Assembly: GCA_963716475.1 (NCBI GenBank)
Contig: OY970314.1
Location: 354,981 to 418,980 of the forward strand
Origin: Candidatus Woesebacteria bacterium
GTDB lineage: Bacteria > Patescibacteriota > Microgenomatia > UBA8517
Reading direction: 5' to 3'
DNA: 64,000 nucleotides
The position numbers were made by a program, and so were the translations under genes. Under the pieces are notes generated by a model, which was not told the DNA's origin, ran no database searches, and was given only the letters and a program-made list of their open reading frames with translations. This document shows positions 1-64,000 of the stretch, one piece after another. Position 1 is the stretch's first letter; every line of letters begins with the position of its first letter.

Positions 1-322
1 ATTTACCGCAGATTGGAAAACACCAGATCTTTTTGAAGTTACATGTATAGAAATTATAGATTCTGCCTCATTTCTTAGCTTTCGATAAGTTTCAACAAAG
101 TTTCCCGGGAGGGCTCCTGTGGTTTGAGGTAGTTTTTCGCCGGATCGCATTTTTTGATAAAATATTTCGGATTCTATAGTATCAGGGTACGGTACATAAT
201 CCTTATTTTCAAAGAATTTAATTTCAAGAGGGACTACGGTTACCTCTAATTCTTTAGCCTCAGGGTTATCTTGTCTTATTGAACACCCGGAATCTGTTAC
301 GACGGCAACGTGCGTATCTCTT
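1..322 (-). CDS. DegV family fatty-acid-binding protein, N-terminal part; gene continues beyond the window
   Basis: Manual minus-strand translation gives VKERDTHVAVVTDSGCSIRQD...IHVTSKRSGVFQSAVN. This carries the DegV DSxxD/SxxSGT-like motifs. GTG start at 322 with an in-frame stop upstream. Confidence 0.55.
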
Positions 323-361
323 TCTTTCACAAATTATTATACAATTCCGAAGCAAACCCTG

Positions 362-435
362 TGGACGCTGGAGGGCTCGAACCCCCGACCTCATTCACGT
401 CAAGAATGCGCTCTAACCAACTGAGCTAAGCGTCC
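362..435 (-). tRNA. tRNA-Val(GAC)
   Basis: Reverse complement GGACGCTTAGCTCAGTTGGTTAGAGCGCATTCTTGACGTGAATGAGGTCGGGGGTTCGAGCCCTCCAGCGTCCA folds as a cloverleaf. Anticodon loop is TTGACGT. CCA is not encoded. Confidence 0.8.
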
Positions 436-514
436 AAACACATCCGCTTCGTTCAAAGTAACCTAAGCGTCTGAATGATGAAATTATACATTACAAGAGT
501 CTTTTGTTCTAATC

Positions 515-739
515 CTACGGGTTTTGAAGGTCTTTACAAAGATTTGTTTCCTGACAAAAAGCCGTGGTATTTCCACCCGCGTCTGTTTGCACTTTAACTT
601 TAATGGGACGCTCAAGCGAAGACTCCAATGTCGGACAATCAAAATCCAACATCAAAAAATGGCACGTACGAGGGTATTTTTTGATATCAACTTCTTCTCT
701 ATTAAAATTAACACAATTCGTTACAACAAGTCTTTCCAT
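515..739 (-). CDS. hypothetical small Cys-containing protein
   Basis: ORF lies immediately downstream (same strand) of the 745..1371 ORF. CHF...DFDCP...C residues suggest possible metal binding. No recognisable family. Confidence 0.25.
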   Translation of the reverse strand: MERLVVTNCVNFNREEVDIKKYPRTCHFLMLDFDCPTLESSLERPIKVKVQTDAGGNTTAFCQETNLCKDLQNP

Positions 740-744
740 AATGT

Positions 745-1371
745 TTATCCGGCAGATCTTTGCAGATAGTGATCAGGAGAAAGTAGAAATGAACTGCCCT
801 TTTTCTTGTACATACTCCAATAGTTTTTCTTTTCGGCACGTGTATTGCAGCTTTGAAGCCAAGTCGCTGTCATGTCTATTCTCTTTCTAAAGGATTGTAA
901 AAATTCGAGAATGCTCTGGAAAAAAGAGATATGGTAAACTCCGGGTTCGATAGGTGCTGTCATCATTGTCACCTGTGTAACTTCAGCAAGATTCTCTGTG
1001 CTTACCGCAACCTTTTGGACTTCTTGCATAATAATCTGAAGTTCGACTCTAAGTTCGTTGGTTTTTTCCTGAGAAACACGCCGTTCATCATTATTCATCT
1101 GCCGTTCCAGTGAAATTTGAGCTCTAAGGTGTTTATTCTCCTCAGACTTTCCCGTCATTACTTCGCTCATTTGAAGAGATTCGCCGGCGGCTATTTCACC
1201 ACTTATTTTTCCCTTTGGCACTGAAAAGCCCATCAATTCCTTAAAGAAGTCTTCAGAGGTATTTTTAAGAAAATCGCCGGTCTGAGAACCTGCTCCTATT
1301 CCCAAATCCTTGAGCGATTCAAGCACATTCCTGGTACGAAGCTGTTGCGTTTTCTTCTTTTGATCTGTCAT
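745..1371 (-). CDS. hypothetical coiled-coil protein
   Basis: 208-aa ORF with a charged, heptad-like central region. No family recognised. Confidence 0.4.
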   Translation of the reverse strand: MTDQKKKTQQLRTRNVLESLKDLGIGAGSQTGDFLKNTSEDFFKELMGFSVPKGKISGEIAAGESLQMSEVMTGKSEENKHLRAQISLERQMNNDERRVSQEKTNELRVELQIIMQEVQKVAVSTENLAEVTQVTMMTAPIEPGVYHISFFQSILEFLQSFRKRIDMTATWLQSCNTRAEKKNYWSMYKKKGSSFLLSPDHYLQRSAG

Positions 1372-1446
1372 TTCGCCAAAAGTTTATAGCAGCAACACTA
1401 AAATTGCAAGTTTTTAGCATGTTAATATTTTAGTTGATGCCGAGGT

Positions 1447-2328
1447 TCACGCCAAGTTAATCAAAAAGTCCAGAGCAGCACGCCTTTTAAGAATTGATTC
1501 TATCAGTCGTTTGCGGCTTTCAATATCTTCCTGGTTGTCCTTATTGTTTAAGTTTGTTGTTTGGGACATTTTCAGAGCCTCATCAATTTCTTTTTGATCA
1601 ATGCTAATAGCCTCAGTTTGAGCGATTTTGGTTAAAACAAGGTCGAGAGTAATAGCGTCTTTTGCCTGATTGGCATAATCTGCCCTGAGGTCTTCTGCTT
1701 TCTTTCCGATCGAAGATAAGTAGCTCTCCAATGCCAATCCTAATTTCTCAAGTCTAGCCAGTAAATTTGAAAGACGGCTGTCCGCCTCTTCCTCAACTAA
1801 AATTCTGGGAATAACGACTTTAACACTATCAAGAAGTGCTTTAATGACAACCTGCTCTTTCTCCTCGCGTGTGGGCACTCTCCTTTCCTCAGGCTTACCT
1901 TTATCTGGCGTCCATAGTGTTGAAGCCCGTGATGCCCCTTCAATTGCCTCCTTGTAGTCGCCCAAGGATACTTCCGGAAGCTCACAAGTAATACCTCTTA
2001 TTTGCCAATTTTCACCCTCTTTGGCATTAATCAATTCAAATTTAGGATAAACTGCAATTTTCAGTTTATTTTCGTTAACAGATTCTGCCAGCGCTTTAGG
2101 GAGAATATGACTCAAAGAGTGCTCAATAAGCTTAGATTGGGGAATTTTTTCTGCAACTTTATCGACAGGAGCCATGCCCTTCCTGAATCCCGGAATTTCG
2201 GTATCCTTTGCAAATTCCTGAATAGTTTCCTCTTCAGCACCTTTTATGATAGAGAAAGGAATTGTAAAAGTTATTTGAATATTACCGTCGCTCTCACGGG
2301 CAATAACTGAGGTTATTTTGTCAGACAT
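1447..2328 (-). CDS. tig: trigger factor, short form (N-terminal ribosome-binding and C-terminal chaperone arms, no obvious PPIase domain)
   Basis: N-terminal MSDKITSV...EIPGFRKGMAPVDKV signature (GFRxGxxP motif of Tig). 293 aa. Confidence 0.65.
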   Translation of the reverse strand: MSDKITSVIARESDGNIQITFTIPFSIIKGAEEETIQEFAKDTEIPGFRKGMAPVDKVAEKIPQSKLIEHSLSHILPKALAESVNENKLKIAVYPKFELINAKEGENWQIRGITCELPEVSLGDYKEAIEGASRASTLWTPDKGKPEERRVPTREEKEQVVIKALLDSVKVVIPRILVEEEADSRLSNLLARLEKLGLALESYLSSIGKKAEDLRADYANQAKDAITLDLVLTKIAQTEAISIDQKEIDEALKMSQTTNLNNKDNQEDIESRKRLIESILKRRAALDFLINLA

Positions 2329-2343
2329 GGGGATAATTATATA

Positions 2344-2526
2344 CTATTTTCCTCCGCTTGGTCCGCCCTTGTGCTGCGTGTGGAAAGTAGCCTGATTGAA
2401 TTTACCCCTTTGGGCTCCTTTGGGCACAAAACCTTTGTTAGATGAAAAAATGGACGGCTTCCCACCGCCAAAATTTAAAGTAGGGATCCTGGGTATTTCA
2501 GTTGATTTTTTAGTGTTATTTGCCAT
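2344..2526 (-). CDS. small basic Gly-rich protein (KGG-like), probably leaderless
   Basis: Internal Met (MANNTKK...) lies 12 nt downstream of TTGAAA-N15-TATAAT on the minus strand. There is no Shine-Dalgarno. The longer table ORF start (2565) would lie inside the promoter. Confidence 0.4.
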   Translation of the reverse strand: MANNTKKSTEIPRIPTLNFGGGKPSIFSSNKGFVPKGAQRGKFNQATFHTQHKGGPSGGK

Positions 2527-2639
2527 TTGACTAAGAATATTATATACTATCGCCAGAGTTTTCAAGGGATAGTGAGCTTCAATTTTGAGCTTCGCCTTTG
2601 TTCAGACTTCATATGAGAGGAGGTGAATTTTTAATTTAA

Positions 2640-2900
2640 ATGCAATCTAAACTTTTTGTAGGAAATTTGTCGTGGGAAGTCACGGCAGAAGACCTTAAGG
2701 CCCTTTTTGCAGGTGCTGGAACAGTCGTTGACGCCGCCGTTATAAGCGACAAAATGACCGGAAGAAGCCGTGGATTTGGTTTTGTAACCATGTCAAGCGA
2801 CGAAGAGGCCAAGAAATCTATTGAGATGTTTAATCAGGCAGACCTTAAAGGCCGCAAGATTAATGTCAATATAGCAAGACCCATGGAACCAAGACAGTAA
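2640..2900 (+). CDS. RRM-type RNA-binding protein
   Basis: RNP-2 LFVGNL and RNP-1 RGFGFVTM motifs. GGAGGTG Shine-Dalgarno 8 nt upstream. Confidence 0.85.
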   Translation: MQSKLFVGNLSWEVTAEDLKALFAGAGTVVDAAVISDKMTGRSRGFGFVTMSSDEEAKKSIEMFNQADLKGRKINVNIARPMEPRQ

Positions 2901-3006
2901 TAATATTGTCGAAAGTTTCGAAAGATAGTGGTGTGGTATTCGATAAAGGGGTGCCACGCGGATAAAAAAGCTTTATTAATAGCGGATTTTGAAAGAGTAG
3001 CTATCT

Positions 3007-3519
3007 TTATTTAAGGGAGTTTTGTTCCTGGTTATTATTCAGTAGCCTTTTTATTCTTCGTGATTCGCAATTCAGTTGTCTTTTTAAATCTATTTTTTCA
3101 ATGGAAGTGCCACAGTATACGACAACCATAATTCCTTTTGCTTTTGTATAATTGGGGTCAGGTAATATCCCTTTTTTTGGATCACCATTCATAAACAGCG
3201 AAACGTCTTTGCCTGAACTCTTTATTTGAACCGGCAGTTCCGGTAATCCGAATTCCGGTTGAAAAAGAATCCATTTATCTATGCCGTCGTAGACATCTTC
3301 GTCCGGAGTAGAATCTCTAACATTTTTAACAATTCTTAAATGCTTTGCATAATCTGTAAATCTGATTTCAGAGTTATCTCCAACCCTCTGAATAGCTTTA
3401 TGTAGGGCAATTTCACCCGCCCGAATGACATCATCACCTTTTGCTTTACCATCAGTTTCATGTATAAGGTTGAACATGGCATTAAGCTTTTCTTGCGCGA
3501 ACACACCTCTTTCTTTCAT
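3007..3519 (-). CDS. hypothetical protein
   Basis: 170-aa ORF with no recognisable motif. In an operon-like arrangement with the downstream hydrolase. Confidence 0.45.
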   Translation of the reverse strand: MKERGVFAQEKLNAMFNLIHETDGKAKGDDVIRAGEIALHKAIQRVGDNSEIRFTDYAKHLRIVKNVRDSTPDEDVYDGIDKWILFQPEFGLPELPVQIKSSGKDVSLFMNGDPKKGILPDPNYTKAKGIMVVVYCGTSIEKIDLKRQLNCESRRIKRLLNNNQEQNSLK

Positions 3520-3534
3520 TAAAGTTATCGGATT

Positions 3535-4539
3535 CTACCTTAATTTAGATTTGAAGAAAAGAAGAGAGTTTTCAACTGCCTGGTTCCAGGACGGAACAAG
3601 ATTATGATTAGCTCCGGGGTATTTAATGTATGAAATATCGATTTTATCCGTTTTTAGAGTTTTGAAGAGATCATCACTCCACCAGTAAGGGACAGATGTG
3701 TCGGCTGTGCCTTGGTTAAGCTGAATTGAAGCCTTAATTTTGTCAAAATAGCCCGTAGGTGAAAATATTGAAGCATCATATGTGTCATTAAATTCTGCAA
3801 GTTTCCCAACTATAAGTTTTCCGCCGTCATCAGCCTCATCCAAGTATGCAAGTATTGAAAAAGGAAATGGTTTACTTACCGGAGCCCAAAGGACAGTGGG
3901 GTAGTTAACTCCAGATATTTCGAGTGTTGTTATGGCAATCTGGCCGCCGTTACTGTGTCCCCATATAAATATGTTCTTTCCGTCCCACTCTTTTATGGAA
4001 GTAACAGATTTTAGTGTGATAGCCGCTGTTACGGAGGTTTGAAAACGTGATTCAAAGATGTCCCCCGCCTCCGTATCGCTATCCCCGTATCCCAAAAAGT
4101 CCGGTGCAACGGTAATAAATCCGTTCTGTGCAAAAACTGCTGCAGAAGGAGCAGTCCCCTCCCCGATTACATATTGCTTTTGATCGACATAGCCACGATA
4201 CATCACTATTACAGGAAATAGTCCCGTACCTTTTGGAATATTTATCATTCCTGAAGTTGTTTTTAGATTTTCTGAAAAATCAGGACTAAATTTCATTGTA
4301 TATTCAAAAGAAGTGTATTTAGGATCATCTTTCAGAATTTTGCCAATTTCTATAATTGACGATTTAAATGCAGACGTAGAGAGATTTTCGATAGTGTATT
4401 TAAGAAGCGGTGTTGGCTTAATTTGGGAAATTGGATTTGAATTTTTGGGGAGGTGATAGGCTGTATTGGCAAACCAGCCGATAAAAATGAAAATGACAGC
4501 AATTAAAAAATAGTAAAAAAAAATCTTAAAGTTGGACAT
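3535..4539 (-). CDS. secreted alpha/beta-hydrolase (esterase/lipase/peptidase S9-like)
   Basis: N-terminal TM/signal segment. Nucleophile elbow GHSNGG. Asp/His candidates downstream. Confidence 0.6.
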   Translation of the reverse strand: MSNFKIFFYYFLIAVIFIFIGWFANTAYHLPKNSNPISQIKPTPLLKYTIENLSTSAFKSSIIEIGKILKDDPKYTSFEYTMKFSPDFSENLKTTSGMINIPKGTGLFPVIVMYRGYVDQKQYVIGEGTAPSAAVFAQNGFITVAPDFLGYGDSDTEAGDIFESRFQTSVTAAITLKSVTSIKEWDGKNIFIWGHSNGGQIAITTLEISGVNYPTVLWAPVSKPFPFSILAYLDEADDGGKLIVGKLAEFNDTYDASIFSPTGYFDKIKASIQLNQGTADTSVPYWWSDDLFKTLKTDKIDISYIKYPGANHNLVPSWNQAVENSLLFFKSKLR

Positions 4540-4870
4540 CTATTTTTTTGCGATAAAATATTTTTCTGGCAGTCGGGCTTTGAGTAGTAAGACCTTGAAT
4601 AATTCCACCCATAAGAGCTCCTCGTGTAATCCAGGAGTCGAGGATTCCTCCCGTAACAAAAATTGAAATGCAAAGCAAGATCGATAAATTAAACCAGTGG
4701 TGAAAATGTATTACTCTGCCTTTTATAAAAATCCTAAGACTCGGGAAGATCTGGAACCACCTCACTCTTATTTGTGGTAAGTTTTTCCACACCCTTGAAT
4801 TGGGGTGACTAAAAATATTCCACATCTTGTAACTAATAGGAGTCACGATTGCGATATATAAGAATGGCAT
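4526..4870 (-). CDS. hypothetical membrane protein
   Basis: Hydrophobic stretch HFHHWFNLSILLCISIFVTGGIL. Overlaps the hydrolase start by 14 nt. Weak. Confidence 0.25.
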   Translation of the reverse strand: MPFLYIAIVTPISYKMWNIFSHPNSRVWKNLPQIRVRWFQIFPSLRIFIKGRVIHFHHWFNLSILLCISIFVTGGILDSWITRGALMGGIIQGLTTQSPTARKIFYRKKIDVQL

Positions 4871-4943
4871 GTATTAACTTTAGCACAAAATAGTAATTTA
4901 AATTTGACACGTCGGTCAGTAGATGATATTTTTCAGATAAGTT

Positions 4944-5141
4944 ATGAATGAAGAGCGCAACAAGTTCGGAGGATGGGAGCCGACAGGAAAACCTGGAGAA
5001 TATAGAGCCAGTATGATTACGGGTCCGGCTACCCCTGATTTTGAAAATTTTGCGGAACAATCAAGAGCCAGGTGGGATGTTGGTGAATGGGTAAAGGTGA
5101 AATTAAAACAACTTTTAGATAAAAGGACTCCAGCAAAGTAA
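4944..5141 (+). CDS. hypothetical small protein
   Basis: 65-aa ORF in the intergenic space upstream of dinB. No family. Confidence 0.3.
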   Translation: MNEERNKFGGWEPTGKPGEYRASMITGPATPDFENFAEQSRARWDVGEWVKVKLKQLLDKRTPAK

Positions 5142-5180
5142 GTACTTGACTTCGTATTTTATTCGGGTGTACAAGTAAGT

Positions 5181-5414
5181 ATGACAGAGGTAATCGATGA
5201 AAAAGTGGAAGTCGGAATGAGTGACTCTCCAAAGTGGGTTAAATGGAAAAACCGTATCCATCAAATCGACAAAGTGGGGCTTCATTACACCTTTCGGGAA
5301 GGTAGGATTCTCTACCACGTATTCTCTGTTTCAACAAAAACCTTGGCAATGAAACTTCAATTTGATACAGAGACTTTAGGATGGCGTCTTATGGAGGTTG
5401 CCGATGGAATTTAA
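5181..5414 (+). CDS. hypothetical small protein preceding the Y-family polymerase
   Basis: 77-aa ORF overlapping the dinB start by 17 nt. Possibly co-transcribed. Confidence 0.3.
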   Translation: MTEVIDEKVEVGMSDSPKWVKWKNRIHQIDKVGLHYTFREGRILYHVFSVSTKTLAMKLQFDTETLGWRLMEVADGI

Positions 5415-6651
5415 TTCGAGTCCCTCCTATATCATGCATATTGATCTTAATTCCTGCTTTGCGACTATCGAGCAGCAGGCTAACCCCTTCTTGCGTGGAA
5501 AACCCGTCGCCGTTGCGGCTTTTACTTCCCCCGGGGGCTGCATTCTGGCGGCATCGGTCGAGGCCAAAAAGTTGGGAATAAAAACGGGAATGAGAGTCAG
5601 AGACGGACGTGCAATTTTCCCAAAACTTGTAGTTCTTCCATCCGATCCCTGGAAATACCGTAACGTTCACCTGAAACTCCGGAGGTTAATTTCCGATTAC
5701 ACAAACGATTTTGTACCCAAGAGTATCGACGAGTTTGTTTTGAATGTGGAAGGCTACCCGAAGTTAAAATCGGAAAGTATAAGTCAGGCGGCAGGCGAAA
5801 TTAAGCAAAGGATAAAAAGCGAGATTGGTGAATGGCTCACCGTATCTATCGGAATTGCCACCAATAGATACTTGGCAAAAATTGCAGCCGGACTTCATAA
5901 ACCCGACGGGCTCGATGAAATAAATAAGGGTAATTTCCTGGATATATACTCCAAGCTGAAACTGACCGACCTAACCGGTATAAAAGTGCGGAATGCCGCC
6001 AGACTCAACGGAATGGGAATCTATTCGGTTCTCGATTTTTACCGGGCGCCGATTTGGAGGCTAAGGGCCGCTTTCCATTCAATTACCGGTCTTTATTGGC
6101 ACACACGCCTCTCAGGATACGAGGTTGATAATATTGAATTCGGTAGAAGAAGCTACGGCAATTCGGTAGCCTTAGGTAAAAGTCTAAGTAAAATTGAGGA
6201 GCTTTCACCCATACTTGCCAGACTCACGGAGAAGATGTGTAGCAGGCTGAGAGGGGCGGGATACAAGGCAAGCGGTATTCACTTGATGCTGACCTTTAAA
6301 AACGGCTCCTGGTGGCACAGGGGCAGGCTTCTTGCCCAGCCTTACTTTGACTCAAGGGACTTTTATAAGGCCGCTTTCAGACTTCTTATCGAGGCTGATC
6401 CGGATTCTCCTGTTCTTAATATTGCGGTTTCCTGTTTTGGCCTGACAAGAGCAAACTCTCTTCAGCTTAATTTTTTTGAGAATATCGGGGAAAAACAGAA
6501 TCTTACCCTGGCTGTTGACGATATAAATGGGAGATGGGGAGGATTCACGGTGGGAAGCGCCAGAAGCTTCGGCGGGGCCAAAATGGTAATGGACAGAATT
6601 GCGTTCGGAGGAATCAAGGAGTTGGAAGAATTCAGCCTAAATACCGGATAG
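5398..6651 (+). CDS. dinB: Y-family DNA polymerase (DinB / Pol IV-like translesion polymerase)
   Basis: IMHIDLNSCFATIEQQ (catalytic Asp motif) and SIDEFVLNV (SIDE motif) match the Y-family palm. Confidence 0.8.
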   Translation: MPMEFNSSPSYIMHIDLNSCFATIEQQANPFLRGKPVAVAAFTSPGGCILAASVEAKKLGIKTGMRVRDGRAIFPKLVVLPSDPWKYRNVHLKLRRLISDYTNDFVPKSIDEFVLNVEGYPKLKSESISQAAGEIKQRIKSEIGEWLTVSIGIATNRYLAKIAAGLHKPDGLDEINKGNFLDIYSKLKLTDLTGIKVRNAARLNGMGIYSVLDFYRAPIWRLRAAFHSITGLYWHTRLSGYEVDNIEFGRRSYGNSVALGKSLSKIEELSPILARLTEKMCSRLRGAGYKASGIHLMLTFKNGSWWHRGRLLAQPYFDSRDFYKAAFRLLIEADPDSPVLNIAVSCFGLTRANSLQLNFFENIGEKQNLTLAVDDINGRWGGFTVGSARSFGGAKMVMDRIAFGGIKELEEFSLNTG

Positions 6652-7143
6652 ATCTACATTGTCACCCGCTTTTATTTTATTTTGATCGGAAAAACCGGCG
6701 TTCACTTCAAGTACATAGTCTATGGGGCCGCCGGCAGAATACGTTTTTAAACTGTTGTCGGAAGTCCCCGGGGTAGGAAAAGGAATATTTTTATCAATGC
6801 GCACAATTTTGCCGTTCCCGATCCAAATCATATCCAATGGAATAAGCATATCTTTCATCCAAAAAAGAGGGCTCACTCCTTTTGTGTCAAAGATAAAAAG
6901 CATACCGCTGTCGGCTTTGAGAGAGGATACGCCTGAAAGACCCTGAGCTCTTTTTGCTTCCGTGTCGGCAATCTGTACACTAATTTTTTTTGTGCCAATA
7001 GTTATAGTCTTTTCGGAAGACGCCGTTGGTTGCGGCATGGATAAACCAGAGAACCCCAGAGGGAATGATTTTTGCGTGAATACGCCGACAACTACAAGGA
7101 AGGCGATAACTCCCAATATCGGAAGAACAACCTTTTTAAACAT
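6637..7143 (-). CDS. DUF192 family protein (COG1430), secreted/membrane-anchored
   Basis: N-terminal TM segment. DUF192 pattern ADTxxKRxxGL...GMLFIFD...FWMKDMLIPLDMIWI. Confidence 0.65.
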   Translation of the reverse strand: MFKKVVLPILGVIAFLVVVGVFTQKSFPLGFSGLSMPQPTASSEKTITIGTKKISVQIADTEAKRAQGLSGVSSLKADSGMLFIFDTKGVSPLFWMKDMLIPLDMIWIGNGKIVRIDKNIPFPTPGTSDNSLKTYSAGGPIDYVLEVNAGFSDQNKIKAGDNVDLSGI

Positions 7144-7258
7144 ACCTAAGGAATATTGCCAAGACTGCGAAGAATACCAAAATAGGAATTATCATAAACA
7201 GAACATTGTCGAGGGTAGACCTTGTCATTTTATGAATATGGATAATCTTGGCCTCCAT
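7136..7258 (-). CDS. possible 40-aa single-TM micro-protein
   Basis: Manual translation gives MEAKIIHIHKMTRSTLDNVLFMIIPILVFFAVLAIFLRYV. Its stop overlaps the ATG of the DUF192 gene (ATGTTTAA). Too short for the ORF table. Confidence 0.2.
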   Translation of the reverse strand: MEAKIIHIHKMTRSTLDNVLFMIIPILVFFAVLAIFLRYV

Positions 7259-7356
7259 ATATTTATATTATCACAAAAACGTTTTCCGTGAAAAATATCA
7301 AACTAAAACTTTACTTATCACTTCTATGCCTATAGAATGATAATGGCTTCTAATTT

Positions 7357-8865
7357 ATGAAAATTAAGTTAATAAATTTAGTGCCAGTATTAGCTTTGGT
7401 TGCAATACTTCCGGTGTTAGTTTTAGCCTCTCTACGTAAGCAAATATTTAACCCCAGAGCTGATCAAGGGGTCCCTTGGGGAACAGCTACAGCAAGTTCA
7501 CAATTAGCAAACTGGGAACCATATAAAGCAATAAACGGAAACGAAGGTGATGCTTATTCAAGCCAAGCCACTTCACGACCTGATAGTGTTCAGTGGTGGC
7601 AAGTCGCGATTGCCAGTCCGGTGACAATTCATAAAATTCGGATAAAGCCAAGAGTTTCCGACTCAAAAGTGTATGCCTTTCCTGTAAATTTTCAACTTCA
7701 GTACAGCACAGATAAGGGTAAAAATTTTGTCGCTATTCCGGGCCAATCATTTACTAATTATCCTGTGACAAGCGAATGGCAAGACTTTTTCTTTAATCCC
7801 ATTCCCAACGTAACAAATGTACGTATTTATGCGACTCGTCTAAACCCGGACAATTATGGGAATTATTACCTACAATTTGCTGAGGTTTTCTTGCAGGGGC
7901 CAGGTGCAAATCAATTTTCTGAATCCGTGAAGGTACTTGATAGGCCGGATGCTTGGGATTATGCACCAAGCGTACTTACATTTAACAATGATCCCATGAA
8001 AGCTCATATACTTTGGTGTACAACATCTAATACAAATAACAGGGAAAGTGACTCTATATATTATTCGGTCTTTGACATGAAAACTAAAAAACTTGTAAAA
8101 GACCCTGTCCGTGTACTAATCCCCAGTGCGCCTCCGGCGTGGGACAGTTATCATAACTGTGACCCGTCTGTTATCGGAGGACAATTTTCTTATAAGAGTT
8201 CTGTTTACAATTACGCAATGTATTATACCGGAACGGACGATATCGGTTCCAAGGCAAGAATAGGGGTGGCTTTTTCTAATGATTTAGTCAATTGGATAAA
8301 GTATCCAAACCCTGTTATTTCCCCCGATAGTTTAAGTACTTCCAGCTACGGTGCCGGTCAAACTTCTGTACATAGCGAAAATGGTAAATCCACTCTTACG
8401 GTTTTTTATAATGACATTACGAACGGGGTCAAAAAGATATATTACAGAACAACGACCGATGGCGTCACATTTTCAGATAGGACAGAAATCAGCACTAAAG
8501 GAATTCCCAACCTCTTAATGATCGATGCGAATAGTTTTGCTTACGATTATATAGATAATGTTTGGTATATGGTTGGCGGATTAAACAATCAATCTAAGCC
8601 GTGTCCAAAAAATCCCAAAGTCTTCGATCACATGGAAATTAATGTGTATACAAATGATAATCTCAAAAACGGAACATGGAAATTGAAAGGCACGCTTACG
8701 AATCCGGAGAGTAGCAATATGGATCATAATCCTTCATTTGTTACCGATGTATATGGAAATTTATCACCTTTTAAAACACAATTACCTATATTTTTCGGGC
8801 GTGGAGGATGCGGACTAGAAGATATTAAAACCTGGTCTCTCTGGATGGCCTCCGGATCTTTCTGA
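7357..8865 (+). CDS. secreted protein: N-terminal F5/8 type C (discoidin) domain + GH43/GH32-like five-bladed beta-propeller glycosidase-like domain
   Basis: Signal peptide. Discoidin-like WWQVAIASPVTIHKIRIKPR...FQLQYSTDKG. Propeller-like DPSVIGG...YAMYYTG and WxMVGG blades. Confidence 0.45.
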   Translation: MKIKLINLVPVLALVAILPVLVLASLRKQIFNPRADQGVPWGTATASSQLANWEPYKAINGNEGDAYSSQATSRPDSVQWWQVAIASPVTIHKIRIKPRVSDSKVYAFPVNFQLQYSTDKGKNFVAIPGQSFTNYPVTSEWQDFFFNPIPNVTNVRIYATRLNPDNYGNYYLQFAEVFLQGPGANQFSESVKVLDRPDAWDYAPSVLTFNNDPMKAHILWCTTSNTNNRESDSIYYSVFDMKTKKLVKDPVRVLIPSAPPAWDSYHNCDPSVIGGQFSYKSSVYNYAMYYTGTDDIGSKARIGVAFSNDLVNWIKYPNPVISPDSLSTSSYGAGQTSVHSENGKSTLTVFYNDITNGVKKIYYRTTTDGVTFSDRTEISTKGIPNLLMIDANSFAYDYIDNVWYMVGGLNNQSKPCPKNPKVFDHMEINVYTNDNLKNGTWKLKGTLTNPESSNMDHNPSFVTDVYGNLSPFKTQLPIFFGRGGCGLEDIKTWSLWMASGSF

Positions 8866-8873
8866 GGGACCTG

Positions 8874-8957
8874 TGCCGGGGACAGGAATCGAACCTGCAC
8901 GCCTTTAAGGGGCACTAGGTCCTAAACCTAGCGTGTATACCGTTTCACCACCCCGGC
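8874..8957 (-). tRNA. tRNA-Leu(TAG)
   Basis: Reverse complement GCCGGGGTGGTGAAACGG...CTAGGTTTAGGACCTAG... with a long variable arm. Anticodon loop TTTAGGA. Confidence 0.8.
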
Positions 8958-8962
8958 CTAGG

Positions 8963-9487
8963 TTAGATTATATCAAAGTTTAGAGGTAGTGAATCGATTT
9001 TTCTGACAAAAAATTTAACCCCGCTTCCCCAGGTAGTAGAGGGCGGAGCATACCTTTTAGCAATTTTTGCAATCGTGGGTGCACCTTTATCGATATAAGA
9101 ATATTTTATCGTTTTAGAAACATGAGAAATTGAATCCTCCCAGGAGGTAAAACTGTAATTTCCGTTAGCCCAACCATATGCGTTGTAGGAATTAGCGGGA
9201 ATATTCTTGCCGAAAGTTGATTCCACGCCGGAAATTGATGGTACTAGTCTGTAATCAAGACCGTTTTCATCTGCATAGACTACAAAATCTTCCGCATATT
9301 CGGAAAGGGGGGAGTTGTATTTTTCCAGGAAAATCCTGAGATTTTCCACACGGTAATCAAATCCGAAATCTTCTCCCTCGCTCTTTAAAGAGGCAGAATG
9401 ATCGGATAAGGTTTGAGCATTAACTCTAACTGTGCCTGTAAAGACTAAGATGGCTGTTATTAAGATATAAAGTATTAGTTTATTCAT
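8963..9487 (-). CDS. secreted GH73-like glucosaminidase (peptidoglycan hydrolase), paralog 1
   Basis: Start taken at MNKLILYI (signal peptide). ISGVESTFGK...NAYGW...SWEDSISHVSKTIK...KRYAP resembles the mannosyl-glycoprotein endo-beta-N-acetylglucosaminidase domain. Confidence 0.5.
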   Translation of the reverse strand: MNKLILYILITAILVFTGTVRVNAQTLSDHSASLKSEGEDFGFDYRVENLRIFLEKYNSPLSEYAEDFVVYADENGLDYRLVPSISGVESTFGKNIPANSYNAYGWANGNYSFTSWEDSISHVSKTIKYSYIDKGAPTIAKIAKRYAPPSTTWGSGVKFFVRKIDSLPLNFDII

Positions 9488-9693
9488 AACCGTTTGTAAA
9501 AAGAAGGCCCGTCTATAAATAGACGGGCCAAATATGTATTCCAACGCCGAAGTCATGTTTCCATGCTTAAGCCTCAGAATGTGCGCGTACTATAGCATAG
9601 AATTATAAGATAGTCAAGTATTATGGGCTTGAAAGTTGACTACTTTAGTAGTTCTGGCTTTAGGATATAAAACAATGAAGGATAAAAGAGGTA

Positions 9694-10329
9694 CTACTCC
9701 ATTTCGGACATGAATTCATTAACACCCTGTGCCCATGAGCCATTACTTAAAGGCGTATATTTGTTCATTATGTCATCAATGGTTGCGTAACCTTTATTGA
9801 GATAATTTTCTCTAAGTCCTTTAGAAACCTTCTCAATCCCCTCCTGAAATGAAGAAAATCCTACGGATCCCTGACCCGTAATTCCCCAGCCCCAACAGTT
9901 ATAAGACTCGGGGGGGATGATCTTACATACATTTGATTCCTGCCTGGCAATGGCGGTAATCAAACGAAAATCCAGAGAATACTTATCCGCGGTTTGGACA
10001 ATTAATCCTGAATATGGTGCAAGGGGTGAACCAAGACTTTCCATATATTGCCGAAGTATTTCAGGCCTGGCATCACCTGATGTTATTTCCTCCGAAACCG
10101 ACGGGGATTTCATGGGCAAAGATGCATAGACCTTTACACCCGACTGTGGAGAGGAGATTAGATTGGATAAAGATAAGTCTTGCTTGGCGGAAACACTGGA
10201 TTTAAGTGAGAATAGAGAAAAAAGACTAATACCAAGGGTTAATGGAGTTATCACAAAAAAAGAAATAACCAAAATCAGATTTTTCCAAAAACCGATATTC
10301 TCTTCCCTACTAAACTGGACACTTTCCAT
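9694..10329 (-). CDS. secreted GH73-like glucosaminidase (peptidoglycan hydrolase), paralog 2
   Basis: TM/signal N-terminus. ITAIARQESN...YNCWGWG...FQEGIEKVSKGL...GYATIDDIMNKY is paralogous to 8963..9487. Confidence 0.5.
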   Translation of the reverse strand: MESVQFSREENIGFWKNLILVISFFVITPLTLGISLFSLFSLKSSVSAKQDLSLSNLISSPQSGVKVYASLPMKSPSVSEEITSGDARPEILRQYMESLGSPLAPYSGLIVQTADKYSLDFRLITAIARQESNVCKIIPPESYNCWGWGITGQGSVGFSSFQEGIEKVSKGLRENYLNKGYATIDDIMNKYTPLSNGSWAQGVNEFMSEME

Positions 10330-10386
10330 TATTTGTCAGGATGCCACAAATGAGTGTTGTGTGTCAAGCATTTAAAGCTAAATATG

Positions 10387-10458
10387 AGCGGCGGACGGGA
10401 ATTGAACCCGCTACATTCTCCTTGGCAAGGAGACATTCTACCGATGAATTACCGCCGC
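10387..10458 (-). tRNA. tRNA-Gly(GCC)
   Basis: Reverse complement GCGGCGGTAATTCATCGGTAGAATGTCTCCTTGCCAAGGAGA...TTCAATTCCCGTCCGCCGCT. Anticodon loop TTGCCAA. Confidence 0.8.
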
Positions 10459-10515
10459 AAATCGAATTAATCTCACCGAAACAGGCCTAATGATACAACA
10501 AGTGAGGGTAAAACT

Positions 10516-11790
10516 CTAGGTTTTTATAAATATTTTCTTTGCAAATTGGTAGAACTTCACAATTTTTGACGGGTAAAAAATGGCAAAAGCAACCGGAATT
10601 AAAGCCATGAGAATTTTGGGATGATAACTTAGTTCAGGCATAATTAACATGTTTGTAACGGCAATTATTCCCAGTACTTCCTCCTTAGCAAACCTTTTTG
10701 CAAAAATAAATATTACAATTATTAAAAGAATCATGGGTGAATATGTATAGCGGAAACCGGAGGTTACTAAATTGGGATAAAAACCTGAAGGGAAAAAAAG
10801 ATATGCAAAAAAGCAAGGGTAAGCAATAAGCAGAAGCTTGGTAATATCATTACGAAGGTTTTTATTTAAACGTTTAAGTGTTAGGGAAAAAATAATAGGT
10901 ACAGCTAAAAATGCCAAGCACCAAACGGTATATTCAGATACAAACGCGTTTATCCAAACTTTATAACCTCCTGACCAAACAATTATCGAACGCCAGACAG
11001 GAAAAATTGTCCAGTCATTTTGATAACCTTTTAAGTGAAGAAATAATGAATTGGTTGGGTAATATGGATTTCCCGTTAATATGTAATTTCTGACATACCA
11101 GGAAAGTCCGAGAATTGAAAACGGAATTAAGAAAACGATTAGCCTTCGTAAATTTAGACTTTTTAAAACAGGCTTTCCTAAAACAACCAGAAGAAATACT
11201 GAAAAAATCGGGGCAGAGTATTTACTACCGAAAAACATGCCCATTGCCACGCCCAGAGATAAAAAGTATCGCCAGGTTTTTTTAGGATTTCGTAAAAGAA
11301 TTAGAGTTATTACGAAAAAACAGGCAAGCCAAACATCAATTGTCTGTGAAAGAAGCCAGCGTATTATGACGTGTAAAGAGGCGATCGTGGATGAAAAGAT
11401 AGTCGAATAATCGTTAGAAAAACCGTAAGTTTTAGCAAGATGTCTGACTACAAAGAACAAAAGGATTATTCCTACCCAGTCAAAGAGATTTATTGGGATA
11501 TGCAGCATAGTAAAGATAGCCAGAATCATTTCGGACGTGCCAGGACTGTATATAGTTCCCCTATCGATCAGTGGTGAGAAAGGAGCAAGTGCCGGATTAT
11601 AGATTTTCCCAGCTAGTATTAATTGTGAAATTGGAATATGGTATGCGACGCTGTCACCTTCCAAAACTTTACTAGTGGCTCCTTGTACAAAGTAATATAA
11701 AAGAAGAAAAGCAAATATCACAAGGGATATTTTGGAAAGATAAGAGAGAAGATCATTTTTCATATACTTGTGCCGAGAACAGTGCTCCAC
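10516..11790 (-). CDS. polytopic membrane protein, possibly GT-C-type glycosyltransferase (ArnT/PMT-like)
   Basis: More than 10 predicted TM helices with loop-rich architecture. No catalytic motif verified. Confidence 0.4.
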   Translation of the reverse strand: MEHCSRHKYMKNDLLSYLSKISLVIFAFLLLYYFVQGATSKVLEGDSVAYHIPISQLILAGKIYNPALAPFSPLIDRGTIYSPGTSEMILAIFTMLHIPINLFDWVGIILLFFVVRHLAKTYGFSNDYSTIFSSTIASLHVIIRWLLSQTIDVWLACFFVITLILLRNPKKTWRYFLSLGVAMGMFFGSKYSAPIFSVFLLVVLGKPVLKSLNLRRLIVFLIPFSILGLSWYVRNYILTGNPYYPTNSLFLHLKGYQNDWTIFPVWRSIIVWSGGYKVWINAFVSEYTVWCLAFLAVPIIFSLTLKRLNKNLRNDITKLLLIAYPCFFAYLFFPSGFYPNLVTSGFRYTYSPMILLIIVIFIFAKRFAKEEVLGIIAVTNMLIMPELSYHPKILMALIPVAFAIFYPSKIVKFYQFAKKIFIKT

Positions 11791-11897
11791 TTGAACATCC
11801 TAGACAGTTTCAAGGATACAGCAAACGAAATTGAAACTCTATATTCATAATTTGATGGCTAAATAGACATTTCAGCCCGAAAAATATATATTAAGTT

Positions 11898-12335
11898 ATG
11901 AGGGGTAACACCAAGGGTTTTACTCAAATTATTCTTATCATTGTTCTATTGATTATGGTTGGAGGAGCCGCCTATTATTACGGCTCTCAATCTTTAAGGA
12001 TTCCTTCACAGGCAACTTCTACTCTAACAGCAATACCTAATAATATTAATTGCAATACTGACGAAGAATATTTTGTAGACCATCGAAATGGACAGGGTGG
12101 TTGTGTTAAAAAGCCAAGCGATGCTGGCAAGTCTTGTACGAAAAGTTCTGCATGTCAATCGGGATATTGTGTAACAAAGGAGATTAAGGCAACGAAAGGT
12201 ATATGTTACGATTCTTACTATAACATTCCATGCTCTGACTGTTATTGGACAATAGAAAGTTCACAAAAAGCGGAGGTCCGAAAACAAATATCTGGTGGCG
12301 GAGAATCTACTTTTTCCCCTTGTTGTACCTACTAA
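11898..12335 (+). CDS. small secreted Cys-rich protein
   Basis: N-terminal TM/signal segment and 12 or more Cys in the C-terminal 100 aa. Confidence 0.45.
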   Translation: MRGNTKGFTQIILIIVLLIMVGGAAYYYGSQSLRIPSQATSTLTAIPNNINCNTDEEYFVDHRNGQGGCVKKPSDAGKSCTKSSACQSGYCVTKEIKATKGICYDSYYNIPCSDCYWTIESSQKAEVRKQISGGGESTFSPCCTY

Positions 12336-12367
12336 AAGTTAAAAGCAGACTAGAATAACCATAAATG

Positions 12368-12440
12368 TGCCGAGAGGCTGAGTCGAACAGCCATTTGACG
12401 CTCTTCAGGCGCCCGCCTTGACCACCTTGGCTATCTCGGC
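12368..12440 (-). tRNA. tRNA-Phe(GAA)
   Basis: Reverse complement GCCGAGATAGCCAAGGTGGTCAAGGCGGGCGCCTGAAGAGCGTCAAATGGCTGTTCGACTCAGCCTCTCGGCA. Anticodon loop CTGAAGA. TTCGA T-loop. Confidence 0.7.
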
Positions 12441-12460
12441 ATAAACTAAGCGATTGCTAA

Positions 12461-12514
12461 GACAAGATACACTTACCAGGGCTCTGGCTGGCCAAGCTTC
12501 GCTTATCTCGGCCA
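12461..12514 (-). repeat. composite intergenic repeat (copy A) carrying two GTAAGCGAAGC(T/A)TGGCC cores, upstream of tRNA-Phe
   Basis: About 85% identical to 55941..55993. Core also shared with 13074..13097 and 37446..37469. Confidence 0.6.
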
Positions 12515-12665
12515 AAAACCTTTTAATAATAAATATGCAATTCCAAGTAATAATAAACCGCCAAAAATCTTTAAAAGAAAGATAAATTCAGGAAAATCCA
12601 AAAAGAAACCGATTATTTTCCTCCAAATTATAGCTACCCAATAGTCATCTTTTCCCATATTCCGG

Positions 12666-12739
12666 TGGACACTGAGGGGCTCGAACCCCCGACCTCATCG
12701 ATGTAAACGATGCGCTCTAGCCAGCTGAGCTAAGTGTCC
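12666..12739 (-). tRNA. tRNA-Val(TAC)
   Basis: Reverse complement GGACACTTAGCTCAGCTGGCTAGAGCGCATCGTTTACATCGATGAGGTCGGGGGTTCGAGCCCCTCAGTGTCCA. Anticodon loop TTTACAT. Confidence 0.8.
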
Positions 12740-12744
12740 CTAAG

Positions 12745-12825
12745 TGCACCCGGAGAGACTCGAACTCTCACGCCTTTCGGCGTAGCTCCTCAAGCTACCG
12801 CGTATGCCAGTTCCGCCACGGGTGC
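12745..12825 (-). tRNA. tRNA-Leu(GAG)
   Basis: Reverse complement GCACCCGTGGCGGAACTGG...GTAGCTTGAGGAGCTAC... with a long variable arm. Anticodon loop TTGAGGA. Confidence 0.75.
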
Positions 12826-12871
12826 GTATCATAACAAACTGCACTAACCGCAAAAGTTTAGCTTCGACGAG

Positions 12872-12953
12872 TGCAGGTGGGAGGATTTGAACCTCCACGG
12901 GTTGCCCCACACGGCCCTGAACCGTGCGCGTCTGCCAATTCCGCCACATCTGC
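12872..12953 (-). tRNA. tRNA-Leu(CAG)
   Basis: Reverse complement GCAGATGTGGCGGAATTGG...CACGGTTCAGGGCCGTG... with a long variable arm. Anticodon loop TTCAGGG. Confidence 0.75.
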
Positions 12954-12969
12954 AATTATATCGTATTTG

Positions 12970-13041
12970 TGACCCTGGGAAGAATCGAACTTCCATCTCG
13001 TTCTTAGAAGGAACTTGCTCTATCCGTTGAGCTACAGGGCC
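12970..13041 (-). tRNA. tRNA-Arg(TCT)
   Basis: Reverse complement GGCCCTGTAGCTCAACGGATAGAGCAAGTTCCTTCTAAGAACGAGATGGAAGTTCGATTCTTCCCAGGGTCA. Anticodon loop CTTCTAA. Confidence 0.75.
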
Positions 13042-13046
13042 AAATA

Positions 13047-13097
13047 CATACGTATTTTACCATTCATTGGATGAATGGCCAAGCTTCGCTTACTATT
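13047..13097 (-). promoter_or_regulatory. sigma70-type promoter for the five-tRNA array (upstream box GTAAGCGAAGC, -35 TTGGCC, 17 nt spacer, extended -10 TGGTAAAAT)
   Basis: Minus-strand reading ATAGTAAGCGAAGCTTGGCCATTCATCCAATGAATGGTAAAATACGTATGTATTT then the tRNA 5' G. Nearly identical module at 37446..37491. Confidence 0.55.
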
Positions 13098-13134
13098 TGC
13101 ACAGCTAAACGGCTAGGATCTTCTTACATTTAAA

Positions 13135-13482
13135 CTAGATGATTTGTGAGGCTTTGATGAAGACTTTATTTGAACGGAGTTCGTTAAATGTTTTGCAAGG
13201 CTCCACGATTCTTGGATCGGTAATTTTGTAAAAGACGTTTTTACCCTGCCTTCTTGTAGTAACAAGCCCAACATACCTCAGATAAGCTAAATGTTGTGAG
13301 GTGTTGGATTTTCTGGTACCTAACATTTTCGAAAGCTCATTGACCGTGGCTTCCCTATCAACGATACAGTTTAATATCTCGAGACGCTTCGCATTTGCCA
13401 TAACTTTATAAAGCTCGGCATTTTTTCTATAAACTTCCTTACTGAATGGTGATTTTAGTGTAGTATTTTTCTTGTCTGCCAT
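13135..13482 (-). CDS. ArsR/SmtB family transcriptional regulator
   Basis: Winged HTH pattern RLEILNCI...ATVNELSKMLGTRKSNTSQHLAYLRYVGLV...RQGKNVFYKI. Confidence 0.8.
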   Translation of the reverse strand: MADKKNTTLKSPFSKEVYRKNAELYKVMANAKRLEILNCIVDREATVNELSKMLGTRKSNTSQHLAYLRYVGLVTTRRQGKNVFYKITDPRIVEPCKTFNELRSNKVFIKASQII

Positions 13483-13550
13483 TTTCTTAAAGCTTAATTA
13501 TATACATCATTTCAAGTACGTCAAATTAATTGATACAATGAGTACTTGGA

Positions 13551-14951
13551 ATGAAAAGAATTTTAACAGTTATATTCACAGTTGTGATTCTTTTTAACAT
13601 ACATTCCTGTGTTTTTGCTGAGAATATTCCTCAATCTGTCCCAAATAATAAATTCGGAATACATATAACGGATGAGAAAGATCTTCCCGACGCAGTTAAC
13701 CTAATTAACTCTTCCGGGGGCGATTGGGGTTATGTAACGTTTGTTATAACGGAATCCGCAAGAGATCACGACAGATGGCAGCAGGTTTTTGATCAGATGA
13801 GGAGACTTCACGTAATTCCGATCGTAAGAATTGCCACAAAAGCCGACGGAGACACGTGGGAAGCGCCAAATGATGCGGAAATAAATAACTGGATCGCTTT
13901 CTTAAATTCCTTAAATTGGGTAATCGAAAACCGCTATGTCGTGATTGCAAATGAACCAAACCATTCCTCCGAATGGGGAGGCACAATTGACCCGGCGGGT
14001 TATGCAAGTTATTTAAATAAATTTGCCTTAAAACTACATGAGGCATCCCCCGACTTTTTTGTTCTTCCGGCAGGACTTGATGCCTCTGCAAAAAACACCA
14101 CATCAACAATGGACGAAGTGACCTTTCTTAAAAAGATGCTTACCGCCGAGCCAAATCTTTTTGACAGTCTTGACGGCTGGGTATCACATTCTTACCCAAA
14201 TCCCGGTTTTTCGGGAAAGGATACTGATACCGGTCGGGGTACAATCGGCACGTTTGATTGGGAATTAAGTTATATAAAAACTTTAGGAATAACCAAGGAG
14301 TTACCCGTTTTTATAACTGAAACCGGATGGTCAAACCAGACTGTCGATCCTTCCAAAATTTCCGACATGTACGATTATGCTTTCAAAAATGTTTGGAATG
14401 ACCAACGGGTTATCGCCGTCACTCCGTTTATATTAAACTACCCAAATGCTCCTTTCGCTGAATTCTCCTGGAAGAAAAGCGACGGTACTTATTACCCTTA
14501 CTACTCCGGTATACAAAGGATCCCGAAAGTAGCAGGGTCACCAATCCAAGTAATTAGCGGTCAAATTCTTGGAGCCGTTGCCCAACCGCTAATTATTACC
14601 GGCAGCGACTTTTTTGGTGCTATATTAGCCAGAAACACAGGCCAATCCATTTGGAGTACTAAAAATGTTCTGGTTACTGCTGACACGAAAGATGTTTTAA
14701 TTAAAAGTTATTCATTCCCAAGCGTTGAACCAACAAGACTTGGTTTAATCATTTTTAAAGCTGAATTACCCGATAATACGGGAATATTTAGCCGATCTTT
14801 GTTTTTGAGTGACAACAATGGCAAAAGAATTACTAACAGTTTTCCGATTGAGGGGCTCCTGACAAAAATAGACAGAATGCAAGTTATCTCAATTTTTGCT
14901 AAAATAGGCTCGTACTTGTCCAGTGCTCTTTCACTTCCGAAATTCCGATAG
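13551..14951 (+). CDS. secreted clan GH-A glycoside hydrolase (GH5-like)
   Basis: Signal peptide. Acid/base motif VIANEPNHSSEW (NEP) and nucleophile motif VFITETGWS (ITExG). Confidence 0.6.
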   Translation: MKRILTVIFTVVILFNIHSCVFAENIPQSVPNNKFGIHITDEKDLPDAVNLINSSGGDWGYVTFVITESARDHDRWQQVFDQMRRLHVIPIVRIATKADGDTWEAPNDAEINNWIAFLNSLNWVIENRYVVIANEPNHSSEWGGTIDPAGYASYLNKFALKLHEASPDFFVLPAGLDASAKNTTSTMDEVTFLKKMLTAEPNLFDSLDGWVSHSYPNPGFSGKDTDTGRGTIGTFDWELSYIKTLGITKELPVFITETGWSNQTVDPSKISDMYDYAFKNVWNDQRVIAVTPFILNYPNAPFAEFSWKKSDGTYYPYYSGIQRIPKVAGSPIQVISGQILGAVAQPLIITGSDFFGAILARNTGQSIWSTKNVLVTADTKDVLIKSYSFPSVEPTRLGLIIFKAELPDNTGIFSRSLFLSDNNGKRITNSFPIEGLLTKIDRMQVISIFAKIGSYLSSALSLPKFR

Positions 14952-15086
14952 GAATTCTGAGAAGAGAAATGACAAAACGGAATAGTTTAAGCGTAAGCAA
15001 AAAACTTGAAAATGATGACCGTTTCGACGAAGGCCCATATGAACCTGCTAAAGCAGAACCATATGACTCCAGGTTGTAAGCAATCT

Positions 15087-15159
15087 GGGCCCATAGCTCA
15101 ATGGTAGAGCAGTACCCTCTTAAGGTAACGGTTGAAGGTTCGAATCCTTCTGGGCTCAC
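15087..15159 (+). tRNA. tRNA-Lys(CTT)
   Basis: GGGCCCATAGCTCAATGGTAGAGCAGTACCCTCTTAAGGTAACGGTTGAAGGTTCGAATCCTTCTGGGCTCAC. Anticodon loop CTCTTAA. Confidence 0.75.
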
Positions 15160-15218
15160 CCACTTCGTTCGTTTTCCCATCGGCTTCGATAGTGCCTATT
15201 TGTTAAAGAGTTTTGCAC

Positions 15219-15238
15219 ACGAATCCTTCTGGGCTCAC
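15219..15238 (+). repeat. exact 20-nt direct repeat of the tRNA-Lys 3' end (CGAATCCTTCTGGGCTCAC), att-like remnant
   Basis: 15141..15159 and 15220..15238 are identical, 61 nt apart. Confidence 0.6.
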
Positions 15239-15239
15239 A

Positions 15240-16091
15240 CTATTTACTCCATCTTGCCCATATTCCGGTTGAAAGAAGTCTTCCTGCAAATTTTTCCTTT
15301 AAAGTTAATTCACCATTTTCGATATGTCCCCCAAAATTCCCTAAATAATCATTCAGGGTATTGGCAAGCGTTATAGAAGAAGAAGAAATTGCGTACGCAT
15401 TTACCAAAACAAATAGGGGACTGTCTGATAAAATTCGTTTGCAGTTTGCCAGTAACTTTGGAAAATCCCGATTAAAATCCCAGACTTCACCGTTTGGACC
15501 GTGTCCGTATATCGGCGGGTCCATAATTATTGCGTCATATTTGACTCCCCTTTTGATCTCACGTCCGCTAAAAGTTACGGCATCATCAATTATCCAGCGT
15601 ATAGGAAGGGCATCCATACCATTTAGGTTTCTATTCTCGTTAGCCCAGGTTATGGCGGGTCTTGAAGAATCAAGATGTGTAACTTTTGCTCCGGCTTTTG
15701 CCGCAAAGAGTGAAGCAATTCCCGTATAGGCAAAGAGGTTAAGTAAATTAATTGGTCGGTCGGATGACTGCACGTTTTGATAAACATAGTCCCATTGTGT
15801 GGATTGTTCGGGGAAGACTCCTGTATGTTTGAAGGGTGAAAGTTTTGCCCAGAATTTGACTCCATTATACTCAAGTTCCCATTTTTCAGGAATATTACTT
15901 TTTATATTCCATCTGCCTTTATCTTCACTGGTTCTTTCAAAAAGGGCATCAGCTTTTTGCCACTCCCCTACCGATAATGTTTTTTTCCATATTATCTGAG
16001 GATCAGGTCTGTCAAGAAGATATTTTCCGAATCTCTCCAAACGCCTACCCTCACCACTGTCAAGCAAATCATAATCATTCATAGTGTTCAC
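15240..16091 (-). CDS. class I SAM-dependent RNA methyltransferase (RlmI/RlmK-like)
   Basis: FAYTGIASLFAAKAGAKVTHLDSS (SAM-binding fold) and IMDPPIYG (DPPxY-like catalytic motif). Confidence 0.65.
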   Translation of the reverse strand: MNTMNDYDLLDSGEGRRLERFGKYLLDRPDPQIIWKKTLSVGEWQKADALFERTSEDKGRWNIKSNIPEKWELEYNGVKFWAKLSPFKHTGVFPEQSTQWDYVYQNVQSSDRPINLLNLFAYTGIASLFAAKAGAKVTHLDSSRPAITWANENRNLNGMDALPIRWIIDDAVTFSGREIKRGVKYDAIIMDPPIYGHGPNGEVWDFNRDFPKLLANCKRILSDSPLFVLVNAYAISSSSITLANTLNDYLGNFGGHIENGELTLKEKFAGRLLSTGIWARWSK

Positions 16092-16094
16092 GCT

Positions 16095-17177
16095 CTAAGC
16101 GATAAATCTGATTTTCATATTATCCAAAACTTCTGTAGAAAATGAAACTTCCTGTCCGGGGAACTTGGCCCCCGGTCCCCAAATTTTAATAAGTTTTTTA
16201 TCGGCAGCAAAACCCGTTCCGATCTTCAAAGCTACATCTTTCAAAGTTTCGCCCTCTTTCATTATAATCGGACTGCCTGCTTTAGGATCTTCATCAGGTT
16301 TTACCAAGTAAACAGTAATAAACTTCAGGGCTTTCCAGATCTCAACTATAAGCTCGCTTACCCCCTCGCCTTTCTCAGCGCAGATACCAACATATTCGCC
16401 GTCTATCATATTTCGGTAATTCGGCTCCATATCCACTTTGTTAATTACAAAAATAGTAGGAACATAAACCCGATTATCCGAAAAAGCATCAAAAAGTCGT
16501 TCATAACCGACCTTTTCTTTAAGAGTAATATTGCCACTTTTAATGCCGTATTCACGGGCTATTTCTTTTATAGTTTCTTTATCTATGGCCTGCTTTATAT
16601 TAGAAAATATTTCCAAACCACCCTCAGACATTTTGTCAATAATTACTCTTGGCTTTTCCTGATTTATACGTATGCCGGATCCTTCTAGCTCTGCAACCAT
16701 TTTCCCCATAAGGTCTACCCTTTGAACATCCGTCATTACAATCAGTAAATCAGCGCTCCTGGCAACTGAAAGAACCTCTCTGCCCTTACCTTTTCCTTCT
16801 TTGGCTCCCTCGATAAGACCCGGTATGTCCAATATTTGAATATAGGCCTCTTTGTATTTGAGCATACCCGGAACAACTGTAACAGTAGTAAAGGCATAGG
16901 GAGCCACCTTGCTTTCAGCGTTGGTCAGACGGTTAATCAAAGTAGATTTGCCCGATGAAGGAGGGCCTACCAAAACTACCGTAGCATCTCCTTGTTTTTT
17001 AACGGAAAAGGAGGGGCCGCCACCGCCTGCGGATTTTCCTGACATATCAATTTCCTTATCTCTTAGCCTGGCAATCTTTGCTCTCATTGCGCCGATAAAC
17101 CCGTTTGTAGCTTTATGATGAGGAGTTTTTCTCAAAACTTCCTCTATTTGTTTGATTTGTTCGTCAATGGTTAGCAT
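16095..17177 (-). CDS. DRG/Obg-like GTPase with C-terminal TGS domain
   Basis: GPPSSGKSTL (G1), DIPGLIEGA (G3) and the downstream TGS-like GDVALKIG. Start moved to the internal MLTIDE, which is preceded by TATAAT. The longer table ORF would overlap tRNA-Arg. Confidence 0.65.
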   Translation of the reverse strand: MLTIDEQIKQIEEVLRKTPHHKATNGFIGAMRAKIARLRDKEIDMSGKSAGGGGPSFSVKKQGDATVVLVGPPSSGKSTLINRLTNAESKVAPYAFTTVTVVPGMLKYKEAYIQILDIPGLIEGAKEGKGKGREVLSVARSADLLIVMTDVQRVDLMGKMVAELEGSGIRINQEKPRVIIDKMSEGGLEIFSNIKQAIDKETIKEIAREYGIKSGNITLKEKVGYERLFDAFSDNRVYVPTIFVINKVDMEPNYRNMIDGEYVGICAEKGEGVSELIVEIWKALKFITVYLVKPDEDPKAGSPIIMKEGETLKDVALKIGTGFAADKKLIKIWGPGAKFPGQEVSFSTEVLDNMKIRFIA

Positions 17178-17204
17178 TTCAGGTATAATTATACCAGTAT
17201 TCGA

Positions 17205-17276
17205 GCGTCCATAGCTTAACGGATAAAGCAATAGTCTTCGGAACTATTGATGAGGGTTCGATTCCCCCTGGACGCA
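17205..17276 (+). tRNA. tRNA-Arg(TCG)
   Basis: GCGTCCATAGCTTAACGGATAAAGCAATAGTCTTCGGAACTATTGATGAGGGTTCGATTCCCCCTGGACGCA. Anticodon loop CTTCGGA. Confidence 0.7.
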
Positions 17277-17330
17277 CAAATCTTTTTTCTCGACAAATTC
17301 CATCGCAGTTATGATATAAGTAGTTCCAGG

Positions 17331-19025
17331 GTGAAGTATATTATTGTTTCCGGTGGTGTTTTAAGCGGCCTTGGTAAAGGCATTACCGCCGCCTCTATCG
17401 GTCTTCTTCTTAGGTCACGCGGCGTTAAAGTTACACTGATGAAGTGTGACATGTACTTGAATATAGACGCGGGTACCATGAACCCGATGGAACACGGCGA
17501 GGTTTTCGTTACACATGACGGACTTGAAACAGACCAGGATTTGGGACATTACGAACGGTTTACAAACCTGACATTAAACTCAAGCAATTATGTCACAAAC
17601 GGTAAGATTTATAAATTAGTTTTGGATAAAGAAAGAGCATTGGAATACGGCGGTAACTGCGTAGAACCTTATCATCAAATTCCTCCTGAGATAATCAAAT
17701 TATGGCTCCAGGCGGGACAAACCAATAAAGCAGATGTTGTCATCATTGAACTTGGAGGGACCGTTGGTGAATATGAGGGGCTTCTCTTTTTTGAGGCTTT
17801 CAGAAGATTAAAATTGGAACATCCAAAAGACGTGTGTCTTGTACACGTCGGGTATCTTCCTGCGCCTACGTCGATTGGAGAACTCAAGAGTAAACCGATT
17901 CAGCAATCTATTATTGCCCTTAACTCTCTTGGGGTCATGCCTGATTTCGTAATCGGACGGGCATCAAAAGACGTTGACAACAAACGAAAAGAAAAGATAG
18001 CAATGATGTCAGGACTTCCAATAGAAAATATTATCAGTAATCCTGATTTACCATCTGTTTACTTGGTACCCGACAAATTGGAGGCAGAAAAATTACCCTC
18101 CAAAATTATTAAAAGGCTTAGTTTGAAAGCCAAAAGACTTGATTTAAACAGATGGCATACATTGATTAAGTCTGTCGAAAAGGCGACTAATCCGGTAAAA
18201 ATAGGCATAGTCGGGAAATATCAAAATACCGGTGATTATATCCTGGAAGATTCTTATGTATCGGTGGTTGAGGCTTTAAAACATGCCGGCTATACATTAG
18301 GGGTAAAACCGGTAATTTCGTGGGTAAATTCTCAAGGTTTAGAAACCAAAAATAATAAGGAAATCACGGAAATATTAGAAAGATTTGACGGTATTATTGT
18401 TCCGCAGGGATGGGGCAAACGAGGTGTAGAGGGAAAGTTAATTGCCGTAAAATTTGCCCGGGAAAACAATATCCCCTACTTAGGTCTTTGTTTTGGTATG
18501 CAGATGGCATCAATAGAATTTGCAAGAAATGTTTTGAGATTAAGAAACGCCAATACCACAGAAGCAGATCCAGACACGAAATATCCTGTTATACATATCA
18601 TGACTGACCAGCAAAAGTATTTAAAAATGTGTCAATATGGTGGAACCATAAGGCTAGGTGCCTGGCCTTGCATCATTAAGAAAGGGACCATATTAGAAAA
18701 TTCATATAAGAAATTCGGAAACGTTAGTGGTGCCGCATGGAATATCGCACGTTGCGAGAATGATAAAATCACCGGTTCCAAACACATGATTATTTATGAA
18801 AGACACAGGCACAGATACGAGTTTAATAATAGATTTAAGGAAGCTTTCGAGAAACATGGTTTTGTTATATCCGGTACTTCACCAGACGGAAAGCTCGTTG
18901 AAGCGATTGAATTGAAAAACCATAAATTTTTTGTAGGAACGCAGTTCCACCCCGAATATATAAGCCGACCTCTGACTCCGCATCCGCTCTTTATTTCTTT
19001 TTTAACTACCTGTTTGTCTAAGTAA
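17331..19025 (+). CDS. pyrG: CTP synthase
   Basis: VKYIIVSGGVLSGLGKGITAASIG N-terminus and a C-terminal glutamine amidotransferase (GLCFGMQ, HPE). GTG start chosen because the ATG of the table ORF lies inside tRNA-Arg. Confidence 0.85.
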   Translation: MKYIIVSGGVLSGLGKGITAASIGLLLRSRGVKVTLMKCDMYLNIDAGTMNPMEHGEVFVTHDGLETDQDLGHYERFTNLTLNSSNYVTNGKIYKLVLDKERALEYGGNCVEPYHQIPPEIIKLWLQAGQTNKADVVIIELGGTVGEYEGLLFFEAFRRLKLEHPKDVCLVHVGYLPAPTSIGELKSKPIQQSIIALNSLGVMPDFVIGRASKDVDNKRKEKIAMMSGLPIENIISNPDLPSVYLVPDKLEAEKLPSKIIKRLSLKAKRLDLNRWHTLIKSVEKATNPVKIGIVGKYQNTGDYILEDSYVSVVEALKHAGYTLGVKPVISWVNSQGLETKNNKEITEILERFDGIIVPQGWGKRGVEGKLIAVKFARENNIPYLGLCFGMQMASIEFARNVLRLRNANTTEADPDTKYPVIHIMTDQQKYLKMCQYGGTIRLGAWPCIIKKGTILENSYKKFGNVSGAAWNIARCENDKITGSKHMIIYERHRHRYEFNNRFKEAFEKHGFVISGTSPDGKLVEAIELKNHKFFVGTQFHPEYISRPLTPHPLFISFLTTCLSK

Positions 19026-19054
19026 CCAATTTATCTGTATAATTGTGACTACGA

Positions 19055-19138
19055 GCCGAGGTGGCGAAATGGTATACGCAAGGGCCTTAAGAGCCCTCGA
19101 GTGCATAACTCATGCGGGTCCGAGTCCCGCCCTCGGCA
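19055..19138 (+). tRNA. tRNA-Leu(TAA); integration target (attL) of the downstream element
   Basis: GCCGAGGTGGCGAAATGG...AGGGCCTTAAGAGCCCT with a long variable arm then GCGGGTCCGAGTCCCGCCCTCGGCA. The 3' end is repeated at 35858..35886. Confidence 0.75.
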
Positions 19139-20723
19139 CAATACGGGATTCCTGATCGGCAAAGACCCGATTTTGCCATACATACGACATATTCTCAGGT
19201 CCGATCCATTTATTGTTTTCCATCACACTGTTTTGAGCTTCCTTGAAGTATAGAAACACGTTATTCGGTTTAATTTCAATCTTTTTGTCCTTTATTTTCA
19301 GGTCCGATCCGATTATTTTCAAAACCATCTCCCGAGTGTAAGCATCGCCAGTATCAAAAATTTTTAGTACATTCTTTGAGAAGTTTATCGCATTGTCGAG
19401 AACCTCTCCCCACATGGCAATCCTCTTGCTTGTTTGTTGTTCCTTGAGTACCTGCTCACGCATCAATAATTTCGACTTTTTGGCCTCATAGGTATCATTA
19501 TCAATAATTCCGTCTATTTTCATTCCATAGAGTTTTTCCTTTCTTTCGTCAATGTCATTAAGTTCTTTTGTGATTGATTCTCTTTGTTTTATTGAAAAGT
19601 TAAACTCCTCATTGTTCCGGCGTTTCAGGACTTTTCTGAAGTATTCGGCAAACTCGGGATTAAGTTGTAGTTGGGAAACATATTCTCTGATTTGTTTTTC
19701 AAGATCTGCTGCCCTCAGGTACTTCGAATCACAAGGACCCTTTTTCTTCGTACAGTGATAATGAGTAAATATATGAGAAGTTCCATTCTTATAATGTTTG
19801 GTTTTTCTCTCTCCTGTTATGGACGCGCCACAGGGACATTTGAAGATTCCCAAATAAGGGATTGGATCAACCAAAGAATTGGGAGATCCGGCGTTCTTTG
19901 AATCAAGAAGCTTTTGAACCCTTATAAACTCAGACATTGTTATCATTGGCTTATGTATTCCTGGGTAAGTTGTTCCAGAATAGACAAAGTTACCGGTATA
20001 GAAAATGTCCCGAAAAAATCTGAAAGCCACAGTCCTAGATATAGGATTGCCCTTCTTCCCGGTAAGTGCCATTGAGTTCATCTTTTTGAGTATCTGTGGG
20101 ATCGTATAGTGCCCTGTAAGCATCATCTCCCACGCTTTCCGACAAAGACTCCATACTCTTTCATCAGGAACAATATACCTTGCCCCCTTCGGGAATTGAG
20201 GAGTATTGGAATAACCCAAAGGTGCGTTACCGGGATATTCTCCTCGCTCTGCCTTTAATTGAAGTCTGGCTTTGATAATCTTGCTTAATTTGTTTGAATA
20301 CTCTTCATTGAAAAGACTTTCGACACCTGCTTTGAGAATGTTATTTGTATCATAGACGTCGGTCGGGGTTATGATTAGAAGTTTTCCTTGAGTGATAAGG
20401 TCCCGGCAAATACCGTTCTCTTCGCCATTTCTTCCGATCCTGTCCATATTCGAAGTGACAATCGTATCTACTTTGCCCTTCTTGACCAACTCGATCATCT
20501 TGAAAAACTCAACTCTAACATCAGCCTTCCAACCGGTTTTTGCTTCTATAAATGGAGGCGCGATTAGTTTGATTCCTCTGTCCTGAATGATTCTTTTGCA
20601 GATAGTAAGTTGATCCTGAAGCGATAATATCTGCTTATTTTTATCCTCTGAACTCTTCCTACAATAAATGACACCTTGCATATTACCTTCTTCCATAATT
20701 GTCCTTTCCAAGGGGGTTGTCAA
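19110..20723 (-). CDS. large serine recombinase (integrase)
   Basis: N-terminal resolvase domain with GVIYCRKSSEDKNKQ (catalytic Ser), a recombinase domain and the zinc ribbon CPCGASITG...HYHCTKKKGPCDSKY. Its 3' end overlaps the tRNA-Leu 3' end. Confidence 0.8.
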   Translation of the reverse strand: MTTPLERTIMEEGNMQGVIYCRKSSEDKNKQILSLQDQLTICKRIIQDRGIKLIAPPFIEAKTGWKADVRVEFFKMIELVKKGKVDTIVTSNMDRIGRNGEENGICRDLITQGKLLIITPTDVYDTNNILKAGVESLFNEEYSNKLSKIIKARLQLKAERGEYPGNAPLGYSNTPQFPKGARYIVPDERVWSLCRKAWEMMLTGHYTIPQILKKMNSMALTGKKGNPISRTVAFRFFRDIFYTGNFVYSGTTYPGIHKPMITMSEFIRVQKLLDSKNAGSPNSLVDPIPYLGIFKCPCGASITGERKTKHYKNGTSHIFTHYHCTKKKGPCDSKYLRAADLEKQIREYVSQLQLNPEFAEYFRKVLKRRNNEEFNFSIKQRESITKELNDIDERKEKLYGMKIDGIIDNDTYEAKKSKLLMREQVLKEQQTSKRIAMWGEVLDNAINFSKNVLKIFDTGDAYTREMVLKIIGSDLKIKDKKIEIKPNNVFLYFKEAQNSVMENNKWIGPENMSYVWQNRVFADQESRIVPRAGLGPA

Positions 20724-20892
20724 TAGACTGAGTATTTAGCTCGGACCTGTCGAGTGATTCAAGAAACATAATCATTCGGGATGCCTGATCCTCACATTCT
20801 TCAAGTGTCAAATCAAGGTTGTAACATTTCTTGCAAAGCGCCTGAAATTCAAGAACTTCTTCGTGGTTTAGGTAGCCTGTTAGATATCTCAT
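20683..20892 (-). CDS. small hypothetical protein immediately upstream of the recombinase (candidate directionality factor/regulator)
   Basis: 69-aa ORF with position-based inference only. Confidence 0.25.
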   Translation of the reverse strand: MRYLTGYLNHEEVLEFQALCKKCYNLDLTLEECEDQASRMIMFLESLDRSELNTQSIDNPLGKDNYGRR

Positions 20893-20899
20893 TTTTTTC

Positions 20900-22642
20900 T
20901 CAATTTGTATCGTTTAAAATTTCCTCAAATTCCTTGAAATAATCGGATACAAATTTGTCGTCTTTTTGTATTTCTGATTTTTCAATAAATAGGTTGTCTT
21001 TGAACCTGACAACTTTCTTGGTACGCATTTCTTCGAAATCTTTTTTGGAGGCTTGCTTTAAGATGAAATTGTGGCTGTCGATAAACTTTCCGATTTCCTC
21101 TACCCACTTATCTATTTTGGACGTTAAATCCACTTCGTAAACTTTGGATAATTTTTCAAATAAATCTCTAAAAATTAACAGTGTGGAATAGTATTTTTTA
21201 AGTTCTTCAGTGGTGTTTTTAATTAATTCGTTTAGGCTATTGTCTTCAAATTCTATAACCCTTTCTCCATTTACCTCAGTCTCTTTTACAAACTCCATGA
21301 GCTCAATGTAATTCTTGATTCTGGCTATGGTTATTTGGGAGAAATTAAGGGCAAGTGGTTTACCATCTTCGTCCAGATTGGTGATCAAAAGTTCCCGGTC
21401 CAAATGTACCCCTTTTTGTTCCGGATCGTCATCTGCGTACAAAATTCCCAAGTTCGGATCGTAGCGGTCCACGTACTCATTGTGTTCCGCAATAAACTGA
21501 TAATTCCCTTTGAAGGCATAAAGACTATTTCCGGTGACAATATCTCCTTCCTTACTCATTTTTCCGGCAGAAATGAGGCTATCTAATGCGTTTTTGGATT
21601 TGGTTTTGGCCTTAATCCATTCCTTAAAGATAACATCTGAGGATGATTTGGTTACTCCGTTACAAGTTACAGTCTGTGTGGATTTAAATAGGGGCACATA
21701 TTCATCCAATAATCCGTTATCTAACCATTCCAGACAGACGGCTTTTAATTCCGAATCAACTGTTGTTTTGTGTTTGGCGGCATAATCATTAATGGCTTCC
21801 GCTATATTTTCAGCGGTATAGTCTAACAATGCTTCTTCAGGAGTCAGTTTCTTATCTTCCGATACCGCATCAAACGCTTTTTTAAACCTTTCCTCCTCCG
21901 GCAATGTATCCAGTTTGATCTTTCGTTTGTTAATCCACTTCTTAACAACTTCCTTTATGGGAATTGAAGCAAAATAATGCCAGAATTGATACTCCTTGGC
22001 GTATTGATTGTAGGATTTTTTAACAATCAGGTCTGCTAACTTGTTATTATCATCGGCTGTTAGTTTTTCCTTGCCGTCAAAGAGATTTGCAATTGCCTCT
22101 TCCTCGTCCAAATAATCAGTTTCATATTTAGCATCAGGGAAAAGAATTAATAAATCTTCTTGAAGCTCCTTACTTAAACTCTCAAAACCCAGTTGATATA
22201 CGGCGCGATTATAATCTAATCCTCCTTCTAATTTTACCTCCCGTTGTTTTTTGATTATCTCTAGAGCTTGATCAATCTTTACAAGCTTGATGTCATCCAA
22301 TCTTTCAACCCATCTTTTCAATTCCCTAAAAGCCGGGTAAATTAATAAAAAGTTGCTTATTTGTTTTTCCTGGAAAAAAGTAATTTGTGCATTTAGAAAT
22401 ATGGTCTGGGCATCGAGTTCAGCAAATCCGATTGTTCTCCAGCCTCTAATAAAAAGGTTATACTCTTTGACTTCGTAATTGTTCTTTGGTGTCCAACCTT
22501 CAGTTAAAGTATGTTCTTCTGCCTCGCTAAGTACAGCCTTACCAGTTTTTTGTTTCTCCATATAATTGTGAACAACAAGGAGAACTCTCTCTTTTGGAGT
22601 TAAGTTTTCTGAAATCCTAGCTAGATTTAAATCTTTTGACAT
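20900..22642 (-). CDS. hypothetical protein (580 aa), element cargo
   Basis: Long, acidic, Lys/Glu-rich ORF with no recognisable motif. Confidence 0.4.
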   Translation of the reverse strand: MSKDLNLARISENLTPKERVLLVVHNYMEKQKTGKAVLSEAEEHTLTEGWTPKNNYEVKEYNLFIRGWRTIGFAELDAQTIFLNAQITFFQEKQISNFLLIYPAFRELKRWVERLDDIKLVKIDQALEIIKKQREVKLEGGLDYNRAVYQLGFESLSKELQEDLLILFPDAKYETDYLDEEEAIANLFDGKEKLTADDNNKLADLIVKKSYNQYAKEYQFWHYFASIPIKEVVKKWINKRKIKLDTLPEEERFKKAFDAVSEDKKLTPEEALLDYTAENIAEAINDYAAKHKTTVDSELKAVCLEWLDNGLLDEYVPLFKSTQTVTCNGVTKSSSDVIFKEWIKAKTKSKNALDSLISAGKMSKEGDIVTGNSLYAFKGNYQFIAEHNEYVDRYDPNLGILYADDDPEQKGVHLDRELLITNLDEDGKPLALNFSQITIARIKNYIELMEFVKETEVNGERVIEFEDNSLNELIKNTTEELKKYYSTLLIFRDLFEKLSKVYEVDLTSKIDKWVEEIGKFIDSHNFILKQASKKDFEEMRTKKVVRFKDNLFIEKSEIQKDDKFVSDYFKEFEEILNDTN

Positions 22643-22643
22643 T

Positions 22644-23063
22644 TTAATGTTTTGAAATTGAGCGTTTGCGTTCCAAAAGAACGCTTTCTACCATCTCTAC
22701 CCGTTGGTTCAGATTGGAGGCTTCTAGGGCCTTTAGGATGTGGCTGGCGAGGTATCCTACGGTGTTAGCGATATTTGGGGGAATCTCACCGCTCCGGACG
22801 CCATTTATCGTGCTTTCAAGAAGGGTGGCCACTTCTGTCGGGTCTTTAATGCTTAGTGGTTCAAGATTCAGTTCAACCTTTTTACTGGCAAGGCCACCTC
22901 TGACAAGCGCCATATGTCTTTCGACTTCTACGTCTGGATTGTGGACAAAACAGTACACGCTCCCTTTCATGGATGCGGCACCGCATTGATCTCCGTTTTC
23001 TTTTATATAACTGCATTTTTTCTCTTCCATATAAGTTACGCTTATGGGGTGTACCCCCCTCAA
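22644..23063 (-). CDS. hypothetical Cys4 (zinc-finger-like) protein
   Basis: CSYIKENGDQCG...CFVHNP gives four Cys in the N-terminal 40 aa. Confidence 0.35.
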   Translation of the reverse strand: MRGVHPISVTYMEEKKCSYIKENGDQCGAASMKGSVYCFVHNPDVEVERHMALVRGGLASKKVELNLEPLSIKDPTEVATLLESTINGVRSGEIPPNIANTVGYLASHILKALEASNLNQRVEMVESVLLERKRSISKH

Positions 23064-23143
23064 ATTTGATATACTATTGTTTAGTTCTTTTTGCCTCCTA
23101 GTGGGTTCAGTTCCTAGTAGATTGACTAGGAGGCAATACAGAA

Positions 23144-23707
23144 CTACTCCTTTGTTATAAAAGGAGATTCCCCGTCAAAGATAAGATCCAGGTTGATCTG
23201 CTCTAAACGCTCATCAACCAGTTTTTGCATTTCCTTTGACAGCTTTACCTTTGGTTGGGGTAAAAGGGAATACTTAACGTCCATAGGGGAAGTCCCGTTT
23301 GTACGAGTGATCGTTACATCGTAGTCACGAAGATCTCCCCACGCTTCTGAATCCTCAAGACCTTTCATAAGCCTCTGCAATCCCGCTTGGGTCAACTCAA
23401 GGATCTGAACGTCTCCAAGTTCTTTATTTAAAACGACAAACATCCAAAAATGCTTTCCTCTGTTGCGCGGATCCGTTGCATTTCTTATCTCATCCGGAAG
23501 CTCATCGTATGTTCTAACACGAATTGGAGTTCTCTTTTTACCTTCTTCTTTCCAGTATTCAAAACCAACGATTGCGTTAGTAAGAACCCTGAAAGTGCTA
23601 TCGCCTTCATCAAACTTCATGTAGGCTGATCTGCTTTTTGGCATTTCATAGTCTTTGGGTAATATGCTCATATTTTTCTCACCTCCTTTCCGCTGTATAA
23701 AAAGCAA
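23144..23707 (-). CDS. hypothetical protein
   Basis: 187-aa ORF with no confident family. Confidence 0.35.
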   Translation of the reverse strand: MLFIQRKGGEKNMSILPKDYEMPKSRSAYMKFDEGDSTFRVLTNAIVGFEYWKEEGKKRTPIRVRTYDELPDEIRNATDPRNRGKHFWMFVVLNKELGDVQILELTQAGLQRLMKGLEDSEAWGDLRDYDVTITRTNGTSPMDVKYSLLPQPKVKLSKEMQKLVDERLEQINLDLIFDGESPFITKE

Positions 23708-24033
23708 TACTTATTAAATTGAACTGAACTTTCTAATTTGAGCTGGTCCTTAACGGTCCAGGGTTCCGAGACGCCGAAGAGTGCTTCAATGTTGTTGATT
23801 AGAGGAAATATTACTTCAGCCTTATAAAATTCATGTTTTGGTTTGGAGCTTCTGATATAGGGAAGTGTGTATTCACAAAAGCTTTTGAACGTCTTTGTTG
23901 AGATAATTTTGTCAAATTCAATATATATTTTTGTGACATTTTCATTCTTGATAACAATTGCGTCAGCGTTCCTGTGGCAATAAGAACTAAGTACCTCGTC
24001 GCAGTTTACAAATTTGGTTACTAGGTATTTCAT
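23668..24033 (-). CDS. hypothetical protein
   Basis: 121-aa ORF overlapping its neighbours by a few codons (operon-like). Confidence 0.3.
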   Translation of the reverse strand: MKYLVTKFVNCDEVLSSYCHRNADAIVIKNENVTKIYIEFDKIISTKTFKSFCEYTLPYIRSSKPKHEFYKAEVIFPLINNIEALFGVSEPWTVKDQLKLESSVQFNKYCFLYSGKEVRKI

Positions 24034-25730
24034 ACGGGTTCGACCTCACTTTCTACAGGAAACATATTTTGTGATGCCTCCACGCCTTTCTGTGGCTGAA
24101 TGGGAGCATCGGAAGCACGGGAAGCATCCTCCGAGTTGCCAGCATGGTCTGTGTTTGTATCTGGCAACTTGTCAGCTACCCGTTGATTTGCTCCCATTGC
24201 CTCCATGCTTCCATTCTGGGGCTGGTTTTTCATGGAGGCATTTTCATTTACGGAAGCATTTTTTGTTTTCTTGAGGGTGATCGTGTTATTGGTAATTTCC
24301 TCGCCGTGGGTTACAGATATGCCCATCGCCGCAAGATTGGTTTTAATAAGATTTATCTTTCTCCAAAGCCATGTTGCAGATTTAGGGAACCCGTAACTTC
24401 CTCCAACTTCGAGTTTGTCTGCTGTAGCAAGTTTGGATAGTTCGGTAAAAAGGTCTGAGCTTGCCCCTGACCAGTCGTTATGGATTGACATAAACTCCAG
24501 AATTGTTTGGGCGACAGGGGAAGCGTCAATTGCAGCCTTATTTTGTCTGGCAATATTCTTTTCAAAAGCCTGTAAAAATCCATCAACTTCATATCCCAAA
24601 GAAACAGCTGCTGCGGCAGCTACTCTAGCGTAATCAGCCATACGGGGTCTGGTAGGAAGTTTAATATCCTCCTTAATCTTTAGAACCTGAGAAGCTATGT
24701 CAAAGAGGGCTCCAAGGATCTGGGGTTTTTCTTTTTCAAAATCATTCCAGAATTTAGTTTCTTCTCTGCGGTTTGAGTCACTGATTCTTTCAAGAGTAAA
24801 GATCAAACTTCGGTCAAGCAAATCAGCCTTCTCGGCTACCAGGTTTATTCCGTTTAGTCCAACTGCCACCAATAACTCAAATATAATATCGGAATCATCT
24901 GAGAATAATTTCCGTTTTGAAAAACCTAAACCTGTCACAAACCCGGATAAAGAATCCGAGCCTTCAGTTGAGAGGTAACTTAAATTATCAAAATACAGAC
25001 AATAATGGTGACTTGCCATTTGTGTCAGTTCATCTATGGCAGACCTCATCTTCAGTAGGTCAACACGGGAAGGGTCAATTAGCTTTCTGATGACACGGAG
25101 AAGGGTTGATTTCGCGCTGCCTTGCTCTCCTGTCGCGATTATCATTGCCCGAGGGATATCGCAGAAGAGAATAGCCACAAGATAAGTCAAAAACAAAATC
25201 TTGTCCTCGGAGTTTTTGAGGTTAACATACTCGAGTATTTTGCTCAATGCACCGCCTTTTTCAGGAATAGACTGAACCTTTTGATGAGTAAATCGTCGAA
25301 ATAGCGGCGCTTTTGCTTTTACAACTTCCCAGCCTGAGGGAGTTATCTCAACAATGTTGACGTCATCTCCAATATCGTAGGAGATAGTTTCCTCAATTTT
25401 AGCTATGCGATTAAAGAGTGATATTTTTATGCCTTCGTGTTGAGATTTTCCTTCCAATGCAGCCATAGCCTGAGAAAAGATTTCACTGGAAAAACCTTCA
25501 TTAAAAGCTTCCCAATAAACTCCTGAAACCCATCGTCTGAATACCGCACCGGAAACGGAGTAACCAACCGCGGGCCTATCTGGTAACTGTACTTGGGGTT
25601 CGCCAAATTGATCCAAAAAGAACTTGCAACCTCTCTTTAGCACCAGTGTTATCAATATGTCGCCAACTTTCTGCTGTTTGACTAATTCATTAGCCGCTTT
25701 GTCGAGTACTTCTTTATTTTTAGCTTTCAT
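24030..25730 (-). CDS. P-loop NTPase of the phage/plasmid primase-helicase (D5/VirE/P4-alpha C-terminal) type
   Basis: Walker A IIATGEQGSAKSTLL and Walker B HHYCLYFDNL. Lies immediately downstream of a CHC2 primase zinc-finger gene. Confidence 0.55.
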   Translation of the reverse strand: MKAKNKEVLDKAANELVKQQKVGDILITLVLKRGCKFFLDQFGEPQVQLPDRPAVGYSVSGAVFRRWVSGVYWEAFNEGFSSEIFSQAMAALEGKSQHEGIKISLFNRIAKIEETISYDIGDDVNIVEITPSGWEVVKAKAPLFRRFTHQKVQSIPEKGGALSKILEYVNLKNSEDKILFLTYLVAILFCDIPRAMIIATGEQGSAKSTLLRVIRKLIDPSRVDLLKMRSAIDELTQMASHHYCLYFDNLSYLSTEGSDSLSGFVTGLGFSKRKLFSDDSDIIFELLVAVGLNGINLVAEKADLLDRSLIFTLERISDSNRREETKFWNDFEKEKPQILGALFDIASQVLKIKEDIKLPTRPRMADYARVAAAAAVSLGYEVDGFLQAFEKNIARQNKAAIDASPVAQTILEFMSIHNDWSGASSDLFTELSKLATADKLEVGGSYGFPKSATWLWRKINLIKTNLAAMGISVTHGEEITNNTITLKKTKNASVNENASMKNQPQNGSMEAMGANQRVADKLPDTNTDHAGNSEDASRASDAPIQPQKGVEASQNMFPVESEVEPV

Positions 25731-26338
25731 ATTTGTAATTTGCTAACAATCTCCATAAATCCCATTTCCGGGTTAGTCTTTTGCATAAAATCGATTGCAT
25801 TGTTGCCATGGGCGGCACAGCCAAAACAGTGCCATGAACCATTCGGATAAATGTAAAAAGAAGGATTACGTTCTTCGTGGAATGGGCAAGCTACACGAAA
25901 CTTGCAACCACACGGCCTTGCGTCAGGAATCAAATCTTGAGTCGGGTACTCCCTTGCTTTTTGGACCTTGGCGCTGGTAGTATATTTAACTCCTGGTTCA
26001 TAGCCGGAGAGCCGTAGCCAGTATTTTAACCACTTTTTAAAGTTTTCTTCATGTAGTTCGACTGAACATTCCAACACTTTTTTGTGAAAATCGCTGAGGG
26101 GTTTGGCAGTTTTTATTTCGGCAAAAAATTTTTCCCTATCTGCATACAGTTCTTTAATTTTGGCTACGGCAACATCTTCGACGCAACTCTTAAATTCTGG
26201 TTCAATAGGAATGTACCGCGGTGGATTTGTTACTTTCCTTTTGAATTTAAGTGGGAAAGCCGTGTGGTTTATAACGAGTTGAGGTTGGCTATCCATAAAT
26301 TTGTTCACTGAAACCCAATCGATTCGAGATGTTTTCAT
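25727..26338 (-). CDS. CHC2-type primase zinc-finger protein
   Basis: C-terminal CPFHEERNPSFYIYPNGSWHCFGCAAHGNNAIDFM matches the DnaG/primase CHC2 zinc finger. Confidence 0.6.
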   Translation of the reverse strand: MKTSRIDWVSVNKFMDSQPQLVINHTAFPLKFKRKVTNPPRYIPIEPEFKSCVEDVAVAKIKELYADREKFFAEIKTAKPLSDFHKKVLECSVELHEENFKKWLKYWLRLSGYEPGVKYTTSAKVQKAREYPTQDLIPDARPCGCKFRVACPFHEERNPSFYIYPNGSWHCFGCAAHGNNAIDFMQKTNPEMGFMEIVSKLQI

Positions 26339-26345
26339 AATTTCT

Positions 26346-26612
26346 TTATGTTTGTTGATACAATTTGTCCTTTAATTGTTTTATTGCCATCACAAATTTA
26401 CGAACATCAACCATAGACTCCGGTGAGTCCTCCGATGAATAATTGAAGTTTTGAAGTAATCGCTCACGTTCTGGAGTATCTAAAAAAACAAATTCGGAGC
26501 GTCTTGAATCAGTACGATCTATGTTGACAAGTTCCAACCCTTTGGTAAAAAGGAAAGCCGCAACATAAAAGTTGCTTGTTTTAAAATATCTGTCGTCACT
26601 TTTATCCTTCAT
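26346..26612 (-). CDS. hypothetical protein
   Basis: 88-aa ORF with no motif. Confidence 0.3.
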   Translation of the reverse strand: MKDKSDDRYFKTSNFYVAAFLFTKGLELVNIDRTDSRRSEFVFLDTPERERLLQNFNYSSEDSPESMVDVRKFVMAIKQLKDKLYQQT

Positions 26613-26943
26613 ATGCGATTAGTCCTAAAAATTCGATGGGTGTCGCGGATTCCAATAGATACTCGCCGTTTTCTTCTCGGAGGATCTCTGAAAAAGTCAG
26701 ATGATTTGTATCAAGAAACCTCTTCTTTCGATAGGCTGCTTTTATTAAATCTCTAATCTTGTTATTCAGAATATTGTTTACGAAAGTCGAGGCTGAAGCG
26801 TACATGGGATTAAACAGATTGCCCTTAAGCCAAAGGTGAATCCGAAGTTCCTGGGCAACATCTTCCCAGTCCATATTGGGAACCTGGGCCTTGATGGCCT
26901 TTGCTACGATAACATTCTCATATTTAGAAAAAATTATACTCAT
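26602..26943 (-). CDS. sigma-70 region-2-like protein (minimal ECF-like sigma factor; no region 4 detected)
   Basis: DWEDVAQELRIHLW...FNPMYASASTFVNNILNNKIRDLIKAAYRK resembles ECF sigma region 2. Confidence 0.4.
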   Translation of the reverse strand: MSIIFSKYENVIVAKAIKAQVPNMDWEDVAQELRIHLWLKGNLFNPMYASASTFVNNILNNKIRDLIKAAYRKKRFLDTNHLTFSEILREENGEYLLESATPIEFLGLIAYEG

Positions 26944-27148
26944 ATCTATTGAAGGACTCTTGGAGTGGTTGAGGCCAATAAAAAAGGGCTCTCAATCAAC
27001 CCCAATATGTCCATAATTCATATTGGAATCAATTGATAGCCCTTCTTATCGCTACCTGGGTTAGCCTTGTTAGCTAACTATGTAAATTATACCATAAAAC
27101 CTAAAAACTTTTCGGGTTTTTATCCCCTCTATAGTAATATACGACAAT

Positions 27149-29074
27149 TCATGCACCCCAACCCCAATCAATTTCCCTGTAGTTAATATTTTTACACCTG
27201 GGACATCGTGCCGATAGGGTAAGGTTCCCATAATTTAGCTTTACCTTTATGGGAATTTGATTCGCCGTCCACAGGCTGACCACATTATTATGCGCGAACT
27301 TATAAAGCGTTCTTTCTCCACAAAAATCGCACTTCCACTCACCAACTTTAATTTTTGACCAGTCTTGCCCAATATCCAAGGCCCCAGATTCAATCCTTGC
27401 TAAACACTCATCACAAATAGGAGTATCCGAGACCTGACTATCACCGTGTTGTTGATGTCTAATTACCGGTTTTGCTCTACATACTCTACAGAACAGAAGC
27501 TCCATTTGGAATTCAATATCGGAAAGCTCAGCGCCCTTATTTTGCCAGTGCTGAGCGTTCTTGTGGACCTTTTGATATTCCTTGTTATAGAAATCTAGCT
27601 GTTTTTCTCTGGTCAAAGTTTTTAATTTTTCGCTTCGCTTAGACCAAAAAAAATTGCCAAAATTATGCTCCTCATCCCAAGCTTTGTTTTCTTTTTCCCT
27701 TATCTTTTTATGACAGACTTCAAGTATTTCCCATAACTCTCTTTTTAGGTCACTAAGCCTGAAGTCTATGGCATTATGTATTTCGCTTTTAACAAAAAGT
27801 TCATAATCCTCCTTTTTGGCCTCCTCGGAAGTAATTTCCTTCTTTTGCAGCTTCTGCCATATTTCATCGTCCCAAAGACTAAGAAACCCGCGTTTATTTT
27901 CAGCTAATTCTTTCGTGGCTTGTCGTAAAACCTGTTCAACTGATAACTTGGTATTCGGGTCCAGGTCGTCGATTGTTAAACTTTCCTCAAGCTCGATTGG
28001 TCTAACACCGTTGGCAATAAAGTGCATATCTCCATACCTTTTTTCATAATCCTTTAGTTCTTCCTCGAAGCCCTTAATTCTAGTTTGTACTTCATCATCG
28101 GCAAACTCTTTGTTGTCCGCCTTCGCTGCCCATATCTTAAAACCCAAGACGGTTGCCCAAATTGATTTCGTTTCAGTTCCGTGGACATACTCGCTTTTTG
28201 GTGCAAGGTATGGACGAATACCCCTATCTCCATAAAGTAACTCAAAGATGGGTGGCAATTTTTTACCAAATACAGCCTCCGCGACCTCTAAAACTAGGTC
28301 ATAAACTGTATATAGCTCCTGGGCTAGCATTGCACCACCTTTAAATAAATCCCTTCGCCATTGCGGATGAAGATGGATGTAGTAATACCAATTTTCAAGC
28401 GGGTCAATCTGGATAGCAACTTCAGCAATTGTCTTCAAAAGGACGTTGAGATCGGATTCAGAAAGCGAATACTTCTTTAATAATTCTGGCCTACCTTTAA
28501 TAAGTGAAGTATCAAAATATAATTCCGGTGCACCGTTAAAATGCCGTTCCTTGTACCGGCTAAATCTTTGGTACCTCGAACTTTTAAGAGAGTGGAGTAG
28601 TCTCAAAAAATTATTAAAATTTACACATAGATCAACCACATTATTAGGAAACGATTTACTACCCCTCTTGGCAATTGTTATGTTGAAAGCAAATCCAGAA
28701 GCCCCCCAACTAACCATTCTGAACGCTTGTTGTTTGTAAAAGTCTAAATCCTCATTGACCCAAAGTTTTCCTTCGTGAACTTGGTTTTTTGACAACGCGG
28801 TAATTATAAAAATTTGATGGGGACTATAATAATTAACTAAAGCTCCTTTTTCTGCCCCATTTTCGTGAACTTTTTCTTTAACCTGAAGTAGTGGTTCTAA
28901 AAACCCATCGGATTCTGCTGCTCTTAGAAAACTCTCATCTACATTGTTAATTTTTTCAGTGCGGGAGTAATCATATTTACAGAACTCTATAAAAGATTTT
29001 TCCGAAAGTAACTTCTCCTTTATAATTTCAAATGGATATTTATTCTCATCTTTAGTACTCATATTTATATTCAC
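27149..29074 (-). CDS. hypothetical 641-aa protein with C-terminal multi-zinc-ribbon module
   Basis: CRVCRAK...CDEC, CDFCGERT and CPRCKNINY CxxC pairs in the last 120 aa. Confidence 0.4.
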   Translation of the reverse strand: MNINMSTKDENKYPFEIIKEKLLSEKSFIEFCKYDYSRTEKINNVDESFLRAAESDGFLEPLLQVKEKVHENGAEKGALVNYYSPHQIFIITALSKNQVHEGKLWVNEDLDFYKQQAFRMVSWGASGFAFNITIAKRGSKSFPNNVVDLCVNFNNFLRLLHSLKSSRYQRFSRYKERHFNGAPELYFDTSLIKGRPELLKKYSLSESDLNVLLKTIAEVAIQIDPLENWYYYIHLHPQWRRDLFKGGAMLAQELYTVYDLVLEVAEAVFGKKLPPIFELLYGDRGIRPYLAPKSEYVHGTETKSIWATVLGFKIWAAKADNKEFADDEVQTRIKGFEEELKDYEKRYGDMHFIANGVRPIELEESLTIDDLDPNTKLSVEQVLRQATKELAENKRGFLSLWDDEIWQKLQKKEITSEEAKKEDYELFVKSEIHNAIDFRLSDLKRELWEILEVCHKKIREKENKAWDEEHNFGNFFWSKRSEKLKTLTREKQLDFYNKEYQKVHKNAQHWQNKGAELSDIEFQMELLFCRVCRAKPVIRHQQHGDSQVSDTPICDECLARIESGALDIGQDWSKIKVGEWKCDFCGERTLYKFAHNNVVSLWTANQIPIKVKLNYGNLTLSARCPRCKNINYREIDWGWGA

Positions 29075-29136
29075 AAAAAAACCCGTTTATCACGGGCAGT
29101 GTAATATCTGTATTTTACGCCTTTCCAAATAAAACG

Positions 29137-29997
29137 CTACTTAGCTGGAGATGCTTTATTCAAAAATTCTGAAATAATATTTACCGGAATTATTACGCCA
29201 AGGTTTTGATAGTTGCCAGTTAAAACAGCTGAAGGAATTCCAACCATGCAATCATTTTGATCAACAGCAAGCCCTCCTGAATTTCCATTATCTATATTGG
29301 CAGACGTTAGGATATCCCCATCATCAGAAAAACTACTTATGATTCCGTCTGTAATGGTTAGATTGTATCCGCCACTTGTAACTGGATAACCATAAATCCT
29401 AACTGCGTCACCCAATTTTGGACTATTGTTTTTGCAACTACTAGGGAACACAAAAGCAGAAAAAGTTTTAGGGTAGGTACCCCAAACCTTCCCGTCCGAA
29501 TCCTTATAAGCAGAGGTTACTACCAATACTGCCATATCATATTGCTTACTCAATTTAGGAACAATATATGGCTCTGCATTGTAGATTTCAGCGGGGGCAC
29601 CAGTATTTGGGTCAGGCAAGCTAACCAAACAGCCTTTTGAACCAGCTATAACATGATTGTTTGTTAATATCGTTCCGTCCGTTAACCATATTGTTCCTGA
29701 TCCTCCTTCTTTGTTATCGCAAAATACGTTGACAACAGAAGATGCTACATTATACGGTACGGTCGGGCTAGGTGACCCACCAGACGGTGTGTTGGAATTG
29801 GGAGAATTTTGAGAGTAGGCAATTATAAAAATTACCAATAGTATTAAAAAAACTAAAATTAATCCCTTTCTACGTTTAATCCACCCGCCTAAACGGTACT
29901 TCAATCTTGAGAGTCTCCTCCATACGATTTTCTGCCCACAATTCGGGCAGAATCTTTCATCCGACTTAATTTGATTGCCACAATTTTTACAATACAT
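29137..29997 (-). CDS. N-terminal zinc-ribbon + TM + trypsin-like (S1) serine protease
   Basis: MYCKNCGNQIKSDERFCPNCGQ zinc ribbon and a TM helix. Candidate S1 triad motifs LTNNHV (His), DMAVLVV (Asp) and GNSGG (Ser). Confidence 0.55.
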   Translation of the reverse strand: MYCKNCGNQIKSDERFCPNCGQKIVWRRLSRLKYRLGGWIKRRKGLILVFLILLVIFIIAYSQNSPNSNTPSGGSPSPTVPYNVASSVVNVFCDNKEGGSGTIWLTDGTILTNNHVIAGSKGCLVSLPDPNTGAPAEIYNAEPYIVPKLSKQYDMAVLVVTSAYKDSDGKVWGTYPKTFSAFVFPSSCKNNSPKLGDAVRIYGYPVTSGGYNLTITDGIISSFSDDGDILTSANIDNGNSGGLAVDQNDCMVGIPSAVLTGNYQNLGVIIPVNIISEFLNKASPAK

Positions 29998-30008
29998 AAT
30001 AAACTTTC

Positions 30009-30383
30009 TTAATCCTCTCTCATTCCGATTGTTGGAACAAAGCGCCCTATGTTATTAATAAGGTATATTGGCGTAAGAAAAAAAGAAATCATACCCCACC
30101 ATCCAAGGAAAAGCGTAGTTAGAGTCCTCTTTTTAAACTCACGATTTATACATTTTTTACAAAGATTGCCTTTTATAGACGAACTCTGACGCATAACCAG
30201 CATGCCTATATTTTGGTAAAACTCGACATATTTTGTTGGAGTAAGGCTGCCACACACCTGACAATGGTTATTAGTCGGTCCAAAAACCGGCGAAGAGGGA
30301 TTATTCTTATTAATTATTGTTCCACAATGCTGACAGAAGTTGTTGCTTTTAGGATTGCTTTTTCCACATTTTTCGCAGAACAT
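30009..30383 (-). CDS. zinc-ribbon membrane protein (paralogous N-terminal DZR-like domain)
   Basis: MFCEKCGKSNPKSNNFCQHCG plus further CxxC pairs and a C-terminal TM helix. Confidence 0.45.
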   Translation of the reverse strand: MFCEKCGKSNPKSNNFCQHCGTIINKNNPSSPVFGPTNNHCQVCGSLTPTKYVEFYQNIGMLVMRQSSSIKGNLCKKCINREFKKRTLTTLFLGWWGMISFFLTPIYLINNIGRFVPTIGMRED

Positions 30384-30509
30384 AATCTTTGAGAAATTTG
30401 CCTAAACTACCCCCAAATTGAATTGTACTCTAAAAATAAATCCATTTCTTAGATTTTATTGAAAAATAGGTGTAGAATCAATTTGGTTGGGTAGTCTAAA
30501 ATAAATAAT

Positions 30510-31133
30510 ATGTACTGCAGTAATTGTGGGAAACACAACTCCGAAGGCAGTAAGTTTTGCGAACACTGTGGCTCACAGCTTATAAAAGACTCTGCAGAAA
30601 ATAAATCCGTTAGCCAGGCTAAGGCTGTAGTTGATCCCCCAAAAACAGAAAATAAGGAGCCTTTGCCAAAAGATAAAAAAGTAAATGCTGGACTTGGGGG
30701 CTGGTTGGCATTAGTTGGACTAGGAATGATCGTGGGGGTTGTTTGGCAAAGCTACAGCATATTTGGATATTTTTCCTATTTATCAAATACTTATACTATT
30801 CCTGGTTACTCAAGTCTTTTATGGTTTGAGTTTTTAATAGGAGTCGCCTTTATAGGTTCTCTTGTTTATCTAATCTATTTATATTTCAAAAAGAAGAAGA
30901 ATTTTCCGAAATACTATGTTTTTTATTTAATCGCCTCTATAGTTTTTGCATTATTGGATTGGCTCTGGGTAGCTTCATTACAGGCTCCGACTCAAGAACT
31001 TCAAAAAATACTAAACGACACGGTAACGCAAAATTCAAGCAATGTATCCCGAACCGTAGTGCAATCAGTAATTTGGATTTTGTATATGTTAAAGTCGAAA
31101 CAGGTTAAGGCAACTTTTATTGAAGATAAATAA
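30510..31133 (+). CDS. zinc-ribbon membrane protein (paralogous N-terminal DZR-like domain)
   Basis: MYCSNCGKHNSEGSKFCEHCGS followed by 4 TM helices. Confidence 0.5.
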   Translation: MYCSNCGKHNSEGSKFCEHCGSQLIKDSAENKSVSQAKAVVDPPKTENKEPLPKDKKVNAGLGGWLALVGLGMIVGVVWQSYSIFGYFSYLSNTYTIPGYSSLLWFEFLIGVAFIGSLVYLIYLYFKKKKNFPKYYVFYLIASIVFALLDWLWVASLQAPTQELQKILNDTVTQNSSNVSRTVVQSVIWILYMLKSKQVKATFIEDK

Positions 31134-31141
31134 ACTAAACT

Positions 31142-31741
31142 ATGAAAATTATTAAGCAAGTCGTCTATGTTGTAGCAGCGCTGGCAGCATTCGGTTTGGT
31201 CAGGTGGGGTATTTCAGCTCTTCAAACTAACAATGCCAGTAATAACACTGCCAATTATTTTACAAATGAGACTTGGCAACCATTTAACTCAACAGAAGGC
31301 GGTTTTAGTATTAACTTTCCTAAATATCCAACAACCAATCCCTCAGAAACCCAAAGCACGGGTGGTGTGACCTACGTTTCTACACAATATAGCGCCGAGG
31401 GCAGTGACGGAGATAGTTATGTTGCTATTTACGGTTATTACCCAAATCTTTTATCAAATAAATACAATGCAAAAAGTGGAATTGAAGGTAGCATTAACGG
31501 TATGGTTAGCTCAGATAAATCGAACCAGTTAATATCCTCAAACTTTGTGAATGTCGGTAGCCATCAGGGAGCGGATTACGTAATTTACAATAAAGACGTG
31601 GCTTCTTATTTGAGAGGAAGAGTAATTGTTGTTTTAGAAGGAAGTAATCCTGTCAAAATATATATCCTCATGGATGCGTCAAAAAACGCAAACGCCACAG
31701 ACAACTATACAAAATTTATTAACAGTTTTGAGATTCAATAG
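31142..31741 (+). CDS. secreted hypothetical protein
   Basis: Signal/TM N-terminus with a Ser/Asn/Thr-rich body. Confidence 0.4.
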   Translation: MKIIKQVVYVVAALAAFGLVRWGISALQTNNASNNTANYFTNETWQPFNSTEGGFSINFPKYPTTNPSETQSTGGVTYVSTQYSAEGSDGDSYVAIYGYYPNLLSNKYNAKSGIEGSINGMVSSDKSNQLISSNFVNVGSHQGADYVIYNKDVASYLRGRVIVVLEGSNPVKIYILMDASKNANATDNYTKFINSFEIQ

Positions 31742-31742
31742 T

Positions 31743-31762
31743 TAGTGAGTTGGAGTGGGGGG
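31743..31762 (+). repeat. intergenic motif TAGTGAGTTGGAGTGGGGGG (copy 1 of 4)
   Basis: Same motif at 32688..32709, 34949..34965 and 35753..35770, all in plus orientation. Confidence 0.5.
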
Positions 31763-31807
31763 TATTTCTTAGGTTTTCCTGAAAAAGTGGTGTAAAATCG
31801 ACTTGTT

Positions 31808-32671
31808 ATGAGTAAAGGGAAAGCTCGAACCAAAAAATCTCAAAAAGTTAGCGAAAAAACCACTATTTTCTCCACTTCGGCAAAGTATCTAATGGCCATA
31901 ATTGTTGCTCTTGGTTTTGTTGCGGCATTTTCTGTATATGCAAAAGCCCAATTGGAAAAAAGTCCTTTTCTCGCAAGCCCAACACCAATTGCTCTCCCCA
32001 CCTTCACACCTATCCCCGTGACACCCACGCCTACAGTTGATCCTAACCCGATAATTACCTGCAATATCAATGTCAGTTGTGGGGGTGGTTCAAAACAATT
32101 GAGACAGAGTGTCTGTAACAACATGATATGTTGCCTCTACAGTACTGAGTGCGGTGGGCCAAAATTTGTAGCAAAGAGTCAATGTCCTGCGAACGGGACA
32201 TGCTGCCAGGTTGGAAATAAATGGACTTATTACTTATCGAAAGATAAGTGCACACAGGATCAAAATGCTTACAATTCCAGTGTCAACCAAAACAATAACA
32301 CTTATATTCCGTCTACCTATACGCCACCAACCTACTATACGTGTACCCTTTATTATCCCGCATTAAAATTATATCAAACATACACTTCACTTTATAAAAC
32401 AAAGGCTGAATGTGATTCCGCCCAGGCTTCTCTCAACCAAGGTTCACAAACGGTTCAATATACAGCTCCCACAACAGCTCCATACCAAGCTCCACAAATG
32501 ACCAAAAGCCAGTGTCAAGCAAGTGTAAATGATAAATATGGGAGTCTTATGCGCAGTTATGGGTGCTACTATCCGTGCCCGGCCACCGGAGACTGTGGAA
32601 GCTCCTCAGTGTGTGAAGCTTATTGGTATCAAGCTCAAAAAGACATGAACAGCTGCAATCAATATCCCTAG
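31808..32671 (+). CDS. secreted Cys-rich, Pro/Thr-linker protein
   Basis: N-terminal TM segment, a PT-rich linker and more than 25 Cys. Confidence 0.45.
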   Translation: MSKGKARTKKSQKVSEKTTIFSTSAKYLMAIIVALGFVAAFSVYAKAQLEKSPFLASPTPIALPTFTPIPVTPTPTVDPNPIITCNINVSCGGGSKQLRQSVCNNMICCLYSTECGGPKFVAKSQCPANGTCCQVGNKWTYYLSKDKCTQDQNAYNSSVNQNNNTYIPSTYTPPTYYTCTLYYPALKLYQTYTSLYKTKAECDSAQASLNQGSQTVQYTAPTTAPYQAPQMTKSQCQASVNDKYGSLMRSYGCYYPCPATGDCGSSSVCEAYWYQAQKDMNSCNQYP

Positions 32672-32687
32672 CTCGATCTATTTTATA

Positions 32688-32709
32688 AATAGTGAGTTGG
32701 GTTGTGGGG
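32688..32709 (+). repeat. intergenic motif AATAGTGAGTTGGGTTGTGGGG (copy 2 of 4)
   Basis: See 31743..31762. Confidence 0.5.
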
Positions 32710-32726
32710 TTATTGTGTTTTAAAAG

Positions 32727-34892
32727 TTAATCAATAAACTCATCTAGTATTTTTAAAGCTTCTTCGGTCAAATTTTCTTTATAACTAGGTATTTCTATAT
32801 TAAATTTTTGAAAATAAATCTGATGAATAAACTTTATTAACTTCTCATCTAAATAACCGTGCGTATGAAGAGATGAGCTCTTAGCATCCTTTGACCTAAA
32901 ACCATTTAAAAATAACTTACCCATACCACAATATATGACAAAGATTTCGGTTAAAATCTCATTTTCCTGCTCGTCGTCAAGTGTAATTTTTTCCTCATGA
33001 ATTAAAATATAGTGTGCCAATTCATGAGCCAAAATATACCCAAACCCAAATGGGTCTTTTGTGAATAATTTTGGGATACTAATTTTTGAACCAGAAATAA
33101 AGCCTCCGATTCCTTGTTCCTCGAAAAACTTTGACTCTGCCATTTCTACGTCTGGTAAACTTTTCAGGTTTAGAATACGACCCAAATAACGCAGCGCCTT
33201 AAATGGATCACCCTCTTTAAGCATTGAGTAAAAAGCCCCATCTGGTTCAAAAACTGTTATCTCTTTGTTTTCCAGGACTGCATTAAGATAATTAAATTGA
33301 TTTAATACATACTGGCGAATATCTTTACCTTTTATCCCAATTTCAAATCCAGTACCACCAAAAGAAAATGTGTTCCCTTTTTGGACAAATAATTTTTGCC
33401 CACTTTCTGAATATGCCTCTAAACCTATTTCCATATCTGCTCCGACATTAACCCTTATTTCAATAACTCTGTTATTCAATGCTTGAATTTTCCATACGTT
33501 AAGGCTTTGAAAAACGTCCCCCTCTTTTGTAGTTAGGTGGATTTCCACAAATTTTGATTTGTTCTCACCTGTTATCTCGAATGTGTGATTCTTGGATGTC
33601 GGAATTGCTGAATCTTTTCTTGTCATTTCTATAAATTCACCGCCAGACAACCTTACAAGAATAGAAAATGGAATAACTTCAAGAGCAAGAAAATTTGTTA
33701 CCTTACCGGTTAGTACTCTGGAATAATTAAAAGCTCCTATAGCGAGTAATTTTTCATTTCCAAAAGCCACACCTGCTCCGACAAAAGCTTTATGAACAAG
33801 CTCTTTTATGCTTTGTTGAATAAATGAATCGCCAAGAATAATTATGCTTTCGAAATTTTTCTTTTTCTCTACTTCAAATATCTCAGAGGCCAACTTCTCT
33901 ACTGATTTAACCAGATCGTCAAAAGTCGTGGCCAAAAAGTTATGAAGTGCGCCCAGGTTAATTTTTGTATCAAGAGTTTGAAAGCTTCCATCTTTACATA
34001 GGACAAATGGTAGATTTAGCTCATATGTTTCCTCAACTTGTGACGTTTTCAGAAATTCATTGACTGCGTCTAAAATCCGTACAATATTTTTTGGGTCTTC
34101 TAACGCGAAGTTGCGAGAATCTTTGCCAATCTCGGAAATAAAAAAATCGAGCACAGTTTGCTCTATTTTTCTTCTAGTGATTGTATTTGTATATTGAGTG
34201 CCTATTGTGTACAAAACACCGTCTCCATAATTAACCAATGATACGTTTGTGTTGTCCTGGGATATAGAAACAAAAAGATATTCTGTACCCCTGTTTTTAC
34301 TATCGTTTTTTGGTTTCTTTGAAAATAATTTTTTGTATAACGGAAGTCTCGCATATTTTTGGATGGCTTGACGATCAAGATTTTTTTTCTGTTCTTCGCG
34401 GCTCAAACTCCCATGGTTCAATCTTACAAGCAAGCTGTCAATATTAGATTGACCAAAGAAGGCCGCCGGTTGGGACATTATTCTTATATCTTTTACTCCA
34501 ATTAAGGAAAAGGCTCTCTCTATTAAACTATGCCAATAATAATATTTATCATAAGGAATGGTTATACAAACATTATCAATTCCATCGTCGGGGAGATAGG
34601 TTTTGATTTTATTTAATATAGATGCAAATATAACTGCCAAGCACCTTTCAACACTTATTTGTTCCTTATCAATAACTACACCGTTCAATTCAATAATCTG
34701 GTCCAAATCATAAATTAAACTATTCTTTTCGGTAAGAAATTTATTAAAACCTTCATCGCCCGGAAAAACTTTACCGTTCACAAAAGCTAAAATGTTTCTA
34801 ACTTCATAAATTTTACAATTATCAGGATCTATTCCATTGACCAAGAACGCAGCTTTTGTGGTTTTTGTATTGAAATCAATTCCAATATTCAT
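32727..34892 (-). CDS. DnaK-like Hsp70 (nucleotide-binding + substrate-binding domains) fused to a C-terminal ImmA/IrrE-type HExxH metallopeptidase domain
   Basis: Hsp70 signatures in order: IGIDFNTKTTKAAF, ITIPYDKYYYWHSLIERAFSLIGVKDIRIMSQPAAFFG, ILGDSFIQQSIKELV, and SBD-like LEVIPFSILVRLSGGEFIEMTRKDSAIPTSK. C-terminal LAHELAHYILIHEE. Confidence 0.55.
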   Translation of the reverse strand: MNIGIDFNTKTTKAAFLVNGIDPDNCKIYEVRNILAFVNGKVFPGDEGFNKFLTEKNSLIYDLDQIIELNGVVIDKEQISVERCLAVIFASILNKIKTYLPDDGIDNVCITIPYDKYYYWHSLIERAFSLIGVKDIRIMSQPAAFFGQSNIDSLLVRLNHGSLSREEQKKNLDRQAIQKYARLPLYKKLFSKKPKNDSKNRGTEYLFVSISQDNTNVSLVNYGDGVLYTIGTQYTNTITRRKIEQTVLDFFISEIGKDSRNFALEDPKNIVRILDAVNEFLKTSQVEETYELNLPFVLCKDGSFQTLDTKINLGALHNFLATTFDDLVKSVEKLASEIFEVEKKKNFESIIILGDSFIQQSIKELVHKAFVGAGVAFGNEKLLAIGAFNYSRVLTGKVTNFLALEVIPFSILVRLSGGEFIEMTRKDSAIPTSKNHTFEITGENKSKFVEIHLTTKEGDVFQSLNVWKIQALNNRVIEIRVNVGADMEIGLEAYSESGQKLFVQKGNTFSFGGTGFEIGIKGKDIRQYVLNQFNYLNAVLENKEITVFEPDGAFYSMLKEGDPFKALRYLGRILNLKSLPDVEMAESKFFEEQGIGGFISGSKISIPKLFTKDPFGFGYILAHELAHYILIHEEKITLDDEQENEILTEIFVIYCGMGKLFLNGFRSKDAKSSSLHTHGYLDEKLIKFIHQIYFQKFNIEIPSYKENLTEEALKILDEFID

Positions 34893-34948
34893 TTTTATTG
34901 GTATTTAGAGGGCTTATGTGAATCTTAGCATCTGGGGATAAAAATAAA

Positions 34949-34965
34949 CAGTGAGTTGGAGTGTG
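34949..34965 (+). repeat. intergenic motif CAGTGAGTTGGAGTGTG (copy 3 of 4)
   Basis: See 31743..31762. Confidence 0.5.
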
Positions 34966-35015
34966 TATTCCAAAGATTTCTCCAAAAAAAGCATAGACTC
35001 TGGAAATGAATGGAA

Positions 35016-35726
35016 TTATGAAACAAATCTTATCTCAGCACCGTTTTTAATATATTTAGTAATGGTTGGTATTCCTCGTGTCTCTCCGAAAGAATCTGTA
35101 TAAATGTCCCCACCACCTTGGCGTTCAACCTCAAAACCTAAATTTTTATAATCCTCATCTTTCAAATCCCAATAACCAAAGGGGAAATCAAATAATATTG
35201 TGGGTTTCACTTTTTTATGAAAGTCTTCGTAATGTTCTTCTAAATATGCCGTGATAACGCGTGTATATTCACCACCTTCTTTTTTGATAGTTCTGTCTAC
35301 GACTCCTAGTTCAAGATAATCCTTCATTTGATCTTCGTCACCGGCCACTACTGCAGAAAATATATCGTTTTTACTGGACTCTGGTAAATAAATATCTGTA
35401 CCTCCAGAATTTTGGACAATAAAAGCATCTTCGCTGGCTAAATACACCAATTTAATAAACGCCTTCTGTGATATATTTCTATAATAATCTTTCCTCCATT
35501 TGGTTACTTCTCCCTTTGACCATTCCTTTACCGGTTTACCTTCTAATCCACTCTTAATACCAGATATTTCTGCAAATAACTTATTTTGATAAATAGCATT
35601 TGAGGCTTCTATAAAAAACTTATGTGAAGGTGTGGAGCCCCTATTAGCCTCAAGTTTTTTGATACGCTTGTCCAATACATAAAAGATATAATAAATAACT
35701 ACACCCACAATTACATAAGTCCACAT
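35016..35726 (-). CDS. hypothetical protein with N-terminal TM anchor
   Basis: 236-aa ORF with no motif. Confidence 0.4.
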   Translation of the reverse strand: MWTYVIVGVVIYYIFYVLDKRIKKLEANRGSTPSHKFFIEASNAIYQNKLFAEISGIKSGLEGKPVKEWSKGEVTKWRKDYYRNISQKAFIKLVYLASEDAFIVQNSGGTDIYLPESSKNDIFSAVVAGDEDQMKDYLELGVVDRTIKKEGGEYTRVITAYLEEHYEDFHKKVKPTILFDFPFGYWDLKDEDYKNLGFEVERQGGGDIYTDSFGETRGIPTITKYIKNGAEIRFVS

Positions 35727-35752
35727 ACTCGTATTTTACACCTTTATATGTA

Positions 35753-35770
35753 TAGTGAGTTAGGGTGAGG
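35753..35770 (+). repeat. intergenic motif TAGTGAGTTAGGGTGAGG (copy 4 of 4)
   Basis: See 31743..31762. Confidence 0.45.
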
Positions 35771-35857
35771 AATAAAGTCTCCGGTATTCGTTAAGTTCCT
35801 GAAGTTTAGAAGCTAGAATATCAGTCTCACTTGGAGTATCATTCAGATAGGCGAATA

Positions 35858-35886
35858 GGTCCGAGCCGAGTCCCGCCCTCGGCACA
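35858..35886 (+). repeat. attR-like direct repeat of the tRNA-Leu(TAA) 3' end
   Basis: AGGTCCGAG[CCGAG]TCCCGCCCTCGGCACA versus 19115..19140. A weaker third copy AAGTCCGAGTCCCGG sits at 35941..35955. Confidence 0.65.
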
Positions 35887-35961
35887 GTAAGTTCAAATTA
35901 CATAAATATTCATTTTAAACAATAAAATATAGCCTTGAATAAGTCCGAGTCCCGGAAAGAG

Positions 35962-36174
35962 TTAACCTTTGAAGTTTAAATCTTGGGCAAGCTGAGGCAA
36001 ATCTATCTTGGGAAGTTTATCTGTTTCAGCAGCGTAAGTTTGTAAATCTATTTTACCTTCGAGGTAATCTGCAGTTAATTGCCTCAGACTTCTTTCACCC
36101 GCATCTATTTCTTCAACTGTAACTCGGTGTTTCAGTACACCGATTCTTTCCAGAAGTCTTTCAGGCATTTTCAC
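35962..36174 (-). CDS. hypothetical small protein
   Basis: 70-aa ORF just outside attR. Confidence 0.3.
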   Translation of the reverse strand: MKMPERLLERIGVLKHRVTVEEIDAGERSLRQLTADYLEGKIDLQTYAAETDKLPKIDLPQLAQDLNFKG

Positions 36175-36286
36175 AATATAGATAAATTATGGTTAAATTG
36201 CAAGTTTATTAAAACCACCCATATGCTCTCTCAATAATTTAACTTCTATAAATGAAAATCTTGAGAGTCTAAATTAATATTAGATT

Positions 36287-36565
36287 CTATTTCTCAGCTA
36301 AATTACCAGGAGCCTCGTTCTTTGGTTGCGCTTTTCTAATCTGAAGCGTAGCTGAATCGTATCCTTCACAAACTTCCCCATCGCCATCCGCTACTTCTCT
36401 AAACTTGTCGGGGTATTTTTTTGCCAACTCGTGACTTTTTTTAGCCGCATCCGTAGCAATGTTTGAATAGTGTTCTGTATCTGATATGGGCAGGAAAACA
36501 TCCCCCTCCAATCCGGGGTAAACACCCGGTTTAAACGAACACAACTGTTCTAAATGTGGTGCCAT
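36287..36565 (-). CDS. hypothetical small protein
   Basis: 92-aa ORF. Confidence 0.3.
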   Translation of the reverse strand: MAPHLEQLCSFKPGVYPGLEGDVFLPISDTEHYSNIATDAAKKSHELAKKYPDKFREVADGDGEVCEGYDSATLQIRKAQPKNEAPGNLAEK

Positions 36566-36628
36566 AATTATTTTTTCTTGAGTAGGTTTATATATACTTT
36601 AAAAGTAAAAATATATCAAGCCTTTCAC

Positions 36629-37417
36629 CTATTTATTTACCACAAAAAGTTCGTTTTTTCTGACGAAAGACTCTATAAGCTCTTTCAGAGGTGGATAAAT
36701 TAACTGTGTTCGATATTTCATAAGCGCACTATATTTAGCATTTTCAACATCGGACGTGAGAGGAAAACTCAACCACTGTTTTGAAAAATCAAGTAGTTTA
36801 ATCGGCGGCGTCACGTACAAATTCTTATTCAATTCCTTGGGTAAAGGAAAATTCGGAAAATGAACTAAGTAATAATAGATACTAGCTTTAATTTTTAAAT
36901 TTGAAATAACCGTCTCAGCATCTACACCTGTAGTTTTGTGATCGGGGTGCATGTCATTAATACTGGGGACGAGAATGATATTCGGGTGAACGAAAGTAAC
37001 TATATTTTTAAAGTAATTTTGCACTTGGCCTTGATTTACCTTTTCTAAATTTCCGTCCGGATAATTGAGATAAATCAAATTATTTTCAGAAACCCCAAGT
37101 GATGATGTAACTTTTGCAAACTCGTTATAACGAATCTTTTCCAAATGGTGTTTATTTCCATCCGTTACCAGTGTAATCCATACATTAGCACCCACTGAAG
37201 TGGCTGTCTTAATAAATCCACCAGCCGCAATTGTTTCGTCGTCAGGATGCGGGGAAAAAACCAAAATTGTATCCGTTTTTTTCGGTCCGGGAATAGTATT
37301 CAATAAATTGATACCTGTTTGCGGTACCGATTTATAATACCAAGTGTAAAAGACAGAATATCCTAAAGCCAGAATAGAAATACCAAGGAGAATCACCAAT
37401 TTTGTCTCTTTCTTCAT
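36629..37417 (-). CDS. LmbE/PIG-L family N-acetylglucosaminyl deacetylase, membrane-anchored
   Basis: FSPHPDDE and NDMHPDHKTTG (HxDH) PIG-L motifs. N-terminal TM helix. Confidence 0.6.
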   Translation of the reverse strand: MKKETKLVILLGISILALGYSVFYTWYYKSVPQTGINLLNTIPGPKKTDTILVFSPHPDDETIAAGGFIKTATSVGANVWITLVTDGNKHHLEKIRYNEFAKVTSSLGVSENNLIYLNYPDGNLEKVNQGQVQNYFKNIVTFVHPNIILVPSINDMHPDHKTTGVDAETVISNLKIKASIYYYLVHFPNFPLPKELNKNLYVTPPIKLLDFSKQWLSFPLTSDVENAKYSALMKYRTQLIYPPLKELIESFVRKNELFVVNK

Positions 37418-37445
37418 ACTTTCATTTTATGACAAATTAAGGGGA

Positions 37446-37491
37446 ATGGTAAGCGAAGCTTGGCCATTTCCAAACCGAAATGGTAAAATAC
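37446..37491 (+). promoter_or_regulatory. sigma70-type promoter for tRNA-Pro (upstream box GTAAGCGAAGC, -35 TTGGCC, 18 nt spacer, extended -10 TGGTAAAAT)
   Basis: ATGGTAAGCGAAGCTTGGCCATTTCCAAACCGAAATGGTAAAATACATATAT then the tRNA. Matches the module at 13047..13097 at 32 of 33 anchored positions. Confidence 0.55.
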
Positions 37492-37497
37492 ATATAT

Positions 37498-37570
37498 CGG
37501 AGTGTAGCGCAGTTGGTAGCGCGCCACGTTTGGGACGTGGAGGTCCCCGGTTCGATCCCGGGCACTCCGA
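37498..37570 (+). tRNA. tRNA-Pro(TGG)
   Basis: CGGAGTGTAGCGCAGTTGGTAGCGCGCCACGTTTGGGACGTGGAGGTCCCCGGTTCGATCCCGGGCACTCCGA. Anticodon loop TTTGGGA. Confidence 0.8.
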
Positions 37571-37653
37571 CTTAACAATGTTAAAACATACAAATAGTTA
37601 CCGATTTTCCCCGATCACGATTCCGGGCTAGTCTTCTATTATTTAATATTTAT

Positions 37654-38262
37654 ATGCAAGAAAATGAAGATTTTACTATTCAAAGAATTCCATTAAATAC
37701 CGAGTCATGGTGTGGGCATGCACTTATTCATTCGGCCGCAATTTCCTTTAATATTGCTCACGTTTGTCAAAAAGATCTCCACAATTATGTTTCCGACCCG
37801 AATTGGGGTACAGAAAAAGGTGAACTATACAAAATGGCCCGATCATTTTTACCAAAAGATCATATTTTGATGAAAGAGAATTGGTCTAAAGAAGACTTAG
37901 ACAAGCTTAACGAAAAAGCCAGAGTCGTGGTTATATTAGACACAACAGACATCCTTAAAAGAGTTTCAAATATAACAGGAAAAATAGTAAATGACGTAGA
38001 CGGACATTATATATCCTATTTAGGAAACGGTTTAATAATTGATCCGTCAGCCGAGGAAATTGTCGTCGGACCCGACACAGAGCCTGAAAATAAAGGGGTA
38101 ATTCTGACTGATTGTCCAAATATTTATTATCTATCTGATGAAATTTTAGAGAAAATTTGGTTTGACACCAATAAGAATGGCAGTATAAATAAACATTTAG
38201 CTTTGGTTATGCTTCATCCTGATGACGATCCTTCAATTCTCGAAGAATACCGAAAAAAATGA
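37654..38262 (+). CDS. papain-fold Cys peptidase, C39-like domain protein (paralog 1)
   Basis: ESWCGHALIHSAA (Cys) and DGHYISYLG (His) with a downstream IIDPS. Paralogous to 39197..39721. Confidence 0.45.
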   Translation: MQENEDFTIQRIPLNTESWCGHALIHSAAISFNIAHVCQKDLHNYVSDPNWGTEKGELYKMARSFLPKDHILMKENWSKEDLDKLNEKARVVVILDTTDILKRVSNITGKIVNDVDGHYISYLGNGLIIDPSAEEIVVGPDTEPENKGVILTDCPNIYYLSDEILEKIWFDTNKNGSINKHLALVMLHPDDDPSILEEYRKK

Positions 38263-38276
38263 TAAAATAGGCTTGC

Positions 38277-38347
38277 GCGGGATTAGTTAATCGGCTTAAC
38301 AACAGCTTTCCAAGCTGTGAAGAGGGGTTCGACTCCCCTATCCCGCT
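38277..38347 (+). tRNA. tRNA-Gly(TCC)
   Basis: GCGGGATTAGTTAATCGGCTTAACAACAGCTTTCCAAGCTGTGAAGAGGGGTTCGACTCCCCTATCCCGCT. Anticodon loop TTTCCAA. Confidence 0.8.
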
Positions 38348-38379
38348 CAAAAATCAGATTTTGAGGGGTCAAGCTTTGC

Positions 38380-38442
38380 TTATCCCGCTCTGAGTTTGAC
38401 GAAGAGGGGATATGAGCCTAGCGATTATTCCGCTCAAAATTT
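38380..38442 (+). repeat. two degenerate copies of the tRNA-Gly(TCC) 3' end (TTATCCCGCTC and TTATTCCGCTCAAAAT)
   Basis: Compare the tRNA end CTATCCCGCTCAAAAA at 38337..38352. Confidence 0.45.
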
Positions 38443-38445
38443 GAA

Positions 38446-39135
38446 TTACTGCGTTTTAGAGCTTCCTATGACCACCTGAATAGTATCCGCTGAAGAACTT
38501 GCAAGTGTCTGCGGCGAATCAACAACATAGGTTTTTCCAAGAGCACTCGATAGGGCTGCTATAAAAGCAGCGTCGACTGTGGACTGGGCTTTAATAATTG
38601 TCTTTGTATAATCGTATGTTGCGGCATTTGCCGTTGATCCGACTTTAAAACCGGCAGTTGTAAGCAATGTTTTGGCTTTCCCTGCTTCACCTGAAATTCC
38701 CGATCCGTTAAAAACACTGATTGAATATTTGGTTAAATCAACAGAGGCAGATGGCGTAGATGTTGTAAAGGGAACAGGGGATGGCTCCGATGTGGGAGTC
38801 GTGGTTCCTTCCTGGCCATAATTAACACCTCTTTGATAAAAAACAATACCTCCCAAAATTGCACCCAGGAGGAAAATTACGGGGATAATGATCCAAAGGA
38901 CGTTTAAAGAGGATTTTTTGATTTCGCGGGCACTGGTCTCTTTAACTACGTCGGTTTTCTTTTCTTCAACTTTATTTTCAGGTTCTGTTGTAATAGTATC
39001 TTTGGCAGCTTCATCCAGAATCTTTGGCTCAACAGTTTCGGCATGTTCCTTAACCTCTTCCTTTGAAACTTCGTCTGATTTAATTTCCTCAACAACCATT
39101 CTTCTTCTTTCATTAGATTCACCTTTATTTGGCAT
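38446..39135 (-). CDS. membrane-anchored LytR_C domain protein
   Basis: Charged N-terminus and a TM helix. C-terminal ISVFNGSGISGEAGKAKTLLTTAGFKV resembles the LytR_C pattern. Confidence 0.5.
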   Translation of the reverse strand: MPNKGESNERRRMVVEEIKSDEVSKEEVKEHAETVEPKILDEAAKDTITTEPENKVEEKKTDVVKETSAREIKKSSLNVLWIIIPVIFLLGAILGGIVFYQRGVNYGQEGTTTPTSEPSPVPFTTSTPSASVDLTKYSISVFNGSGISGEAGKAKTLLTTAGFKVGSTANAATYDYTKTIIKAQSTVDAAFIAALSSALGKTYVVDSPQTLASSSADTIQVVIGSSKTQ

Positions 39136-39196
39136 CGATAGAATTAGTATATAAAAAAATCTTCTGTAATAGCAATATGGATGTTATAATTTACGT

Positions 39197-39721
39197 ATGC
39201 AAATCAGTATTAACGAATGGAAGAAATTCCATAAATTCCAAGAAAAACCGGGTTGGTGCGGACCGGCTGTAATACAAATTGCGCTTAACGCCTGCGGTAT
39301 TAATAAAACCCAAAAAGATATAGCAAAAGAAGTATATAAAGACTGGTGGGGTACAACTCAACAAATCATGCTTGCGTACTTAAGCAGGTTTTTCAAAATT
39401 GTTAACTATAAGCATAACGCAACTATGAAAGATATTTCCCTTCATTTAAAAAAGGGGCATATCGTAATTCTGGATTGGTGGGACAATATTGATAAGGAAG
39501 ATGAACCGGGAGGTCATTATTCGATAGTCGGAAACTATGATTATAAATTGAAAGGGTTGACTCTCGTGGACCCTTCAAATGGTCGTCCCGGAATCTGGAC
39601 AATTTCCGACAAAGAATTCAATAAAAACTGGTATGATACTTTAGACGTTCACGATAGAACCTGGATTGACGGCTGGATGCTTTGGATTGATCCCTCTTCC
39701 AAAATAATCTTAAAAAAATAA
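39197..39721 (+). CDS. papain-fold Cys peptidase, C39-like domain protein (paralog 2)
   Basis: GWCGPAVIQIAL (Cys) and GGHYSIVGNYD (His) with LVDPS. Confidence 0.5.
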   Translation: MQISINEWKKFHKFQEKPGWCGPAVIQIALNACGINKTQKDIAKEVYKDWWGTTQQIMLAYLSRFFKIVNYKHNATMKDISLHLKKGHIVILDWWDNIDKEDEPGGHYSIVGNYDYKLKGLTLVDPSNGRPGIWTISDKEFNKNWYDTLDVHDRTWIDGWMLWIDPSSKIILKK

Positions 39722-39771
39722 CCAACTCAGTTTCTTTTAAGCAAATAGATATATAATTCTGGCCTTCATAT

Positions 39772-40032
39772 ATGGAGGAACGTATAAAAATAGATATTCA
39801 AGAGTGTGAGACATGTACCCGGAATGATTGCCGCGCTAAAAATTTTGTTAAATGGCTACGATCCCCCGAAAGAGATTTGCCCACTGATTTGCCCAAACTG
39901 TCAGAGGATGTTCGTGCATTTTTAGGAAATAAAAATATCGGGAGCAGAGTAACACAAAGTGAGGAATCTATTATCGTCGATGTAAATAACCGCTGTAGCG
40001 CCAGAATCACCTTAACTCCCATAAACGAATAA
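39772..40032 (+). CDS. hypothetical protein
   Basis: 86-aa ORF with CxxC near the N-terminus. Confidence 0.3.
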   Translation: MEERIKIDIQECETCTRNDCRAKNFVKWLRSPERDLPTDLPKLSEDVRAFLGNKNIGSRVTQSEESIIVDVNNRCSARITLTPINE

Positions 40033-40038
40033 GCAATC

Positions 40039-40425
40039 TTGCTTTGCCGTATAAATTGTCTTTTTTATATAAATTGGTTAGAATTAATTATGCCGATAAT
40101 CCCAGACTTTTCTTTTATATACAAAGCCTCTTACTTCATAATGGCCATTCCCACAATTTTGGTTATCATAGTATCAATTCTTTCTTCCAAAGAAATGGGT
40201 GGGACTCTTGGTAATGGGTTAAAAAAAATCGCTACCGGTACTATCGTAGATTCCATTTTAATCGCAACTTTTATTTTTTGGGAAAGGGGGGCTCAAGGAA
40301 TTATTGATGAGAATGTTATGAAATACTTTTTCCTGGCTTCAGGAATCTTCGCTTCAACATTCCTAATTATTGGTTTTTACCAGATCTACGAGATTACTAA
40401 AAGGTTAAAACTTTCCAGCCCTTAA
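40039..40425 (+). CDS. hypothetical membrane protein (4 TM)
   Basis: Hydrophobic profile only. Confidence 0.35.
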   Translation: MLCRINCLFYINWLELIMPIIPDFSFIYKASYFIMAIPTILVIIVSILSSKEMGGTLGNGLKKIATGTIVDSILIATFIFWERGAQGIIDENVMKYFFLASGIFASTFLIIGFYQIYEITKRLKLSSP

Positions 40426-40439
40426 GAAAGGAGATATTC

Positions 40440-40727
40440 TCAGCCTTGGACTTTACTATTAGTGATTTCGTCTCTCATCTTTTTACAGTTTTCGCAGAGC
40501 TCTTCTTTGTTAGCTAAAGTAATTTTTTCCTCCTCCGCTTTATCAATAGATATCCAGCCCCCCATACCAAATTTTTTATCTCCAAGATAGATATCAACCC
40601 TTCCTACATGTCCACGTTGTATACCTAAGCTTTCTATCCCGGGACAAGGAACCCAAAACCGTGAACCAATGGGTAACTCGGCATAATACTTTTCGTCTTC
40701 TTCCGTTGAAGGTTGTATCAATTTCAT
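40440..40727 (-). CDS. hypothetical protein
   Basis: 95-aa ORF with CENCKK near the C-terminus. Confidence 0.3.
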   Translation of the reverse strand: MKLIQPSTEEDEKYYAELPIGSRFWVPCPGIESLGIQRGHVGRVDIYLGDKKFGMGGWISIDKAEEEKITLANKEELCENCKKMRDEITNSKVQG

Positions 40728-40744
40728 TTAAGTTAAATCGTTTG

Positions 40745-40818
40745 GGTGGGCAAGGCGATTCGAACGCCCAACCTCCTCCTCCACAGGGAGGCGCTCTAAC
40801 CGTTGAGCTATGCCCACC
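40745..40818 (-). tRNA. tRNA-His(GTG) with encoded G-1
   Basis: Reverse complement GGTGGGCATAGCTCAACGGTTAGAGCGCCTCCCTGTGGAGGAGG...TTCGAATCGCCTTGCCCACCC. Anticodon loop CTGTGGA. Confidence 0.8.
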
Positions 40819-40993
40819 GCGTCGAAGTAAACTTTGCTTTTCGAATTAGGCTCACTAAGAGCTAATTCTTTGCGCTTCATTACTTCTCCTTTCAAAATCC
40901 TCCGGATTTTGTGAAAGGATAAAGCTATTTTATCACGATACTCAGCTAAATTCTCAGCCCCAGTCTAATTTAATCTGGTATAATCGTGAAGGT

Positions 40994-41686
40994 ATGAAAG
41001 ACTATTTTATGAGAAATAAAGTTTTTATAATTGTTATTTTGGCTACAGCATTGCTTCTGTTTGGTGGAATTTTTCTTTTTAGTAAAGGAGGAAATTCCAA
41101 TGTATCCACAAATATTGTAAATTCCTCACTTCTGGTTCCTCAAAACGCTATTGAAACCTCCGGCTTTGTCAACGGCAACTACTTGCCCGCCTCTTCATCC
41201 GCATCCGTGACTCTTGTCGAATTCGGGGACTATGAGTGTCCGGCATGCGGCGTGTATAGCCCGTTTGTACAACAACTGCTAACTGATTTCGCAGGGAAAA
41301 TTAATTACGTTTTCAGAAATTATCCTCTTTCACAACATACAAACGCATTAATTTCGTCATACGCAGTCGAGGCTGCAGGACTCCAGGGAAAATATTGGCA
41401 GATGCATGAAAAAATGTATAGCGCTCAATCTGACTGGTCCAATCTAAGCGACCCCACCAGTGTGTTTATTGGTTACGCAAAAGACCTGAGCCTAGATACT
41501 AACCAATTTTCATCCGATATAAACTCATCAACCGTTAAAAATATGGTACAAAATGATACAAACGACGGTAATACGATAGGAATTACCGAAACTCCTACCT
41601 TTTATTTAAACGGGCAAAAAATAACTCTTGCAGGGTCGTACGATCAACTGAAGAGTCTTATAGAGTCCGCCCTGGCGGGAAAATAA
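40994..41686 (+). CDS. DsbA-like thioredoxin-fold thiol:disulfide oxidoreductase, membrane-anchored
   Basis: TM anchor and the CPAC active-site motif in EFGDYECPACGVYSP. Confidence 0.7.
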   Translation: MKDYFMRNKVFIIVILATALLLFGGIFLFSKGGNSNVSTNIVNSSLLVPQNAIETSGFVNGNYLPASSSASVTLVEFGDYECPACGVYSPFVQQLLTDFAGKINYVFRNYPLSQHTNALISSYAVEAAGLQGKYWQMHEKMYSAQSDWSNLSDPTSVFIGYAKDLSLDTNQFSSDINSSTVKNMVQNDTNDGNTIGITETPTFYLNGQKITLAGSYDQLKSLIESALAGK

Positions 41687-41698
41687 GGTCTCAATTCA

Positions 41699-43024
41699 TT
41701 ACTTTCTGCTGATTATGTAAGTAGTCGGGTAATAGAGGAAGGCAGCAGGTGAATCCTCGACTAAAAATCTTTGAAAGTCAAAATAGATCTTTTTCCTCGC
41801 ATCGGTATTAATTTCACTTCTGCCGTCCTCCAGGAGCTTATCTATTCTGGGGTTTTGGTAACGCGTAATGTTTGTTGCTGTCTGAGTAGAATGCCACATC
41901 GAATATTGATCGGGGTCATCAGGTATGTCAAATATGGCTAAAAAAGCCTGGTAATCTGAGGGAACTTGAGAAATGACCTGTAAATTCACATTCACCCCCA
42001 CAGCCTGCCAATCCTTGGCAATTATTTCAGCAGTTGATAGAAGTATGGGAGTCGTTGAAAGATTAACGGTAACATCAGAAAGTTTTGCACTGGTTTTATA
42101 ATCATCTATCATGGTTTTTGCTTTTACCGGATCGTAATCGTAAGGCTTAACTTGTGGGTTGTAAGCCCAAGAATCTATAGAAATCGGCCCGATAGCCCTT
42201 TCTCCACCCAAAATGCTTTTGTCTATAGCATAAGAAAGCGCCTGCCGGATATTCTTTTCCTGAAGCAACTTATCCTGAGTATTGAAAAAAACTCCTACAT
42301 ATTGTCCCGTACTGGATAGCTGCGTAATTTTCATCTTTCCCCAGGAATCAAACGGAGAAGGATTTAAAACATCTGAGATCTGATCAACGTCCCCCAGCTC
42401 CAGGGCCAGTTTGGTCTTTTCCTCAGTAGGATTAAATTTGTAGATAATGGTTTTTCCGTTCTTATTTTTCATAGCAATCTGTTCTACAACTGAACCGTTT
42501 AATGAAATATTTGTCACTCTGTATTCCCCGGTACCCAAAAGGCCGGATTTAAAGGCTGGTTTCGAAACTACAGTAGGAAATGCTGAATAAGCATTTTGAA
42601 GCTTGAAGGTTATGGTTTTATCATCGGGGCGTTCTATCGTAACATCAGAGAACTGATATAGTATTCCCGAACTCACGACCTTTTTGCCATCCTGCCAATA
42701 AAGATTGTCTTTTAGAGTGAATGACCAGGTTTTCCCCTTATCGGGGGTCTCCCAGGAGGCTGCTAAATCAGGTTCAACATTTCCGCTCGCATCAAGTTTT
42801 GTTAACCCGTCTCCGACAAGATCAAGAATAGAACTAGGCAAACTTGATAAAGTATAACGGCCAGTCATTCCAATCCTGACGGATTGCGACTCAACCAGAA
42901 GAGGTAGTGAATATTTAAGAAAAAAGAAGAATGCTACCCCCAAACTGATGCTTACTATTATTAAAAATTTAAATCGGGACATAAACGCTCCGATTAGTCG
43001 CACTATGTAGCGGAGATTTAACAT
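41699..43024 (-). CDS. ABC transporter substrate-binding protein, family 5 (oligopeptide/nickel type)
   Basis: DLAASWETPDKGKTWSFTLKDNLYWQDGKKV pattern. N-terminal TM/signal segment. Confidence 0.55.
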   Translation of the reverse strand: MLNLRYIVRLIGAFMSRFKFLIIVSISLGVAFFFFLKYSLPLLVESQSVRIGMTGRYTLSSLPSSILDLVGDGLTKLDASGNVEPDLAASWETPDKGKTWSFTLKDNLYWQDGKKVVSSGILYQFSDVTIERPDDKTITFKLQNAYSAFPTVVSKPAFKSGLLGTGEYRVTNISLNGSVVEQIAMKNKNGKTIIYKFNPTEEKTKLALELGDVDQISDVLNPSPFDSWGKMKITQLSSTGQYVGVFFNTQDKLLQEKNIRQALSYAIDKSILGGERAIGPISIDSWAYNPQVKPYDYDPVKAKTMIDDYKTSAKLSDVTVNLSTTPILLSTAEIIAKDWQAVGVNVNLQVISQVPSDYQAFLAIFDIPDDPDQYSMWHSTQTATNITRYQNPRIDKLLEDGRSEINTDARKKIYFDFQRFLVEDSPAAFLYYPTTYIISRK

Positions 43025-43030
43025 TAATAA

Positions 43031-43246
43031 TTAAATAACGAGTTGCAGTAGCGAAATGACCACAAAAACTATAGCAAAAACGAAAGTTGACCTGAAAATA
43101 AGTTTTTCAAGTCCACGTCTGCTAAAAGAAGTGCCTCCCCCGAAGCTTCCGGATCTTCCGAAACCCGTCCCTCTGGCCTGAATAAGGATCAACCCGATGA
43201 GAATGATCGAAGAAAGTATCTGCATGAATGTCAAAATTTGCTTCAT
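43031..43246 (-). CDS. secG: preprotein translocase subunit SecG
   Basis: 71 aa. N-terminal TM helix. QARGTGFGRSGSFGGGTSFSRRGLEKLIFR fits the SecG Gly-rich loop. Second TM follows. Confidence 0.7.
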   Translation of the reverse strand: MKQILTFMQILSSIILIGLILIQARGTGFGRSGSFGGGTSFSRRGLEKLIFRSTFVFAIVFVVISLLQLVI

Positions 43247-43295
43247 ATCTAGTTATTATACCTTATTTACCGGGGTTTTGACTGTCCAAGCTCCG

Positions 43296-43697
43296 CTACT
43301 TGAGGATCCAATACCCTATGGAAGCAACCATTGAAATAAGAAAAGAAAATGCTATAAAAGCGAATATCCCCGAAAGGGAAATTCCCGGAATAATAAACCA
43401 GTAGGAAGAAAAACCCTTAAAAACAAAATCCATAAGTTTAAACCCGGGTACAATTAACGTAACTATATACAAAGTAATTGCAAACCCCGCCCACCTGAAA
43501 AGTCCGAAGGTTATAAGGTTAATAGGTAAAAGAAGGATATTGATAATGGGTCTGATTATAAGTGATGTAAGTGTTAGAACTATTCCGGCCAAAAGAACGG
43601 AATATGTGCCTTCTGCAAAAACGATTCCGGAAACCACTAAAGAAACCACATAAAGAGAGGCCGTGTTAATAATGAAGTGCTTTAAGACAGTCTTCAC
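43296..43697 (-). CDS. DUF360/phage_holin_4_2 family 4-TM membrane protein
   Basis: IIRPIINILLLPINLITFGLFRWAGFAITLYIV matches the family signature. Confidence 0.45.
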   Translation of the reverse strand: MKTVLKHFIINTASLYVVSLVVSGIVFAEGTYSVLLAGIVLTLTSLIIRPIINILLLPINLITFGLFRWAGFAITLYIVTLIVPGFKLMDFVFKGFSSYWFIIPGISLSGIFAFIAFSFLISMVASIGYWILK

Positions 43698-43736
43698 AAA
43701 AACAGTATATGCAGATTTGAAAGATATTTACAAATA

Positions 43737-45089
43737 TCAATTAACTAATGACCTTGAAATTAACTTGTGGTGGTAAGCTCTTGCAAACCTGTGTGCTTCG
43801 TCACGAACACGTGATACTAAATGTAAAACATTTCCCTCAAGCTTAATCTTTTGGTCTCCGATAATAAGTCTATCAGGGTTCTTGGCAATTCCCACCACCG
43901 GAATATTTAATTTATTCATATAAATTATTTTTTTAAAAGTATTCACTTGGGCAACACTTCCGTCTACGATTACCAGGTCGGGAATTCCCCAGTCATCTAA
44001 ATGCCTTAGCCTCCTCGTCATCACTTCCCTTAAAGAATCCACATCACTCCCTCCCTTTTTTTGCCTGATTCTAAAATGCCTGTAAAAATTTTTATCCGCT
44101 TCAGCGTCAATATAGGTAACCATGGATGCCGTAGGTTTCGTCCCCGCCAGATGGGCAATATCGAAGCATTCCACTCTTCGTAGGTTTTCTATGGTTATCC
44201 CGCATTTTGAAAGTATTTTACTTAATTCCCTAACCTCCTTTAGCCGCATATCTTCATACAAATTAGGGTTTTGCATATAAAAATCCGTAGGCATACGCGG
44301 CTGGGTTATATAATCTAAAGCATTAATTTTATTCCTAAGTACTCCGGCTTCCTCAAATTTTTCATCCAGTGAACATTTTTCCATTTCTCTTGTTAGTTCT
44401 CTTCTTACGCCATCAAATTTTGCCGAAAGTACGGCTTTAACCCTGCTTATATTTTTCAAGTATTCTTTTCTTTTCATATTTTTTAACTGCGCATCCTTAA
44501 TTCTTTCTATTTCGGAAGGGCATGGATGGCAAAGCCCTATATGGGAATAAAGGCAGGCTCTGCTTCCCAATTTATGATCTGAATAGGGGAAAATTCGTCT
44601 AAGCATTTTCAGGACAGAGCGGACGTTCCGGGAAGAAGGGAATGGTCCGTAAAACGCCAAGTTTTTTTGATTTTCGGCAATTTTTCTGGCTGTAATTACC
44701 CGGGGATAAGTTTCCTTGGTAATTTGAATATAAAGCGGGTGTTTATCATCTTTGGCTGCAATATTGTATTTGGGTAGATATATGCGAATTAATCTGGCTT
44801 CCAAGAGGAGGGCCTCAAGTTCCGAAGTGACTTGAATATACGACATTTCCTGTGCTTCTCCTATCATTTTCGAGGTTTTTATTTCCAAATCCAGATCGAA
44901 ATATGATGAAACCCTTCTTTTCAGGTTTATTGCTTTTCCGATATAAATAGGTAATCCATCTTTAAAAAAAACATATATGCCTGCACCTTCAGGAAGTTTC
45001 CTGTAGAACTTAGGGACTATTTTTATTTTCGGCAGTTTTTCCATTAAATCTTTCATAAACTTTTCGTCCGACAGTCGCAATTGTAGCAA
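43737..45089 (-). CDS. uvrC: excinuclease ABC subunit C, short form lacking the C-terminal HhH region
   Basis: GIY-YIG AGIYVFFKDGLPIYIGKAINLKRRVSSYF and the endonuclease domain ECFDIAHL...VRDEAHRFA. True start probably an internal Met (MKDL or MEKL), which reduces the overlap with the upstream gene. Confidence 0.8.
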   Translation of the reverse strand: MLQLRLSDEKFMKDLMEKLPKIKIVPKFYRKLPEGAGIYVFFKDGLPIYIGKAINLKRRVSSYFDLDLEIKTSKMIGEAQEMSYIQVTSELEALLLEARLIRIYLPKYNIAAKDDKHPLYIQITKETYPRVITARKIAENQKNLAFYGPFPSSRNVRSVLKMLRRIFPYSDHKLGSRACLYSHIGLCHPCPSEIERIKDAQLKNMKRKEYLKNISRVKAVLSAKFDGVRRELTREMEKCSLDEKFEEAGVLRNKINALDYITQPRMPTDFYMQNPNLYEDMRLKEVRELSKILSKCGITIENLRRVECFDIAHLAGTKPTASMVTYIDAEADKNFYRHFRIRQKKGGSDVDSLREVMTRRLRHLDDWGIPDLVIVDGSVAQVNTFKKIIYMNKLNIPVVGIAKNPDRLIIGDQKIKLEGNVLHLVSRVRDEAHRFARAYHHKLISRSLVN

Positions 45090-46914
45090 AAAACTTTCTA
45101 AAAGATATTTTCTTAAGCTTAATCAGGACAAAAATTATTATAACAATTAGAAAAGCAGAAATTGCCAAAAGGCTGTTGATAACCACCTGTGTTTTATTTG
45201 TCGTAATTCTCACAGAACTAACTCCCGCCTTAACCTCAACTACATCAGGAGACCCCTTTCCCAGAATACTAAAGGGTACTGTGACATTCATCTTATAAAT
45301 TGAAAAAGGAGGAACGAGTTCAAGAAAATTGCGGCTTACCTCCTTATTGTCAAAATAGACCGTCGGATATACGGAATACAATGCTTGTGGACCCGGATTT
45401 TCAATTTTTACGGAATATATGGAACTAAGAAAAGGCAATGTCCTCACTGGCGAGAAAGAAATATTTAAACTAGTAGCGCTAATATCCGGAAGTTTCCCAA
45501 AAGAAACATAAACGTCTTTTTGCGGATTTGATCCCAGTTTATACGAACCGGGAGGATATGGCATCACTGAACTTTCTCCGTGGATAACAAAAGTAAAATG
45601 CCTGAGATCAAGTTTGTCAAAATAATCAACACCTCCGCTTGTGGAAGCCCAAGTCGGATCAATAGGAATCCATACGCCTTTATCTTTATCGTAATACTCA
45701 GGCCAGGCATGCAACACATCGGCAACCAGGCTTAAAGGTTGAAGTTCAGGATTTTCGGTATAGGCATAGCCGTTAATTTCCCGGGCGGGGATTCCTGCCG
45801 CGCGTGCAATAGCGATAAAAAGGTCCGTAAACTCCATACAAATAGCCTGCGTAGGATTTTGTAAAGCGGAAACTGCACCCATTCTTTGGACATTAGGTTG
45901 TACACGGTTAAAATCGTATGTCAGAGTTTTTGAAACGTAATCGTAAATTGCCTTCGGGGTCTTGAGTTCGGTAGCCAAAGCTTTTATTCGGGGGTCGTTT
46001 ACCTGCCAGTATTCGGTTTCACGCAGGTTATCGCTTAACTCCATATCGGTAGGTTTGGGGAACGTTCTAAAACCTGCAAAAATCTGCACAGAACCGGAAG
46101 CGTTAACATCAACCCTTTGCCGTGCTGTAAGAATATACGAGGCAAGCCAATTTCCGTCTGCATCAACTGTTACATTATCAGGTTTGGGATCGAGTTTTTG
46201 TAAATACACCTTCTGAAATGATGTGTCCGGGGGCAGGGCAATCTGAGTTTCGGCGTTTTTTGCAAGAGGATTTTCAAGATGATAAGAAAGGTTGAAAGCA
46301 AATACTTGAAATTGTCCAAACCCAGCTGAAATTCCGGATTGGATAACCTCATTCATATTAAACGTGTAGACATATCCTTTATCGTTTGCTTGGCTGCTTT
46401 CAGGATTCGGAGAAATATAGGCCTCAAGTCCAAAGCTGGGCGGTACTTTGAGTACGACACGGTAGCTTCTGAAGGAAGTGTCTTCTCCAAGACGGGGAAT
46501 TGATACTTCCCAAATCTCACCTGTTCTGACGGCAAAACTATTATTCTCGTACGAAATCGCAAAATGTCTTTTGGTTCCCTTGCCGACAACTGCGTCGGGA
46601 AAATTAACTTTTATTTTTGTAGCCGTGCCGTCCTTTTGAACATCAAACGGAATGGAGTTGCCGTTTGCGTCCGTTGCCGCTATATTTTGTGTGTCAATGT
46701 TATCAAGACCCAAGCTGTAGTTTGTGGCATAGAGATTCGATAAATTATTCTCAAGCGTAATGTTGTGGGTAACAATAGTCTTTCCCGAATCCTGGACATC
46801 ATATGTAACAGTAGCGTCAACGGCAAATTCGTTTTGCGCCTTAATTACGGCGGGAATCAGCAACAAAAACAAAGCGGTTATTATAAAGAATACAAAAGTA
46901 CGCAAAGACTTCAT
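45010..46914 (-). CDS. secreted transglutaminase-like domain protein
   Basis: Signal peptide. QAICMEFTDLFIAIARAAGIPAR...HAWPEYY...D gives a Cys-His-Asp core. Confidence 0.6.
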   Translation of the reverse strand: MKSLRTFVFFIITALFLLLIPAVIKAQNEFAVDATVTYDVQDSGKTIVTHNITLENNLSNLYATNYSLGLDNIDTQNIAATDANGNSIPFDVQKDGTATKIKVNFPDAVVGKGTKRHFAISYENNSFAVRTGEIWEVSIPRLGEDTSFRSYRVVLKVPPSFGLEAYISPNPESSQANDKGYVYTFNMNEVIQSGISAGFGQFQVFAFNLSYHLENPLAKNAETQIALPPDTSFQKVYLQKLDPKPDNVTVDADGNWLASYILTARQRVDVNASGSVQIFAGFRTFPKPTDMELSDNLRETEYWQVNDPRIKALATELKTPKAIYDYVSKTLTYDFNRVQPNVQRMGAVSALQNPTQAICMEFTDLFIAIARAAGIPAREINGYAYTENPELQPLSLVADVLHAWPEYYDKDKGVWIPIDPTWASTSGGVDYFDKLDLRHFTFVIHGESSVMPYPPGSYKLGSNPQKDVYVSFGKLPDISATSLNISFSPVRTLPFLSSIYSVKIENPGPQALYSVYPTVYFDNKEVSRNFLELVPPFSIYKMNVTVPFSILGKGSPDVVEVKAGVSSVRITTNKTQVVINSLLAISAFLIVIIIFVLIKLKKISFRKFFATIATVGRKVYERFNGKTAENKNSP

Positions 46915-46961
46915 TCCTTTAAGTATAAAGCATATTAACCGTAATGACTTACAAAAATAAT

Positions 46962-49874
46962 TTATTTAAGATATTCCCCTGTATAAGAAGATCTGTTTCT
47001 TGCGACATCAGCCGGCCTTCCCACAGCCACAACTCTCCCGCCGGCATCTCCACCTTCAGGTCCCAAATCTATAATGTAATCGCAATTTTTAATAACATCT
47101 AAATTGTGTTCAATTACAAAAACTGAGTTACCTTTTTGAACGAGTAGTTTTAATACCCGCATCAGACGCTCAACATCGGCAAAATGAAGTCCTGTTGTAG
47201 GTTCATCCAAAATATAGATTGTTCTTCCTGTAGAACGCCTTGAAAGTTCCGTTGCCAATTTTACCCTTTGCGCCTCACCACCCGAAAGAGTTGTTGCTGG
47301 TTGTCCAAGTTCGATATAGCCAAGTCCGACTAACGAAAGTGTTTCCAGTTTACTTTCAATTTGCGGGTGAGCATGAAAAAATTCCAGTCCTTCATCAACC
47401 GTCATCGCCAGTACTTCTGCAATATTTTTACCGCGGTAAGTAATTTCCAAAGTCTGAGAGTTATATCTTTTTCCGTGGCAAACGTCACAAGTCACCCAAA
47501 TATCACTCATAAACTGCATTTCAATCTTAATTTGCCCCTGTCCCTCGCAGGCCTCGCATCTCCCGCCTCTGACATTGAAAGAAAACCTGCCCTTTTTATA
47601 TCCGGCGGTTTTGGCATCGTGAGTCAAAGTAAAAACATCGCGGATGGGATCAAAAAGCCCCGTATATGTAGCAGGGTTACTTCTCGGGGTCCTTCCTATC
47701 GGACTTTGATCTATTAGAATTGCCTTATCTATGTTTTCCAGTCCTTCGATTTTCTTATATCCTCCGGGTTCACCCCTGTAATTCGGATTCAATTCTTTTT
47801 GAAGAGCAGGGTACAAGGTTTCTACCAGAAGAGTGGACTTTCCCGAGCCGGAAACACCCGTAATAGCAATCAATTTACCTAAAGGGAAAGAAACATTAAT
47901 ATTTTTCAGGTTGTACATATCCGCCCCGAATATTTTCAGATCTTCACTTTTGATCGGAAGCTGACTTTGTGAGTTTCCGGGTAATTGTATAACCTTCTTA
48001 CCTGATAAATATTTACCTGTGATCGACTTTGGATTTTTTTCTATTTCTTTCGGCGTTCCGGTTGCCACCACTTCCCCGCCGTGCTTCCCCGCACCGGGAC
48101 CAAAGTCCCCAATCCAGTCGCTTTGGCGCATCATTGTCGCATCATGCTCCACAACGACAACGGTATTACCCAAATCTCTGAGGTTTTTAAGAGTGTCAAT
48201 AAGTTTCTGGTCGTCTCTCGGATGAAGTCCTATTGTCGGTTCATCAAGAACATACAAAACCCCTGTTAATCCCGATCCGATTTGTGACGCCAGTCTGATT
48301 CTTTGTGCTTCCCCCCCTGAAAGAGAACCTGCGACACGGTTTAGAGTAAGGTATTCCAACCCAACCGAAATCAAAAACCTGAGTCGTCCCAAAGTTTCTT
48401 TTATTACAAGCCTGCCGATCTCTTTTTCTCTGTCATTTGATATTTTCTGCAAAGTTTCTATCCAATCTATACATTTATTTATCGAGAATTCGGTAACTTG
48501 TGAAATAGATAAGCCTCCGATTGTTATTGAAAGTGCTTCTTTTTTAAGCCTTGTTCCGGCACACTCCGGACAAATTTTTTCTCTCATGTATTTCCTGATT
48601 TCTTCCTTAACCCAGTCACTTTCACTTTCTAAGTATCTTCTTTCAAGCTCCGCGGTAAAACCTATAAACTTTTCCCAGATATAAGTTTCGCGGCCGAACC
48701 TGTTTGTCCCGTAAACGTGATATTGTCTGTCTCCGGTTCCTTTTAAAAGAATGTTAATTTTCTCAGCCGTTAATTCACCAATTGGTAGATGCATATCAAT
48801 CTTTTGTTCTTCACACATTTGTTTGATTAACCGTCCGTACCAGGTTTCGTGTTCAAACATGTTGGAAAACGGCAAAATACCGCCTTCCATAATTGTTAGT
48901 TCAGGAGAGAATACTAAATTAGGATCAACCTTAAGAATTTTTCCTAAACCCGTACACGTCGGGCATGCACCTTGCGGTGAATTAAATGAAAAGGATCTGG
49001 GTTCAATTTCGGGGAGACTAATGTTGTCAACAGGGCAAGCAAATCGCTCAGAAAACAGGTGATCCTCAAATTTTTTTGGTGAAACCGGCATAGAAAACTC
49101 TTTATCGAGAACATTAGCCAATTTAACCATACCTTCTGATAAATTAAGAGCTTGTTGTATGGAATCGGCCAATCGATTTTTAAGTTCTGCTCTTGACGAC
49201 TGCCCCTTCAAACTATTTATTGACAGGGCAATTCGGTCGATAACGGCTTCAATGGTATGCTTATTCGTTTTTATCAAAACCAAATCTTCCGACAGATCGT
49301 GCATGTAGCCGTCAATACGAACTTGTCTATATCCTTTTGATTTCAAATTTTCAAAAAGTTGGGAAAATTCACCCTTCCTGGCCTCGACCATGGGCGAAAG
49401 AAGTATAAACCAGGCTTTCCTGTCAGTTTTAGCGGTTTTTTCAATCAAATCGAGTGCCTGTTCAACAATCTGGTCCAGTGTCTGGTGAGAAATTTCCCGT
49501 CCGCAAATAGGACAATGGGGATGACCGATCCTGGCAAAAAGAAGCCGCAAATAATCGTAAATTTCCGTAACCGTTCCGACCGTACTTCGGGGGTTATGGG
49601 AAGTTGTCTTCTGATCAATAGAAATTGCCGGTGAAAGTCCCTCAATCGAATCAACATCAGGCTTTTCCATAATTCCCAGGAATTGACGGGCATAAGATGA
49701 AAGTGACTCAACGTAGCGTCTTTGACCTTCTGCATATAAAGTATCAAAAGCCAAAGAACTTTTTCCTGACCCGGATACTCCCGTTAGGACAACCAATTTA
49801 TTCTTAGGAATATCGAGATCTACATTTTTTAAATTATGCTGTTTGGCACCACGAATTTTAATAAAGTTATCCAT
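46962..49874 (-). CDS. uvrA: excinuclease ABC subunit A
   Basis: NLKNVDLDIPKNKLVVLTGVSGSGKSSLAFDT, two ABC ATPase modules and zinc-finger Cys clusters. 970 aa. Confidence 0.95.
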   Translation of the reverse strand: MDNFIKIRGAKQHNLKNVDLDIPKNKLVVLTGVSGSGKSSLAFDTLYAEGQRRYVESLSSYARQFLGIMEKPDVDSIEGLSPAISIDQKTTSHNPRSTVGTVTEIYDYLRLLFARIGHPHCPICGREISHQTLDQIVEQALDLIEKTAKTDRKAWFILLSPMVEARKGEFSQLFENLKSKGYRQVRIDGYMHDLSEDLVLIKTNKHTIEAVIDRIALSINSLKGQSSRAELKNRLADSIQQALNLSEGMVKLANVLDKEFSMPVSPKKFEDHLFSERFACPVDNISLPEIEPRSFSFNSPQGACPTCTGLGKILKVDPNLVFSPELTIMEGGILPFSNMFEHETWYGRLIKQMCEEQKIDMHLPIGELTAEKINILLKGTGDRQYHVYGTNRFGRETYIWEKFIGFTAELERRYLESESDWVKEEIRKYMREKICPECAGTRLKKEALSITIGGLSISQVTEFSINKCIDWIETLQKISNDREKEIGRLVIKETLGRLRFLISVGLEYLTLNRVAGSLSGGEAQRIRLASQIGSGLTGVLYVLDEPTIGLHPRDDQKLIDTLKNLRDLGNTVVVVEHDATMMRQSDWIGDFGPGAGKHGGEVVATGTPKEIEKNPKSITGKYLSGKKVIQLPGNSQSQLPIKSEDLKIFGADMYNLKNINVSFPLGKLIAITGVSGSGKSTLLVETLYPALQKELNPNYRGEPGGYKKIEGLENIDKAILIDQSPIGRTPRSNPATYTGLFDPIRDVFTLTHDAKTAGYKKGRFSFNVRGGRCEACEGQGQIKIEMQFMSDIWVTCDVCHGKRYNSQTLEITYRGKNIAEVLAMTVDEGLEFFHAHPQIESKLETLSLVGLGYIELGQPATTLSGGEAQRVKLATELSRRSTGRTIYILDEPTTGLHFADVERLMRVLKLLVQKGNSVFVIEHNLDVIKNCDYIIDLGPEGGDAGGRVVAVGRPADVARNRSSYTGEYLK

Positions 49875-49935
49875 ACAATATACCCGCCGGTTCTATCCGG
49901 TGGACGAGAAAGTATAGCACGTCTATCCAGAAGAT

Positions 49936-50187
49936 CTAAGCGTGACGCTCGCGGCAATTGCCTTCTAAATAAGCTCCATCAAAGTCCCCATCTATATTAA
50001 GTCTTGCTATCTCTGACTTTGCGACTCTATTGATCCCCGCGCCAATGTGATCATTATCACCCCAAATTCTTAAGCTTAGACAATCTTTAGAATCACATGG
50101 AATTTCGATTCGGTTTCTTGATGTTCCTTCCACAACAAAGGCTACCAGCATTTTTTCGCAAGGTCTTGACTGCTTATCCTGATCCAT
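49936..50187 (-). CDS. hypothetical small Cys-containing protein between uvrA and uvrB
   Basis: 83-aa ORF with no family. Confidence 0.25.
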   Translation of the reverse strand: MDQDKQSRPCEKMLVAFVVEGTSRNRIEIPCDSKDCLSLRIWGDNDHIGAGINRVAKSEIARLNIDGDFDGAYLEGNCRERHA

Positions 50188-50229
50188 GAGCTCTTGTATT
50201 ATAAATAGAAGAGGTTGTAAGTCAATTGA

Positions 50230-52260
50230 TTATTTCCGGAGAGCGATATCCCGAACTTTATCCCTGATTTCTGCAGCCAATTCAAAATTCAAGTCTTGTG
50301 CAGCAAGGCGCATTTCAGTAGTTAAATTTTTAATTAAACGCTTTTTCTCCATAGGAGTCATGGAATCAACTTCCAAATGGGGAAGGCTATCGTAAACCGG
50401 TTCTTTGGATCCGAAGACCCAGGGAGCTTTCTCTCCCTCTTCACGATCAATCAACTTCTCACGTATAGGTTTTTCCACACTGACGGGTGTGATATTGTGT
50501 TTTTTATTGTAGGCTAGCTGATACTTACGGCGTCTTTTGACCTCGCTTAAAGCTCTTTCCATAGAACCGGTTATATGATCGGCATACATAATTACACGTC
50601 CCTCAACGTGTCTGGCAGCCCTACCCATCGTCTGAATAAGTGTCACGTCGCTACGCAAAAAACCCTCTTTATCTGCATCCAGGATGGCCACAAGACTCAC
50701 CTCGGGCAGATCTAATCCTTCCCTTAGCAAATTTATTCCAACAAGCACGTCATACCTCCCGTTTCTGAGGTCATCAAGAATATCGGTTCTATCAAGTGTT
50801 GCTACATCGGAATGCAAATACTGGACTTTCAGACCTTGTTCATTCAAATAAGTTGTCAGATCCTCGGCGGTTCTTTTAGTCAAAGTTGTAACCAAGGTTC
50901 TTTGCTTTTTGGCTACGGTTTTTTTGATTTCTTCAATAATGTCAGCTATTTGATTTTTAACGGGGCGGATGTCAACTAAAGGATCGGGAATTCCCGTCGG
51001 ACGTACAAGCAACTCGACTACATGTTTTTTTGACATTGAAACTTCCCATTCGCTTGGAGTCGCCGAGCTAGCAATAAAATTCGGAATACGGCGCATAAAC
51101 TCTTCAAATCTAAGGGGCCGGTTATCAAGAGCTGAGGGCAAACGGAATCCGTAATCAATTAATGTTTGCTTTCTGGCCAAATCCCCGTTAAACATTCCAC
51201 GGATTTGAGGAAATGTCATGTGGCTTTCGTCCACCAGTAACAACCATTTGTCTTTATAAGGTTCATTAAAATAATCCAAAAGTGAAAAAGGGGCATCCCC
51301 GGGCCTTCTGCCGTCAAAGTACCTCGAGTAATTCTCAATCCCTTTAACGTATCCGACTTCCTTAATCATCTCCAGGTCATATGTAACTTTTTGGGCAATC
51401 CGGTGAGCTTCCAAAATCTTTCCCTCTTTTTTGAGTTGGGCAACGCGGACTTCCAAATCTTTGCGTATCGCGTCGAAGGCGTCCGTATGCGCGGTGGGGT
51501 CGGTCATAAAATGTTTGGCCGGGTATAAAACAAAATTGGACGGATCAAACCCTTCCTTCTTTTCAACCTTATCGCCTGTAAGCGGATTGATTAATTCAAC
51601 TTTTTCGATTTTCTCATCTCCAAACTCTATATGAACCCCCTCATCAAGATAAGCAGGGTAAACATCAATGGCATTTCCACGAACCCTGAAAGTTCCGCGG
51701 TTAAATCCGAAATCGCTCCTTTCGTATTGAAGATCCACCATCCTATCGATTATCTGTTCACGGTTTATTTTCATCCCCTCCGTAAACTCAAGAACAAAAT
51801 GGCCGTATTCACGGGGCGAACCGATGTTGTAGATGCATGAAACAGAAGCAACAACTATTGTGTCGGCCCGGGTCAAAAGATTCGTGGTAGCAGCCAGACG
51901 CAATTTATCAATAGTTTCATTAATATCCGCATCCTTTTCTATATAGGTATCAGTTGAGGGAATATAAGCTTCCGGCTGATAAAAATCGTAATAGGAAACG
52001 AAATAACTGACTGCATTCTCCGGAAAGAAATCCCTTAGCTCCTGATAAAGTTGGGCTGCCAGAGTTTTATTGTGAGAAATAATAAGTGTCGGGCGCTGAA
52101 CCTTTTCTATAACTCCGGCCATGGCAAAAGTTTTACCCGATCCCGTTACACCGAGAAGAGTTTGATATTTCTCTCCACTCAAAATTCTCTCCGACAAAGC
52201 CGATACCGCTTTTTCCTGGTCGGGTATAGCTTTAAATTTTGATGCAAGTTTAAATTTCAT
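50230..52260 (-). CDS. uvrB: excinuclease ABC subunit B
   Basis: GVTGSGKTF Walker A, helicase motifs, and C-terminal UVR motif LAAQDLNFELAAEIRD. Confidence 0.95.
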   Translation of the reverse strand: MKFKLASKFKAIPDQEKAVSALSERILSGEKYQTLLGVTGSGKTFAMAGVIEKVQRPTLIISHNKTLAAQLYQELRDFFPENAVSYFVSYYDFYQPEAYIPSTDTYIEKDADINETIDKLRLAATTNLLTRADTIVVASVSCIYNIGSPREYGHFVLEFTEGMKINREQIIDRMVDLQYERSDFGFNRGTFRVRGNAIDVYPAYLDEGVHIEFGDEKIEKVELINPLTGDKVEKKEGFDPSNFVLYPAKHFMTDPTAHTDAFDAIRKDLEVRVAQLKKEGKILEAHRIAQKVTYDLEMIKEVGYVKGIENYSRYFDGRRPGDAPFSLLDYFNEPYKDKWLLLVDESHMTFPQIRGMFNGDLARKQTLIDYGFRLPSALDNRPLRFEEFMRRIPNFIASSATPSEWEVSMSKKHVVELLVRPTGIPDPLVDIRPVKNQIADIIEEIKKTVAKKQRTLVTTLTKRTAEDLTTYLNEQGLKVQYLHSDVATLDRTDILDDLRNGRYDVLVGINLLREGLDLPEVSLVAILDADKEGFLRSDVTLIQTMGRAARHVEGRVIMYADHITGSMERALSEVKRRRKYQLAYNKKHNITPVSVEKPIREKLIDREEGEKAPWVFGSKEPVYDSLPHLEVDSMTPMEKKRLIKNLTTEMRLAAQDLNFELAAEIRDKVRDIALRK

Positions 52261-52363
52261 AAATCTATTTTATCATTATATGTAAGTTAATTTCGTAATA
52301 TGTTTGGTTTTGATATGAAAAGTTCCAGTTGACGAGTTCGGGTAATATTCGTATATTGTTTGT

Positions 52364-52987
52364 ATGCCGATAATCATTTACAAAAGACAAAAACAAATAC
52401 TCGGATTCATCAAGCAATATATCCAGTCAAACGGAACAGCTCCTACATTAAAGCAAATTGCAGAGTCTATCGGTGTATCTTCCCTGGCCACCGTTCACGA
52501 GCATCTTCAGGCTTTAGAGGCAAAAGGTCTTATTACCCGGAAATCCGGAAAAATGCGGTCAATTGATTTGGCACCGGGTGATATTAACCTTGGCCAACCC
52601 GAAGGTTTTGATGCCCCGATTTTAGGCTTTATTGCAGCCGGTGCCCCCATCGAACCATATACAGATCCTAATGCAACCATGAATATACCGGCTGCTTTTG
52701 TCAGCGGTAAGAAAAGAACCTACGTTTTACAAGTCCGGGGTGAGAGCATGATTGAAGACGGAATAATGGATGGGGATCATGTAATTATTGAGCAGGCTGA
52801 AGCAGCTACAAATGGTGAGATTGTGGTTGCACTTTTGGATAACGGAATGGCAACTCTTAAAAGATTTTTCAGGGAAACCACAAGAATCAGGCTTGAACCT
52901 GCTAATGCCAAAATGCAACCCATATTTGTCAAAAACGTGAGAATCCAAGGAAAAGTGGTCGGCTTAGTCAGAAGATACACTAACTAA
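52364..52987 (+). CDS. lexA: LexA repressor (S24 peptidase)
   Basis: N-terminal winged HTH, an AG cleavage site (IAAGAPI), Ser in GESM and Lys in TLKRF. Confidence 0.85.
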   Translation: MPIIIYKRQKQILGFIKQYIQSNGTAPTLKQIAESIGVSSLATVHEHLQALEAKGLITRKSGKMRSIDLAPGDINLGQPEGFDAPILGFIAAGAPIEPYTDPNATMNIPAAFVSGKKRTYVLQVRGESMIEDGIMDGDHVIIEQAEAATNGEIVVALLDNGMATLKRFFRETTRIRLEPANAKMQPIFVKNVRIQGKVVGLVRRYTN

Positions 52988-54648
52988 TCGAACTTAGAAT
53001 CAAGCAAATTATGGCCTGTCATGCTTGATGGAATTTCAATATTCAGCAACTTCAGGATTGTGGGTGCGACATCAGCTAAAATACCGGCAGTTAGAATGAT
53101 AGGCTTACCTACTAATTTCTGTGAAATTACAATAAAGGGAACAGGGTTCCTACTATGCTCGGTGTCAATCGCACCGGTTTCATTATTAATCATCTCTTCA
53201 CAATTGCCATGATCGGCAGTAATAATCATATTGCCGCCGTATGCCAAAATCCAATCACTGAGCTTTCCTAAACATTCATCTACCACCTCACAGGCTTTTA
53301 CGGCAGCGCCTATATTCCCCGTATGCCCGACCATGTCTGGGTTGGCAAAATTTACAAGAACAAATTTATAACCGGGAGTTTCTTTCAATTTCGTTAAAAC
53401 CCCTTCAGTTACTTCCTGAGCACTCATTTCGGGTTTAAGATCGTATGTTGCAACTTTAGGGGATGGAATTATTAAGCGTTCTTCACCATCAAACGCCACC
53501 TCCTGCTGACCGTTAAAATAAAAAGTTACAAATCTTTCCTTCTCACTTTCGGAAACTCTTAATTGTTTATATCCGGCTTCAGAAACAACCCTGCCTAAAG
53601 GTAATTTCACTACCTCAGGGGGAAAGGCAACTTTAGCCTCCGCTTCGACAATCGCTTTTTCATATTCAGTCATGGTCGCAAAATAAAGGTTATTAAGTCT
53701 TGGACCACGAATAAAAGGTTCCTTGATGTCTACAACGGGTTGTGCCAGGTGAGTTCTTTGATATTTAATTAGATATGGATCAAATCCGACAGGAAGATTT
53801 GCTTTTGAGAAGTCCTCAAAACAAAAGGCCCGAGAAAGTTGTCTGGGTCTATCGATCCTGAAATTAAAAAAGATAACGGAATCGTTGTCCTTTATTGTAA
53901 TTAACGGCTTCCCGTCTACCCCTGTGATTACGCAGGGCTCGATAAATTCGTCAGTTTTACCCTCGGCATACGAGGTATCAATTCCTTCCTCAACTGTTTT
54001 AACCAACTGTCCTTCTCCTTTGGTTAATGCAAAATATGCTTTGGCAGTCCGTTCCCATCTCATATCTCTATCCATGGCCCAATACCTGCCCATTATGGTT
54101 GCGATTTTACCGATATTCTGTCTTGTCAAAACCACACGAAGCTGATTAATGTAACCTTTGGCGGCAGTGGGCGGGGAATCCCTTCCATCCGTAAAAAGAT
54201 GCAGGAAAACCCTGTCGAAATTGTTGCGTTTGCAAAGGTCTATCAAAGCAAAAAGATGTTCTATATTACTGTGAACCCCGCCGGCGCCAATCAATCCCAT
54301 TAAATGAAGATTGCTGTTATTCGTTTTTGCATGTGCAATGGCTCCTATTAAAACCTGGTTTTGATAAAAACTTCCGTCGGCTATACTCATGTTTATTCTT
54401 TGTAAATCCTGATAAACAATTCTGCCTGCGCCAAGATTGAGATGTCCAGTTTCGGTGTTACCGACTTCACCTCTGGGAAGACCCACCGATTCACCTGACG
54501 CCTGTAATTGAGTATGCGGATACGAAGCGGTGAATTTATTCATGTTGGGCGTTTCGGAGCGGGAAATTGCATTTCCCGGACCCGGGGCCGCAATTCCCCA
54601 TCCGTCCAAGACTACAAGAATAACAAAATTTGAAGAATTCTCATCCAT
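52984..54648 (-). CDS. gpmI: 2,3-bisphosphoglycerate-independent phosphoglycerate mutase
   Basis: VLDGWG and TDGRDSPP motifs with a C-terminal phosphatase domain. 554 aa. Confidence 0.85.
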   Translation of the reverse strand: MDENSSNFVILVVLDGWGIAAPGPGNAISRSETPNMNKFTASYPHTQLQASGESVGLPRGEVGNTETGHLNLGAGRIVYQDLQRINMSIADGSFYQNQVLIGAIAHAKTNNSNLHLMGLIGAGGVHSNIEHLFALIDLCKRNNFDRVFLHLFTDGRDSPPTAAKGYINQLRVVLTRQNIGKIATIMGRYWAMDRDMRWERTAKAYFALTKGEGQLVKTVEEGIDTSYAEGKTDEFIEPCVITGVDGKPLITIKDNDSVIFFNFRIDRPRQLSRAFCFEDFSKANLPVGFDPYLIKYQRTHLAQPVVDIKEPFIRGPRLNNLYFATMTEYEKAIVEAEAKVAFPPEVVKLPLGRVVSEAGYKQLRVSESEKERFVTFYFNGQQEVAFDGEERLIIPSPKVATYDLKPEMSAQEVTEGVLTKLKETPGYKFVLVNFANPDMVGHTGNIGAAVKACEVVDECLGKLSDWILAYGGNMIITADHGNCEEMINNETGAIDTEHSRNPVPFIVISQKLVGKPIILTAGILADVAPTILKLLNIEIPSSMTGHNLLDSKFD

Positions 54649-55918
54649 TTTGTTTCATTTGGACAAGCTCTATTTCAATTGCAGAAAGGCGGTTGTATTT
54701 GGCTACGCGCTCTCCTCTTGCAGGCGCCCCTGATTTTATATAATCAGCCGCAACCCCCACTGCAAAATCGGCAATAAAGCTATCATTTGTTTCTCCGGAT
54801 CTATGAGAAACTACAACTTTCCAGCCAGCATCTTTTGTAGCTTTAACAACACTTAACGTTTCCGATACCGTACCGATTTGGTTGGGTTTTATTATTGCGG
54901 CGTTACAGGCTTTCTCCTGAATTGCTTTTTGTACACGCTTAAGATTGGTTGCAAGTAAATCATCGCCTACAATTATCAATTCACTGGAAAGTTCCGAGGT
55001 AAGTTTCTTCCAGCTGTCCCATCCGTCTTCGTAAAAAGCATCCTCGATAATTGCCAACTTATACTGATCAAACAACGATTTGTAATACTCAAGAAATTGG
55101 GTATCATCCATCCCGCTGGTTTTATCTTTAATTGTATATTCACCGTCTTTATAAAAAGAATTTGAGGCGACATCAAGCCCGAGAAAAACGTCTCTCCCAA
55201 GCGAGTAGCGTGTTTCCTTAATTGATTCAATAAAAACCTCAAATGCGTCGGTATTTGTAAAAAGGTTGGGCGCATATCCACCTTCCTGTCCGACGGAATG
55301 GATCGCTCCTCTATGGGACAGGTTGTTACCGATTGTTTGGTAAATCTCCACACCCATTTGAAGACCGTCAATAAAACTCTTATTGCTTGCCGGCACAACC
55401 CAAAATTCCTGAAAGTCAAGATTGCCGGCACCGTGTTTGCCTCCGTTTATCATATTGAACAAAGGGGTGGGCATTTTCACTTTTTGAGTAACACCCGCTT
55501 TAGAAGCCAAACCGTAAATCCAGGCATAAAGCGGCTGACCGGAAGCGGCTGCACCGCATTTTGTAACAACCTCCGAGACAGAAAGAATAGCATTAGCACC
55601 ATATTTCGATTTATTTTCAGTACCGTCCAAATCGATAAGTTTTTTGTCAATTCCAAACTGATCAATCGGATCCATATCAACTATTGCCGGTCCTAAAACC
55701 GAATTGACATTATCAACCGCCTGCAAAACACCAAGGCCTAAATATCGGGGGTTATTTGCATCTCTAAGTTCCAATGCTTCATGTGTACCGGTTGAAGTTC
55801 CGGCAGGAACCGATGACACACCAACTTGTCCATTGTCCAACATGCAAGCCGTTTCCACGGTTGGAATACCCCGCGAATCCAAAATTTCTCTCGCCCAAAC
55901 ATGTTTTATCTTGCTCAT
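54641..55918 (-). CDS. eno: enolase
   Basis: MSKIKHVWAREILDSRG N-terminus and SHRSGETEDSFIADFAV-like block. 425 aa. Confidence 0.9.
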   Translation of the reverse strand: MSKIKHVWAREILDSRGIPTVETACMLDNGQVGVSSVPAGTSTGTHEALELRDANNPRYLGLGVLQAVDNVNSVLGPAIVDMDPIDQFGIDKKLIDLDGTENKSKYGANAILSVSEVVTKCGAAASGQPLYAWIYGLASKAGVTQKVKMPTPLFNMINGGKHGAGNLDFQEFWVVPASNKSFIDGLQMGVEIYQTIGNNLSHRGAIHSVGQEGGYAPNLFTNTDAFEVFIESIKETRYSLGRDVFLGLDVASNSFYKDGEYTIKDKTSGMDDTQFLEYYKSLFDQYKLAIIEDAFYEDGWDSWKKLTSELSSELIIVGDDLLATNLKRVQKAIQEKACNAAIIKPNQIGTVSETLSVVKATKDAGWKVVVSHRSGETNDSFIADFAVGVAADYIKSGAPARGERVAKYNRLSAIEIELVQMKQNG

Positions 55919-55921
55919 ATT

Positions 55922-55997
55922 TAAATTCTACAATAACTCACGACAAGCTTCGCTTACCAGGGCCCTAACTGGCCATGCTTCGCTTATCTTGCTCATA
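55922..55997 (-). repeat. composite intergenic repeat (copy D), inserted between ppsA stop and eno start
   Basis: 55941..55993 is about 85% identical to 12461..12514. Flanked by a 16-nt direct repeat TTATCTTGCTCATATT (55906..55921 and 55985..56000). Confidence 0.6.
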
Positions 55998-58268
55998 TTA
56001 AATGTCCTTCTCCGCCTCTGCGATAACTCCACGGACTCTGTCTATAGAATCAGGGTTAATCGAAACACTGGTTATTCCCCATCTTACGAGCTTTTTGACC
56101 AGGTCTTCATACTCACTGGGTGCCTGGCCGCAGATTGAACTGGTTATTCCCGCCTCCGAACACTTTCTTATCACACGTCTTAGTGCCCATAAAACTGCAG
56201 GCGTGCGTTCACTAAACTCGCGTGCAACTTCCGAATTGTCTCTGTCGGTTCCCTCTATGAGCATTGTCAAATCATTACTTCCGATAGAAACTCCGTCAAT
56301 CCCAACTTTAATGAAATCTTCTATTTGAATAACATTAACAGGAATTTCTACCATCATCAAAAATTTAAATGATGCTTTCTCAAATAATCCTTCGCTGGCA
56401 ACCAACCTCCTGACCTTGGCCAGTTCTTCAGGTGACCTTACGAAAGGAATCATCAAATATAAATTATCAAATTTTTCGCGGACAGCTTTAATAGCCTGAA
56501 GTTCCAAGTTGAAGACTTCAGGATTAGACACATACCGATAGGCTCCCCTAAAACCGAGCATCGGGTTGGGCTCTACCGGTTCCCAATTTTTACCACCGAT
56601 AAGAGACCTGTATTCGTTTGTTTTAAAATCGGTTGCCCGGTATACTACCGGCCTGGGATAAAAGGCTTTGCAGAACGTCTCCAGATCACGCGCGAGTTTA
56701 CCAACAAACTTACCCTGCACCTTTCTTTTAATTGCCTCTTTAGGATGAATTCCTATATTTGCCATCATGAATTCCGCGCGGAGAAGTCCGACACCGTCGA
56801 CATTTCTTTTGGCAATTTCTTTTGCCCTCTCAGGCTCCGCCAGATTTACATACACTTTCGTGGCAGTTTTTGTATTTTTATATTTAGGTTTCTCAACCAA
56901 TTTGCTATTTGACAATTGAGTTTTGACATTTGCCCCCATATATATTTCTCCGGCTTCGCCGTTAACCGTAACTATTTCCCCGTCTTTCAATTTCTTAGTT
57001 GCATCATTAGTCCCAACCACACAAGGAATTCCAAGCTCTCTCGAGACTATTGCGGCATGGCTGGTCTGGCCGCCTTCGTCGGTGATGATAGCCGCCGATT
57101 TTTTCATCGCCGGCACATAATCCGGTGATGTCATCGGGGCCACCAACACATCACCTTTTGCAACTTTACCTATCTCTTTAGGGCTTTTGAGTATTTTAAC
57201 GGGACCTGTACCAATTCCCGGAGATGCGGGGCTTCCTGTCAATATCGGAGCTTCAGCGATTTTAAATCCGTTTTTATCTTCTTTCGTGATTCTTGTCGTT
57301 TTAGCAATCGCAGTAACCGGGCGGGTCTGAACTATGAAGAGTTTCCCTTTTTCCTTAGCCCATTCCGTATCCTGAGGGAAATAATAGTGGGTGTGTAACC
57401 TGAATGAAAGTTTGGCCAATTCAACAATTTCCTTATCAGAAATCTTCTGTATGTTCCGTATCTTGCCCGGTACTGCAACTTCCTTGTTTTCACCGCTTTT
57501 AGTCCGGACAAGTTGAGTACCCTGATCCGAAATTTCTTTCGAAAGAATCGCGAAAGTATCTTTTTGCACAACATAAGTGTCGGGAACCACCGATCCCTGG
57601 ACTATCATTTCGCCTAAACCCCAAACAGACTCTATAACAATTCTGTCTTTATCGTCGTTTACAGGATCAATGGAAAACATGACACCGGAAACTTCCGATT
57701 CCACCATTTTTTGCACCGCCACGGATATTTTCACCTTTTCGTGAGGAATCTTATTTTCAACCCGGTAATAAATGGAGCGGCCGGTGAAAAGCGATGCCCA
57801 ACACTCACGCACCGCCGTAAGAACATTTGCTTCACCTTTAACGTTTAAAACCGTGATTCCCATTCCCGCAAAAGAGCTTTGCGGCATATCCTCAGCTGTA
57901 GCCGAAGTGCGGACTGCCACCAGAGCTTTTTTGAAAGCACCTGAAAGTCGTTTATAAGAAGTAATTACCTCACTGATAACCTCGTCAGGAAGTTTGCCAT
58001 TCACAATCATTTTCTGAATCCTACCCGAAGCGCTATCAAGTTGTGCAGGATCGTTTACATCAACGACAGCTAAGATATCGTAAATTTTTTTAACGATATC
58101 GTTCTCTTTTAAAAAGAGGTCGTATGCATTAATTGTAATTGCAAAACCATTCGGAACCGGAAAACCTGCCTGGGTCATTTCACCTAAATTTGCACACTTT
58201 CCGCCAACCAAAGGGGTATCATTTTTATCAATATCTTTAAAGAAGGCTATTATCGGGTGGGCAGACAT
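55998..58268 (-). CDS. ppsA: phosphoenolpyruvate synthase (pyruvate, water dikinase)
   Basis: VGGKCANLGEM ATP-grasp N-terminus, phospho-His GGQTSHAAIVSRELGIPCVVG and the PEP-utilising SIGSNDLT. 756 aa. Confidence 0.75.
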   Translation of the reverse strand: MSAHPIIAFFKDIDKNDTPLVGGKCANLGEMTQAGFPVPNGFAITINAYDLFLKENDIVKKIYDILAVVDVNDPAQLDSASGRIQKMIVNGKLPDEVISEVITSYKRLSGAFKKALVAVRTSATAEDMPQSSFAGMGITVLNVKGEANVLTAVRECWASLFTGRSIYYRVENKIPHEKVKISVAVQKMVESEVSGVMFSIDPVNDDKDRIVIESVWGLGEMIVQGSVVPDTYVVQKDTFAILSKEISDQGTQLVRTKSGENKEVAVPGKIRNIQKISDKEIVELAKLSFRLHTHYYFPQDTEWAKEKGKLFIVQTRPVTAIAKTTRITKEDKNGFKIAEAPILTGSPASPGIGTGPVKILKSPKEIGKVAKGDVLVAPMTSPDYVPAMKKSAAIITDEGGQTSHAAIVSRELGIPCVVGTNDATKKLKDGEIVTVNGEAGEIYMGANVKTQLSNSKLVEKPKYKNTKTATKVYVNLAEPERAKEIAKRNVDGVGLLRAEFMMANIGIHPKEAIKRKVQGKFVGKLARDLETFCKAFYPRPVVYRATDFKTNEYRSLIGGKNWEPVEPNPMLGFRGAYRYVSNPEVFNLELQAIKAVREKFDNLYLMIPFVRSPEELAKVRRLVASEGLFEKASFKFLMMVEIPVNVIQIEDFIKVGIDGVSIGSNDLTMLIEGTDRDNSEVAREFSERTPAVLWALRRVIRKCSEAGITSSICGQAPSEYEDLVKKLVRWGITSVSINPDSIDRVRGVIAEAEKDI

Positions 58269-58283
58269 AAATACATTATATAG

Positions 58284-59300
58284 TTAATGGACGGGTTGCG
58301 AAAGCTTGTTTTTAAGTTCTATGATCCAAGGCTCTGGACCGGGGTCTGTATTTTGAAGCATTGATAAATAAAATCCTACCCACGCACAATAGTGAGGCAG
58401 TTCCAAAGCCTGTACGGATTTGGTTGAACCTTTCAAACCATAATCTTTAGATTGAAGTCCTTGTTCTTTGAAAATATTCTCCGTAACCTGATAACGGGTA
58501 AGAACCCTCGGATGATTAAATTTACTTATAAAGAATAAGTATTTAATATTTGATTTCGCAATATCGGGTTTTTGGGTTGCTTCAATTAAAACATGATTAA
58601 CCTCCGGAAAATCGTAAAATTGAGAAAAGTTTCTGGAAATTTCGCACATAGCATTTCTTCCTGCATTTAGTGCCCCTATAAAGGGACGTCCACTAAAAAG
58701 TACGGGCATAGATCCGTTTAACCATTCAGCCGTTTCCTTAGGGTTCCACGTCTTTCTTATTTCGATAAGCTCATCAAGAGTCAAACTTATTTCCTCCTCG
58801 GTCGTGTTTATTATTCCTGCTTTTGCCAGTACTCCGGCAAGAGCCCCGAGAGAAACTCCGAGACCGCTTTTGGGAAATCCGGAGGGATTTGTTTTACCGG
58901 GAGTAACAATTGCGCCGGGAAATATCTTGTTTTTGATCATTTCTCCAATTCTCCCTCCGGTTGTGACTCCCAGGATTTTAGCTCCAACGGAATTTGCGTA
59001 ATCAATTGCCGATAGCGTTTCCTCGGTATTGCCTGAATACGAATTAACAATTACTAGCGTTTCAGAATTAACCCAGGCGGGTAATCCGTAATCGTTATAA
59101 ACCTCAAAAGGAAATTTTAAGCTTTCCTCATATAAACCTTGGAGTATTTTGCCTGCATTTGACGAACCACCCATTCCGCTAACGATAACGGCTTTAGGTG
59201 AAAATTGAGGAACATCAGAAGCATGGGCTTGCTTCCAGCACTCCCTGATTTGATCCGGAAAAAGTGTCAGAGCCTTTTCAATTCCAAGAGAGTCTTTCAT
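58284..59300 (-). CDS. bifunctional phosphoglucose/phosphomannose isomerase (SIS-domain, archaeal-type)
   Basis: Two SIS-like halves, with VIVSGMGGSSNAGKIL in the first. Confidence 0.5.
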   Translation of the reverse strand: MKDSLGIEKALTLFPDQIRECWKQAHASDVPQFSPKAVIVSGMGGSSNAGKILQGLYEESLKFPFEVYNDYGLPAWVNSETLVIVNSYSGNTEETLSAIDYANSVGAKILGVTTGGRIGEMIKNKIFPGAIVTPGKTNPSGFPKSGLGVSLGALAGVLAKAGIINTTEEEISLTLDELIEIRKTWNPKETAEWLNGSMPVLFSGRPFIGALNAGRNAMCEISRNFSQFYDFPEVNHVLIEATQKPDIAKSNIKYLFFISKFNHPRVLTRYQVTENIFKEQGLQSKDYGLKGSTKSVQALELPHYCAWVGFYLSMLQNTDPGPEPWIIELKNKLSQPVH

Positions 59301-60652
59301 CTTGATCTAATTATACTTAAAACTTCGTCTCTTTTAACCTCCATTAATTCTTTCGATTTGGCCTCAAGCGTAAGACGAAGAAGAGGCTCGGTATTACTTG
59401 GCCTGACGCAAAAACGATAGTCCTGATATTCAATAGCTACCCCATCAAGTTTAGAAATCTCAGCATCAGAATATTTTAGGGCAATTTCGTTCATCTTTCC
59501 TTCTTTGTCGGTAACATCACTATTAATCTCACCCGAGATAAAATATTTATTCAAAACCGGAGTCATTACCTCAGACAGTTTTGATCCGGTTTCACTCAAA
59601 TACTCCAATATCTGCATTGGAGGAATCATTCCACAATCGGAATACCAATAATCTCGATAGTATGTATGTCCGCTAGACTCAGCCCCAAAAACAGCATTTT
59701 CACTTTTAAGAACTTCTTTAATATATGAATGTCCGACACGGGATATTACTGCTTCTCCTCCGTTATTTTTAATAGCATCCAGAAGTGCCCAAGTGTATCT
59801 GGGGTCATAAACAATCTTCTCACCCGGATGTTTTTTGAGCATTTGTTTAATTAGAACCGTGTTTAGAAAGTATGGTTCTACAAAAAGTCCTCCATCGGCA
59901 CAGAAAAAGACACGGTCGGAGTCTGCATCCCAAGTTATACCCAAATCTGCACCGCTTGTTTTAACAAGCTCTGAAAATTCAACTCTATTTTCTGGGATAA
60001 ACGGATCGGGCCTTCCTTTGGGGAAAGTCCCATCAGGTTCAAAATTCAATTTAATTAGTTCGATGGGGAGTTTACCCATCTTGAAGATTTTTTCGAATAT
60101 TTTTCCTCCCAAACCAAAATTTGGATTTAAAACAACCTTCATCGGTTTAATTTTTGATGGGTCAATCCAACTCAAAATGTACTTGCAGTAATCTTCCCAG
60201 ATATCCATGTTTCGTACACTACCTTTTTTACCGGAATCAATTTTTTGTCCGGACAAAACAAAGTCTCTGACCTGGCTAATACCGTGCTCCAATGTCATTG
60301 GGGTTGGGCCTTTTTCTACCATTTTCAACCCATGCCATTCAGGAGGGTTGTGTGATGCTGTAGATTGCAAACCACCCCCAAACTTATAATTTCCGACGCC
60401 AAAATAGAGCATGTCTGTAGACATAAACCCGACGTCAACTACATTTACTCCTGCATCGGTAAGACCCCTGATAACACTGTCTTTAATTTCTCCGGAATGA
60501 AGTCTTATATCCATGCCTATCATTACCTCTCCCTCAGGTTTTGCAAAATTTACATAACCTTGACCAATTCTGTAGGCAATATCTTCGTTTATAGAGTCCG
60601 GATAAATTCCTCTTATATCGTAAGCTTTGAAAATTGAAGGGTCGATAGTCAT
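59297..60652 (-). CDS. phosphoglucomutase/phosphomannomutase
   Basis: Active-site TASHNP and metal-binding DADSDR (TWDADSDRV). Confidence 0.8.
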   Translation of the reverse strand: MTIDPSIFKAYDIRGIYPDSINEDIAYRIGQGYVNFAKPEGEVMIGMDIRLHSGEIKDSVIRGLTDAGVNVVDVGFMSTDMLYFGVGNYKFGGGLQSTASHNPPEWHGLKMVEKGPTPMTLEHGISQVRDFVLSGQKIDSGKKGSVRNMDIWEDYCKYILSWIDPSKIKPMKVVLNPNFGLGGKIFEKIFKMGKLPIELIKLNFEPDGTFPKGRPDPFIPENRVEFSELVKTSGADLGITWDADSDRVFFCADGGLFVEPYFLNTVLIKQMLKKHPGEKIVYDPRYTWALLDAIKNNGGEAVISRVGHSYIKEVLKSENAVFGAESSGHTYYRDYWYSDCGMIPPMQILEYLSETGSKLSEVMTPVLNKYFISGEINSDVTDKEGKMNEIALKYSDAEISKLDGVAIEYQDYRFCVRPSNTEPLLRLTLEAKSKELMEVKRDEVLSIIRSR

Positions 60653-60655
60653 TGT

Positions 60656-61330
60656 TTATTCTAATTGCTTAATTATAAGTAGGTCAAGTTCGTTCGTTAA
60701 ATCCGATTTGGAAGATTTGATTTTGATATCAATTTCTGCAAGCTTCCCGATTAATAATTTCAGTTGATCGATAGTAAATTTTGAAGCTTGCCCCTTCAAC
60801 TTCCCCACTCGCCAATTTGGATAGGGGAGACTCGCCGCATCGGTTTTGACCCAGTATAAGTCTCTAAAAAGTTTTGCGATAAGTGTAAAAATAAATTCCG
60901 GAGCTTCCTTTTCAATCAATTCATGAAACTGCTTAATGCTCTTTTCCGAGTTCCCGGGATATAAATTGTCAAGAAAATTCCAGAGGATTACCGGTAATTT
61001 AAATTCCTCGATTTTAATGTCTTTCGGTAGACTTTTAAGAATAGTTTGAGAAACATAGCCTTCATGATAAATAATCAGATTACCCGGAAGTGTGCTTGAA
61101 TTTTTACTAATCCATTCCAGCTCTTTTTTCCCGAGTCTCGTTATGTCTCTGACAATAAAAAATCTTTCGGCTCCGAAAAGCGAAGGGGAACTCAATTGTT
61201 CCCGAATCGATTCGGATTTATCATCAAGATAGGCAACCTCCCAACCCCTGTCCCTGGCTGTTTCTATAAATTTAGAAAGTCTTTCGTACAACTTTCTTTC
61301 ATCATCTCCATGCAAAATTATTATTTTCAT
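60656..61330 (-). CDS. DNA polymerase III delta subunit-like protein (short)
   Basis: MKIIILHGDD...SLFGAERFFIV N-terminal pattern typical of HolA. 224 aa. Confidence 0.4.
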   Translation of the reverse strand: MKIIILHGDDERKLYERLSKFIETARDRGWEVAYLDDKSESIREQLSSPSLFGAERFFIVRDITRLGKKELEWISKNSSTLPGNLIIYHEGYVSQTILKSLPKDIKIEEFKLPVILWNFLDNLYPGNSEKSIKQFHELIEKEAPEFIFTLIAKLFRDLYWVKTDAASLPYPNWRVGKLKGQASKFTIDQLKLLIGKLAEIDIKIKSSKSDLTNELDLLIIKQLE

Positions 61331-61332
61331 TT

Positions 61333-61755
61333 TTAAGATTCACGCATATTCTCAAAATACCTTTGAATAAGTTCATCAAGTTTATTATGGAAACTACCCT
61401 TACCGCGCCTTGTGTGCGGCAAGAGTGCGCCTGAAAAATTTTTAGGTATATGGCCTATCTCGTGAAGCAGTACTTTATCCTGATCCCTCGGGGACAATTT
61501 ATCAAAATAGTGCGAGATAACTTCAATAATATAGGCAGGTTCGACATGAAGTGCGTTTTGCCAAAGAGCCGGTAGTCCCCATGTTCTTGCATAGGCACGG
61601 GATTTTGACCCGGTAGATCTATAAAAAAATAATCTCTCACCCAAAAGATAATCAAGCTGAAGATTCTCCATTAAATGAAGAACACGGGCCTTAATATCCG
61701 GCGCCTCCTGCCAATCAAACTTTAAAGACTTCCGTCCCTTCCTTAACCGCCTCAT
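61333..61755 (-). CDS. SprT-like HExxH zinc metallopeptidase-like protein
   Basis: FFYRSTGSKSRAYARTWG (SprT-like N-terminal) and LLHEIGH. Confidence 0.4.
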   Translation of the reverse strand: MRRLRKGRKSLKFDWQEAPDIKARVLHLMENLQLDYLLGERLFFYRSTGSKSRAYARTWGLPALWQNALHVEPAYIIEVISHYFDKLSPRDQDKVLLHEIGHIPKNFSGALLPHTRRGKGSFHNKLDELIQRYFENMRES

Positions 61756-61960
61756 TAGTCTTCAATCCTATCACATCCCCTTTGCCAGCGGAATCCTTCT
61801 TTTCGTGTTCGATTTGGATAGACTCGACTTTCTGTTCAAATAAATCTTCCCCTCCCCGGACAAACTTTATACTATCACCGACACTTAATGTCCCATCCAA
61901 ATCAACGATCGCCACACTTAACTTATCGTAATAATGAGAAACATGCCCAACTTTAAACAA
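61715..61960 (-). CDS. hypothetical small beta-barrel-like protein
   Basis: 81-aa ORF with no family assigned. Confidence 0.3.
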   Translation of the reverse strand: MFKVGHVSHYYDKLSVAIVDLDGTLSVGDSIKFVRGGEDLFEQKVESIQIEHEKKDSAGKGDVIGLKTNEAVKEGTEVFKV

Positions 61961-62492
61961 CTTTTTTCACCTCCTTTTTACCCTCAGGTGAGGGTGTTTT
62001 CTTTTCGGTTAACTTAAATGCATGCGTTAATGCTACGGCAAGTGCGTCAGCTGCGTTGTCAAAATGAGTTTTTTTATGTGCCTCGCTTTTAACGCGATTT
62101 CCTAATATTTTTCTAATATGTTCCTGCACTTCCTTTTTGTTTGCACGCCCGTTTCCGGTTATCATCTTCTTAATCGTACCAGGAGCGTATTCCTCAACAT
62201 GTATTTTGCCTTTACTTGCTGCAAGAAGTATTGCTCCCTGAGCCTGTCCGACAGCGATGACGGTTTTGGCATTGGTTGCAAAGAATATTTTTTCAAATAC
62301 AAAAACGTCGGGTTTATGTTTTTTAATAAGACGGAGAGTCTCCTCAAATATAAAGTCTAACCGGGTTTCTTTAAGAAGTTTTTTGTCAGTTTCAATAAGT
62401 CCCCAATCCACGACCTCATTGCCTTTCTCACTTAAATTAACCAAACCGAATCCGGTAGTAGCAGTACCTGGATCAATTCCGAGTATGAGCAT
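61953..62492 (-). CDS. ruvC: Holliday junction resolvase RuvC
   Basis: MLILGIDPGTATTGFGLV catalytic Asp motif, further acidic residues and FDNAADALAVALTH. Confidence 0.85.
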   Translation of the reverse strand: MLILGIDPGTATTGFGLVNLSEKGNEVVDWGLIETDKKLLKETRLDFIFEETLRLIKKHKPDVFVFEKIFFATNAKTVIAVGQAQGAILLAASKGKIHVEEYAPGTIKKMITGNGRANKKEVQEHIRKILGNRVKSEAHKKTHFDNAADALAVALTHAFKLTEKKTPSPEGKKEVKKVV

Positions 62493-62530
62493 AGCCTAGT
62501 CTAACACATTACTTTCTTCCTTTTTTTCCC

Positions 62531-62773
62531 TCATTTTTTGGAGATCATAAAGATATAAATGATATCAAGTATCCCCAAAGTATGGACCAGTAGTAAAATT
62601 ACAAACCAGACTTTATTGCTATCCCTGGCGGCTCTCCAAAGAGCCCATCCCATCCAAAAAAGACTCCAAAGTGAAATCGGGATCAATAAAATTCCAAGCC
62701 ATCCGGCTAAAAGTCCGGGAAACAATATGTTTGTGGGATTTGTCCCAAAGTAGTTATACATCATCATCACCAC
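62531..62773 (-). CDS. hypothetical small membrane protein (2 TM)
   Basis: Hydrophobic profile only. Confidence 0.3.
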   Translation of the reverse strand: MVMMMYNYFGTNPTNILFPGLLAGWLGILLIPISLWSLFWMGWALWRAARDSNKVWFVILLLVHTLGILDIIYIFMISKK

Positions 62774-62820
62774 CTTCTAACCTAACTTTAATCCTTGGTA
62801 AAGAATTCTACAAGTAAGAT

Positions 62821-63183
62821 TTAATCAACATATATAATCCTTGCCGATGAAATTTTACCTTTATTGATTTCCAAAGCTACAACTTCAATTCTTAATTTTT
62901 TCGGTAAGTCCGGATGCAGCAACGAATAATACTCCCCTGTTCGGCCGATTTTCCAGAGTTTTGAGGGTGTTACGGACTCTTCAGGTTTCCCAAATTTTGC
63001 ACTCCATCTGGCCTTGACTTCAACAAACACAAGGCAACCGTCCTTAATTGCAACGATATCGATTTCTCCAAACTTACTTCTGAAATTTCTGTCAACTACC
63101 TTGTAGCCATTTCTTATAAGAAGCTTAACGGCAAAATCCTCAGCGAGTTTTCCTTGTACGTTTGATGGGCCTTTTTTCTCCAC
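62821..63183 (-). CDS. YraN family (UPF0102) endonuclease-like protein
   Basis: FGEIDIVAIKDGCLVFVEVKAR motif. Confidence 0.7.
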   Translation of the reverse strand: MEKKGPSNVQGKLAEDFAVKLLIRNGYKVVDRNFRSKFGEIDIVAIKDGCLVFVEVKARWSAKFGKPEESVTPSKLWKIGRTGEYYSLLHPDLPKKLRIEVVALEINKGKISSARIIYVD

Positions 63184-63529
63184 TCTTTATTCTAACCGCG
63201 GCCTTTTTAAAAATCATCTCTACTTCTGTTGGAGCTTTTTCTCTTGTATAGTAAAGCTTGGCTCTTTTGACACCCTCTATCCCCCTTTTAACAACAACGA
63301 TTTTGTCGATAGTAGGCAAGCCAACTGGAAAAATTCTTTCAATTCCGATTCCTGCTTCACCGACTCTTCTGACAACAAATGTTTTCCCCGGGTCTCTGCC
63401 CTTAATCCCCATAACCATACCTTCAAATATGGCCTCGCGGGACTTGTCGCCCTCTTTGATCTTTTGGACAACACGCACCCTATCTCCTACTCCAAACTCA
63501 GTATCTTTAAGTGTGATTTTTAGCGCCAT
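63140..63529 (-). CDS. rplS: 50S ribosomal protein L19
   Basis: FGVGDRVRV...FEGMVMGIKG...FVVRRV...GIERIFPV...RAKLYY. Confidence 0.85.
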   Translation of the reverse strand: MALKITLKDTEFGVGDRVRVVQKIKEGDKSREAIFEGMVMGIKGRDPGKTFVVRRVGEAGIGIERIFPVGLPTIDKIVVVKRGIEGVKRAKLYYTREKAPTEVEMIFKKAAVRIKSGEKRPIKRTRKTR

Positions 63530-63575
63530 AGGTTGGTATTGTACAGAAAAACTCCATTAGCTTCAAGCCTCCAAA

Positions 63576-64000
63576 TTATGGCTCGTTATTTTCGATTATC
63601 TCGGCTATCTGCTTGGCCAAAGTTTCATTCCAAACAATTCTGAAAGGTAATTTAATCTTTTTACCTCCCTCAAATACCAAATACCCGGTTTGATCACCCA
63701 AATTTCCGGTAAGAAGAGTTTTCAACCTCTTTAGAGAGTTTAAATCGGTGTTTTTTGGAACTTTGATAAATACTTCCCTCTCCTTTTCCTGGCTCAAACT
63801 CGATAAGGTTTCGGTGGATTCAACCAGGATTGCAGGGGTTTCATCACGGGTATCAACTTTGCCTGTAATCAAAAGGGGCTGACCCTCCACCCAAAAATCT
63901 CTGGATGTCTTAAAAATCTTCGGGAATATAACCAATTCGAGGGTCCCCGTCCCGTCGTCAAACTTGGCAAAAGCCATTTCGGCTCCGGTTTTTCTGGTCG
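63576..64000 (-). CDS. dnaE: DNA polymerase III alpha subunit, C-terminal OB-fold region (partial; gene continues past the window edge)
   Basis: DGTGTLELVIFPKIF...GQPLLITGKV pattern typical of the DnaE C-terminus. Reading frame stays open upstream of the annotated Met to position 64000. Confidence 0.45.
   Translation of the reverse strand, partial: TRKTGAEMAFAKFDDGTGTLELVIFPKIFKTSRDFWVEGQPLLITGKVDTRDETPAILVESTETLSSLSQEKEREVFIKVPKNTDLNSLKRLKTLLTGNLGDQTGYLVFEGGKKIKLPFRIVWNETLAKQIAEIIENNEP

Follow-up and report, generated by a model that had tools for sequence, protein, structure and literature searches.

Sigma factors can be reduced to region 2 and still work, as in phage T4, where the late sigma gp55 (185 aa) is related to that region only, functions without region 4, requires just a -10-like element, and relies on two partners, gp33 and the sliding clamp gp45. 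ECF sigma factors, for their part, may belong to cascades such as sigmaE-RseA-DegS-RseP and sigmaW-RsiW-PrsW, and class I anti-sigma domains clamp two surfaces of a sigma, region 4 being one of them. Terminator/antiterminator leaders are known from rep attenuation in pT181 and pIP501, from the CI-RNA immunity of P4 and from the nut- and Q-type antitermination of lambda.

The locus described here lies in a 64-kb stretch of DNA (hereafter the window) and shares features with each of these. Like T4, a mobile element in the window encodes a protein (113 aa) akin to sigma region 2 alone, but a gp33 or clamp analogue was not recognised in the element, and the protein shows no detectable similarity in sequence to gp55 except through the general sigma-2 profile. 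As in the ECF cascades, an ECF-like sigma-2, a membrane-anchored HtrA-type protease and single-pass membrane proteins with predicted cytoplasmic N-termini occur within 5 kb; in contrast to those cascades, the locus has no sigma-4, anti-sigma domain or ZAS motif, PDZ domain or site-2 protease, and its sigma-like gene and membrane proteins lack conserved linkage. With mobile-element leaders it shares a structured leader, an intrinsic terminator ahead of a replication/late operon and mutually exclusive helices, although neither an antisense promoter nor target repeats could be identified for its RNA, which has no sequence or Rfam relationship to them. The protease resembles membrane-anchored HtrA/DegP-family (S1C, Trypsin_2) enzymes in its aligned H/D/S triad, N-terminal anchor and predicted extracytoplasmic location, and differs in having no PDZ domain and an N-terminal, predicted cytoplasmic Zn_Ribbon_1 head. 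Large-serine-recombinase elements are similar in that the recombinase occupies one end and the 3' end of a tRNA is the target, with a short direct repeat, and in the small HTH_17 gene that adjoins the recombinase in relatives; the backbone of this element (a 641-aa protein, an RNA, the sigma-2-only protein and a DUF5659 protein) was not found in the literature searched or in IMG/VR. A last likeness is to Bacillus subtilis SigO-RsoA, a two-subunit sigma (MacLellan 2009 and Xue 2016, as cited in PMC7826278) in which a small stand-alone protein with sigma region-2-like segments is encoded beside its partner.

An integrative element in tRNA-Leu

The element occupies 19120-35889 (~16.7 kb) and is bordered by 24-nt direct repeats that correspond to the 3' end of tRNA-Leu. 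The attL copy (19120..19143, plus strand) is the end of the tRNA-Leu(taa) gene itself (19055-19139), and attR (35866..35889, plus strand) is identical to it at 23 of 24 positions. A large serine recombinase with Resolvase, Recombinase and Zn_ribbon_recom domains (19110..20723, minus strand) sits at the end of the element, as it does in related ones. These repeats, the tRNA and the recombinase bear out the mobile-element setting that the first-pass annotation had proposed. On the minus strand, 20900..26338 holds replication and unknown backbone genes with 580-, 139-, 187-, 121-, 566- and 203-aa products: the 203-aa product is a CHC2 DnaG-type zinc-finger protein, the 566-aa one a P-loop protein, the 187-aa one belongs to a PHROG family of unknown function and has weak SSB-family matches, and the 580-aa one has no assigned family. 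Related loci also carry the 580-aa and 139-aa proteins, and have a Prim-Pol at the position of the window's replication genes. No capsid or conjugation genes were detected in the 16.7 kb. This is an integrative element with its own primase-type replication genes, in a host that, judging from homologues of the window's genes, is of the Patescibacteria/CPR type.

In order of transcription, a control module runs from the 641-aa protein through a 22-nt box, a sigma-70-type promoter, a ~100-nt RNA, the sigma-2-only protein and DUF5659 to the primase/replication genes and the recombinase. Synteny of the 641-aa, sigma-like and DUF5659 genes extends to MAGs of Levybacteria, Saccharibacteria and other Patescibacteria (loci L002-L009, L014-L022, L026, L030 and L065). 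Across 16 related elements the RNA always follows the 641-aa gene, and 13 of them also have the box together with the sigma-like and DUF5659 genes. Membrane proteins of the zinc-ribbon type or the protease, in contrast, accompany only three of the 13 elements with enough upstream flank (the window's, L014 and L022), and other elements carry glycosyltransferases (L004, L006), AAA_5 (L002), lipid genes (L016) or PG-binding proteins (L012). Thus, the stretch 26602-31133, which had been annotated as a single module, is probably made up of two separate parts of one element, a conserved control module and a swappable membrane-protein cargo that includes the protease; in related elements the sigma-like gene keeps the company of the 641-aa gene, the RNA and DUF5659.

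Leader RNA and region-2-only protein

The leader RNA (26977..27083, minus strand) consists of a 7-bp P1 hairpin, a conserved linker GGUAGCGAUAAGAAGG and a long (21-bp) terminator hairpin followed by a U-run. A short alternative helix of 6 bp, P2 (27056-27051 with 27040-35), is mutually exclusive with the base of that terminator. Folding of the RNA gives z -5.8, and in an alignment that was itself fitted to the model, 95% of cells are paired with 14 of 28 pairs compensatory (0/500 shuffles), the corresponding values for P2 being 99% and three of six (0/500 shuffles). Covariation scores 0.50, compared with 0.26 for shuffles (0/500) and ~0.1 for slid controls. The resulting model, R1, has many G-U pairs, scores 85.7 bits on the sense strand versus 28.7 on the antisense, and matches 3' of every 641-aa homologue, including three distant ones outside the seed (E 1e-11 to 1e-13). 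It also finds second copies between the sigma and DUF5659 genes of five elements. No Rfam family matches, and the RNA is predicted to be a previously undescribed terminator/antiterminator.

Its predicted sigma-70-type promoter (27084..27125, minus strand) has an extended -10, TGgTATAAT (TATAAT at 27091-27086), and in relatives TTGACn-N17-TAtAAT occupies this position; the -35/-10 pair ends 3-12 nt ahead of the RNA. The conserved box TTGTCGTATATTACTATAGAGG (27126..27147, minus strand) lies 2 nt past the stop codon of the 641-aa gene. There is one box per element, or two where the RNA is duplicated, and it is seen only where the sigma-like and DUF5659 genes are, being missing from the three elements that lack them; since the elements share descent, this 13 versus 3 co-occurrence represents few independent events. 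The box is a candidate operator or cognate promoter element.

That the 113-aa protein (26602..26943, minus strand) resembles sigma region 2 only, as first annotated, was confirmed. An ECF-like sigma-2 domain (residues ~4-77) precedes a conserved 36-aa tail; the Pfam Sigma70_r2 match (E 9e-5) falls short of the 24-bit cut-off at 22.6 bits, PF04542 is carried by 14 of 16 homologues, the family profile matches the sigma-2 domains of CnrH (2.6e-5), RpoE, SigW and SigL in the PDB, and 13 NCBIfam sigma models match, all on region 2. Region 4 is absent by domain and profile comparison. Signature residues for core binding (2.1-2.2) and for -10 recognition/melting (2.3-2.4) are kept, the latter (N61/D65) conserved across the family as strongly as the former. 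A homologue stands alone in a phage-like contig (L010). The DUF5659 gene (26346..26612, minus strand) overlaps the sigma-like gene by 11 nt and encodes a small (88 aa), very highly conserved alpha/beta protein without an HTH. The 641-aa protein (27149..29074, minus strand) represents a new family with an N-terminal alpha/beta domain, a long helical central part, a pair of C4 zinc ribbons and a terminal DWGW; its annotated four CxxC zinc ribbons hold as four conserved CxxC pairs, seven of the eight cysteines being invariant and one nearly so in 20 homologues. Since no recognisable fold relatives were found for the 641-aa protein or DUF5659, their roles are guesses.

One may consider other explanations for this backbone. 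The sigma-2-only protein could be a decoy at the core's sigma-2 docking site, damping host or element transcription, or an elongation/antitermination factor acting with the leader terminator. Such a role would fit the retention of only the core-binding and -10 domain, the one or two boxes per element (a sigma regulon would have them at several operons) and the solitary homologue in the phage-like contig. Nevertheless, we regard it as rather unlikely, since a pure decoy has no need of regions 2.3-2.4 conserved on a par with 2.1-2.2, and the box co-occurs with the sigma-like gene. It is less likely still, indeed quite improbable, that the conserved intergenic element functions at the DNA level, either as an origin of replication or as a hairpin for single-strand initiation that primase would recognise. 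The element does encode its own primase-type proteins, the intergenic element has a fixed place in the backbone, and ssi signals are typically hairpins with conserved loops. Strand asymmetry (85.7 versus 28.7 bits) speaks against this, as do the many G-U pairs, which become A-C mismatches on the other strand, although this argument only weakens the DNA reading because G-T pairs could form in sense-strand ssDNA. The U-run right after the stem, the -35/-10 right before the RNA, the strand asymmetry and the mutually exclusive alternative helix look, at the level of sequence, like hallmarks of a transcribed attenuator.

Zinc-ribbon membrane proteins and further cargo

Three genes in the cargo arm have N-terminal Pfam Zn_Ribbon_1 matches: 29137..29997 (minus strand, E 6e-8), a zinc-ribbon, TM and HtrA-like Trypsin_2 serine protease; 30009..30383 (minus strand, 2e-6), a double zinc-ribbon (DZR) protein with a C-terminal TM anchor; and, divergently, 30510..31133 (plus strand, 2e-8), a zinc-ribbon and DUF2569 polytopic membrane protein (DUF2569 E 7e-22). 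Within the window only these ORFs start with M-x(0-3)-CxxCG-x(6-16)-CxxCG. Pfam and hydropathy thus agree with the zinc-ribbon heads and TM helices first annotated at these positions; the description of the three as paralogues holds for the ~25-residue zinc ribbon, the remainder being unrelated, and the proposed gene arrangement has to be corrected in that the third lies on the opposite strand to the other two. Hydropathy gives one TM in the protease (45-63), one at the C-terminus of the DZR protein, which has almost no extracytoplasmic part, and three to four in the DUF2569 protein. The N-terminal segments are K/R-rich (residues 1-44 of the protease have 13 K+R versus 2 D+E), from which the zinc ribbons are predicted to be cytoplasmic, not extracytoplasmic. 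The protease domain is predicted to be extracytoplasmic. The annotated trypsin-like domain is well founded: Trypsin_2 matches above the Pfam cut-off (E 1.2e-14), and its LTNNHV, DMAVL and GNSGG are the aligned counterparts of VTNNHV, DLAVI and GNSGG at the catalytic-motif positions of DegQ (6z05). The protease has no PDZ domain.

The DZR gene is the first of a two-gene operon with the protease, with a promoter-like site at 30481-30453 and a terminator-like hairpin and T-run (29081..29097, minus strand) that lies past the protease stop codon and ahead of the start of the 641-aa gene, and so separates the operon from that gene. Relative to the protease, the 641-aa and 113-aa genes, first described as upstream, are in fact downstream (3') on the minus strand. 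Further cargo follows at 31142..35726 on mixed strands: 199-aa and Cys-rich 287-aa proteins (plus), anchored or secreted, a 721-aa Hsp70-like ATPase with a C-terminal HExxH motif (minus) and a 236-aa TM protein (minus). Four copies of a 15-nt motif occur in the intergenic spacers of this stretch.

The circuit first proposed, in which the zinc-ribbon proteins hold the 113-aa sigma at the membrane as anti-sigmas until the S1 protease frees it by site-1 cleavage upon envelope signals, draws on real sigma-2 homology and on the predicted cytoplasmic ribbons and extracytoplasmic protease. Moreover, the same three membrane proteins adjoin a second, diverged element, L014 (42-56% identity; 54% for the DZR protein, 56% for the DUF2569 protein in L014/L015), and the L022 cargo includes a zinc-ribbon protease. 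We nonetheless consider this wiring very improbable on the grounds of conservation, motifs and operon structure. Ten of 13 elements with the sigma-like or 641-aa backbone have no such membrane protein or protease; the HxxxCxxC motif is missing from the zinc-ribbon proteins, which do not match ZAS or other anti-sigma Pfam domains even at E<=1; the sigma-like protein has no region 4; a PDZ sensor and a site-2 protease were looked for and neither was found; and the DZR protein offers almost nothing outside the membrane to cleave. The cargo operon has its own terminator, the L014 cluster is on the opposite strand, and the protease family, with 124 representatives at E<=1e-30, by far exceeds the element family with its 16-23 clusters; the Zn_Ribbon_1-headed architecture of the protease is common (among the top 150 representatives, ~40 have alignments that start at residue 1). 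Also improbable, if less so, is that the cluster is anti-phage or superinfection-exclusion cargo: it does lie in the variable arm beside the Hsp70-like/HExxH protein, and PADLOC gives weak matches of the protease domain to RT-Protease_XI (1.8e-11) and LmuA (1.4e-4), but these span the generic trypsin fold only, no other component of the cluster fits any PADLOC defence model, and the protease domain is predicted to be outside the cell, unlike that of cytoplasmic defence proteases. On balance, we think that the cargo membrane proteins and protease are not wired to the sigma-like protein, although in the L014 sub-lineage the zinc-ribbon cluster may have a functional tie to the element.

A proposed termination-gated control module

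The reading that we favour, with reasonable though far from full confidence, is that of a control module in the backbone, gated by termination and including a minimal sigma, to which envelope cargo is attached. The leader RNA would fold either as the short P2 hairpin or as the long intrinsic terminator, and the terminator would gate transcription into the replication/excision operon. A factor stabilising P2 and its invariant loop would lead to read-through, the always-linked 641-aa protein being the best candidate. A point against such gating is the small size of P2, 6 bp compared with the 21 bp of the terminator. The sigma-2-only protein would bind the core of the host RNA polymerase as a minimal sigma or sigma modulator, like T4 gp55 or B. 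subtilis RsoA, and the 22-nt box may be the DNA site of this protein or of DUF5659. The cargo (the DZR-protease operon, the zinc-ribbon DUF2569 protein and the anchored or secreted proteins) appears to be exchangeable and would remodel the envelope, in parallel with the glycosyltransferase or lipid genes that sister elements carry.

The integrative element and its conserved backbone

A gene for a large serine recombinase (19110-20723; Resolvase, Recombinase and zinc-ribbon recombinase domains) adjoins tRNA-Leu(taa), and the last 24 nt of the tRNA-Leu region (19120-19143) recur at 35866-35889 with 23 of 24 positions identical. The recombinase/tRNA end and this att repeat therefore delimit an element of ~16.7 kb, a large-serine-recombinase integrative element. 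Carriage on a mobile element, which the first-pass annotation had claimed, is thus borne out, the whole set of genes considered here lying between the repeats. The element also holds further membrane or secreted proteins and an Hsp70-like/HExxH protein, while domain and PHROG searches recognised no capsid or conjugation genes in it. The source contig is 0.98 Mb long. In the surrounding chromosome tRNA genes are unusually dense (14 in 64 kb, at 1-19139 and 37498-40817, with five in one run at 12367-13041), and GC skew is steadily negative throughout the window. An independent assembly of the same element, locus L001 (Logan ERR12035932 contig, 11,557 nt), is broken on one side within the recombinase, close to the tRNA junction, and on the other after 52 codons of the DUF2569 gene (window ~30665), which may reflect strain variation of the cargo arm.

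We recovered 16 distinct related elements, all of which encode a homologue (590-660 aa) of the 641-aa zinc-ribbon protein (27149-29074, minus strand). In 13 of the 16 this gene is followed by those for a sigma-like 113-aa protein (26602-26943, minus strand, in the window) and a DUF5659 protein (26346-26612, minus strand); next come small ORFs, then a Prim-Pol or primase gene and, on contigs that extend far enough, a serine recombinase. Homologues occur in Levybacteria, Saccharibacteria, Sungbacteria, Nomurabacteria and other Patescibacteria MAGs; the 641-aa family was not found in an IMG/VR scan. Pfam, PHROG, PADLOC, NCBIfam and PDB sequence searches returned nothing specific for the 641-aa protein or for the 580-aa and 566-aa proteins, and we found no literature on DUF5659 or on Patescibacteria integrative elements with such a backbone. 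The 641-aa ORF has a GTG start, and the NCBI/ENA call, from an ATG, is 637 aa long.

The upstream arm differs from one retrieved locus to the next: it contains glycosyltransferases in L004 and L006, AAA_5 in L002, lipid-synthesis genes in L016, peptidoglycan-binding proteins in L012, and toxin-antitoxin-like and NERD-like genes in L022.

Zinc-ribbon membrane proteins as exchangeable cargo

Three ORFs of the element, alone across the 64-kb window, open with a Zn_Ribbon_1-type motif (PF13240), scoring above the curated cut-off of 25 bits: a Trypsin_2 protease (29137-29997, minus strand; 32.6 bits), a DZR protein (30009-30383, minus strand; 27.7 bits) and a DUF2569 protein (30510-31133, plus strand; 34.0 bits, DUF2569 E 7e-22). 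Hydropathy places transmembrane segments after the ribbon in each, as had been described from the sequence. These proteins had also been called paralogous, which holds for the shared head; BLAST similarity among them is limited to the first ~25 residues, and the proteins as wholes are not paralogues. Residues 1-44 of the protease contain 13 K+R versus 2 D+E and precede a single transmembrane segment at 45-63, and the DZR protein has one such segment, at its C-terminus; hydropathy and charge together predict that the ribbons of all three proteins are cytoplasmic rather than extracytoplasmic. The NCBI/ENA call for the protease (255 aa) leaves out the zinc-ribbon head of the 286-aa window ORF.

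The annotation further proposed that these proteins form a sigma/anti-sigma/site-1-protease circuit with the sigma-like protein. Its protease is real: the Trypsin_2 domain matches at E 1.2e-14, and LTNNHV, DMAVL and GNSGG align with the DegQ catalytic-motif positions VTNNHV, DLAVI and GNSGG, in agreement with the proposed His/Asp/Ser triad. The HtrA catalytic domain and triad are common to this protein and DegS-type site-1 proteases, but neither a PDZ sensor nor a site-2 partner was seen in the element, Pfam finding no PDZ domain in the protease and no Peptidase_M50 among the element proteins scanned. Nor do the presumed anti-sigma factors look like such proteins. The anti-sigma families zf-HC2, RskA and RsiW-type gave zero Pfam matches at E<=1 in the three sequences, whose N-termini match only Zn_Ribbon_1, DZR and other zinc-ribbon-type families; their ribbons follow the pattern CxxC-x9-12-CxxC, and the HxxxCxxC (ZAS) motif is not present. 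Gene order departs from that described, since the DUF2569 gene is divergent and the 641-aa and 113-aa genes lie downstream, not upstream, of the protease on the minus strand. Finally, zinc-ribbon membrane proteins accompany the backbone in just three of the 13 related elements with adequate flank and in none of the remaining 10, so that the module linkage which such a circuit calls for is not conserved. The anti-sigma circuit is thus not supported.

One other element, in the Levybacteria MAG L014, does have orthologues of all three proteins (42, 54 and 56% identity) next to it, on the opposite strand, and the cargo of L022 includes one zinc-ribbon protease. No convincing att repeats were found for the L014 or the L022 element, and the L014 cluster may therefore lie inside or outside that element. 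The protease family is broad, with 124 representatives at E<=1e-30, and the zinc-ribbon-TM-protease architecture is seen in ~40 of the top 150 protease representatives. In the window, the DZR gene has a promoter-like site ahead of it, and between the protease and 641-aa genes lies a terminator-like hairpin (29097-29081, minus strand). The variable arm, the breadth of the protease family and these separate signals therefore mark the membrane proteins as exchangeable cargo.

At 4925-9573 of L014, beside the related element, five or six consecutive genes share the same zinc-ribbon head (encoding 111-aa, DUF2569, 228-aa, DZR and TPR proteins and the protease), a run which suggests a membrane-protein family arising through head-domain shuffling. 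The right arm of the window's element carries a 721-aa Hsp70-like protein near attR (32727-34892, minus strand; PF00012 E 4e-20, partial) with a C-terminal HExxH (LAHELAHYILIHEE); it matches no PADLOC model and might be defence-type cargo, or else fuse a chaperone with a metallopeptidase in an unusual way. Confined to the intergenic spacers of the same arm are four copies (<=1 mismatch) of the 15-nt motif TAGTGAGTTGGnGTG, at 31743-31757, 32690-32704, 34949-34963 and 35753-35767, all on the plus strand whatever the direction of the neighbouring gene. By chance 0.23 copies are expected, four copies arose in 0 of 100 shuffles, and the motif was not found in loci L001-L028 (n=28); the cargo genes may use it as an operator or activator site. 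Distinct from this repeated motif is a promoter-proximal repeat of 23-28 nt, TCGCTAAAATTCCCCAA, present five times at 1205-3804 in the flank of the L014 element, each time ahead of a small gene, with TTCTGCTATAAT -10 regions after the copy at 1216 and at 1809-1828.

A sigma-2-only protein and a candidate leader RNA

The 113-aa protein had been described as resembling only region 2 of ECF sigma factors, and the profile searches agree. Pfam detects Sigma70_r2 (PF04542) at E 9e-5, slightly under the gathering score, and finds the same domain in 14 of 16 database homologues (88-122 aa). Against solved structures, the family profile matches the CnrH sigma-2 domain (E 2.6e-5) as well as RpoE, SigW and SigL. 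Thirteen NCBIfam sigma models match, in each case through region 2 only, with alignments ending at about model position 80-120 of 165-210 (positions 6-79 of TIGR02937 are covered). Residues D28, Q31, E32, L33 and W38 of the 2.1-2.2 signature and N61, I63 and D65 of the 2.4 signature are invariant in the family. Sigma70_r4 has zero matches at E<=1 in the protein, which ends at residue 113, and region 4 is absent from every element protein scanned; no adjacent partner of the SigO-RsoA type supplies it. By this pattern the protein is truly a sigma-2-only one. ECF sigma factors are defined by sigma-2 and sigma-4, both being needed (PMC7826278); because sigma-4 is missing, the protein falls outside the ECF (group 4) definition (PMC7826278).

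An 88-aa sigma-2-only homologue (41% identity) is encoded in L010 (10001-10267) and L011 (2339-2605), on a ~48-kb phage-like contig (terminase, HNH, YopX), where it stands alone, with neither the 641-aa protein, DUF5659 nor the RNA; one-domain sigma-like proteins are therefore present in phages too.

The 641-aa gene and the sigma-like gene are separated by a spacer of ~200 nt that is conserved far above the level of the proteins. Two nucleotides past the 641-aa stop codon lies a 22-nt box, TTGTCGTMTATTRTAnTAGAGG (27147-27126), present once per element, or twice where the RNA is duplicated. With one or two copies per element, and other window matches at chance level, we rejected it as a general element promoter. 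Autoregulated ECF promoters have motifs of the -35 AAC / -10 CGT type; the box holds GTCGT(A/C)TA, but a conserved -35 at fixed distance was not seen. In three elements that lack the sigma-like and DUF5659 genes, the promoter and RNA are kept and the box is missing, which ties the box to those two proteins, although this co-occurrence represents few independent events.

A sigma-70-type -35/-10 pair (window version TGgTATAAT) ends 3-12 nt 5' of the ~100-nt RNA (27083-26977), which consists of the 7-bp hairpin P1, a linker that hardly varies, a 21-bp hairpin and a U-run; for the fold of the window copy, z = -5.8. A covariance model seeded with 11 sequences places the RNA after the 641-aa homologue in every case and found three distant non-seed RNAs (E 1e-11 to 1e-13). 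Five elements carry a second copy between the sigma-like gene and DUF5659. In one clade (L020 12365-12463, L021 3145-3243, L026 12398-12498, L030 614-712 and L065 1516-1615) this duplication takes in the box together with the RNA, and in these copies the box itself gives TTGTCG(-35)-N17-TAAAAA(-10) immediately 5' of the RNA. A metagenome pattern scan for the RNA core yielded 80 model-scanned loci, 78 of them chance and two real.

In an alignment of 17 RNAs, itself fitted to the covariance model, 95% of cells are paired and 14 of 28 pairs compensatory, with a covariation score of 0.50 versus 0.26 in shuffles (0/500) and ~0.1 with slid partners. An alternative helix, P2 (GGUAGC with GCUAYC; alignment A8 columns 28-33/45-50), occupies the 5' base of the terminator; pairing in it reaches 99%, and compensatory changes occur in three of its six pairs (0/500 shuffles; slid controls <=0.25). 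A conserved, covarying P2 that excludes the terminator base is the signature of a terminator/antiterminator switch, and with its stem and U-tract, covariation and exclusive alternative helix the RNA is predicted to be an attenuator or riboswitch-like leader. At gathering score Rfam matched tRNAs alone in the window, and an E-value scan of the RNA gave just spurious miRNA-hairpin matches far under that score. A leader peptide was considered and rejected, the short ORFs of some copies showing no conservation.

A possible takeover of host transcription

At this locus a Patescibacteria integrative element carries a conserved control module, as yet uncharacterised, that includes an RNA without an Rfam match and lies beside unrelated envelope cargo. 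As for how it might work, the simplest inference is that the leader terminator would gate the backbone operon (the sigma-like, DUF5659, replication and recombinase genes), with read-through depending on a trans factor by which P2 would be stabilised. The best candidate for this factor is the 641-aa zinc-ribbon protein, being the sole gene invariably linked to the RNA. The box would be a candidate DNA site. Since the 113-aa protein keeps the core-binding and -10 signatures, we propose that it binds host RNA polymerase, as a minimal sigma or a sigma modulator, and may in principle be likened to T4 gp55 and RsoA. Proteins of the gp55 type bind the beta-prime clamp helices and initiate at a -10-only promoter with a co-activator; what the 113-aa protein visibly has of this trait is the conserved 2.1-2.2 and 2.4 signature residues alone.

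One may also consider other explanations. The retained signatures are those on which polymerase binding is proposed, and the protein might nonetheless be a sigma decoy. The conserved spacer might be a DNA origin rather than a leader; the RNA model scores 85.7 bits in sense versus 28.7 in antisense and G-U pairs are abundant, which argues for a sense-strand RNA over a duplex-DNA site, while a sense-strand ssDNA hairpin is less well excluded. The cargo cluster, for its part, might be a defence system; we favour a role at the envelope, which the zinc-ribbon proteins and the protease would remodel or survey, consistent with the envelope-directed cargo of sister elements. More generally, where zinc-ribbon-headed membrane proteins sit beside a sigma-like gene, an anti-sigma label needs evidence of conserved linkage first.

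Our furthest-reaching reading, which we regard as doubtful, is that the 641-aa protein, box, leader RNA, sigma-2-only protein and DUF5659 form an undescribed transcription-takeover system of Patescibacteria mobile elements, in which a protein-controlled RNA switch would free a region-4-independent sigma; by reprogramming the RNA polymerase of a host with a minimal genome, this sigma would take the element out of silent integration and into replication and excision.

Patescibacteria (CPR) make up a large share of bacterial diversity and are mostly uncultured, and to our knowledge very little is known of their mobile elements and gene regulation. In these organisms the locus delineates a recurring family of small integrative elements, with four uncharacterised module parts: a new ~590-660-aa family, DUF5659, a reduced sigma consisting of the putative RNA-polymerase-binding/-10 domain only, and a candidate RNA switch that is covariation-supported and missing from Rfam. 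For work on attenuation, the leader RNA offers a clean new candidate. Should the minimal sigma indeed initiate transcription, T4 gp55 would gain a cellular-world counterpart, and orthogonal transcription a compact tool.

Follow-up and report, generated by a model that had tools for sequence, protein, structure and literature searches.

A bipartite, asymmetric motif of about 25 bp common to a family of Patescibacteria mobile elements and a few phages

Iterons and other initiator sites are known in plasmids, phages and genomic islands, examples being those of R6K pi, P1 incC/incA, F ori2/incC, P4 ori/crr and SPP1 oriL/oriR. Such sites are asymmetric, have two blocks and measure 17-25 bp; phased inverted and direct copies stand beside or inside the 3' end of a replication gene whose product ends in a winged helix, and further copies lie kilobases off. 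The iterons of P1 and F are found downstream of repA and repE, phage P4 has its ori and crr, and in staphylococcal pathogenicity islands the origin is beside rep (SaPI ori 3' of rep). In integron attC arrays and Xer/dif arrays (pdif modules, IMEX arrays), single-gene cassettes in either orientation are bounded by direct short repeats near the end of a platform. Promoters of the T7/T3-type single-subunit RNA polymerases are contiguous sites of about 23 bp, and the asymmetric Tus-Ter and RTP terminators, also of about 23 bp, have their orientation set by fork direction. Another kind of dispersed, asymmetric and intergenic site is the stoperator of the cluster A mycobacteriophages (L5 gp71), which is non-palindromic, is scattered in short intergenic gaps of a temperate element, switches orientation between genome halves and has one copy at a core promoter (PMC9283540).

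The window, that is, the whole 64-kb stretch of DNA analysed here, holds an integrated element of 16.7 kb in a tRNA-Leu gene (19055-35889). The tRNA-Leu(taa) gene with attL (19055..19140, plus strand) includes the 21-nt repeat CCGAGTCCCGCCCTCGGCACA (19120-19140), the left end of the element, and at the right end these 21 nt of the tRNA-Leu 3' end recur exactly as attR (35866..35886, plus strand). The integrase is a large serine recombinase with Resolvase, Recombinase and Zn_ribbon_recom domains (19110..20723, minus strand). The hallmark of the element family, with which as query the related elements were collected, is a 641-aa protein with C-terminal Cys4 zinc ribbons (27149..29074, minus strand), the predicted fold of which gave matches to helical bundles only. 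It forms a conserved triad with a Sigma70_r2-like protein of 113 aa (26602-26943) and a DUF5659 protein of 88 aa (26346-26612), both encoded on the minus strand within 26346..26943. The replication module comprises a CHC2 primase-like protein of 203 aa and a 566-aa helicase (24030..26338, minus strand). The last three genes are single-gene cassettes: A, a Cys-rich protein of 287 aa, membrane-anchored or secreted, without Pfam match (31808..32671, plus strand); B, an Hsp70-like ATPase of 721 aa that has an HExxH motif at its C-terminus (32727..34892, minus strand); and C, a protein of 236 aa that begins with a membrane helix and is likewise without Pfam match (35016..35726, minus strand).

The motif occurs once in each of the four intergenic gaps at the end of this element. 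Searching the window with the pattern TAGTGAGTTGGRKTGKG at no more than 2 mismatches gave four matches, at 31743, 32690, 34949 and 35753, all intergenic and on the plus strand, while 0.04 matches are expected in shuffled windows and none of 100 shuffles reached four. The 8-mer core AGTGAGTT is confined to these four positions within the 64 kb, PWM scans of both strands of the window added no copy, and the two conserved blocks scanned singly were not enriched elsewhere in it. The first-pass annotation, which had described a non-random, plus-strand motif present only in intergenic DNA of the 31.7-35.8 kb block, is borne out by these counts, and three of its positions stand, whereas the second copy starts at 32690 and not at 32688. 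Copy 1 (31743..31767, TAGTGAGTTGGAGTGGGGGGTATTT) lies between a 199-aa gene (31142-31741) and cassette A, both on the plus strand, starting 2 nt past the stop of the former and ending 40 nt short of the ATG at 31808. Copy 2 (32690..32714, TAGTGAGTTGGGTTGTGGGGTTATT), the closest match to the family consensus, separates the convergent cassettes A and B, starting 18 nt past the stop of A and ending 12 nt before that of B. Copy 3 (34949..34973, CAGTGAGTTGGAGTGTGTATTCCAA) is found 56 nt from the start of cassette B and 42 nt from the stop of cassette C, both on the minus strand, and copy 4 (35753..35777, TAGTGAGTTAGGGTGAGGAATAAAG) is 26 nt from the start of cassette C and 88 nt from the attR repeat. 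Block 2 of the motif is degenerate in copy 3, and in copy 4 it is degenerate or carries a 2-nt insertion. The copies are spaced 0.8-2.3 kb apart, not in tandem, and four in 4 kb is the top density among all elements seen. Alignment of the four regions gave no similarity outside about 30 nt, hence they are not segmental duplicates of one another. However, the window copies have a spacer identity of 0.79, a value that is 0.42-0.67 for copies within one of the other elements and 0.48 for copies from different elements; being alike even in this low-information spacer, the four copies probably arose from one another locally. The earlier suggestion of a short mobile repeat, in the sense of a MITE, is not supported, since only about 25 nt are common to the copies.

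Comparison with the relatives extends the motif beyond the 17-20 nt noted at first to a bipartite, non-palindromic unit of about 25 bp and about 35 bits, composed of an A-rich stretch, ATAGTGAGT, N5-6 and a second conserved block, GGTGGGGTAA. The spacing between the two blocks is constant, and the layout of 11+6+11 nt is without dyad symmetry. As had been claimed from the window, the site is asymmetric and outside any hairpin: there is no hairpin at the motif and no conserved structure around the solo copies. Coding sequence tolerates the motif in frame, but only in the one reading frame that its TAG/TGA/TAA leaves open. Regarding its distribution, this highly specific motif is common to a family of mobile elements, and to a few phages, of the Patescibacteria, which are tiny and uncultured. 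Carriers are the window element, L005/L006, L015/L028, L016, L022, L029, L030, L034 and L036, the hallmark proteins of which are only 34-46% identical, together with about 8 phage contigs. It was found neither in the other 47 kb of the window nor in any host flank of the loci, about 80 kb of flanking host DNA having no copy, which agrees with its proposed confinement to the element. Its presence is patchy across the hallmark-protein tree. L004 has no copy in 21.9 kb, despite a sigma-like protein and a DUF5659 protein 84% and 86% identical to those of the window, and L037/L038 have none at all, though their helicase is 92% identical to the window's. The replication module of the window element therefore has no need of the motif.

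In the relatives, 2-3 copies lie within the 3' end of a primase/helicase gene ending in a winged helix. These clusters are all within the last ~100 nt of an "H-type" ATPase/primase gene, whose product has a weak winged-helix match (HTH_27) at the C-terminus, and consist in five elements of a minus-strand copy at x and a plus-strand copy at x+20, joined in two of the five by a plus-strand copy at x+62, 42 nt beyond the inverted pair. Phage contig L054 has another, independent inverted pair, offset by 21 nt. Since both arms of the inverted pair show the same consensus and the spacers have no covariation, the pattern is that of protein binding and not of a hairpin. We tentatively read the motif, from the form and arrangement of its copies, as a possible recognition site on double-stranded DNA, of iteron or operator type, for a sequence-specific DNA-binding protein, and most likely as an iteron of the replication machinery; to this extent the binding site for a regulator proposed by the first-pass annotation is retained. 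The cluster would then be the origin or control region of the element, bound by the C-terminal domain of the helicase, for which the origins of the islands, P1, F and P4 are parallels, and the outlying copies would be secondary binding sites. Among the gene families, the H-type helicase tracks the motif best (6 loci with it and 2 without). On the other hand, L013/L027, which are H-type-related, have a degenerate copy only, and no H-type helicase is seen in the available DNA of the motif-bearing phage contigs. Unlike iteron systems, the motif is also present in unrelated phage contigs, all its copies are polar relative to the cluster, no AT-rich unwinding element is seen and no DnaA boxes are enriched beside the sites, and the window copies are single, with no cognate initiator in the element.

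The polarity is complete: all 26 copies in 9 elements are directed away from the helicase 3' end. Copies pointing away from a putative origin recall Tus-Ter and RTP, but no Tus- or RTP-like protein was found, and terminators would not usually stand several in a row within a few kb of a putative origin. About 12 copies run in the direction of the downstream gene and about 10 do not, in keeping with the noted independence of flanking gene orientation. It is conceivable, though rather unlikely, that the motif is a stoperator-like operator for a repressor encoded by the element, perhaps one that binds as a monomer through two DNA-binding modules. The motif would then act as an orientation-dependent roadblock or insulator which would stop outward transcription from the core and silence or insulate the cargo and flanking host DNA. 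The sites are indeed asymmetric and dispersed, mostly in short intergenic gaps and at about one per kb in the window, and these gaps have no intrinsic terminators. Moreover, most cargo-side copies in relatives come directly after a co-directional stop or at the end of a cargo operon by the element border (L005 4924, L015 749 and 6990, L022 122 and L034 5183; in the window, 31743 and 32690), a copy stands beside a core promoter in L005, L016 and L036, and the inverted pair could stop transcription both ways. However, true stoperators are near-perfectly oriented with transcription, whereas of the 22 copies scored here about 10 run antisense to the gene closest to them, among them copies 3 and 4 of the window and the phage copies of L050 and L053; no repressor gene co-occurs, the small HTH genes by the hallmark gene being variable and none present in the window; and the motif has 25 bp and 3-4 copies against 13 bp and 20-30 copies in cluster A phages (PMC9283540). 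An element- or phage-specific promoter, read on the plus strand by the Sigma70_r2-like protein or on the minus strand by a T7-like polymerase, is much less probable. The minus strand CAACTCACTAT does resemble the T7/T3 promoter core, matching T7 positions -11 to -1 at 9 of 11 bases, and the sigma-like gene belongs to the conserved triad. Genes follow 26-83 nt downstream in the minus reading at window copies 3 and 4, L005 9941, L016 7848, L050 and L053. In the plus reading, genes lie downstream of window copy 1, of L015 6990 and of the copies in the helicase tail. Yet each reading leaves about half of the copies unexplained, and under a T7-type polymerase half would fire antisense; no RNA-polymerase domain is found in any element protein, and the hallmark protein's predicted fold matches helical bundles only; and the upstream half of the motif is C-rich, not AT-rich as in T7/T3-type promoters. 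The sigma-like protein, which had been named as a candidate reader, is made unlikely by L004 and has region 2 only, which cannot explain a 25-bp bipartite site. Such a site, in arbitrary orientation and 7 to >300 nt from start codons, is unlike a promoter; the distance to sigma-70-like -10 boxes is variable too, and the core operon of relatives has canonical TTGAnn-N17-TAnAAT promoters, with the L005 motif just upstream of a -35. Least probable is a signal at the RNA level, such as a site of processing, the end of a small RNA or a mimic of 16S rRNA helix 11, although the plus strand resembles the 5' strand of that helix (TAGCTAGTTGG/TGGGGTAAAGG versus TAGTGAGTTGG-ATGG-TGGGGTAAAG) and U-G wobble pairs in the inverted pair are possible on the sense strand only. 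With the strand arbitrary relative to genes, the RNA would have either a G-rich or a C-rich version, and the lack of any Rfam match even at E<=1, of conserved structure or flank at solo copies and of covariation between the arms means that nothing supports the conserved ends of small transcripts formerly considered.

Two further explanations start from the arrangement in the window. A cassette-junction recombination site, at which single cargo genes would be inserted or exchanged in an integron-like or dif-module-like array, is unlikely, slightly more so than the stoperator-like operator. Each adjacent pair of window copies encloses exactly one gene in either orientation, the copies are direct repeats with common spacers, as duplicates would have, and the array adjoins the element's end; the G+C content of the block (0.34-0.37) is below that of the rest of the element, the 11+6+11-nt layout resembles tyrosine recombinase core sites, and homologs of the Hsp70-like cassette in other contexts imply that this gene moves. 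Nevertheless, the motif has no imperfect palindrome, R/L boxes or dyad symmetry, the element has no integron integrase or other tyrosine recombinase, its only recombinase being the large serine integrase that uses the tRNA site, and the Hsp70-like homologs elsewhere are without the motif. In the relatives, where single copies also stand at junctions between cargo genes, the intervals between copies hold operons of several genes, 5-6 kb long, and the cluster is inside a gene; neither an empty nor a differently arranged set of cassettes was seen, and the one other contig that has the window's motif block is identical. The window copies could also be mostly non-functional, decaying scars that homologous exchange at a short conserved sequence left between co-resident elements, the motif being functional only with the H-type helicase, which is again a little less probable. 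The window element has neither this helicase nor any of its companion genes, so that no cognate binder was found in cis; its trypsin-like, double zinc ribbon and DUF2569 cargo genes have homologs in the L005 cargo that the motif bounds, the patchy presence on the hallmark tree fits mosaic exchange, and block 2 is degenerate in copies 3 and 4. Against such decay, copies 1 and 2 score as high as those of relatives, the density is the highest seen in any element, and all four copies lie strictly between genes and in one orientation.

For the window, the iteron-type binding site would imply the following course. The element may have swapped its replication module for one with another helicase, the 566-aa helicase belonging to a family different from the cluster-bearing helicase of relatives, and may have kept only outlying copies, which would now stand at the junctions of the last three cassettes. 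There the copies probably multiplied locally as recombination at the conserved sequence added cargo genes, because the four are alike even in the non-conserved spacer. Where the window's helicase gene has its 3' end, a weak match below the PWM threshold, AGTGAGGTCGAACCCGTA (24033..24050, minus strand), may be a degenerate relic of the motif.

A degenerate pattern of the recurrent motif finds four matches in the 64 kb of the window, all on the plus strand and starting at 31743, 32690, 34949 and 35753, where shuffled sequence gives 0.04. The recurrence reported in the first-pass annotation is thus upheld, as are three of its positions; the second copy begins at 32690 and not at 32688. Each of the four is intergenic, as had been proposed, and the 8-mer core AGTGAGTT is confined to them within the window. 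When the 157 nt around each copy are aligned, about 25-30 bases are held in common and the flanks are unrelated, which means that the four regions are not segmental duplications of each other. The copies stand singly, at distances of 0.8-2.3 kb; the window holds neither an inverted partner nor any copy on the minus strand, and no convincing sigma-70-type promoter or intrinsic terminator was found in the four motif-bearing gaps.

These gaps belong to an integrated mobile element. The 3' end of a tRNA-Leu(taa) (19120-19140) is exactly repeated over 21 nt at 35866-35886, and the tRNA is adjoined by a large serine recombinase gene, the ORF of which (19110-20723, minus strand) overlaps the tRNA 3' end; from the repeat and the adjoining recombinase it follows that the DNA between is an integrated element of 16.7 kb, at 19055-35889. 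An att identity of 21 nt is unusually long for a serine integrase, and a second partial repeat, GTCCGAGTCCCG, is seen at 35943-35954. The core of the element is encoded on the minus strand and comprises a 641-aa protein (the hallmark protein), a 113-aa protein that matches only region 2 of sigma-70, a DUF5659 protein, a CHC2 primase-like protein, a 566-aa helicase, several unknown proteins and the recombinase. The cargo end holds a trypsin-like protease, zinc-ribbon membrane proteins, a DUF2569 protein and a 199-aa protein, followed by three single genes that encode a Cys-rich protein of 287 aa (plus strand), an Hsp70-like ATPase of 721 aa with an HExxH motif (minus) and a protein of 236 aa (minus). 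One motif copy lies in each of the four intergenic gaps nearest to attR, the right border, and exactly one gene stands between each pair of adjacent copies, whichever its strand. The G+C content of this cargo block (31000-36000) is 0.34-0.37, against 0.38-0.43 in the flanks and elsewhere in the element, which is consistent with a later acquisition of the block.

The hallmark gene (27149-29074, minus strand), the sigma-like gene (26602-26943) and the DUF5659 gene (26346-26612) form a triad that defines a family of integrative elements in Patescibacteria. The hallmark protein carries Cys4 ribbons, and a structural comparison with its AlphaFold model (pLDDT 81) was uninformative, the matches being to helical bundles only. 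In uncultured Patescibacteria, such as Levybacteria, 23 homologs share 30-51% identity with it, and we fetched the contexts of about 40 loci. These loci have the triad in common, followed by a primase/helicase and in most cases by a serine recombinase, and beyond the hallmark gene, on its other side, lies variable cargo. The motif of the window forms part of a longer signal, which is conserved in the related elements L005/L006, L015/L028, L016, L022, L029, L030, L034 and L036, with a family consensus that consists of an A-rich flank, a first block ATAGTGAGT, 5-6 variable bases and a second block GGTGGGGTAA(A). This consensus holds about 35 bits of information (31 aligned copies), and in the control of its position weight matrix (PWM) shuffled sequence yields about 3 weak matches per 336 kb. 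The remaining 47 kb of the window, beyond the element, and the host flanks of the loci are free of the motif. A first scan of genome contigs, made with a single protein query, gave no match. Motif-bearing elements are dispersed across the tree of the hallmark protein; in the motif-negative relatives L004, L011, L013 and L014, repeat searches for variant motifs gave nothing convincing. Copies 1 and 2 of the window match the full family consensus, and in copies 3 and 4 the second block is mostly lost. The spacers are 0.79 identical among the window copies versus 0.48 between elements, and this likeness, together with the single gene between adjacent copies and the block's reduced G+C, suggests that the window copies may have multiplied locally as cargo was added at the motif sequence.

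In the relatives the motif shows an arrangement of its own. Five elements (L005, L015, L029, L030 and L034) have a minus-strand copy at a position x and a plus-strand copy at x+20, with a further plus-strand copy at x+62 in two of the five, so that offsets of 20 and 42 nt make a phased cluster. It is placed inside the last ~100 nt of ATPase/primase genes of one helicase family (H-type), the proteins of which end in ...LGLTRQEILQKH...PMLETAGLIxQE.D..DKRKMLIYPTA followed by a variable tail, a C-terminal stretch with a weak winged-helix match (HTH_27). In translation the left arm of the pair reads IYPTAxxTI and the right arm or arms NSExxGGV. Copies that lie in coding sequence, two in phage ORFs among them, are always read in this frame; the other two are closed by the motif's own TAG, TGA and TAA. 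The inverted pair can be folded as a long imperfect hairpin; the same two blocks recur in both arms and no covariation is seen in the spacers, and such conservation of blocks without spacer covariation is what would be predicted for protein binding and not for RNA structure. Solo copies are found beside the core promoter in L005, L016 and L036, that of L005 lying 12 nt upstream of the -35 box of a canonical TTGCTA-N17-TACAAT promoter, and one to three more occur in the cargo region, often 0-5 nt from a stop codon or at the outer end of a cargo operon. The first-pass annotation had seen no hairpin at the motif, and indeed neither a hairpin or terminator nor any conserved structure surrounds the solo copies. 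With regard to the element axis, all 26 copies examined for polarity (9 elements) are directed away from the helicase gene's 3' end; their orientation to the nearest genes is mixed (~12 co-directional, ~10 not).

Which gene tracks the motif was asked by clustering all ORFs. The best correlate is the H-type helicase (6 loci with the motif versus 2 without), and the next is a protein of 175-181 aa encoded just downstream of the cluster (4 versus 0). Nothing similar to the H-type helicase or its neighbours exists anywhere in the 64 kb of the window, whose own helicase is of a different, widespread family. A link to this window-type helicase was rejected by L037-L039, three loci with a 92% identical helicase and no motif, where the genes from helicase to recombinase are present and the hallmark, the sigma-like protein, the cargo block and the motif are all missing. 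The relative L004 lacks the motif while its sigma-like and DUF5659 proteins are 84% and 86% identical to those of the window, which argues against either of them as the reader; the earlier suggestion that the sigma-like protein might bind the motif is therefore unlikely, and the variable spacing and orientation of the copies to transcription units speak against a promoter read by this protein. The Hsp70-like gene (32727-34892, minus strand; C-terminal HELAH) was also considered as the carrier. Its homologs (43-66% identity) adjoin a type I restriction enzyme with a Cas4-like protein (L040) or RadC (L042), and the four homologous loci in such other contexts are without the motif, which thus belongs to the element backbone and not to that gene. 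The same neighbourhoods suggest that the Hsp70-like gene is a defence-island gene carried as cargo.

The signal is not limited to this family. When 2.9 million viral contigs were scanned for the exact pattern, 11 matches were returned, about 8 of which also fit the consensus at positions that the pattern left unspecified, with PWM scores of 30-40. Among these viral contigs, L054 has an inverted pair with a 21-nt offset, L053 a copy just after a major capsid gene, and L050 a copy ~700 nt past the end of a terminase-domain ORF and ahead of an operon whose last gene is a major capsid gene. In the stretches compared, motif-bearing viral contigs and elements have no proteins in common except DNA methyltransferases, and no relatives of the hallmark were found in the viral contigs. 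The H-type helicase gave there one distant match only, in L058, where a single weak PWM match (12.5) is near the level of shuffled DNA. A scan of the viral contigs for the inverted pair (TTACCCYACC-N38-52-GGTRGGGTAA) brought out 3 unrelated G-block palindromes without the first block. Several kinds of mobile DNA thus use the signal, presumably in the same host lineage, and there is room for a host-encoded reader.

A number of known signals were compared with the motif and set aside. It is no fragment of att, since the att repeat is the tRNA-Leu 3' end with a different sequence and copy 4 lies 88 nt away; in L005, L015 and L016 no direct repeats are shared by the distal copy and the integrase end. 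No covariance model of Rfam 15 matches even at E<=1, and the G+C-rich hairpin and U tract of an intrinsic terminator are missing at the motif copies. Around the copies, within 200 nt, DnaA boxes are no more frequent (0.31 per kb) than overall (0.38 per kb). A T7-type promoter is disfavoured by the mixed orientation and by the lack of an RNAP domain among the element proteins, the predicted fold of the hallmark being uninformative. As for antitermination signals of the RfaH/ops type (a 12-nt ops on the non-template strand of the 5' leader, with a NusG paralog), the resemblance is partial, with GCGGTAG in a few copies, and no element has a NusG/KOW domain among its Pfam results. There are likenesses elsewhere: the 5' strand of 16S rRNA helix 11, TAGCTAGTTGG|TGGGGTAAAGG, resembles the motif TAGTGAGTTGG-ATGG-TGGGGTAAAG (for example at 32690-32714, and at 10856-10880 in L046), and the minus strand of the motif, CAACTCACTAT, is similar to the core of T7/T3 promoters and to the arm-type site of lambda Int. 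All of these may be coincidence. The motif strings, searched for in full text, brought up nothing but 16S rRNA sequences and primers, and in this search no description of the motif was found.

Taken as sequence evidence, the high information content, the two blocks at fixed spacing, the inverted and direct phased cluster and the tolerance of either strand and of coding sequence point to a protein-recognition site on duplex DNA. We tentatively favour, at rather less than an even chance, an iteron-type site with outlying secondary copies, a model all functional steps of which we infer. It is suggested by the position of the cluster in the 3' end of a winged-helix primase/helicase gene, which parallels known systems: the origin lies beside rep in staphylococcal pathogenicity islands, iterons lie downstream of repA/repE in P1 and F, and further parallels are ori/crr of P4 and oriL/oriR of SPP1. 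Iteron systems have phased copies at the gene of the replication protein, which are seen in the relatives but not in the window, and a cognate initiator in cis, for which the H-type helicase of the relatives, with its weak winged-helix match, is a candidate that the window lacks. A further trait of such systems, an AT-rich unwinding region and/or DnaA boxes beside the sites, is not seen here. The element of the window would then have exchanged its replication module and kept the outlying motif copies only. Alternatively, these copies could be decaying relics.

Two other readings are credible. Asymmetric sites scattered in short intergenic spaces would also suit a stoperator-like roadblock to transcription; however, the orientation of stoperators strictly follows the direction of transcription (PMC9283540), whereas about 12 copies are co-directional with the nearest genes and about 10 are not, and in Pfam/PHROGs and BLAST comparisons no repressor with an HTH and a second DNA-binding domain is common to the motif-bearing elements. 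The copies might instead be recombination sites of cassettes, yet dyad symmetry and a suitable recombinase are both absent and no polymorphism was found. The integron form of this proposal was rejected because the 57-141-bp imperfect palindrome of attC with its R''/L''/L'/R' boxes is absent and only ~25 nt are common, and a Pfam scan of ORFs of >=70 aa shows the large serine recombinase and no IntI-type tyrosine integrase. For a Xer/dif-type site the 11+6+11 layout is present, yet the arms agree only in TA at their outer ends. A much less probable idea than the iteron-type site is that of a polar DNA signal: the motif would either define a cargo-capture platform, where new genes are inserted or swapped at a 25-bp origin or control site without an integron-type integrase, or be a Ter-/KOPS-like polarity signal read by a translocase of the host or the element. 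If this were true, a host-encoded reader, common to many mobile elements of the lineage, would be indicated by the presence in unrelated phages and the likeness to helix 11. The motif is best classed with the dispersed asymmetric protein-binding sites of mobile elements, among which its polarity to the element axis, its presence in unrelated phages and the lack of an identified reader are unusual.

To our knowledge, almost nothing is known about replication, gene regulation and cargo acquisition in the mobile elements of Patescibacteria (CPR). A 35-bit signal common to divergent integrative elements and some phages offers a concrete and testable handle, which can serve as a probe for the reader protein, as a locator of origins or control regions and as a marker of related elements in metagenomes. 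Should the copies be cassette junctions, cargo arrays would be assembled here in a new way; an ordinary site for an initiator or regulator is the likeliest outcome, and ordinary initiator or repressor sites would make a useful and unsurprising annotation.

Some minor observations were made along the way. In the viral contig L046, two free-standing HNH homing-endonuclease genes (9979-10467 and 12073-12528, minus strand; NUMOD3-HNH and HNH_3-AP2) flank a phage ORF that holds a perfect-consensus motif copy (10856-10880). Just past the recombinase end of the related element L034 lies a group I intron (18479-18780, minus strand; Rfam RF00028, 51 bits). In the window, a hairpin with a T-run, GCCCGTGATAAACGGGTTTTTTT (29081-29097, minus strand), ends ~10 nt before the start codon of the hallmark gene; it is kept in L004, just upstream of 10001, and may be an attenuator or operator.

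Follow-up and report, generated by a model that had tools for sequence, protein, structure and literature searches.

A short hairpin repeat inserted, with duplication of its target, between ppsA and eno in a Candidatus Woesebacteria bacterium

In the window (the whole stretch of 64,000 nucleotides analysed here), a ppsA-like gene and the enolase gene eno follow each other on the minus strand, separated by a spacer of 79 nt (55919-55997) in which two GTAAGCGAAGC boxes surround a CCAG..CTGG hairpin. How did this spacer arise, and what did it change for eno? The earlier note had proposed that a MITE-like element inserted at the eno start with a target-site duplication. The parts of the locus are the following:

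55998..58268, minus strand: coding sequence of a ppsA-like PEP-utilising enzyme, 756 aa (ORF call; stop codon TAA at 55998-56000)
55984..55999, minus strand: distal target duplicate AATATGAGCAAGATAA, an eno pseudo-start 1 nt past the ppsA stop (repeat search; absent in relatives)
55971..55987, minus strand: box 1, ATAAGCGAAGCATGGCC, with the GCGAAGC mini-hairpin motif (motif search)
55957..55972, minus strand: class-B hairpin CCAG-TTAGGGCC-CTGG, near-identical in L022 (CCAGTTAAGGCCCTGG)
55941..55957, minus strand: box 2, GTAAGCGAAGCTTGTCG (motif search)
55928..55996, minus strand: upstream ORF of 22 codons, MSKISEAWPVRALVSEACRELL*, created by the insertion (translation computed)
55927..55943, minus strand: non-conserved 3' filler TCGTGAGTTATTGTAGA (no match in other copies of the family)
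55925..55930, minus strand: -10-like hexamer TAGAAT, 6 nt 5' of the eno ATG, in leaderless geometry
55906..55921, minus strand: proximal target duplicate, holding the real eno start (ATG at 55916-55918)
54641..55918, minus strand: enolase coding sequence, 425 aa (ORF; Enolase_N and Enolase_C in homologues)

The flanking duplication is exact: on the minus strand both copies read AATATGAGCAAGATAA over 16 nt, at 55906-55921 and 55984-55999, and a repeat search extends them to 19 nt at 95% with a spacing of 78 nt. The earlier note had located the left copy correctly and had placed the right one off by a single nucleotide. It had also rightly taken the left copy for the true start of eno, as the N-terminus MSKIKH/MAKIKH is conserved in 60 inspected homologues, and the right copy for a sequence overlapping the ppsA-like stop codon, which it does by 2 nt. 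The homologue of the ppsA-like protein in relatives has the domains PPDK_N, PEP-utilizers and PEP-utilizers_C.

Comparing this junction in related genomes, as had been suggested, we found it uninterrupted in L057 and in L001-L005, whose Eno is 90-94% identical: between the ppsA stop and the eno ATG there are 0-2 nt, or the two overlap, and the box is absent from the relatives' orthologous loci. BLAST alignments between the window and the relatives break at 55921/55984, and 6-15 nt of each relative are used twice. Because the junction is empty in these six relatives, we concluded that a short DNA repeat was inserted between ppsA and eno specifically in this lineage and duplicated its target there.

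The conserved part of the insert covers about 41-43 nt (box, CCAG..CTGG hairpin, box), and its 43-nt core is 95% identical to a copy in L022, 91% to one in L028 and 89% to the copy at tRNA-Phe in the window; no near-identical donor copy lies within the 64 kb of genome at hand. The filler TCGTGAGTTATTGTAGA may be what decay has left of another copy of the ppsA tail CGTGGAGTTATCGCAGA (56016-56032): their local alignment gives 14 matches in 17 columns, one of which is a gap, and its score is equalled by 18 of 5000 shuffles (p ~0.004) and by 0.5% of genomic windows. The duplication would then span about 50 nt, its ppsA-tail part having diverged (3 substitutions, 1 indel, a 13-nt deletion) and 14 nt of the pseudo-start being identical. 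As a diverged tail and an identical, unconstrained pseudo-start are in tension, the likeness behind this extension may be due to chance. The insert folds with an ordinary energy (z = -1.0 as RNA, -1.25 as DNA); CTTGTCGTG of box 2 can pair with CAAGATAAG of the distal duplicate, forming in the centroid fold an AGAUAAG/CUUGUCG stem with a z of only -1.0. Only tRNAs reach the gathering score of Rfam covariance models in the window, and nothing meaningful appears between 55850 and 56050 at E up to 10.

The insert belongs to a repeat family for which we found no published description. Its unit consists of (G/A)TA|AGCGAAGCTTGG, a perfect hairpin CCA..TGG of variable sequence, and TAA; the formula may also be given as GCGAAGCTTGG, perfect variable hairpin CCA...TGG, TAA, and the head as (G/A)TAAGCGAAGCTTGG. 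The motif d(GCGAAGC) is a known mini-hairpin of extraordinary stability (PMC13037366). When up to 3 mismatches are allowed, the 17-mer GTAAGCGAAGCTTGGCC has 6 matches in the window where 0.07 are expected, a number which none of 100 shuffles reaches. Among 185,579 species representatives, the strict pattern occurs in 5 Patescibacteria/Woesebacteria genomes and, probably by chance, in 1 Opitutales genome; it also occurs in 50 metagenome contigs, whose taxonomy is unverified, and in 0 viral contigs. In the 64 kb of the window there are 4 strict matches, whereas each of the genomes matched has 1 such stretch. The hairpins have 51 distinct sequences and their uninterrupted stems average 5.45 bp, compared with 3.73 bp in mix-and-match controls (maximum 4.28 in 1000 trials), which means that the two arms of the hairpin covary. 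Some copies lie in the extended -10 promoters of leaderless genes and tRNAs, others form tandem head-to-tail arrays, and others again are in frame within real genes. They are multiple and dispersed, and their insertion is polymorphic among relatives, as can be seen from filled/empty pairs at eno, at tRNA-Lys (L065 versus L062/L064) and at tRNA-Arg (the window versus L065). The other copies in the window are these:

12441..12512, minus strand: composite upstream of tRNA-Phe, paralogous to the eno insert (alignment)
13054..13093, minus strand: class-A unit in the promoter of the tRNA-Arg cluster: box, hairpin CCATTCAT-CCA-ATGAATGG, then TAAAAT
37449..37489, plus strand: class-A unit in the tRNA-Pro promoter: box, hairpin CCATTTC-CAAACC-GAAATGG, then TAAAAT
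38339..38390, minus strand: degenerate unit ATAAGCAAAGCTTGACC..., just past the 3' end of tRNA-Gly(tcc)

Read in the 5' to 3' direction of the minus strand, the tRNA-Phe composite is made of GCCGAGATA (12504-12512), a box (12490-12506), the hairpin CCAGCCAGAGCCCTGG (12476-12491) and a degenerate box 2 (12460-12476), and the tRNA-Phe gene lies directly 3' of it. The mimicry of the tRNA 5' end which had been remarked here is genuine, since GCCGAGATA also forms the start of the gene (12432-12440); relative L062 has four copies of it at the tRNA-Phe locus. The identity of about 85% attributed to the eno and tRNA-Phe copies is found over the core AGATAAGCG...CTTGTC (41/48, counted by eye from the alignment), but drops to 78% over the full range then compared. 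Likewise, each copy had been credited with two units: the eno copy has both (55941-55957 and 55971-55987), whereas the second unit at tRNA-Phe is degenerate (GTAAGTGTATCTTGTCT). The tRNA-Arg site of L065 reads TGTTAAAAT and has no unit. The tRNA-Gly(tcc) unit is bracketed by a 10-nt duplication, GAGCGGGATA (38381-38390 and 38339-38348).

Within protein genes, units lie in frame, with Pfam domains on both sides or upstream, in L17 (L015, L032), in L19 (L057), in PolX HHH_8 (L033, L053), in a ppsA linker (L011) and in AbiEii (L026). In all five genes the peptide added is KRSLA..GK. L033 and L053 have the unit at the same PolX site, where the box is highly conserved though the flanks have diverged.

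The family is biased in its targets. Before AAGCG, the left flank has the consensus A-T-G-(A/G)-T, with T at -1 in 51/55 copies and A/G at -2 in 53/55, and further out G at -3 in 26/55 and T at -4 in 29/55. The unit sits directly 3' of a TG(A/G)TA-A site, resembling the extended -10 motif of the organism together with the unit's own 3' end. Flank duplications of at least 8 nt, anchored at the 5' junction, were found at 10 of 50 loci (about 20%) as against 5 of 500 controls. In this count they measure 8-15 and 27 nt; with the 30 nt found separately at L046, the lengths recorded are 8, 8, 9, 9, 10, 15-20, 27 and 30 nt, and thus not fixed. Duplications accompany the copies at eno, tRNA-Phe and tRNA-Gly and those of L011, L034 and L046, and many single units have none. 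Only the 5' end of the family is precise, the 3' terminus being non-conserved between copies, and a repeat search found no inverted repeat bounding the eno insert. What stands of the earlier proposal is a real, lineage-specific repeat insertion at the eno start with its target duplicated; a strict MITE with target-site duplication found no support, as terminal inverted repeats are absent, copies do not share the 3' terminus of the insert, and the duplications range from 8 to 30 nt and occur at only about 20% of loci.

Does the insert provide a promoter? Class-A copies match the geometry of sigma-70 extended -10 promoters (a consensus match only), with a 17-nt spacer at tRNA-Arg (TTGGCC-17-TAAAAT), an 18-nt spacer at tRNA-Pro and a TG at both, and the units of L006, L009, L016, L030 and L031 lie 6-7 nt before an ATG. 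The earlier note had spoken of a tRNA promoter box. This is not borne out by the filled/empty pairs at tRNA-Lys and tRNA-Arg, where the unit was inserted into pre-existing extended -10 promoters, to which it adds a -35-like TTGGCC. The promoter-like box that had been suggested before eno finds no support either, as the spacing from box to TAA is 14 nt there (ATGGCC-14-TAAGCG), which is not promoter geometry, and a promoter scan of the spacer finds nothing. The eno gene has a bare TAGAAT-6-ATG, which lacks an in-register TG extension as well as a -35 at 16-18 nt. Leaderless geometry is found elsewhere, before ppsA (TATAAT-6-ATG) and PMM (TAGAAT-5-ATG), and among 58 long ORFs, the ATG follows a -10 hexamer at a distance of 4-9 nt (mostly 5-9) in about 24, a Shine-Dalgarno-like motif being present in only 6. 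The plausible candidate for the eno promoter element is TAGAAT (55925-55930), which lies where the insert is not conserved, in its 3' part. Promoterless in relatives, where it abuts or overlaps the ppsA stop, eno would now have its own TAGAAT in standard leaderless geometry; judging from the sequence, the insert probably gave it a promoter of its own, whose activity is presumed. The upstream ORF, which begins at the duplicated ATG 1 nt past the ppsA stop and ends with a TAG 9 nt 5' of the eno ATG, could keep translational coupling, supposing that it is translated, as we infer.

As a whole, the best explanation, which we think reasonably probable, is the insertion of a family unit by copy-choice, with the consequences just described for the eno promoter and the upstream ORF. 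The units would most likely be copied by template switching from one short TGRTAA repeat to another, which the great stability of the GCGAAGC and CCA..TGG hairpins would favour; the likeness of the TG(A/G)TA left flank to the unit's own end agrees with either copy-choice or insertion of a single strand. If the switch returned to the point of departure, it would leave a clean insertion of one unit, while a return farther upstream would duplicate the target. At eno, the unit would have entered after codon 4 (AAG ATA|AAA) and the return would have landed upstream, so that at least 16 nt, possibly about 50 nt, of the ppsA end and eno start were duplicated and an intact eno was left downstream. For the precise 5' junction of nearly all copies, an enzyme could be an equally good explanation, and an enzyme-free route is unprovable from sequence.

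Several known systems offer comparisons. Like our units, Rickettsia palindromic elements are short palindromic repeats of a reduced genome, found between genes and in frame within genes, to which they add a short peptide (see PMC10969869); such in-frame repeats in functional genes are found in our family, the eno copy itself being intergenic. These elements differ in belonging to another phylum, in showing no sequence similarity, and in having about 100-150 bp with a family-specific conserved sequence, whereas our units have 27-45 nt, a conserved 15-nt head and a hairpin whose sequence differs between copies. REP/REPIN sequences, mobilised by RAYT, are also palindromes (20-40 nt) with a conserved head beside the stem, sometimes clustered, and have been proposed to move as single-stranded hairpins (PMC3733652, PMC8049555). 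By definition their head is a GTAG or CGTC tetranucleotide beside the palindrome (PMC3733652); they are extragenic, a genome has tens to hundreds of them, nearly identical to each other, and a RAYT gene accompanies them. Our units do not fit this description, as the head here is (T)AAGCGAAGC, many copies are intragenic and in frame, the stems are of 51 different sequences, and the strict match forms a single stretch per genome matched. Correia elements and "putative mobile promoters" are small repeats too, and by bringing or forming promoter elements they rewire transcription of the downstream gene (PMC3488235, PMC2229807). In the same manner, class-A units add TTGGCC at the -35 of an extended -10 promoter, and at eno a TAGAAT came to stand before the ATG with the insert. 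Terminal inverted repeats of 26 nt and a duplicated TA at the target characterise Correia elements; both are absent from our units, and in two filled/empty pairs the -10 promoter was there before the unit. Palindrome-associated elements derived from IS200/IS605 share hairpins near the ends, a single orientation and insertion directly 3' of a short conserved target (here, by the bias of the left flank, TG(A/G)TAA), but their length exceeds about 100 nt, their left and right ends differ from each other, and they do not duplicate the target, whereas about 20% of our loci have duplications of 8-30 nt and a unit may be as short as 27 nt. The BOX elements of Streptococcus pneumoniae are built of modules tandemly reiterated a variable number of times, have the potential for stable secondary structure and may affect neighbouring expression; all this they have in common with our units, but BOX modules have 45-59 nt, are intergenic and show no sequence or architectural homology to our units.

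Among rival explanations, we judge rather unlikely a classical non-autonomous transposon (MITE, IS200/IS605-type palindrome-associated or REP-like) whose transposase is encoded elsewhere; the enzyme would recognise the GCGAAGC and CCA..TGG hairpins and insert 3' of TG(A/G)TAA, longer duplications being secondary. The precise 5' junction with its conserved left-flank motif, the hairpins with conserved feet and variable stems, the head-to-tail arrays, the presence/absence differences among close relatives and an apparent burst in the lineage of the window (4 strict copies in 64 kb against 1 stretch per matched genome elsewhere) would all agree with it, but terminal inverted repeats are absent, the 3' terminus is not conserved, the duplications vary from 8 to 30 nt or more and the strict pattern is confined to one stretch per carrying genome. 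One precise end, one variable end and duplications of such variable length (8 to 30 nt or more) would be accounted for by a SINE-like process, that is, reverse-transcriptase or target-primed insertion, and beside units one does find duplicates of the 5' parts of transcribed genes (tRNA halves, the eno start). However, a priming tail, A-rich or otherwise, is absent, class-A units are situated 5' of the -10 and hence outside the transcript it drives, and we know of no bacterial precedent for such an insertion; we hold this process to be very improbable.

Somewhat less improbable, yet still doubtful in the extreme, is that box and hairpin form a conserved regulatory site (for instance a structured RNA leader, or an operator or UP/-35 module for a sigma or transcription factor) which arose at eno through selection or local evolution and is not mobile. 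Class-A TTGGCC-17/18-TAAAAT does precede tRNAs and leaderless genes in several organisms, and the box is highly conserved despite diverged flanks, for instance at the PolX site. But a regulatory role is implausible for the units in frame in L17, L19, PolX, ppsA and AbiEii and for those in tandem arrays; moreover, empty sites already have complete -10 promoters, the spacing at eno is 14 nt and not 17, Rfam gives no match and the fold z-scores are unremarkable. Finally, one might suspect an assembly or consensus artefact at a short repeat, the window coming from a probably metagenomic assembly and its exact Eno protein being on record nowhere else. This is hardly credible: the same composite architecture occurs in the independent contigs L022 and L028, the ORFs on either side are intact, the internal structure is coherent, and 63 nt of novel sequence between 16-nt repeats are not something that assemblers make.

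To return to the insertion by copy-choice, we would extend it, tentatively, to a broader view. The units may be an undescribed mobile DNA of the CPR homing to extended -10-like TG(A/G)TA|A sites (promoters and their look-alikes in genes and tRNAs) and spreading without a classical transposase (by hairpin-promoted copy-choice, single-strand or target-primed insertion). A long target duplication would regenerate an essential gene hit at its 5' part, and the unit would both upgrade promoters as a portable element and supply proteins such as L17, L19 and PolX with short insertions of peptide sequence.

Patescibacteria have genomes of about 1 Mb, generally held to be poor in mobile DNA. Hairpin repeats of 30-45 nt, gained or lost between close relatives, mean that such reduced genomes still undergo insertional remodelling on a small scale, at promoters and in frame in ribosomal-protein, polymerase and glycolytic genes. 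The present locus is a case of rewiring: abutting or overlapping the ppsA stop in relatives, eno stands here 79 nt away, probably with its own leaderless promoter and with an upstream ORF. A hairpin that is variable and yet always paired lends itself to a test of whether DNA hairpins are kept by selection or by palindrome-correcting replication errors. One can also notice that annotation can be misled by the false gene starts and false tRNA 5' halves to which the units give rise.

Read on the minus strand, which carries all the genes relevant at the eno locus, the region is arranged as follows:

55998-58268, minus strand: ppsA-like PEP-utilising enzyme
55919-55997, minus strand: spacer of 79 nt from the ppsA stop to the eno ATG
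55971-55987 and 55941-55957, minus strand: the two box copies of the spacer, 30 nt apart
54641-55918, minus strand: enolase (eno), directly after the ppsA-like gene

The region starts with ...GAC ATT TAA T followed by ATGAGCAAGATA, which is a duplicated eno start; then come AGCGAAGCATGG, the hairpin CCAGTTAGGGCCCTGG and TA AGCGAAGCTTG, and finally a 3' "filler", TCGTGAGTTATTGTAGA, followed by ATTTAAAT and by the real eno start, ATGAGCAAGATAAAACATG... The earlier note had described here a composite repeat between flanking 16-nt duplications, and this observation is confirmed. The 16-mer AATATGAGCAAGATAA is present exactly, at 55984-55999 (the right-hand coordinates had been placed one base too high) and at 55906-55921, and in a repeat search the pair extends to 19 nt at 95%. 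The 85% identity claimed with the paralogous composite at tRNA-Phe (12441-12512) holds over a 48-nt core and falls to 78% over the full range proposed; the second box is degenerate in the tRNA-Phe copy. The window has six occurrences of the 17-mer box with at most three mismatches, where 0.07 would be expected.

By its enolase homologues, the window belongs to Candidatus Woesebacteria / Microgenomates; no identical copy of its Eno protein is recorded. The homologues share the conserved N-terminus MSKIKH/MAKIKH, so the proximal repeat is the true eno start. The gene order PMM, PGI, ppsA, eno, iPGM is conserved in contigs of the nearest relatives, whose Eno is 94%, 90% and 91% identical; there, either 1-2 nt separate the ppsA stop from the eno ATG or the two overlap as ATGA. 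The BLAST alignments of the window with the relatives' loci and with L057 (handles of this form denote relatives' loci or metagenome contigs) break at 55921/55984, and 6-15 bases of each relative are covered by both flanking alignments. A break with such double use of bases marks an insertion that duplicated its target. Between the 17-nt filler, which precedes the proximal repeat, and the tail of ppsA there is an alignment (CGT-GAGTTATTGTAGA against CGTGGAGTTATCGCAGA) whose score is equalled by only 18 of 5000 shuffles; because of this alignment it is possible, if not established, that the original duplication was of about 50 nt and was later shortened by a 13-nt deletion.

The box is the head of a short repeat, the unit, in which (G/A)TA and AGCGAAGCTTGG are followed by a hairpin that always starts with CCA and ends with TGG, and then by TAA. 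Among 185,579 species representatives, a strict search pattern (AAGCGAAGCNTGGCCA-N6-20-TGGTAA) matches five Patescibacteria/Woesebacteria genomes, plus one probable chance match; it also matches in 50 metagenome contigs. No copy of the window itself came up among the species representatives. The pattern is missing from 2.9 million viral contigs, and on this ground a phage origin of the units was rejected. We found 51 different hairpin sequences, almost all with perfect stems of 4-8 bp; the uninterrupted stem averages 5.45 bp, compared with 3.73 bp after exchange of 5' and 3' halves among copies (1000 trials, maximum 4.28). Either selection or palindrome-correcting template switching may maintain such perfect stems. 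GCGAAGC itself is the classic DNA mini-hairpin of extreme stability (PMC13037366). What supports the hairpin is the family comparison and not fold energy: with z-scores of -0.9 to -1.25, the idea that the eno or tRNA-Phe copies fold into an exceptionally stable structure, as RNA or as DNA, was rejected. A known RNA family was likewise rejected for the units and the eno spacer, as Rfam gave no match at gathering score or at E up to 10. The idea that the 3' arm of the hairpin is copied from the target, which came from L034, L030, L039 and the tRNA-Pro copy, fits only 3-5 of 50 loci and is no general rule. The restriction-type palindromes AAGCTT, TGGCCA/GGCC and GGGCCC are packed in about 30 nt of the unit, both at 55941-55987 and family-wide.

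Class A units have a 19-20-nt hairpin (CCATTT..AAATGG) followed by TAAAAT, giving TTGGCC-17/18-TAAAAT with a TG extension. They are found 8-20 nt before tRNAs (tRNA-Arg and tRNA-Pro in the window; L012, L020, L027, L061) and 6-9 nt before an ATG (L006, L009, L016, L030, L031, L039, L060). Class B units, with a hairpin CCAG-N8-CTGG and a 14-nt spacing, include the eno and tRNA-Phe copies and those of L007, L022, L026, L028, L032, L042, L046 and L057. Identity of the eno core is 95% with L022 and 91% with L028, both above the 89% shared with the window's own tRNA-Phe copy, and the 3' 20 nt of the eno copy match nothing elsewhere in the family.

The box is missing from the relatives' orthologous regions. 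The pair at tRNA-Lys is clean: L062 holds the empty allele, AATAATGGTA followed by AAATGG, and L065 the filled one, AATAATGATA followed by AGCTGAGCTTGGCCATTTTCATTTAAAAATGATA and AAATAG; at tRNA-Arg, L065 has a bare TGTTAAAAT at the place of a unit in the window. It follows that the units enter extended -10 promoters which already existed, and that the -10 is not supplied by the unit. The consensus of the left flank before AAGCG in 55 distinct copies is a-T-G-(A/G)-T (T at -1 in 51, A or G at -2 in 53). It corresponds to the extended -10 motif and is also similar to the TGGTAA with which the unit itself ends. The target at eno, AAGATA followed by AAAC, is a look-alike of this motif. Of 50 loci, 10 have left-flank duplications anchored exactly at the 5' junction, compared with 5 of 500 controls. 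These duplications are of 8-10 nt at L011, L013, L051 and the window's tRNA-Gly and tRNA-Phe, of 15-20 nt at eno, of 27 nt in one case (tRNA-Cys 5' half, L034) and of 30 nt in another (tRNA-Gly 5' half, L046), and each of the long ones rebuilds the 5' part of the affected gene.

A classical transposon is hard to reconcile with the precise 5' end, the variable 3' end, the variable duplication length and the TGRTAA direct repeat at both borders. These same four features agree, by our inference, with a copy-choice mode of replication. A nascent strand with TG(A/G)TAA at its end would switch to a donor unit located after TGGTAA, copy it as far as its TGGTAA end, and then switch back. A return to the same point would leave a clean one-unit insertion, and a return upstream via microhomology would duplicate the target; the eno junction has GTC in common with the ppsA tail. 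A serious rival to copy-choice is that the units are moved by a hairpin-recognising single-strand transposase, IS200/IS605- or RAYT-like. The closest analogues are Rickettsia palindromic elements, palindromic elements derived from IS200/IS605, REP/REPIN, and Correia elements and "mobile promoters" (PMC3488235). The eno copy had been read as a MITE-like insertion with target-site duplication; the insertion and the duplication are supported, but the units have neither the terminal inverted repeats nor the fixed duplication length which define MITEs. Nor do they have the GTAG/CGTC head and the extragenic location which define REPs. We rate the units as small non-autonomous palindromic repeats, a known kind, of which a full-text literature search (candidate phyla radiation, Woesebacteria/Microgenomates, GCGAAGC motif) returned no description in these organisms.

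Judging from its start regions, the genome is probably largely leaderless: about 24 of the 58 long ORFs of the window have a -10 hexamer (TAnnnT) upstream of the ATG, at a distance of 4-9 nt and mostly of 5-9 nt (examples of such leaderless-looking starts are 58268, 60652, 52260, 39197, 35726 and 2328), and only 6 of the 58 have a Shine-Dalgarno-like motif. The dominant promoter form in the window is the extended -10 (TGnTAnAAT); ppsA has TATAAT-6-ATG and PMM TAGAAT-5-ATG. The insertion puts TAGAAT (55925-55930) 6 nt before the eno ATG, and in the relatives eno lacks such an element and adjoins the ppsA stop or overlaps with it. The second ATG produced by the duplication, 1 nt past the ppsA stop, opens a 22-codon ORF (55928-55996) ending 9 nt before the eno ATG, which could preserve the translational coupling between ppsA and eno. 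An intrinsic terminator for ppsA was rejected, as no terminator-like site was found in the spacer and no U-tract follows the stem.

Some units are arranged head to tail in arrays (L014/L056, L035/L054, L020, L022, L059). Those of L035/L054 and L014/L056 are minisatellite-like, with at least three near-identical units of 32 or 57 nt; they have no spacers and are therefore not CRISPR arrays. Inside real protein-coding genes, in-frame units encode KRSLA..GK (L015, L032, L057, L033, L053, L011/L037, L026, L055). The genes concerned include those of ribosomal proteins L17 (in two organisms) and L19, the PolX HHH_8 domain, with a unit at the same site in two organisms and different hairpins, the ppsA interdomain linker, an AbiEii toxin and a PMT-like glycosyltransferase.

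In the gap from tRNA-Val to tRNA-Phe of L062/L063 (5655-5804) there are four consecutive copies of the 5' end of tRNA-Phe, GCCGAGATA, three of which are pseudo-starts, and in L062 each copy pairs as a hairpin with an inverted CTTGTCTCGGC arm. The tRNA-Phe leader has therefore repeatedly served as a target. A simple empty site at tRNA-Phe was rejected: the relatives hold older, rearranged versions; L062 has the four copies, L064 has a box, and L065 has an HNH-like ORF instead. This small Cys-rich ORF (CxxC...CxxC...H) lies in the Val-Phe gap of L065/L066 (3761-4239), which has no box units. In the window, a candidate hydrophobic ORF of 51 codons (12503-12658, minus strand) fills the same gap, and its stop codon is the TAA of the junction between GCCGAGATAA and GCG. 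Upstream of its intact genes for tRNA-Ile and tRNA-Ala, L043 has a pseudo-half of tRNA-Ile, the 5' one, with a 28-nt unit in the D-loop (5290-5393, minus strand); a reading of this unit as an intron-like sequence in a tRNA gene was rejected, as removal of the 28 nt still leaves no detectable tRNA. Just past tRNA-Gly(tcc), on the opposite strand, a degenerate unit of the window (38339-38390) has at its flanks a 10-nt duplication from the 3' end of the tRNA, and a decayed pseudo 3' half of this tRNA (GAAGAGGGG...TATTCCGCTCA) follows downstream to about 38450. Finally, the tRNA cluster Arg-Leu-Leu-Val-Phe-(Gly) beside an ArsR-family gene (8873-13093) is rearranged among the close relatives (L062-L064, L065/L066); in L062-L064 Arg and Gly stand next to each other in inverted orientation, and two genes separate them from Phe-Val-Leu-Leu. 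The breakpoints of the cluster coincide with box units or pseudo-tRNA starts.
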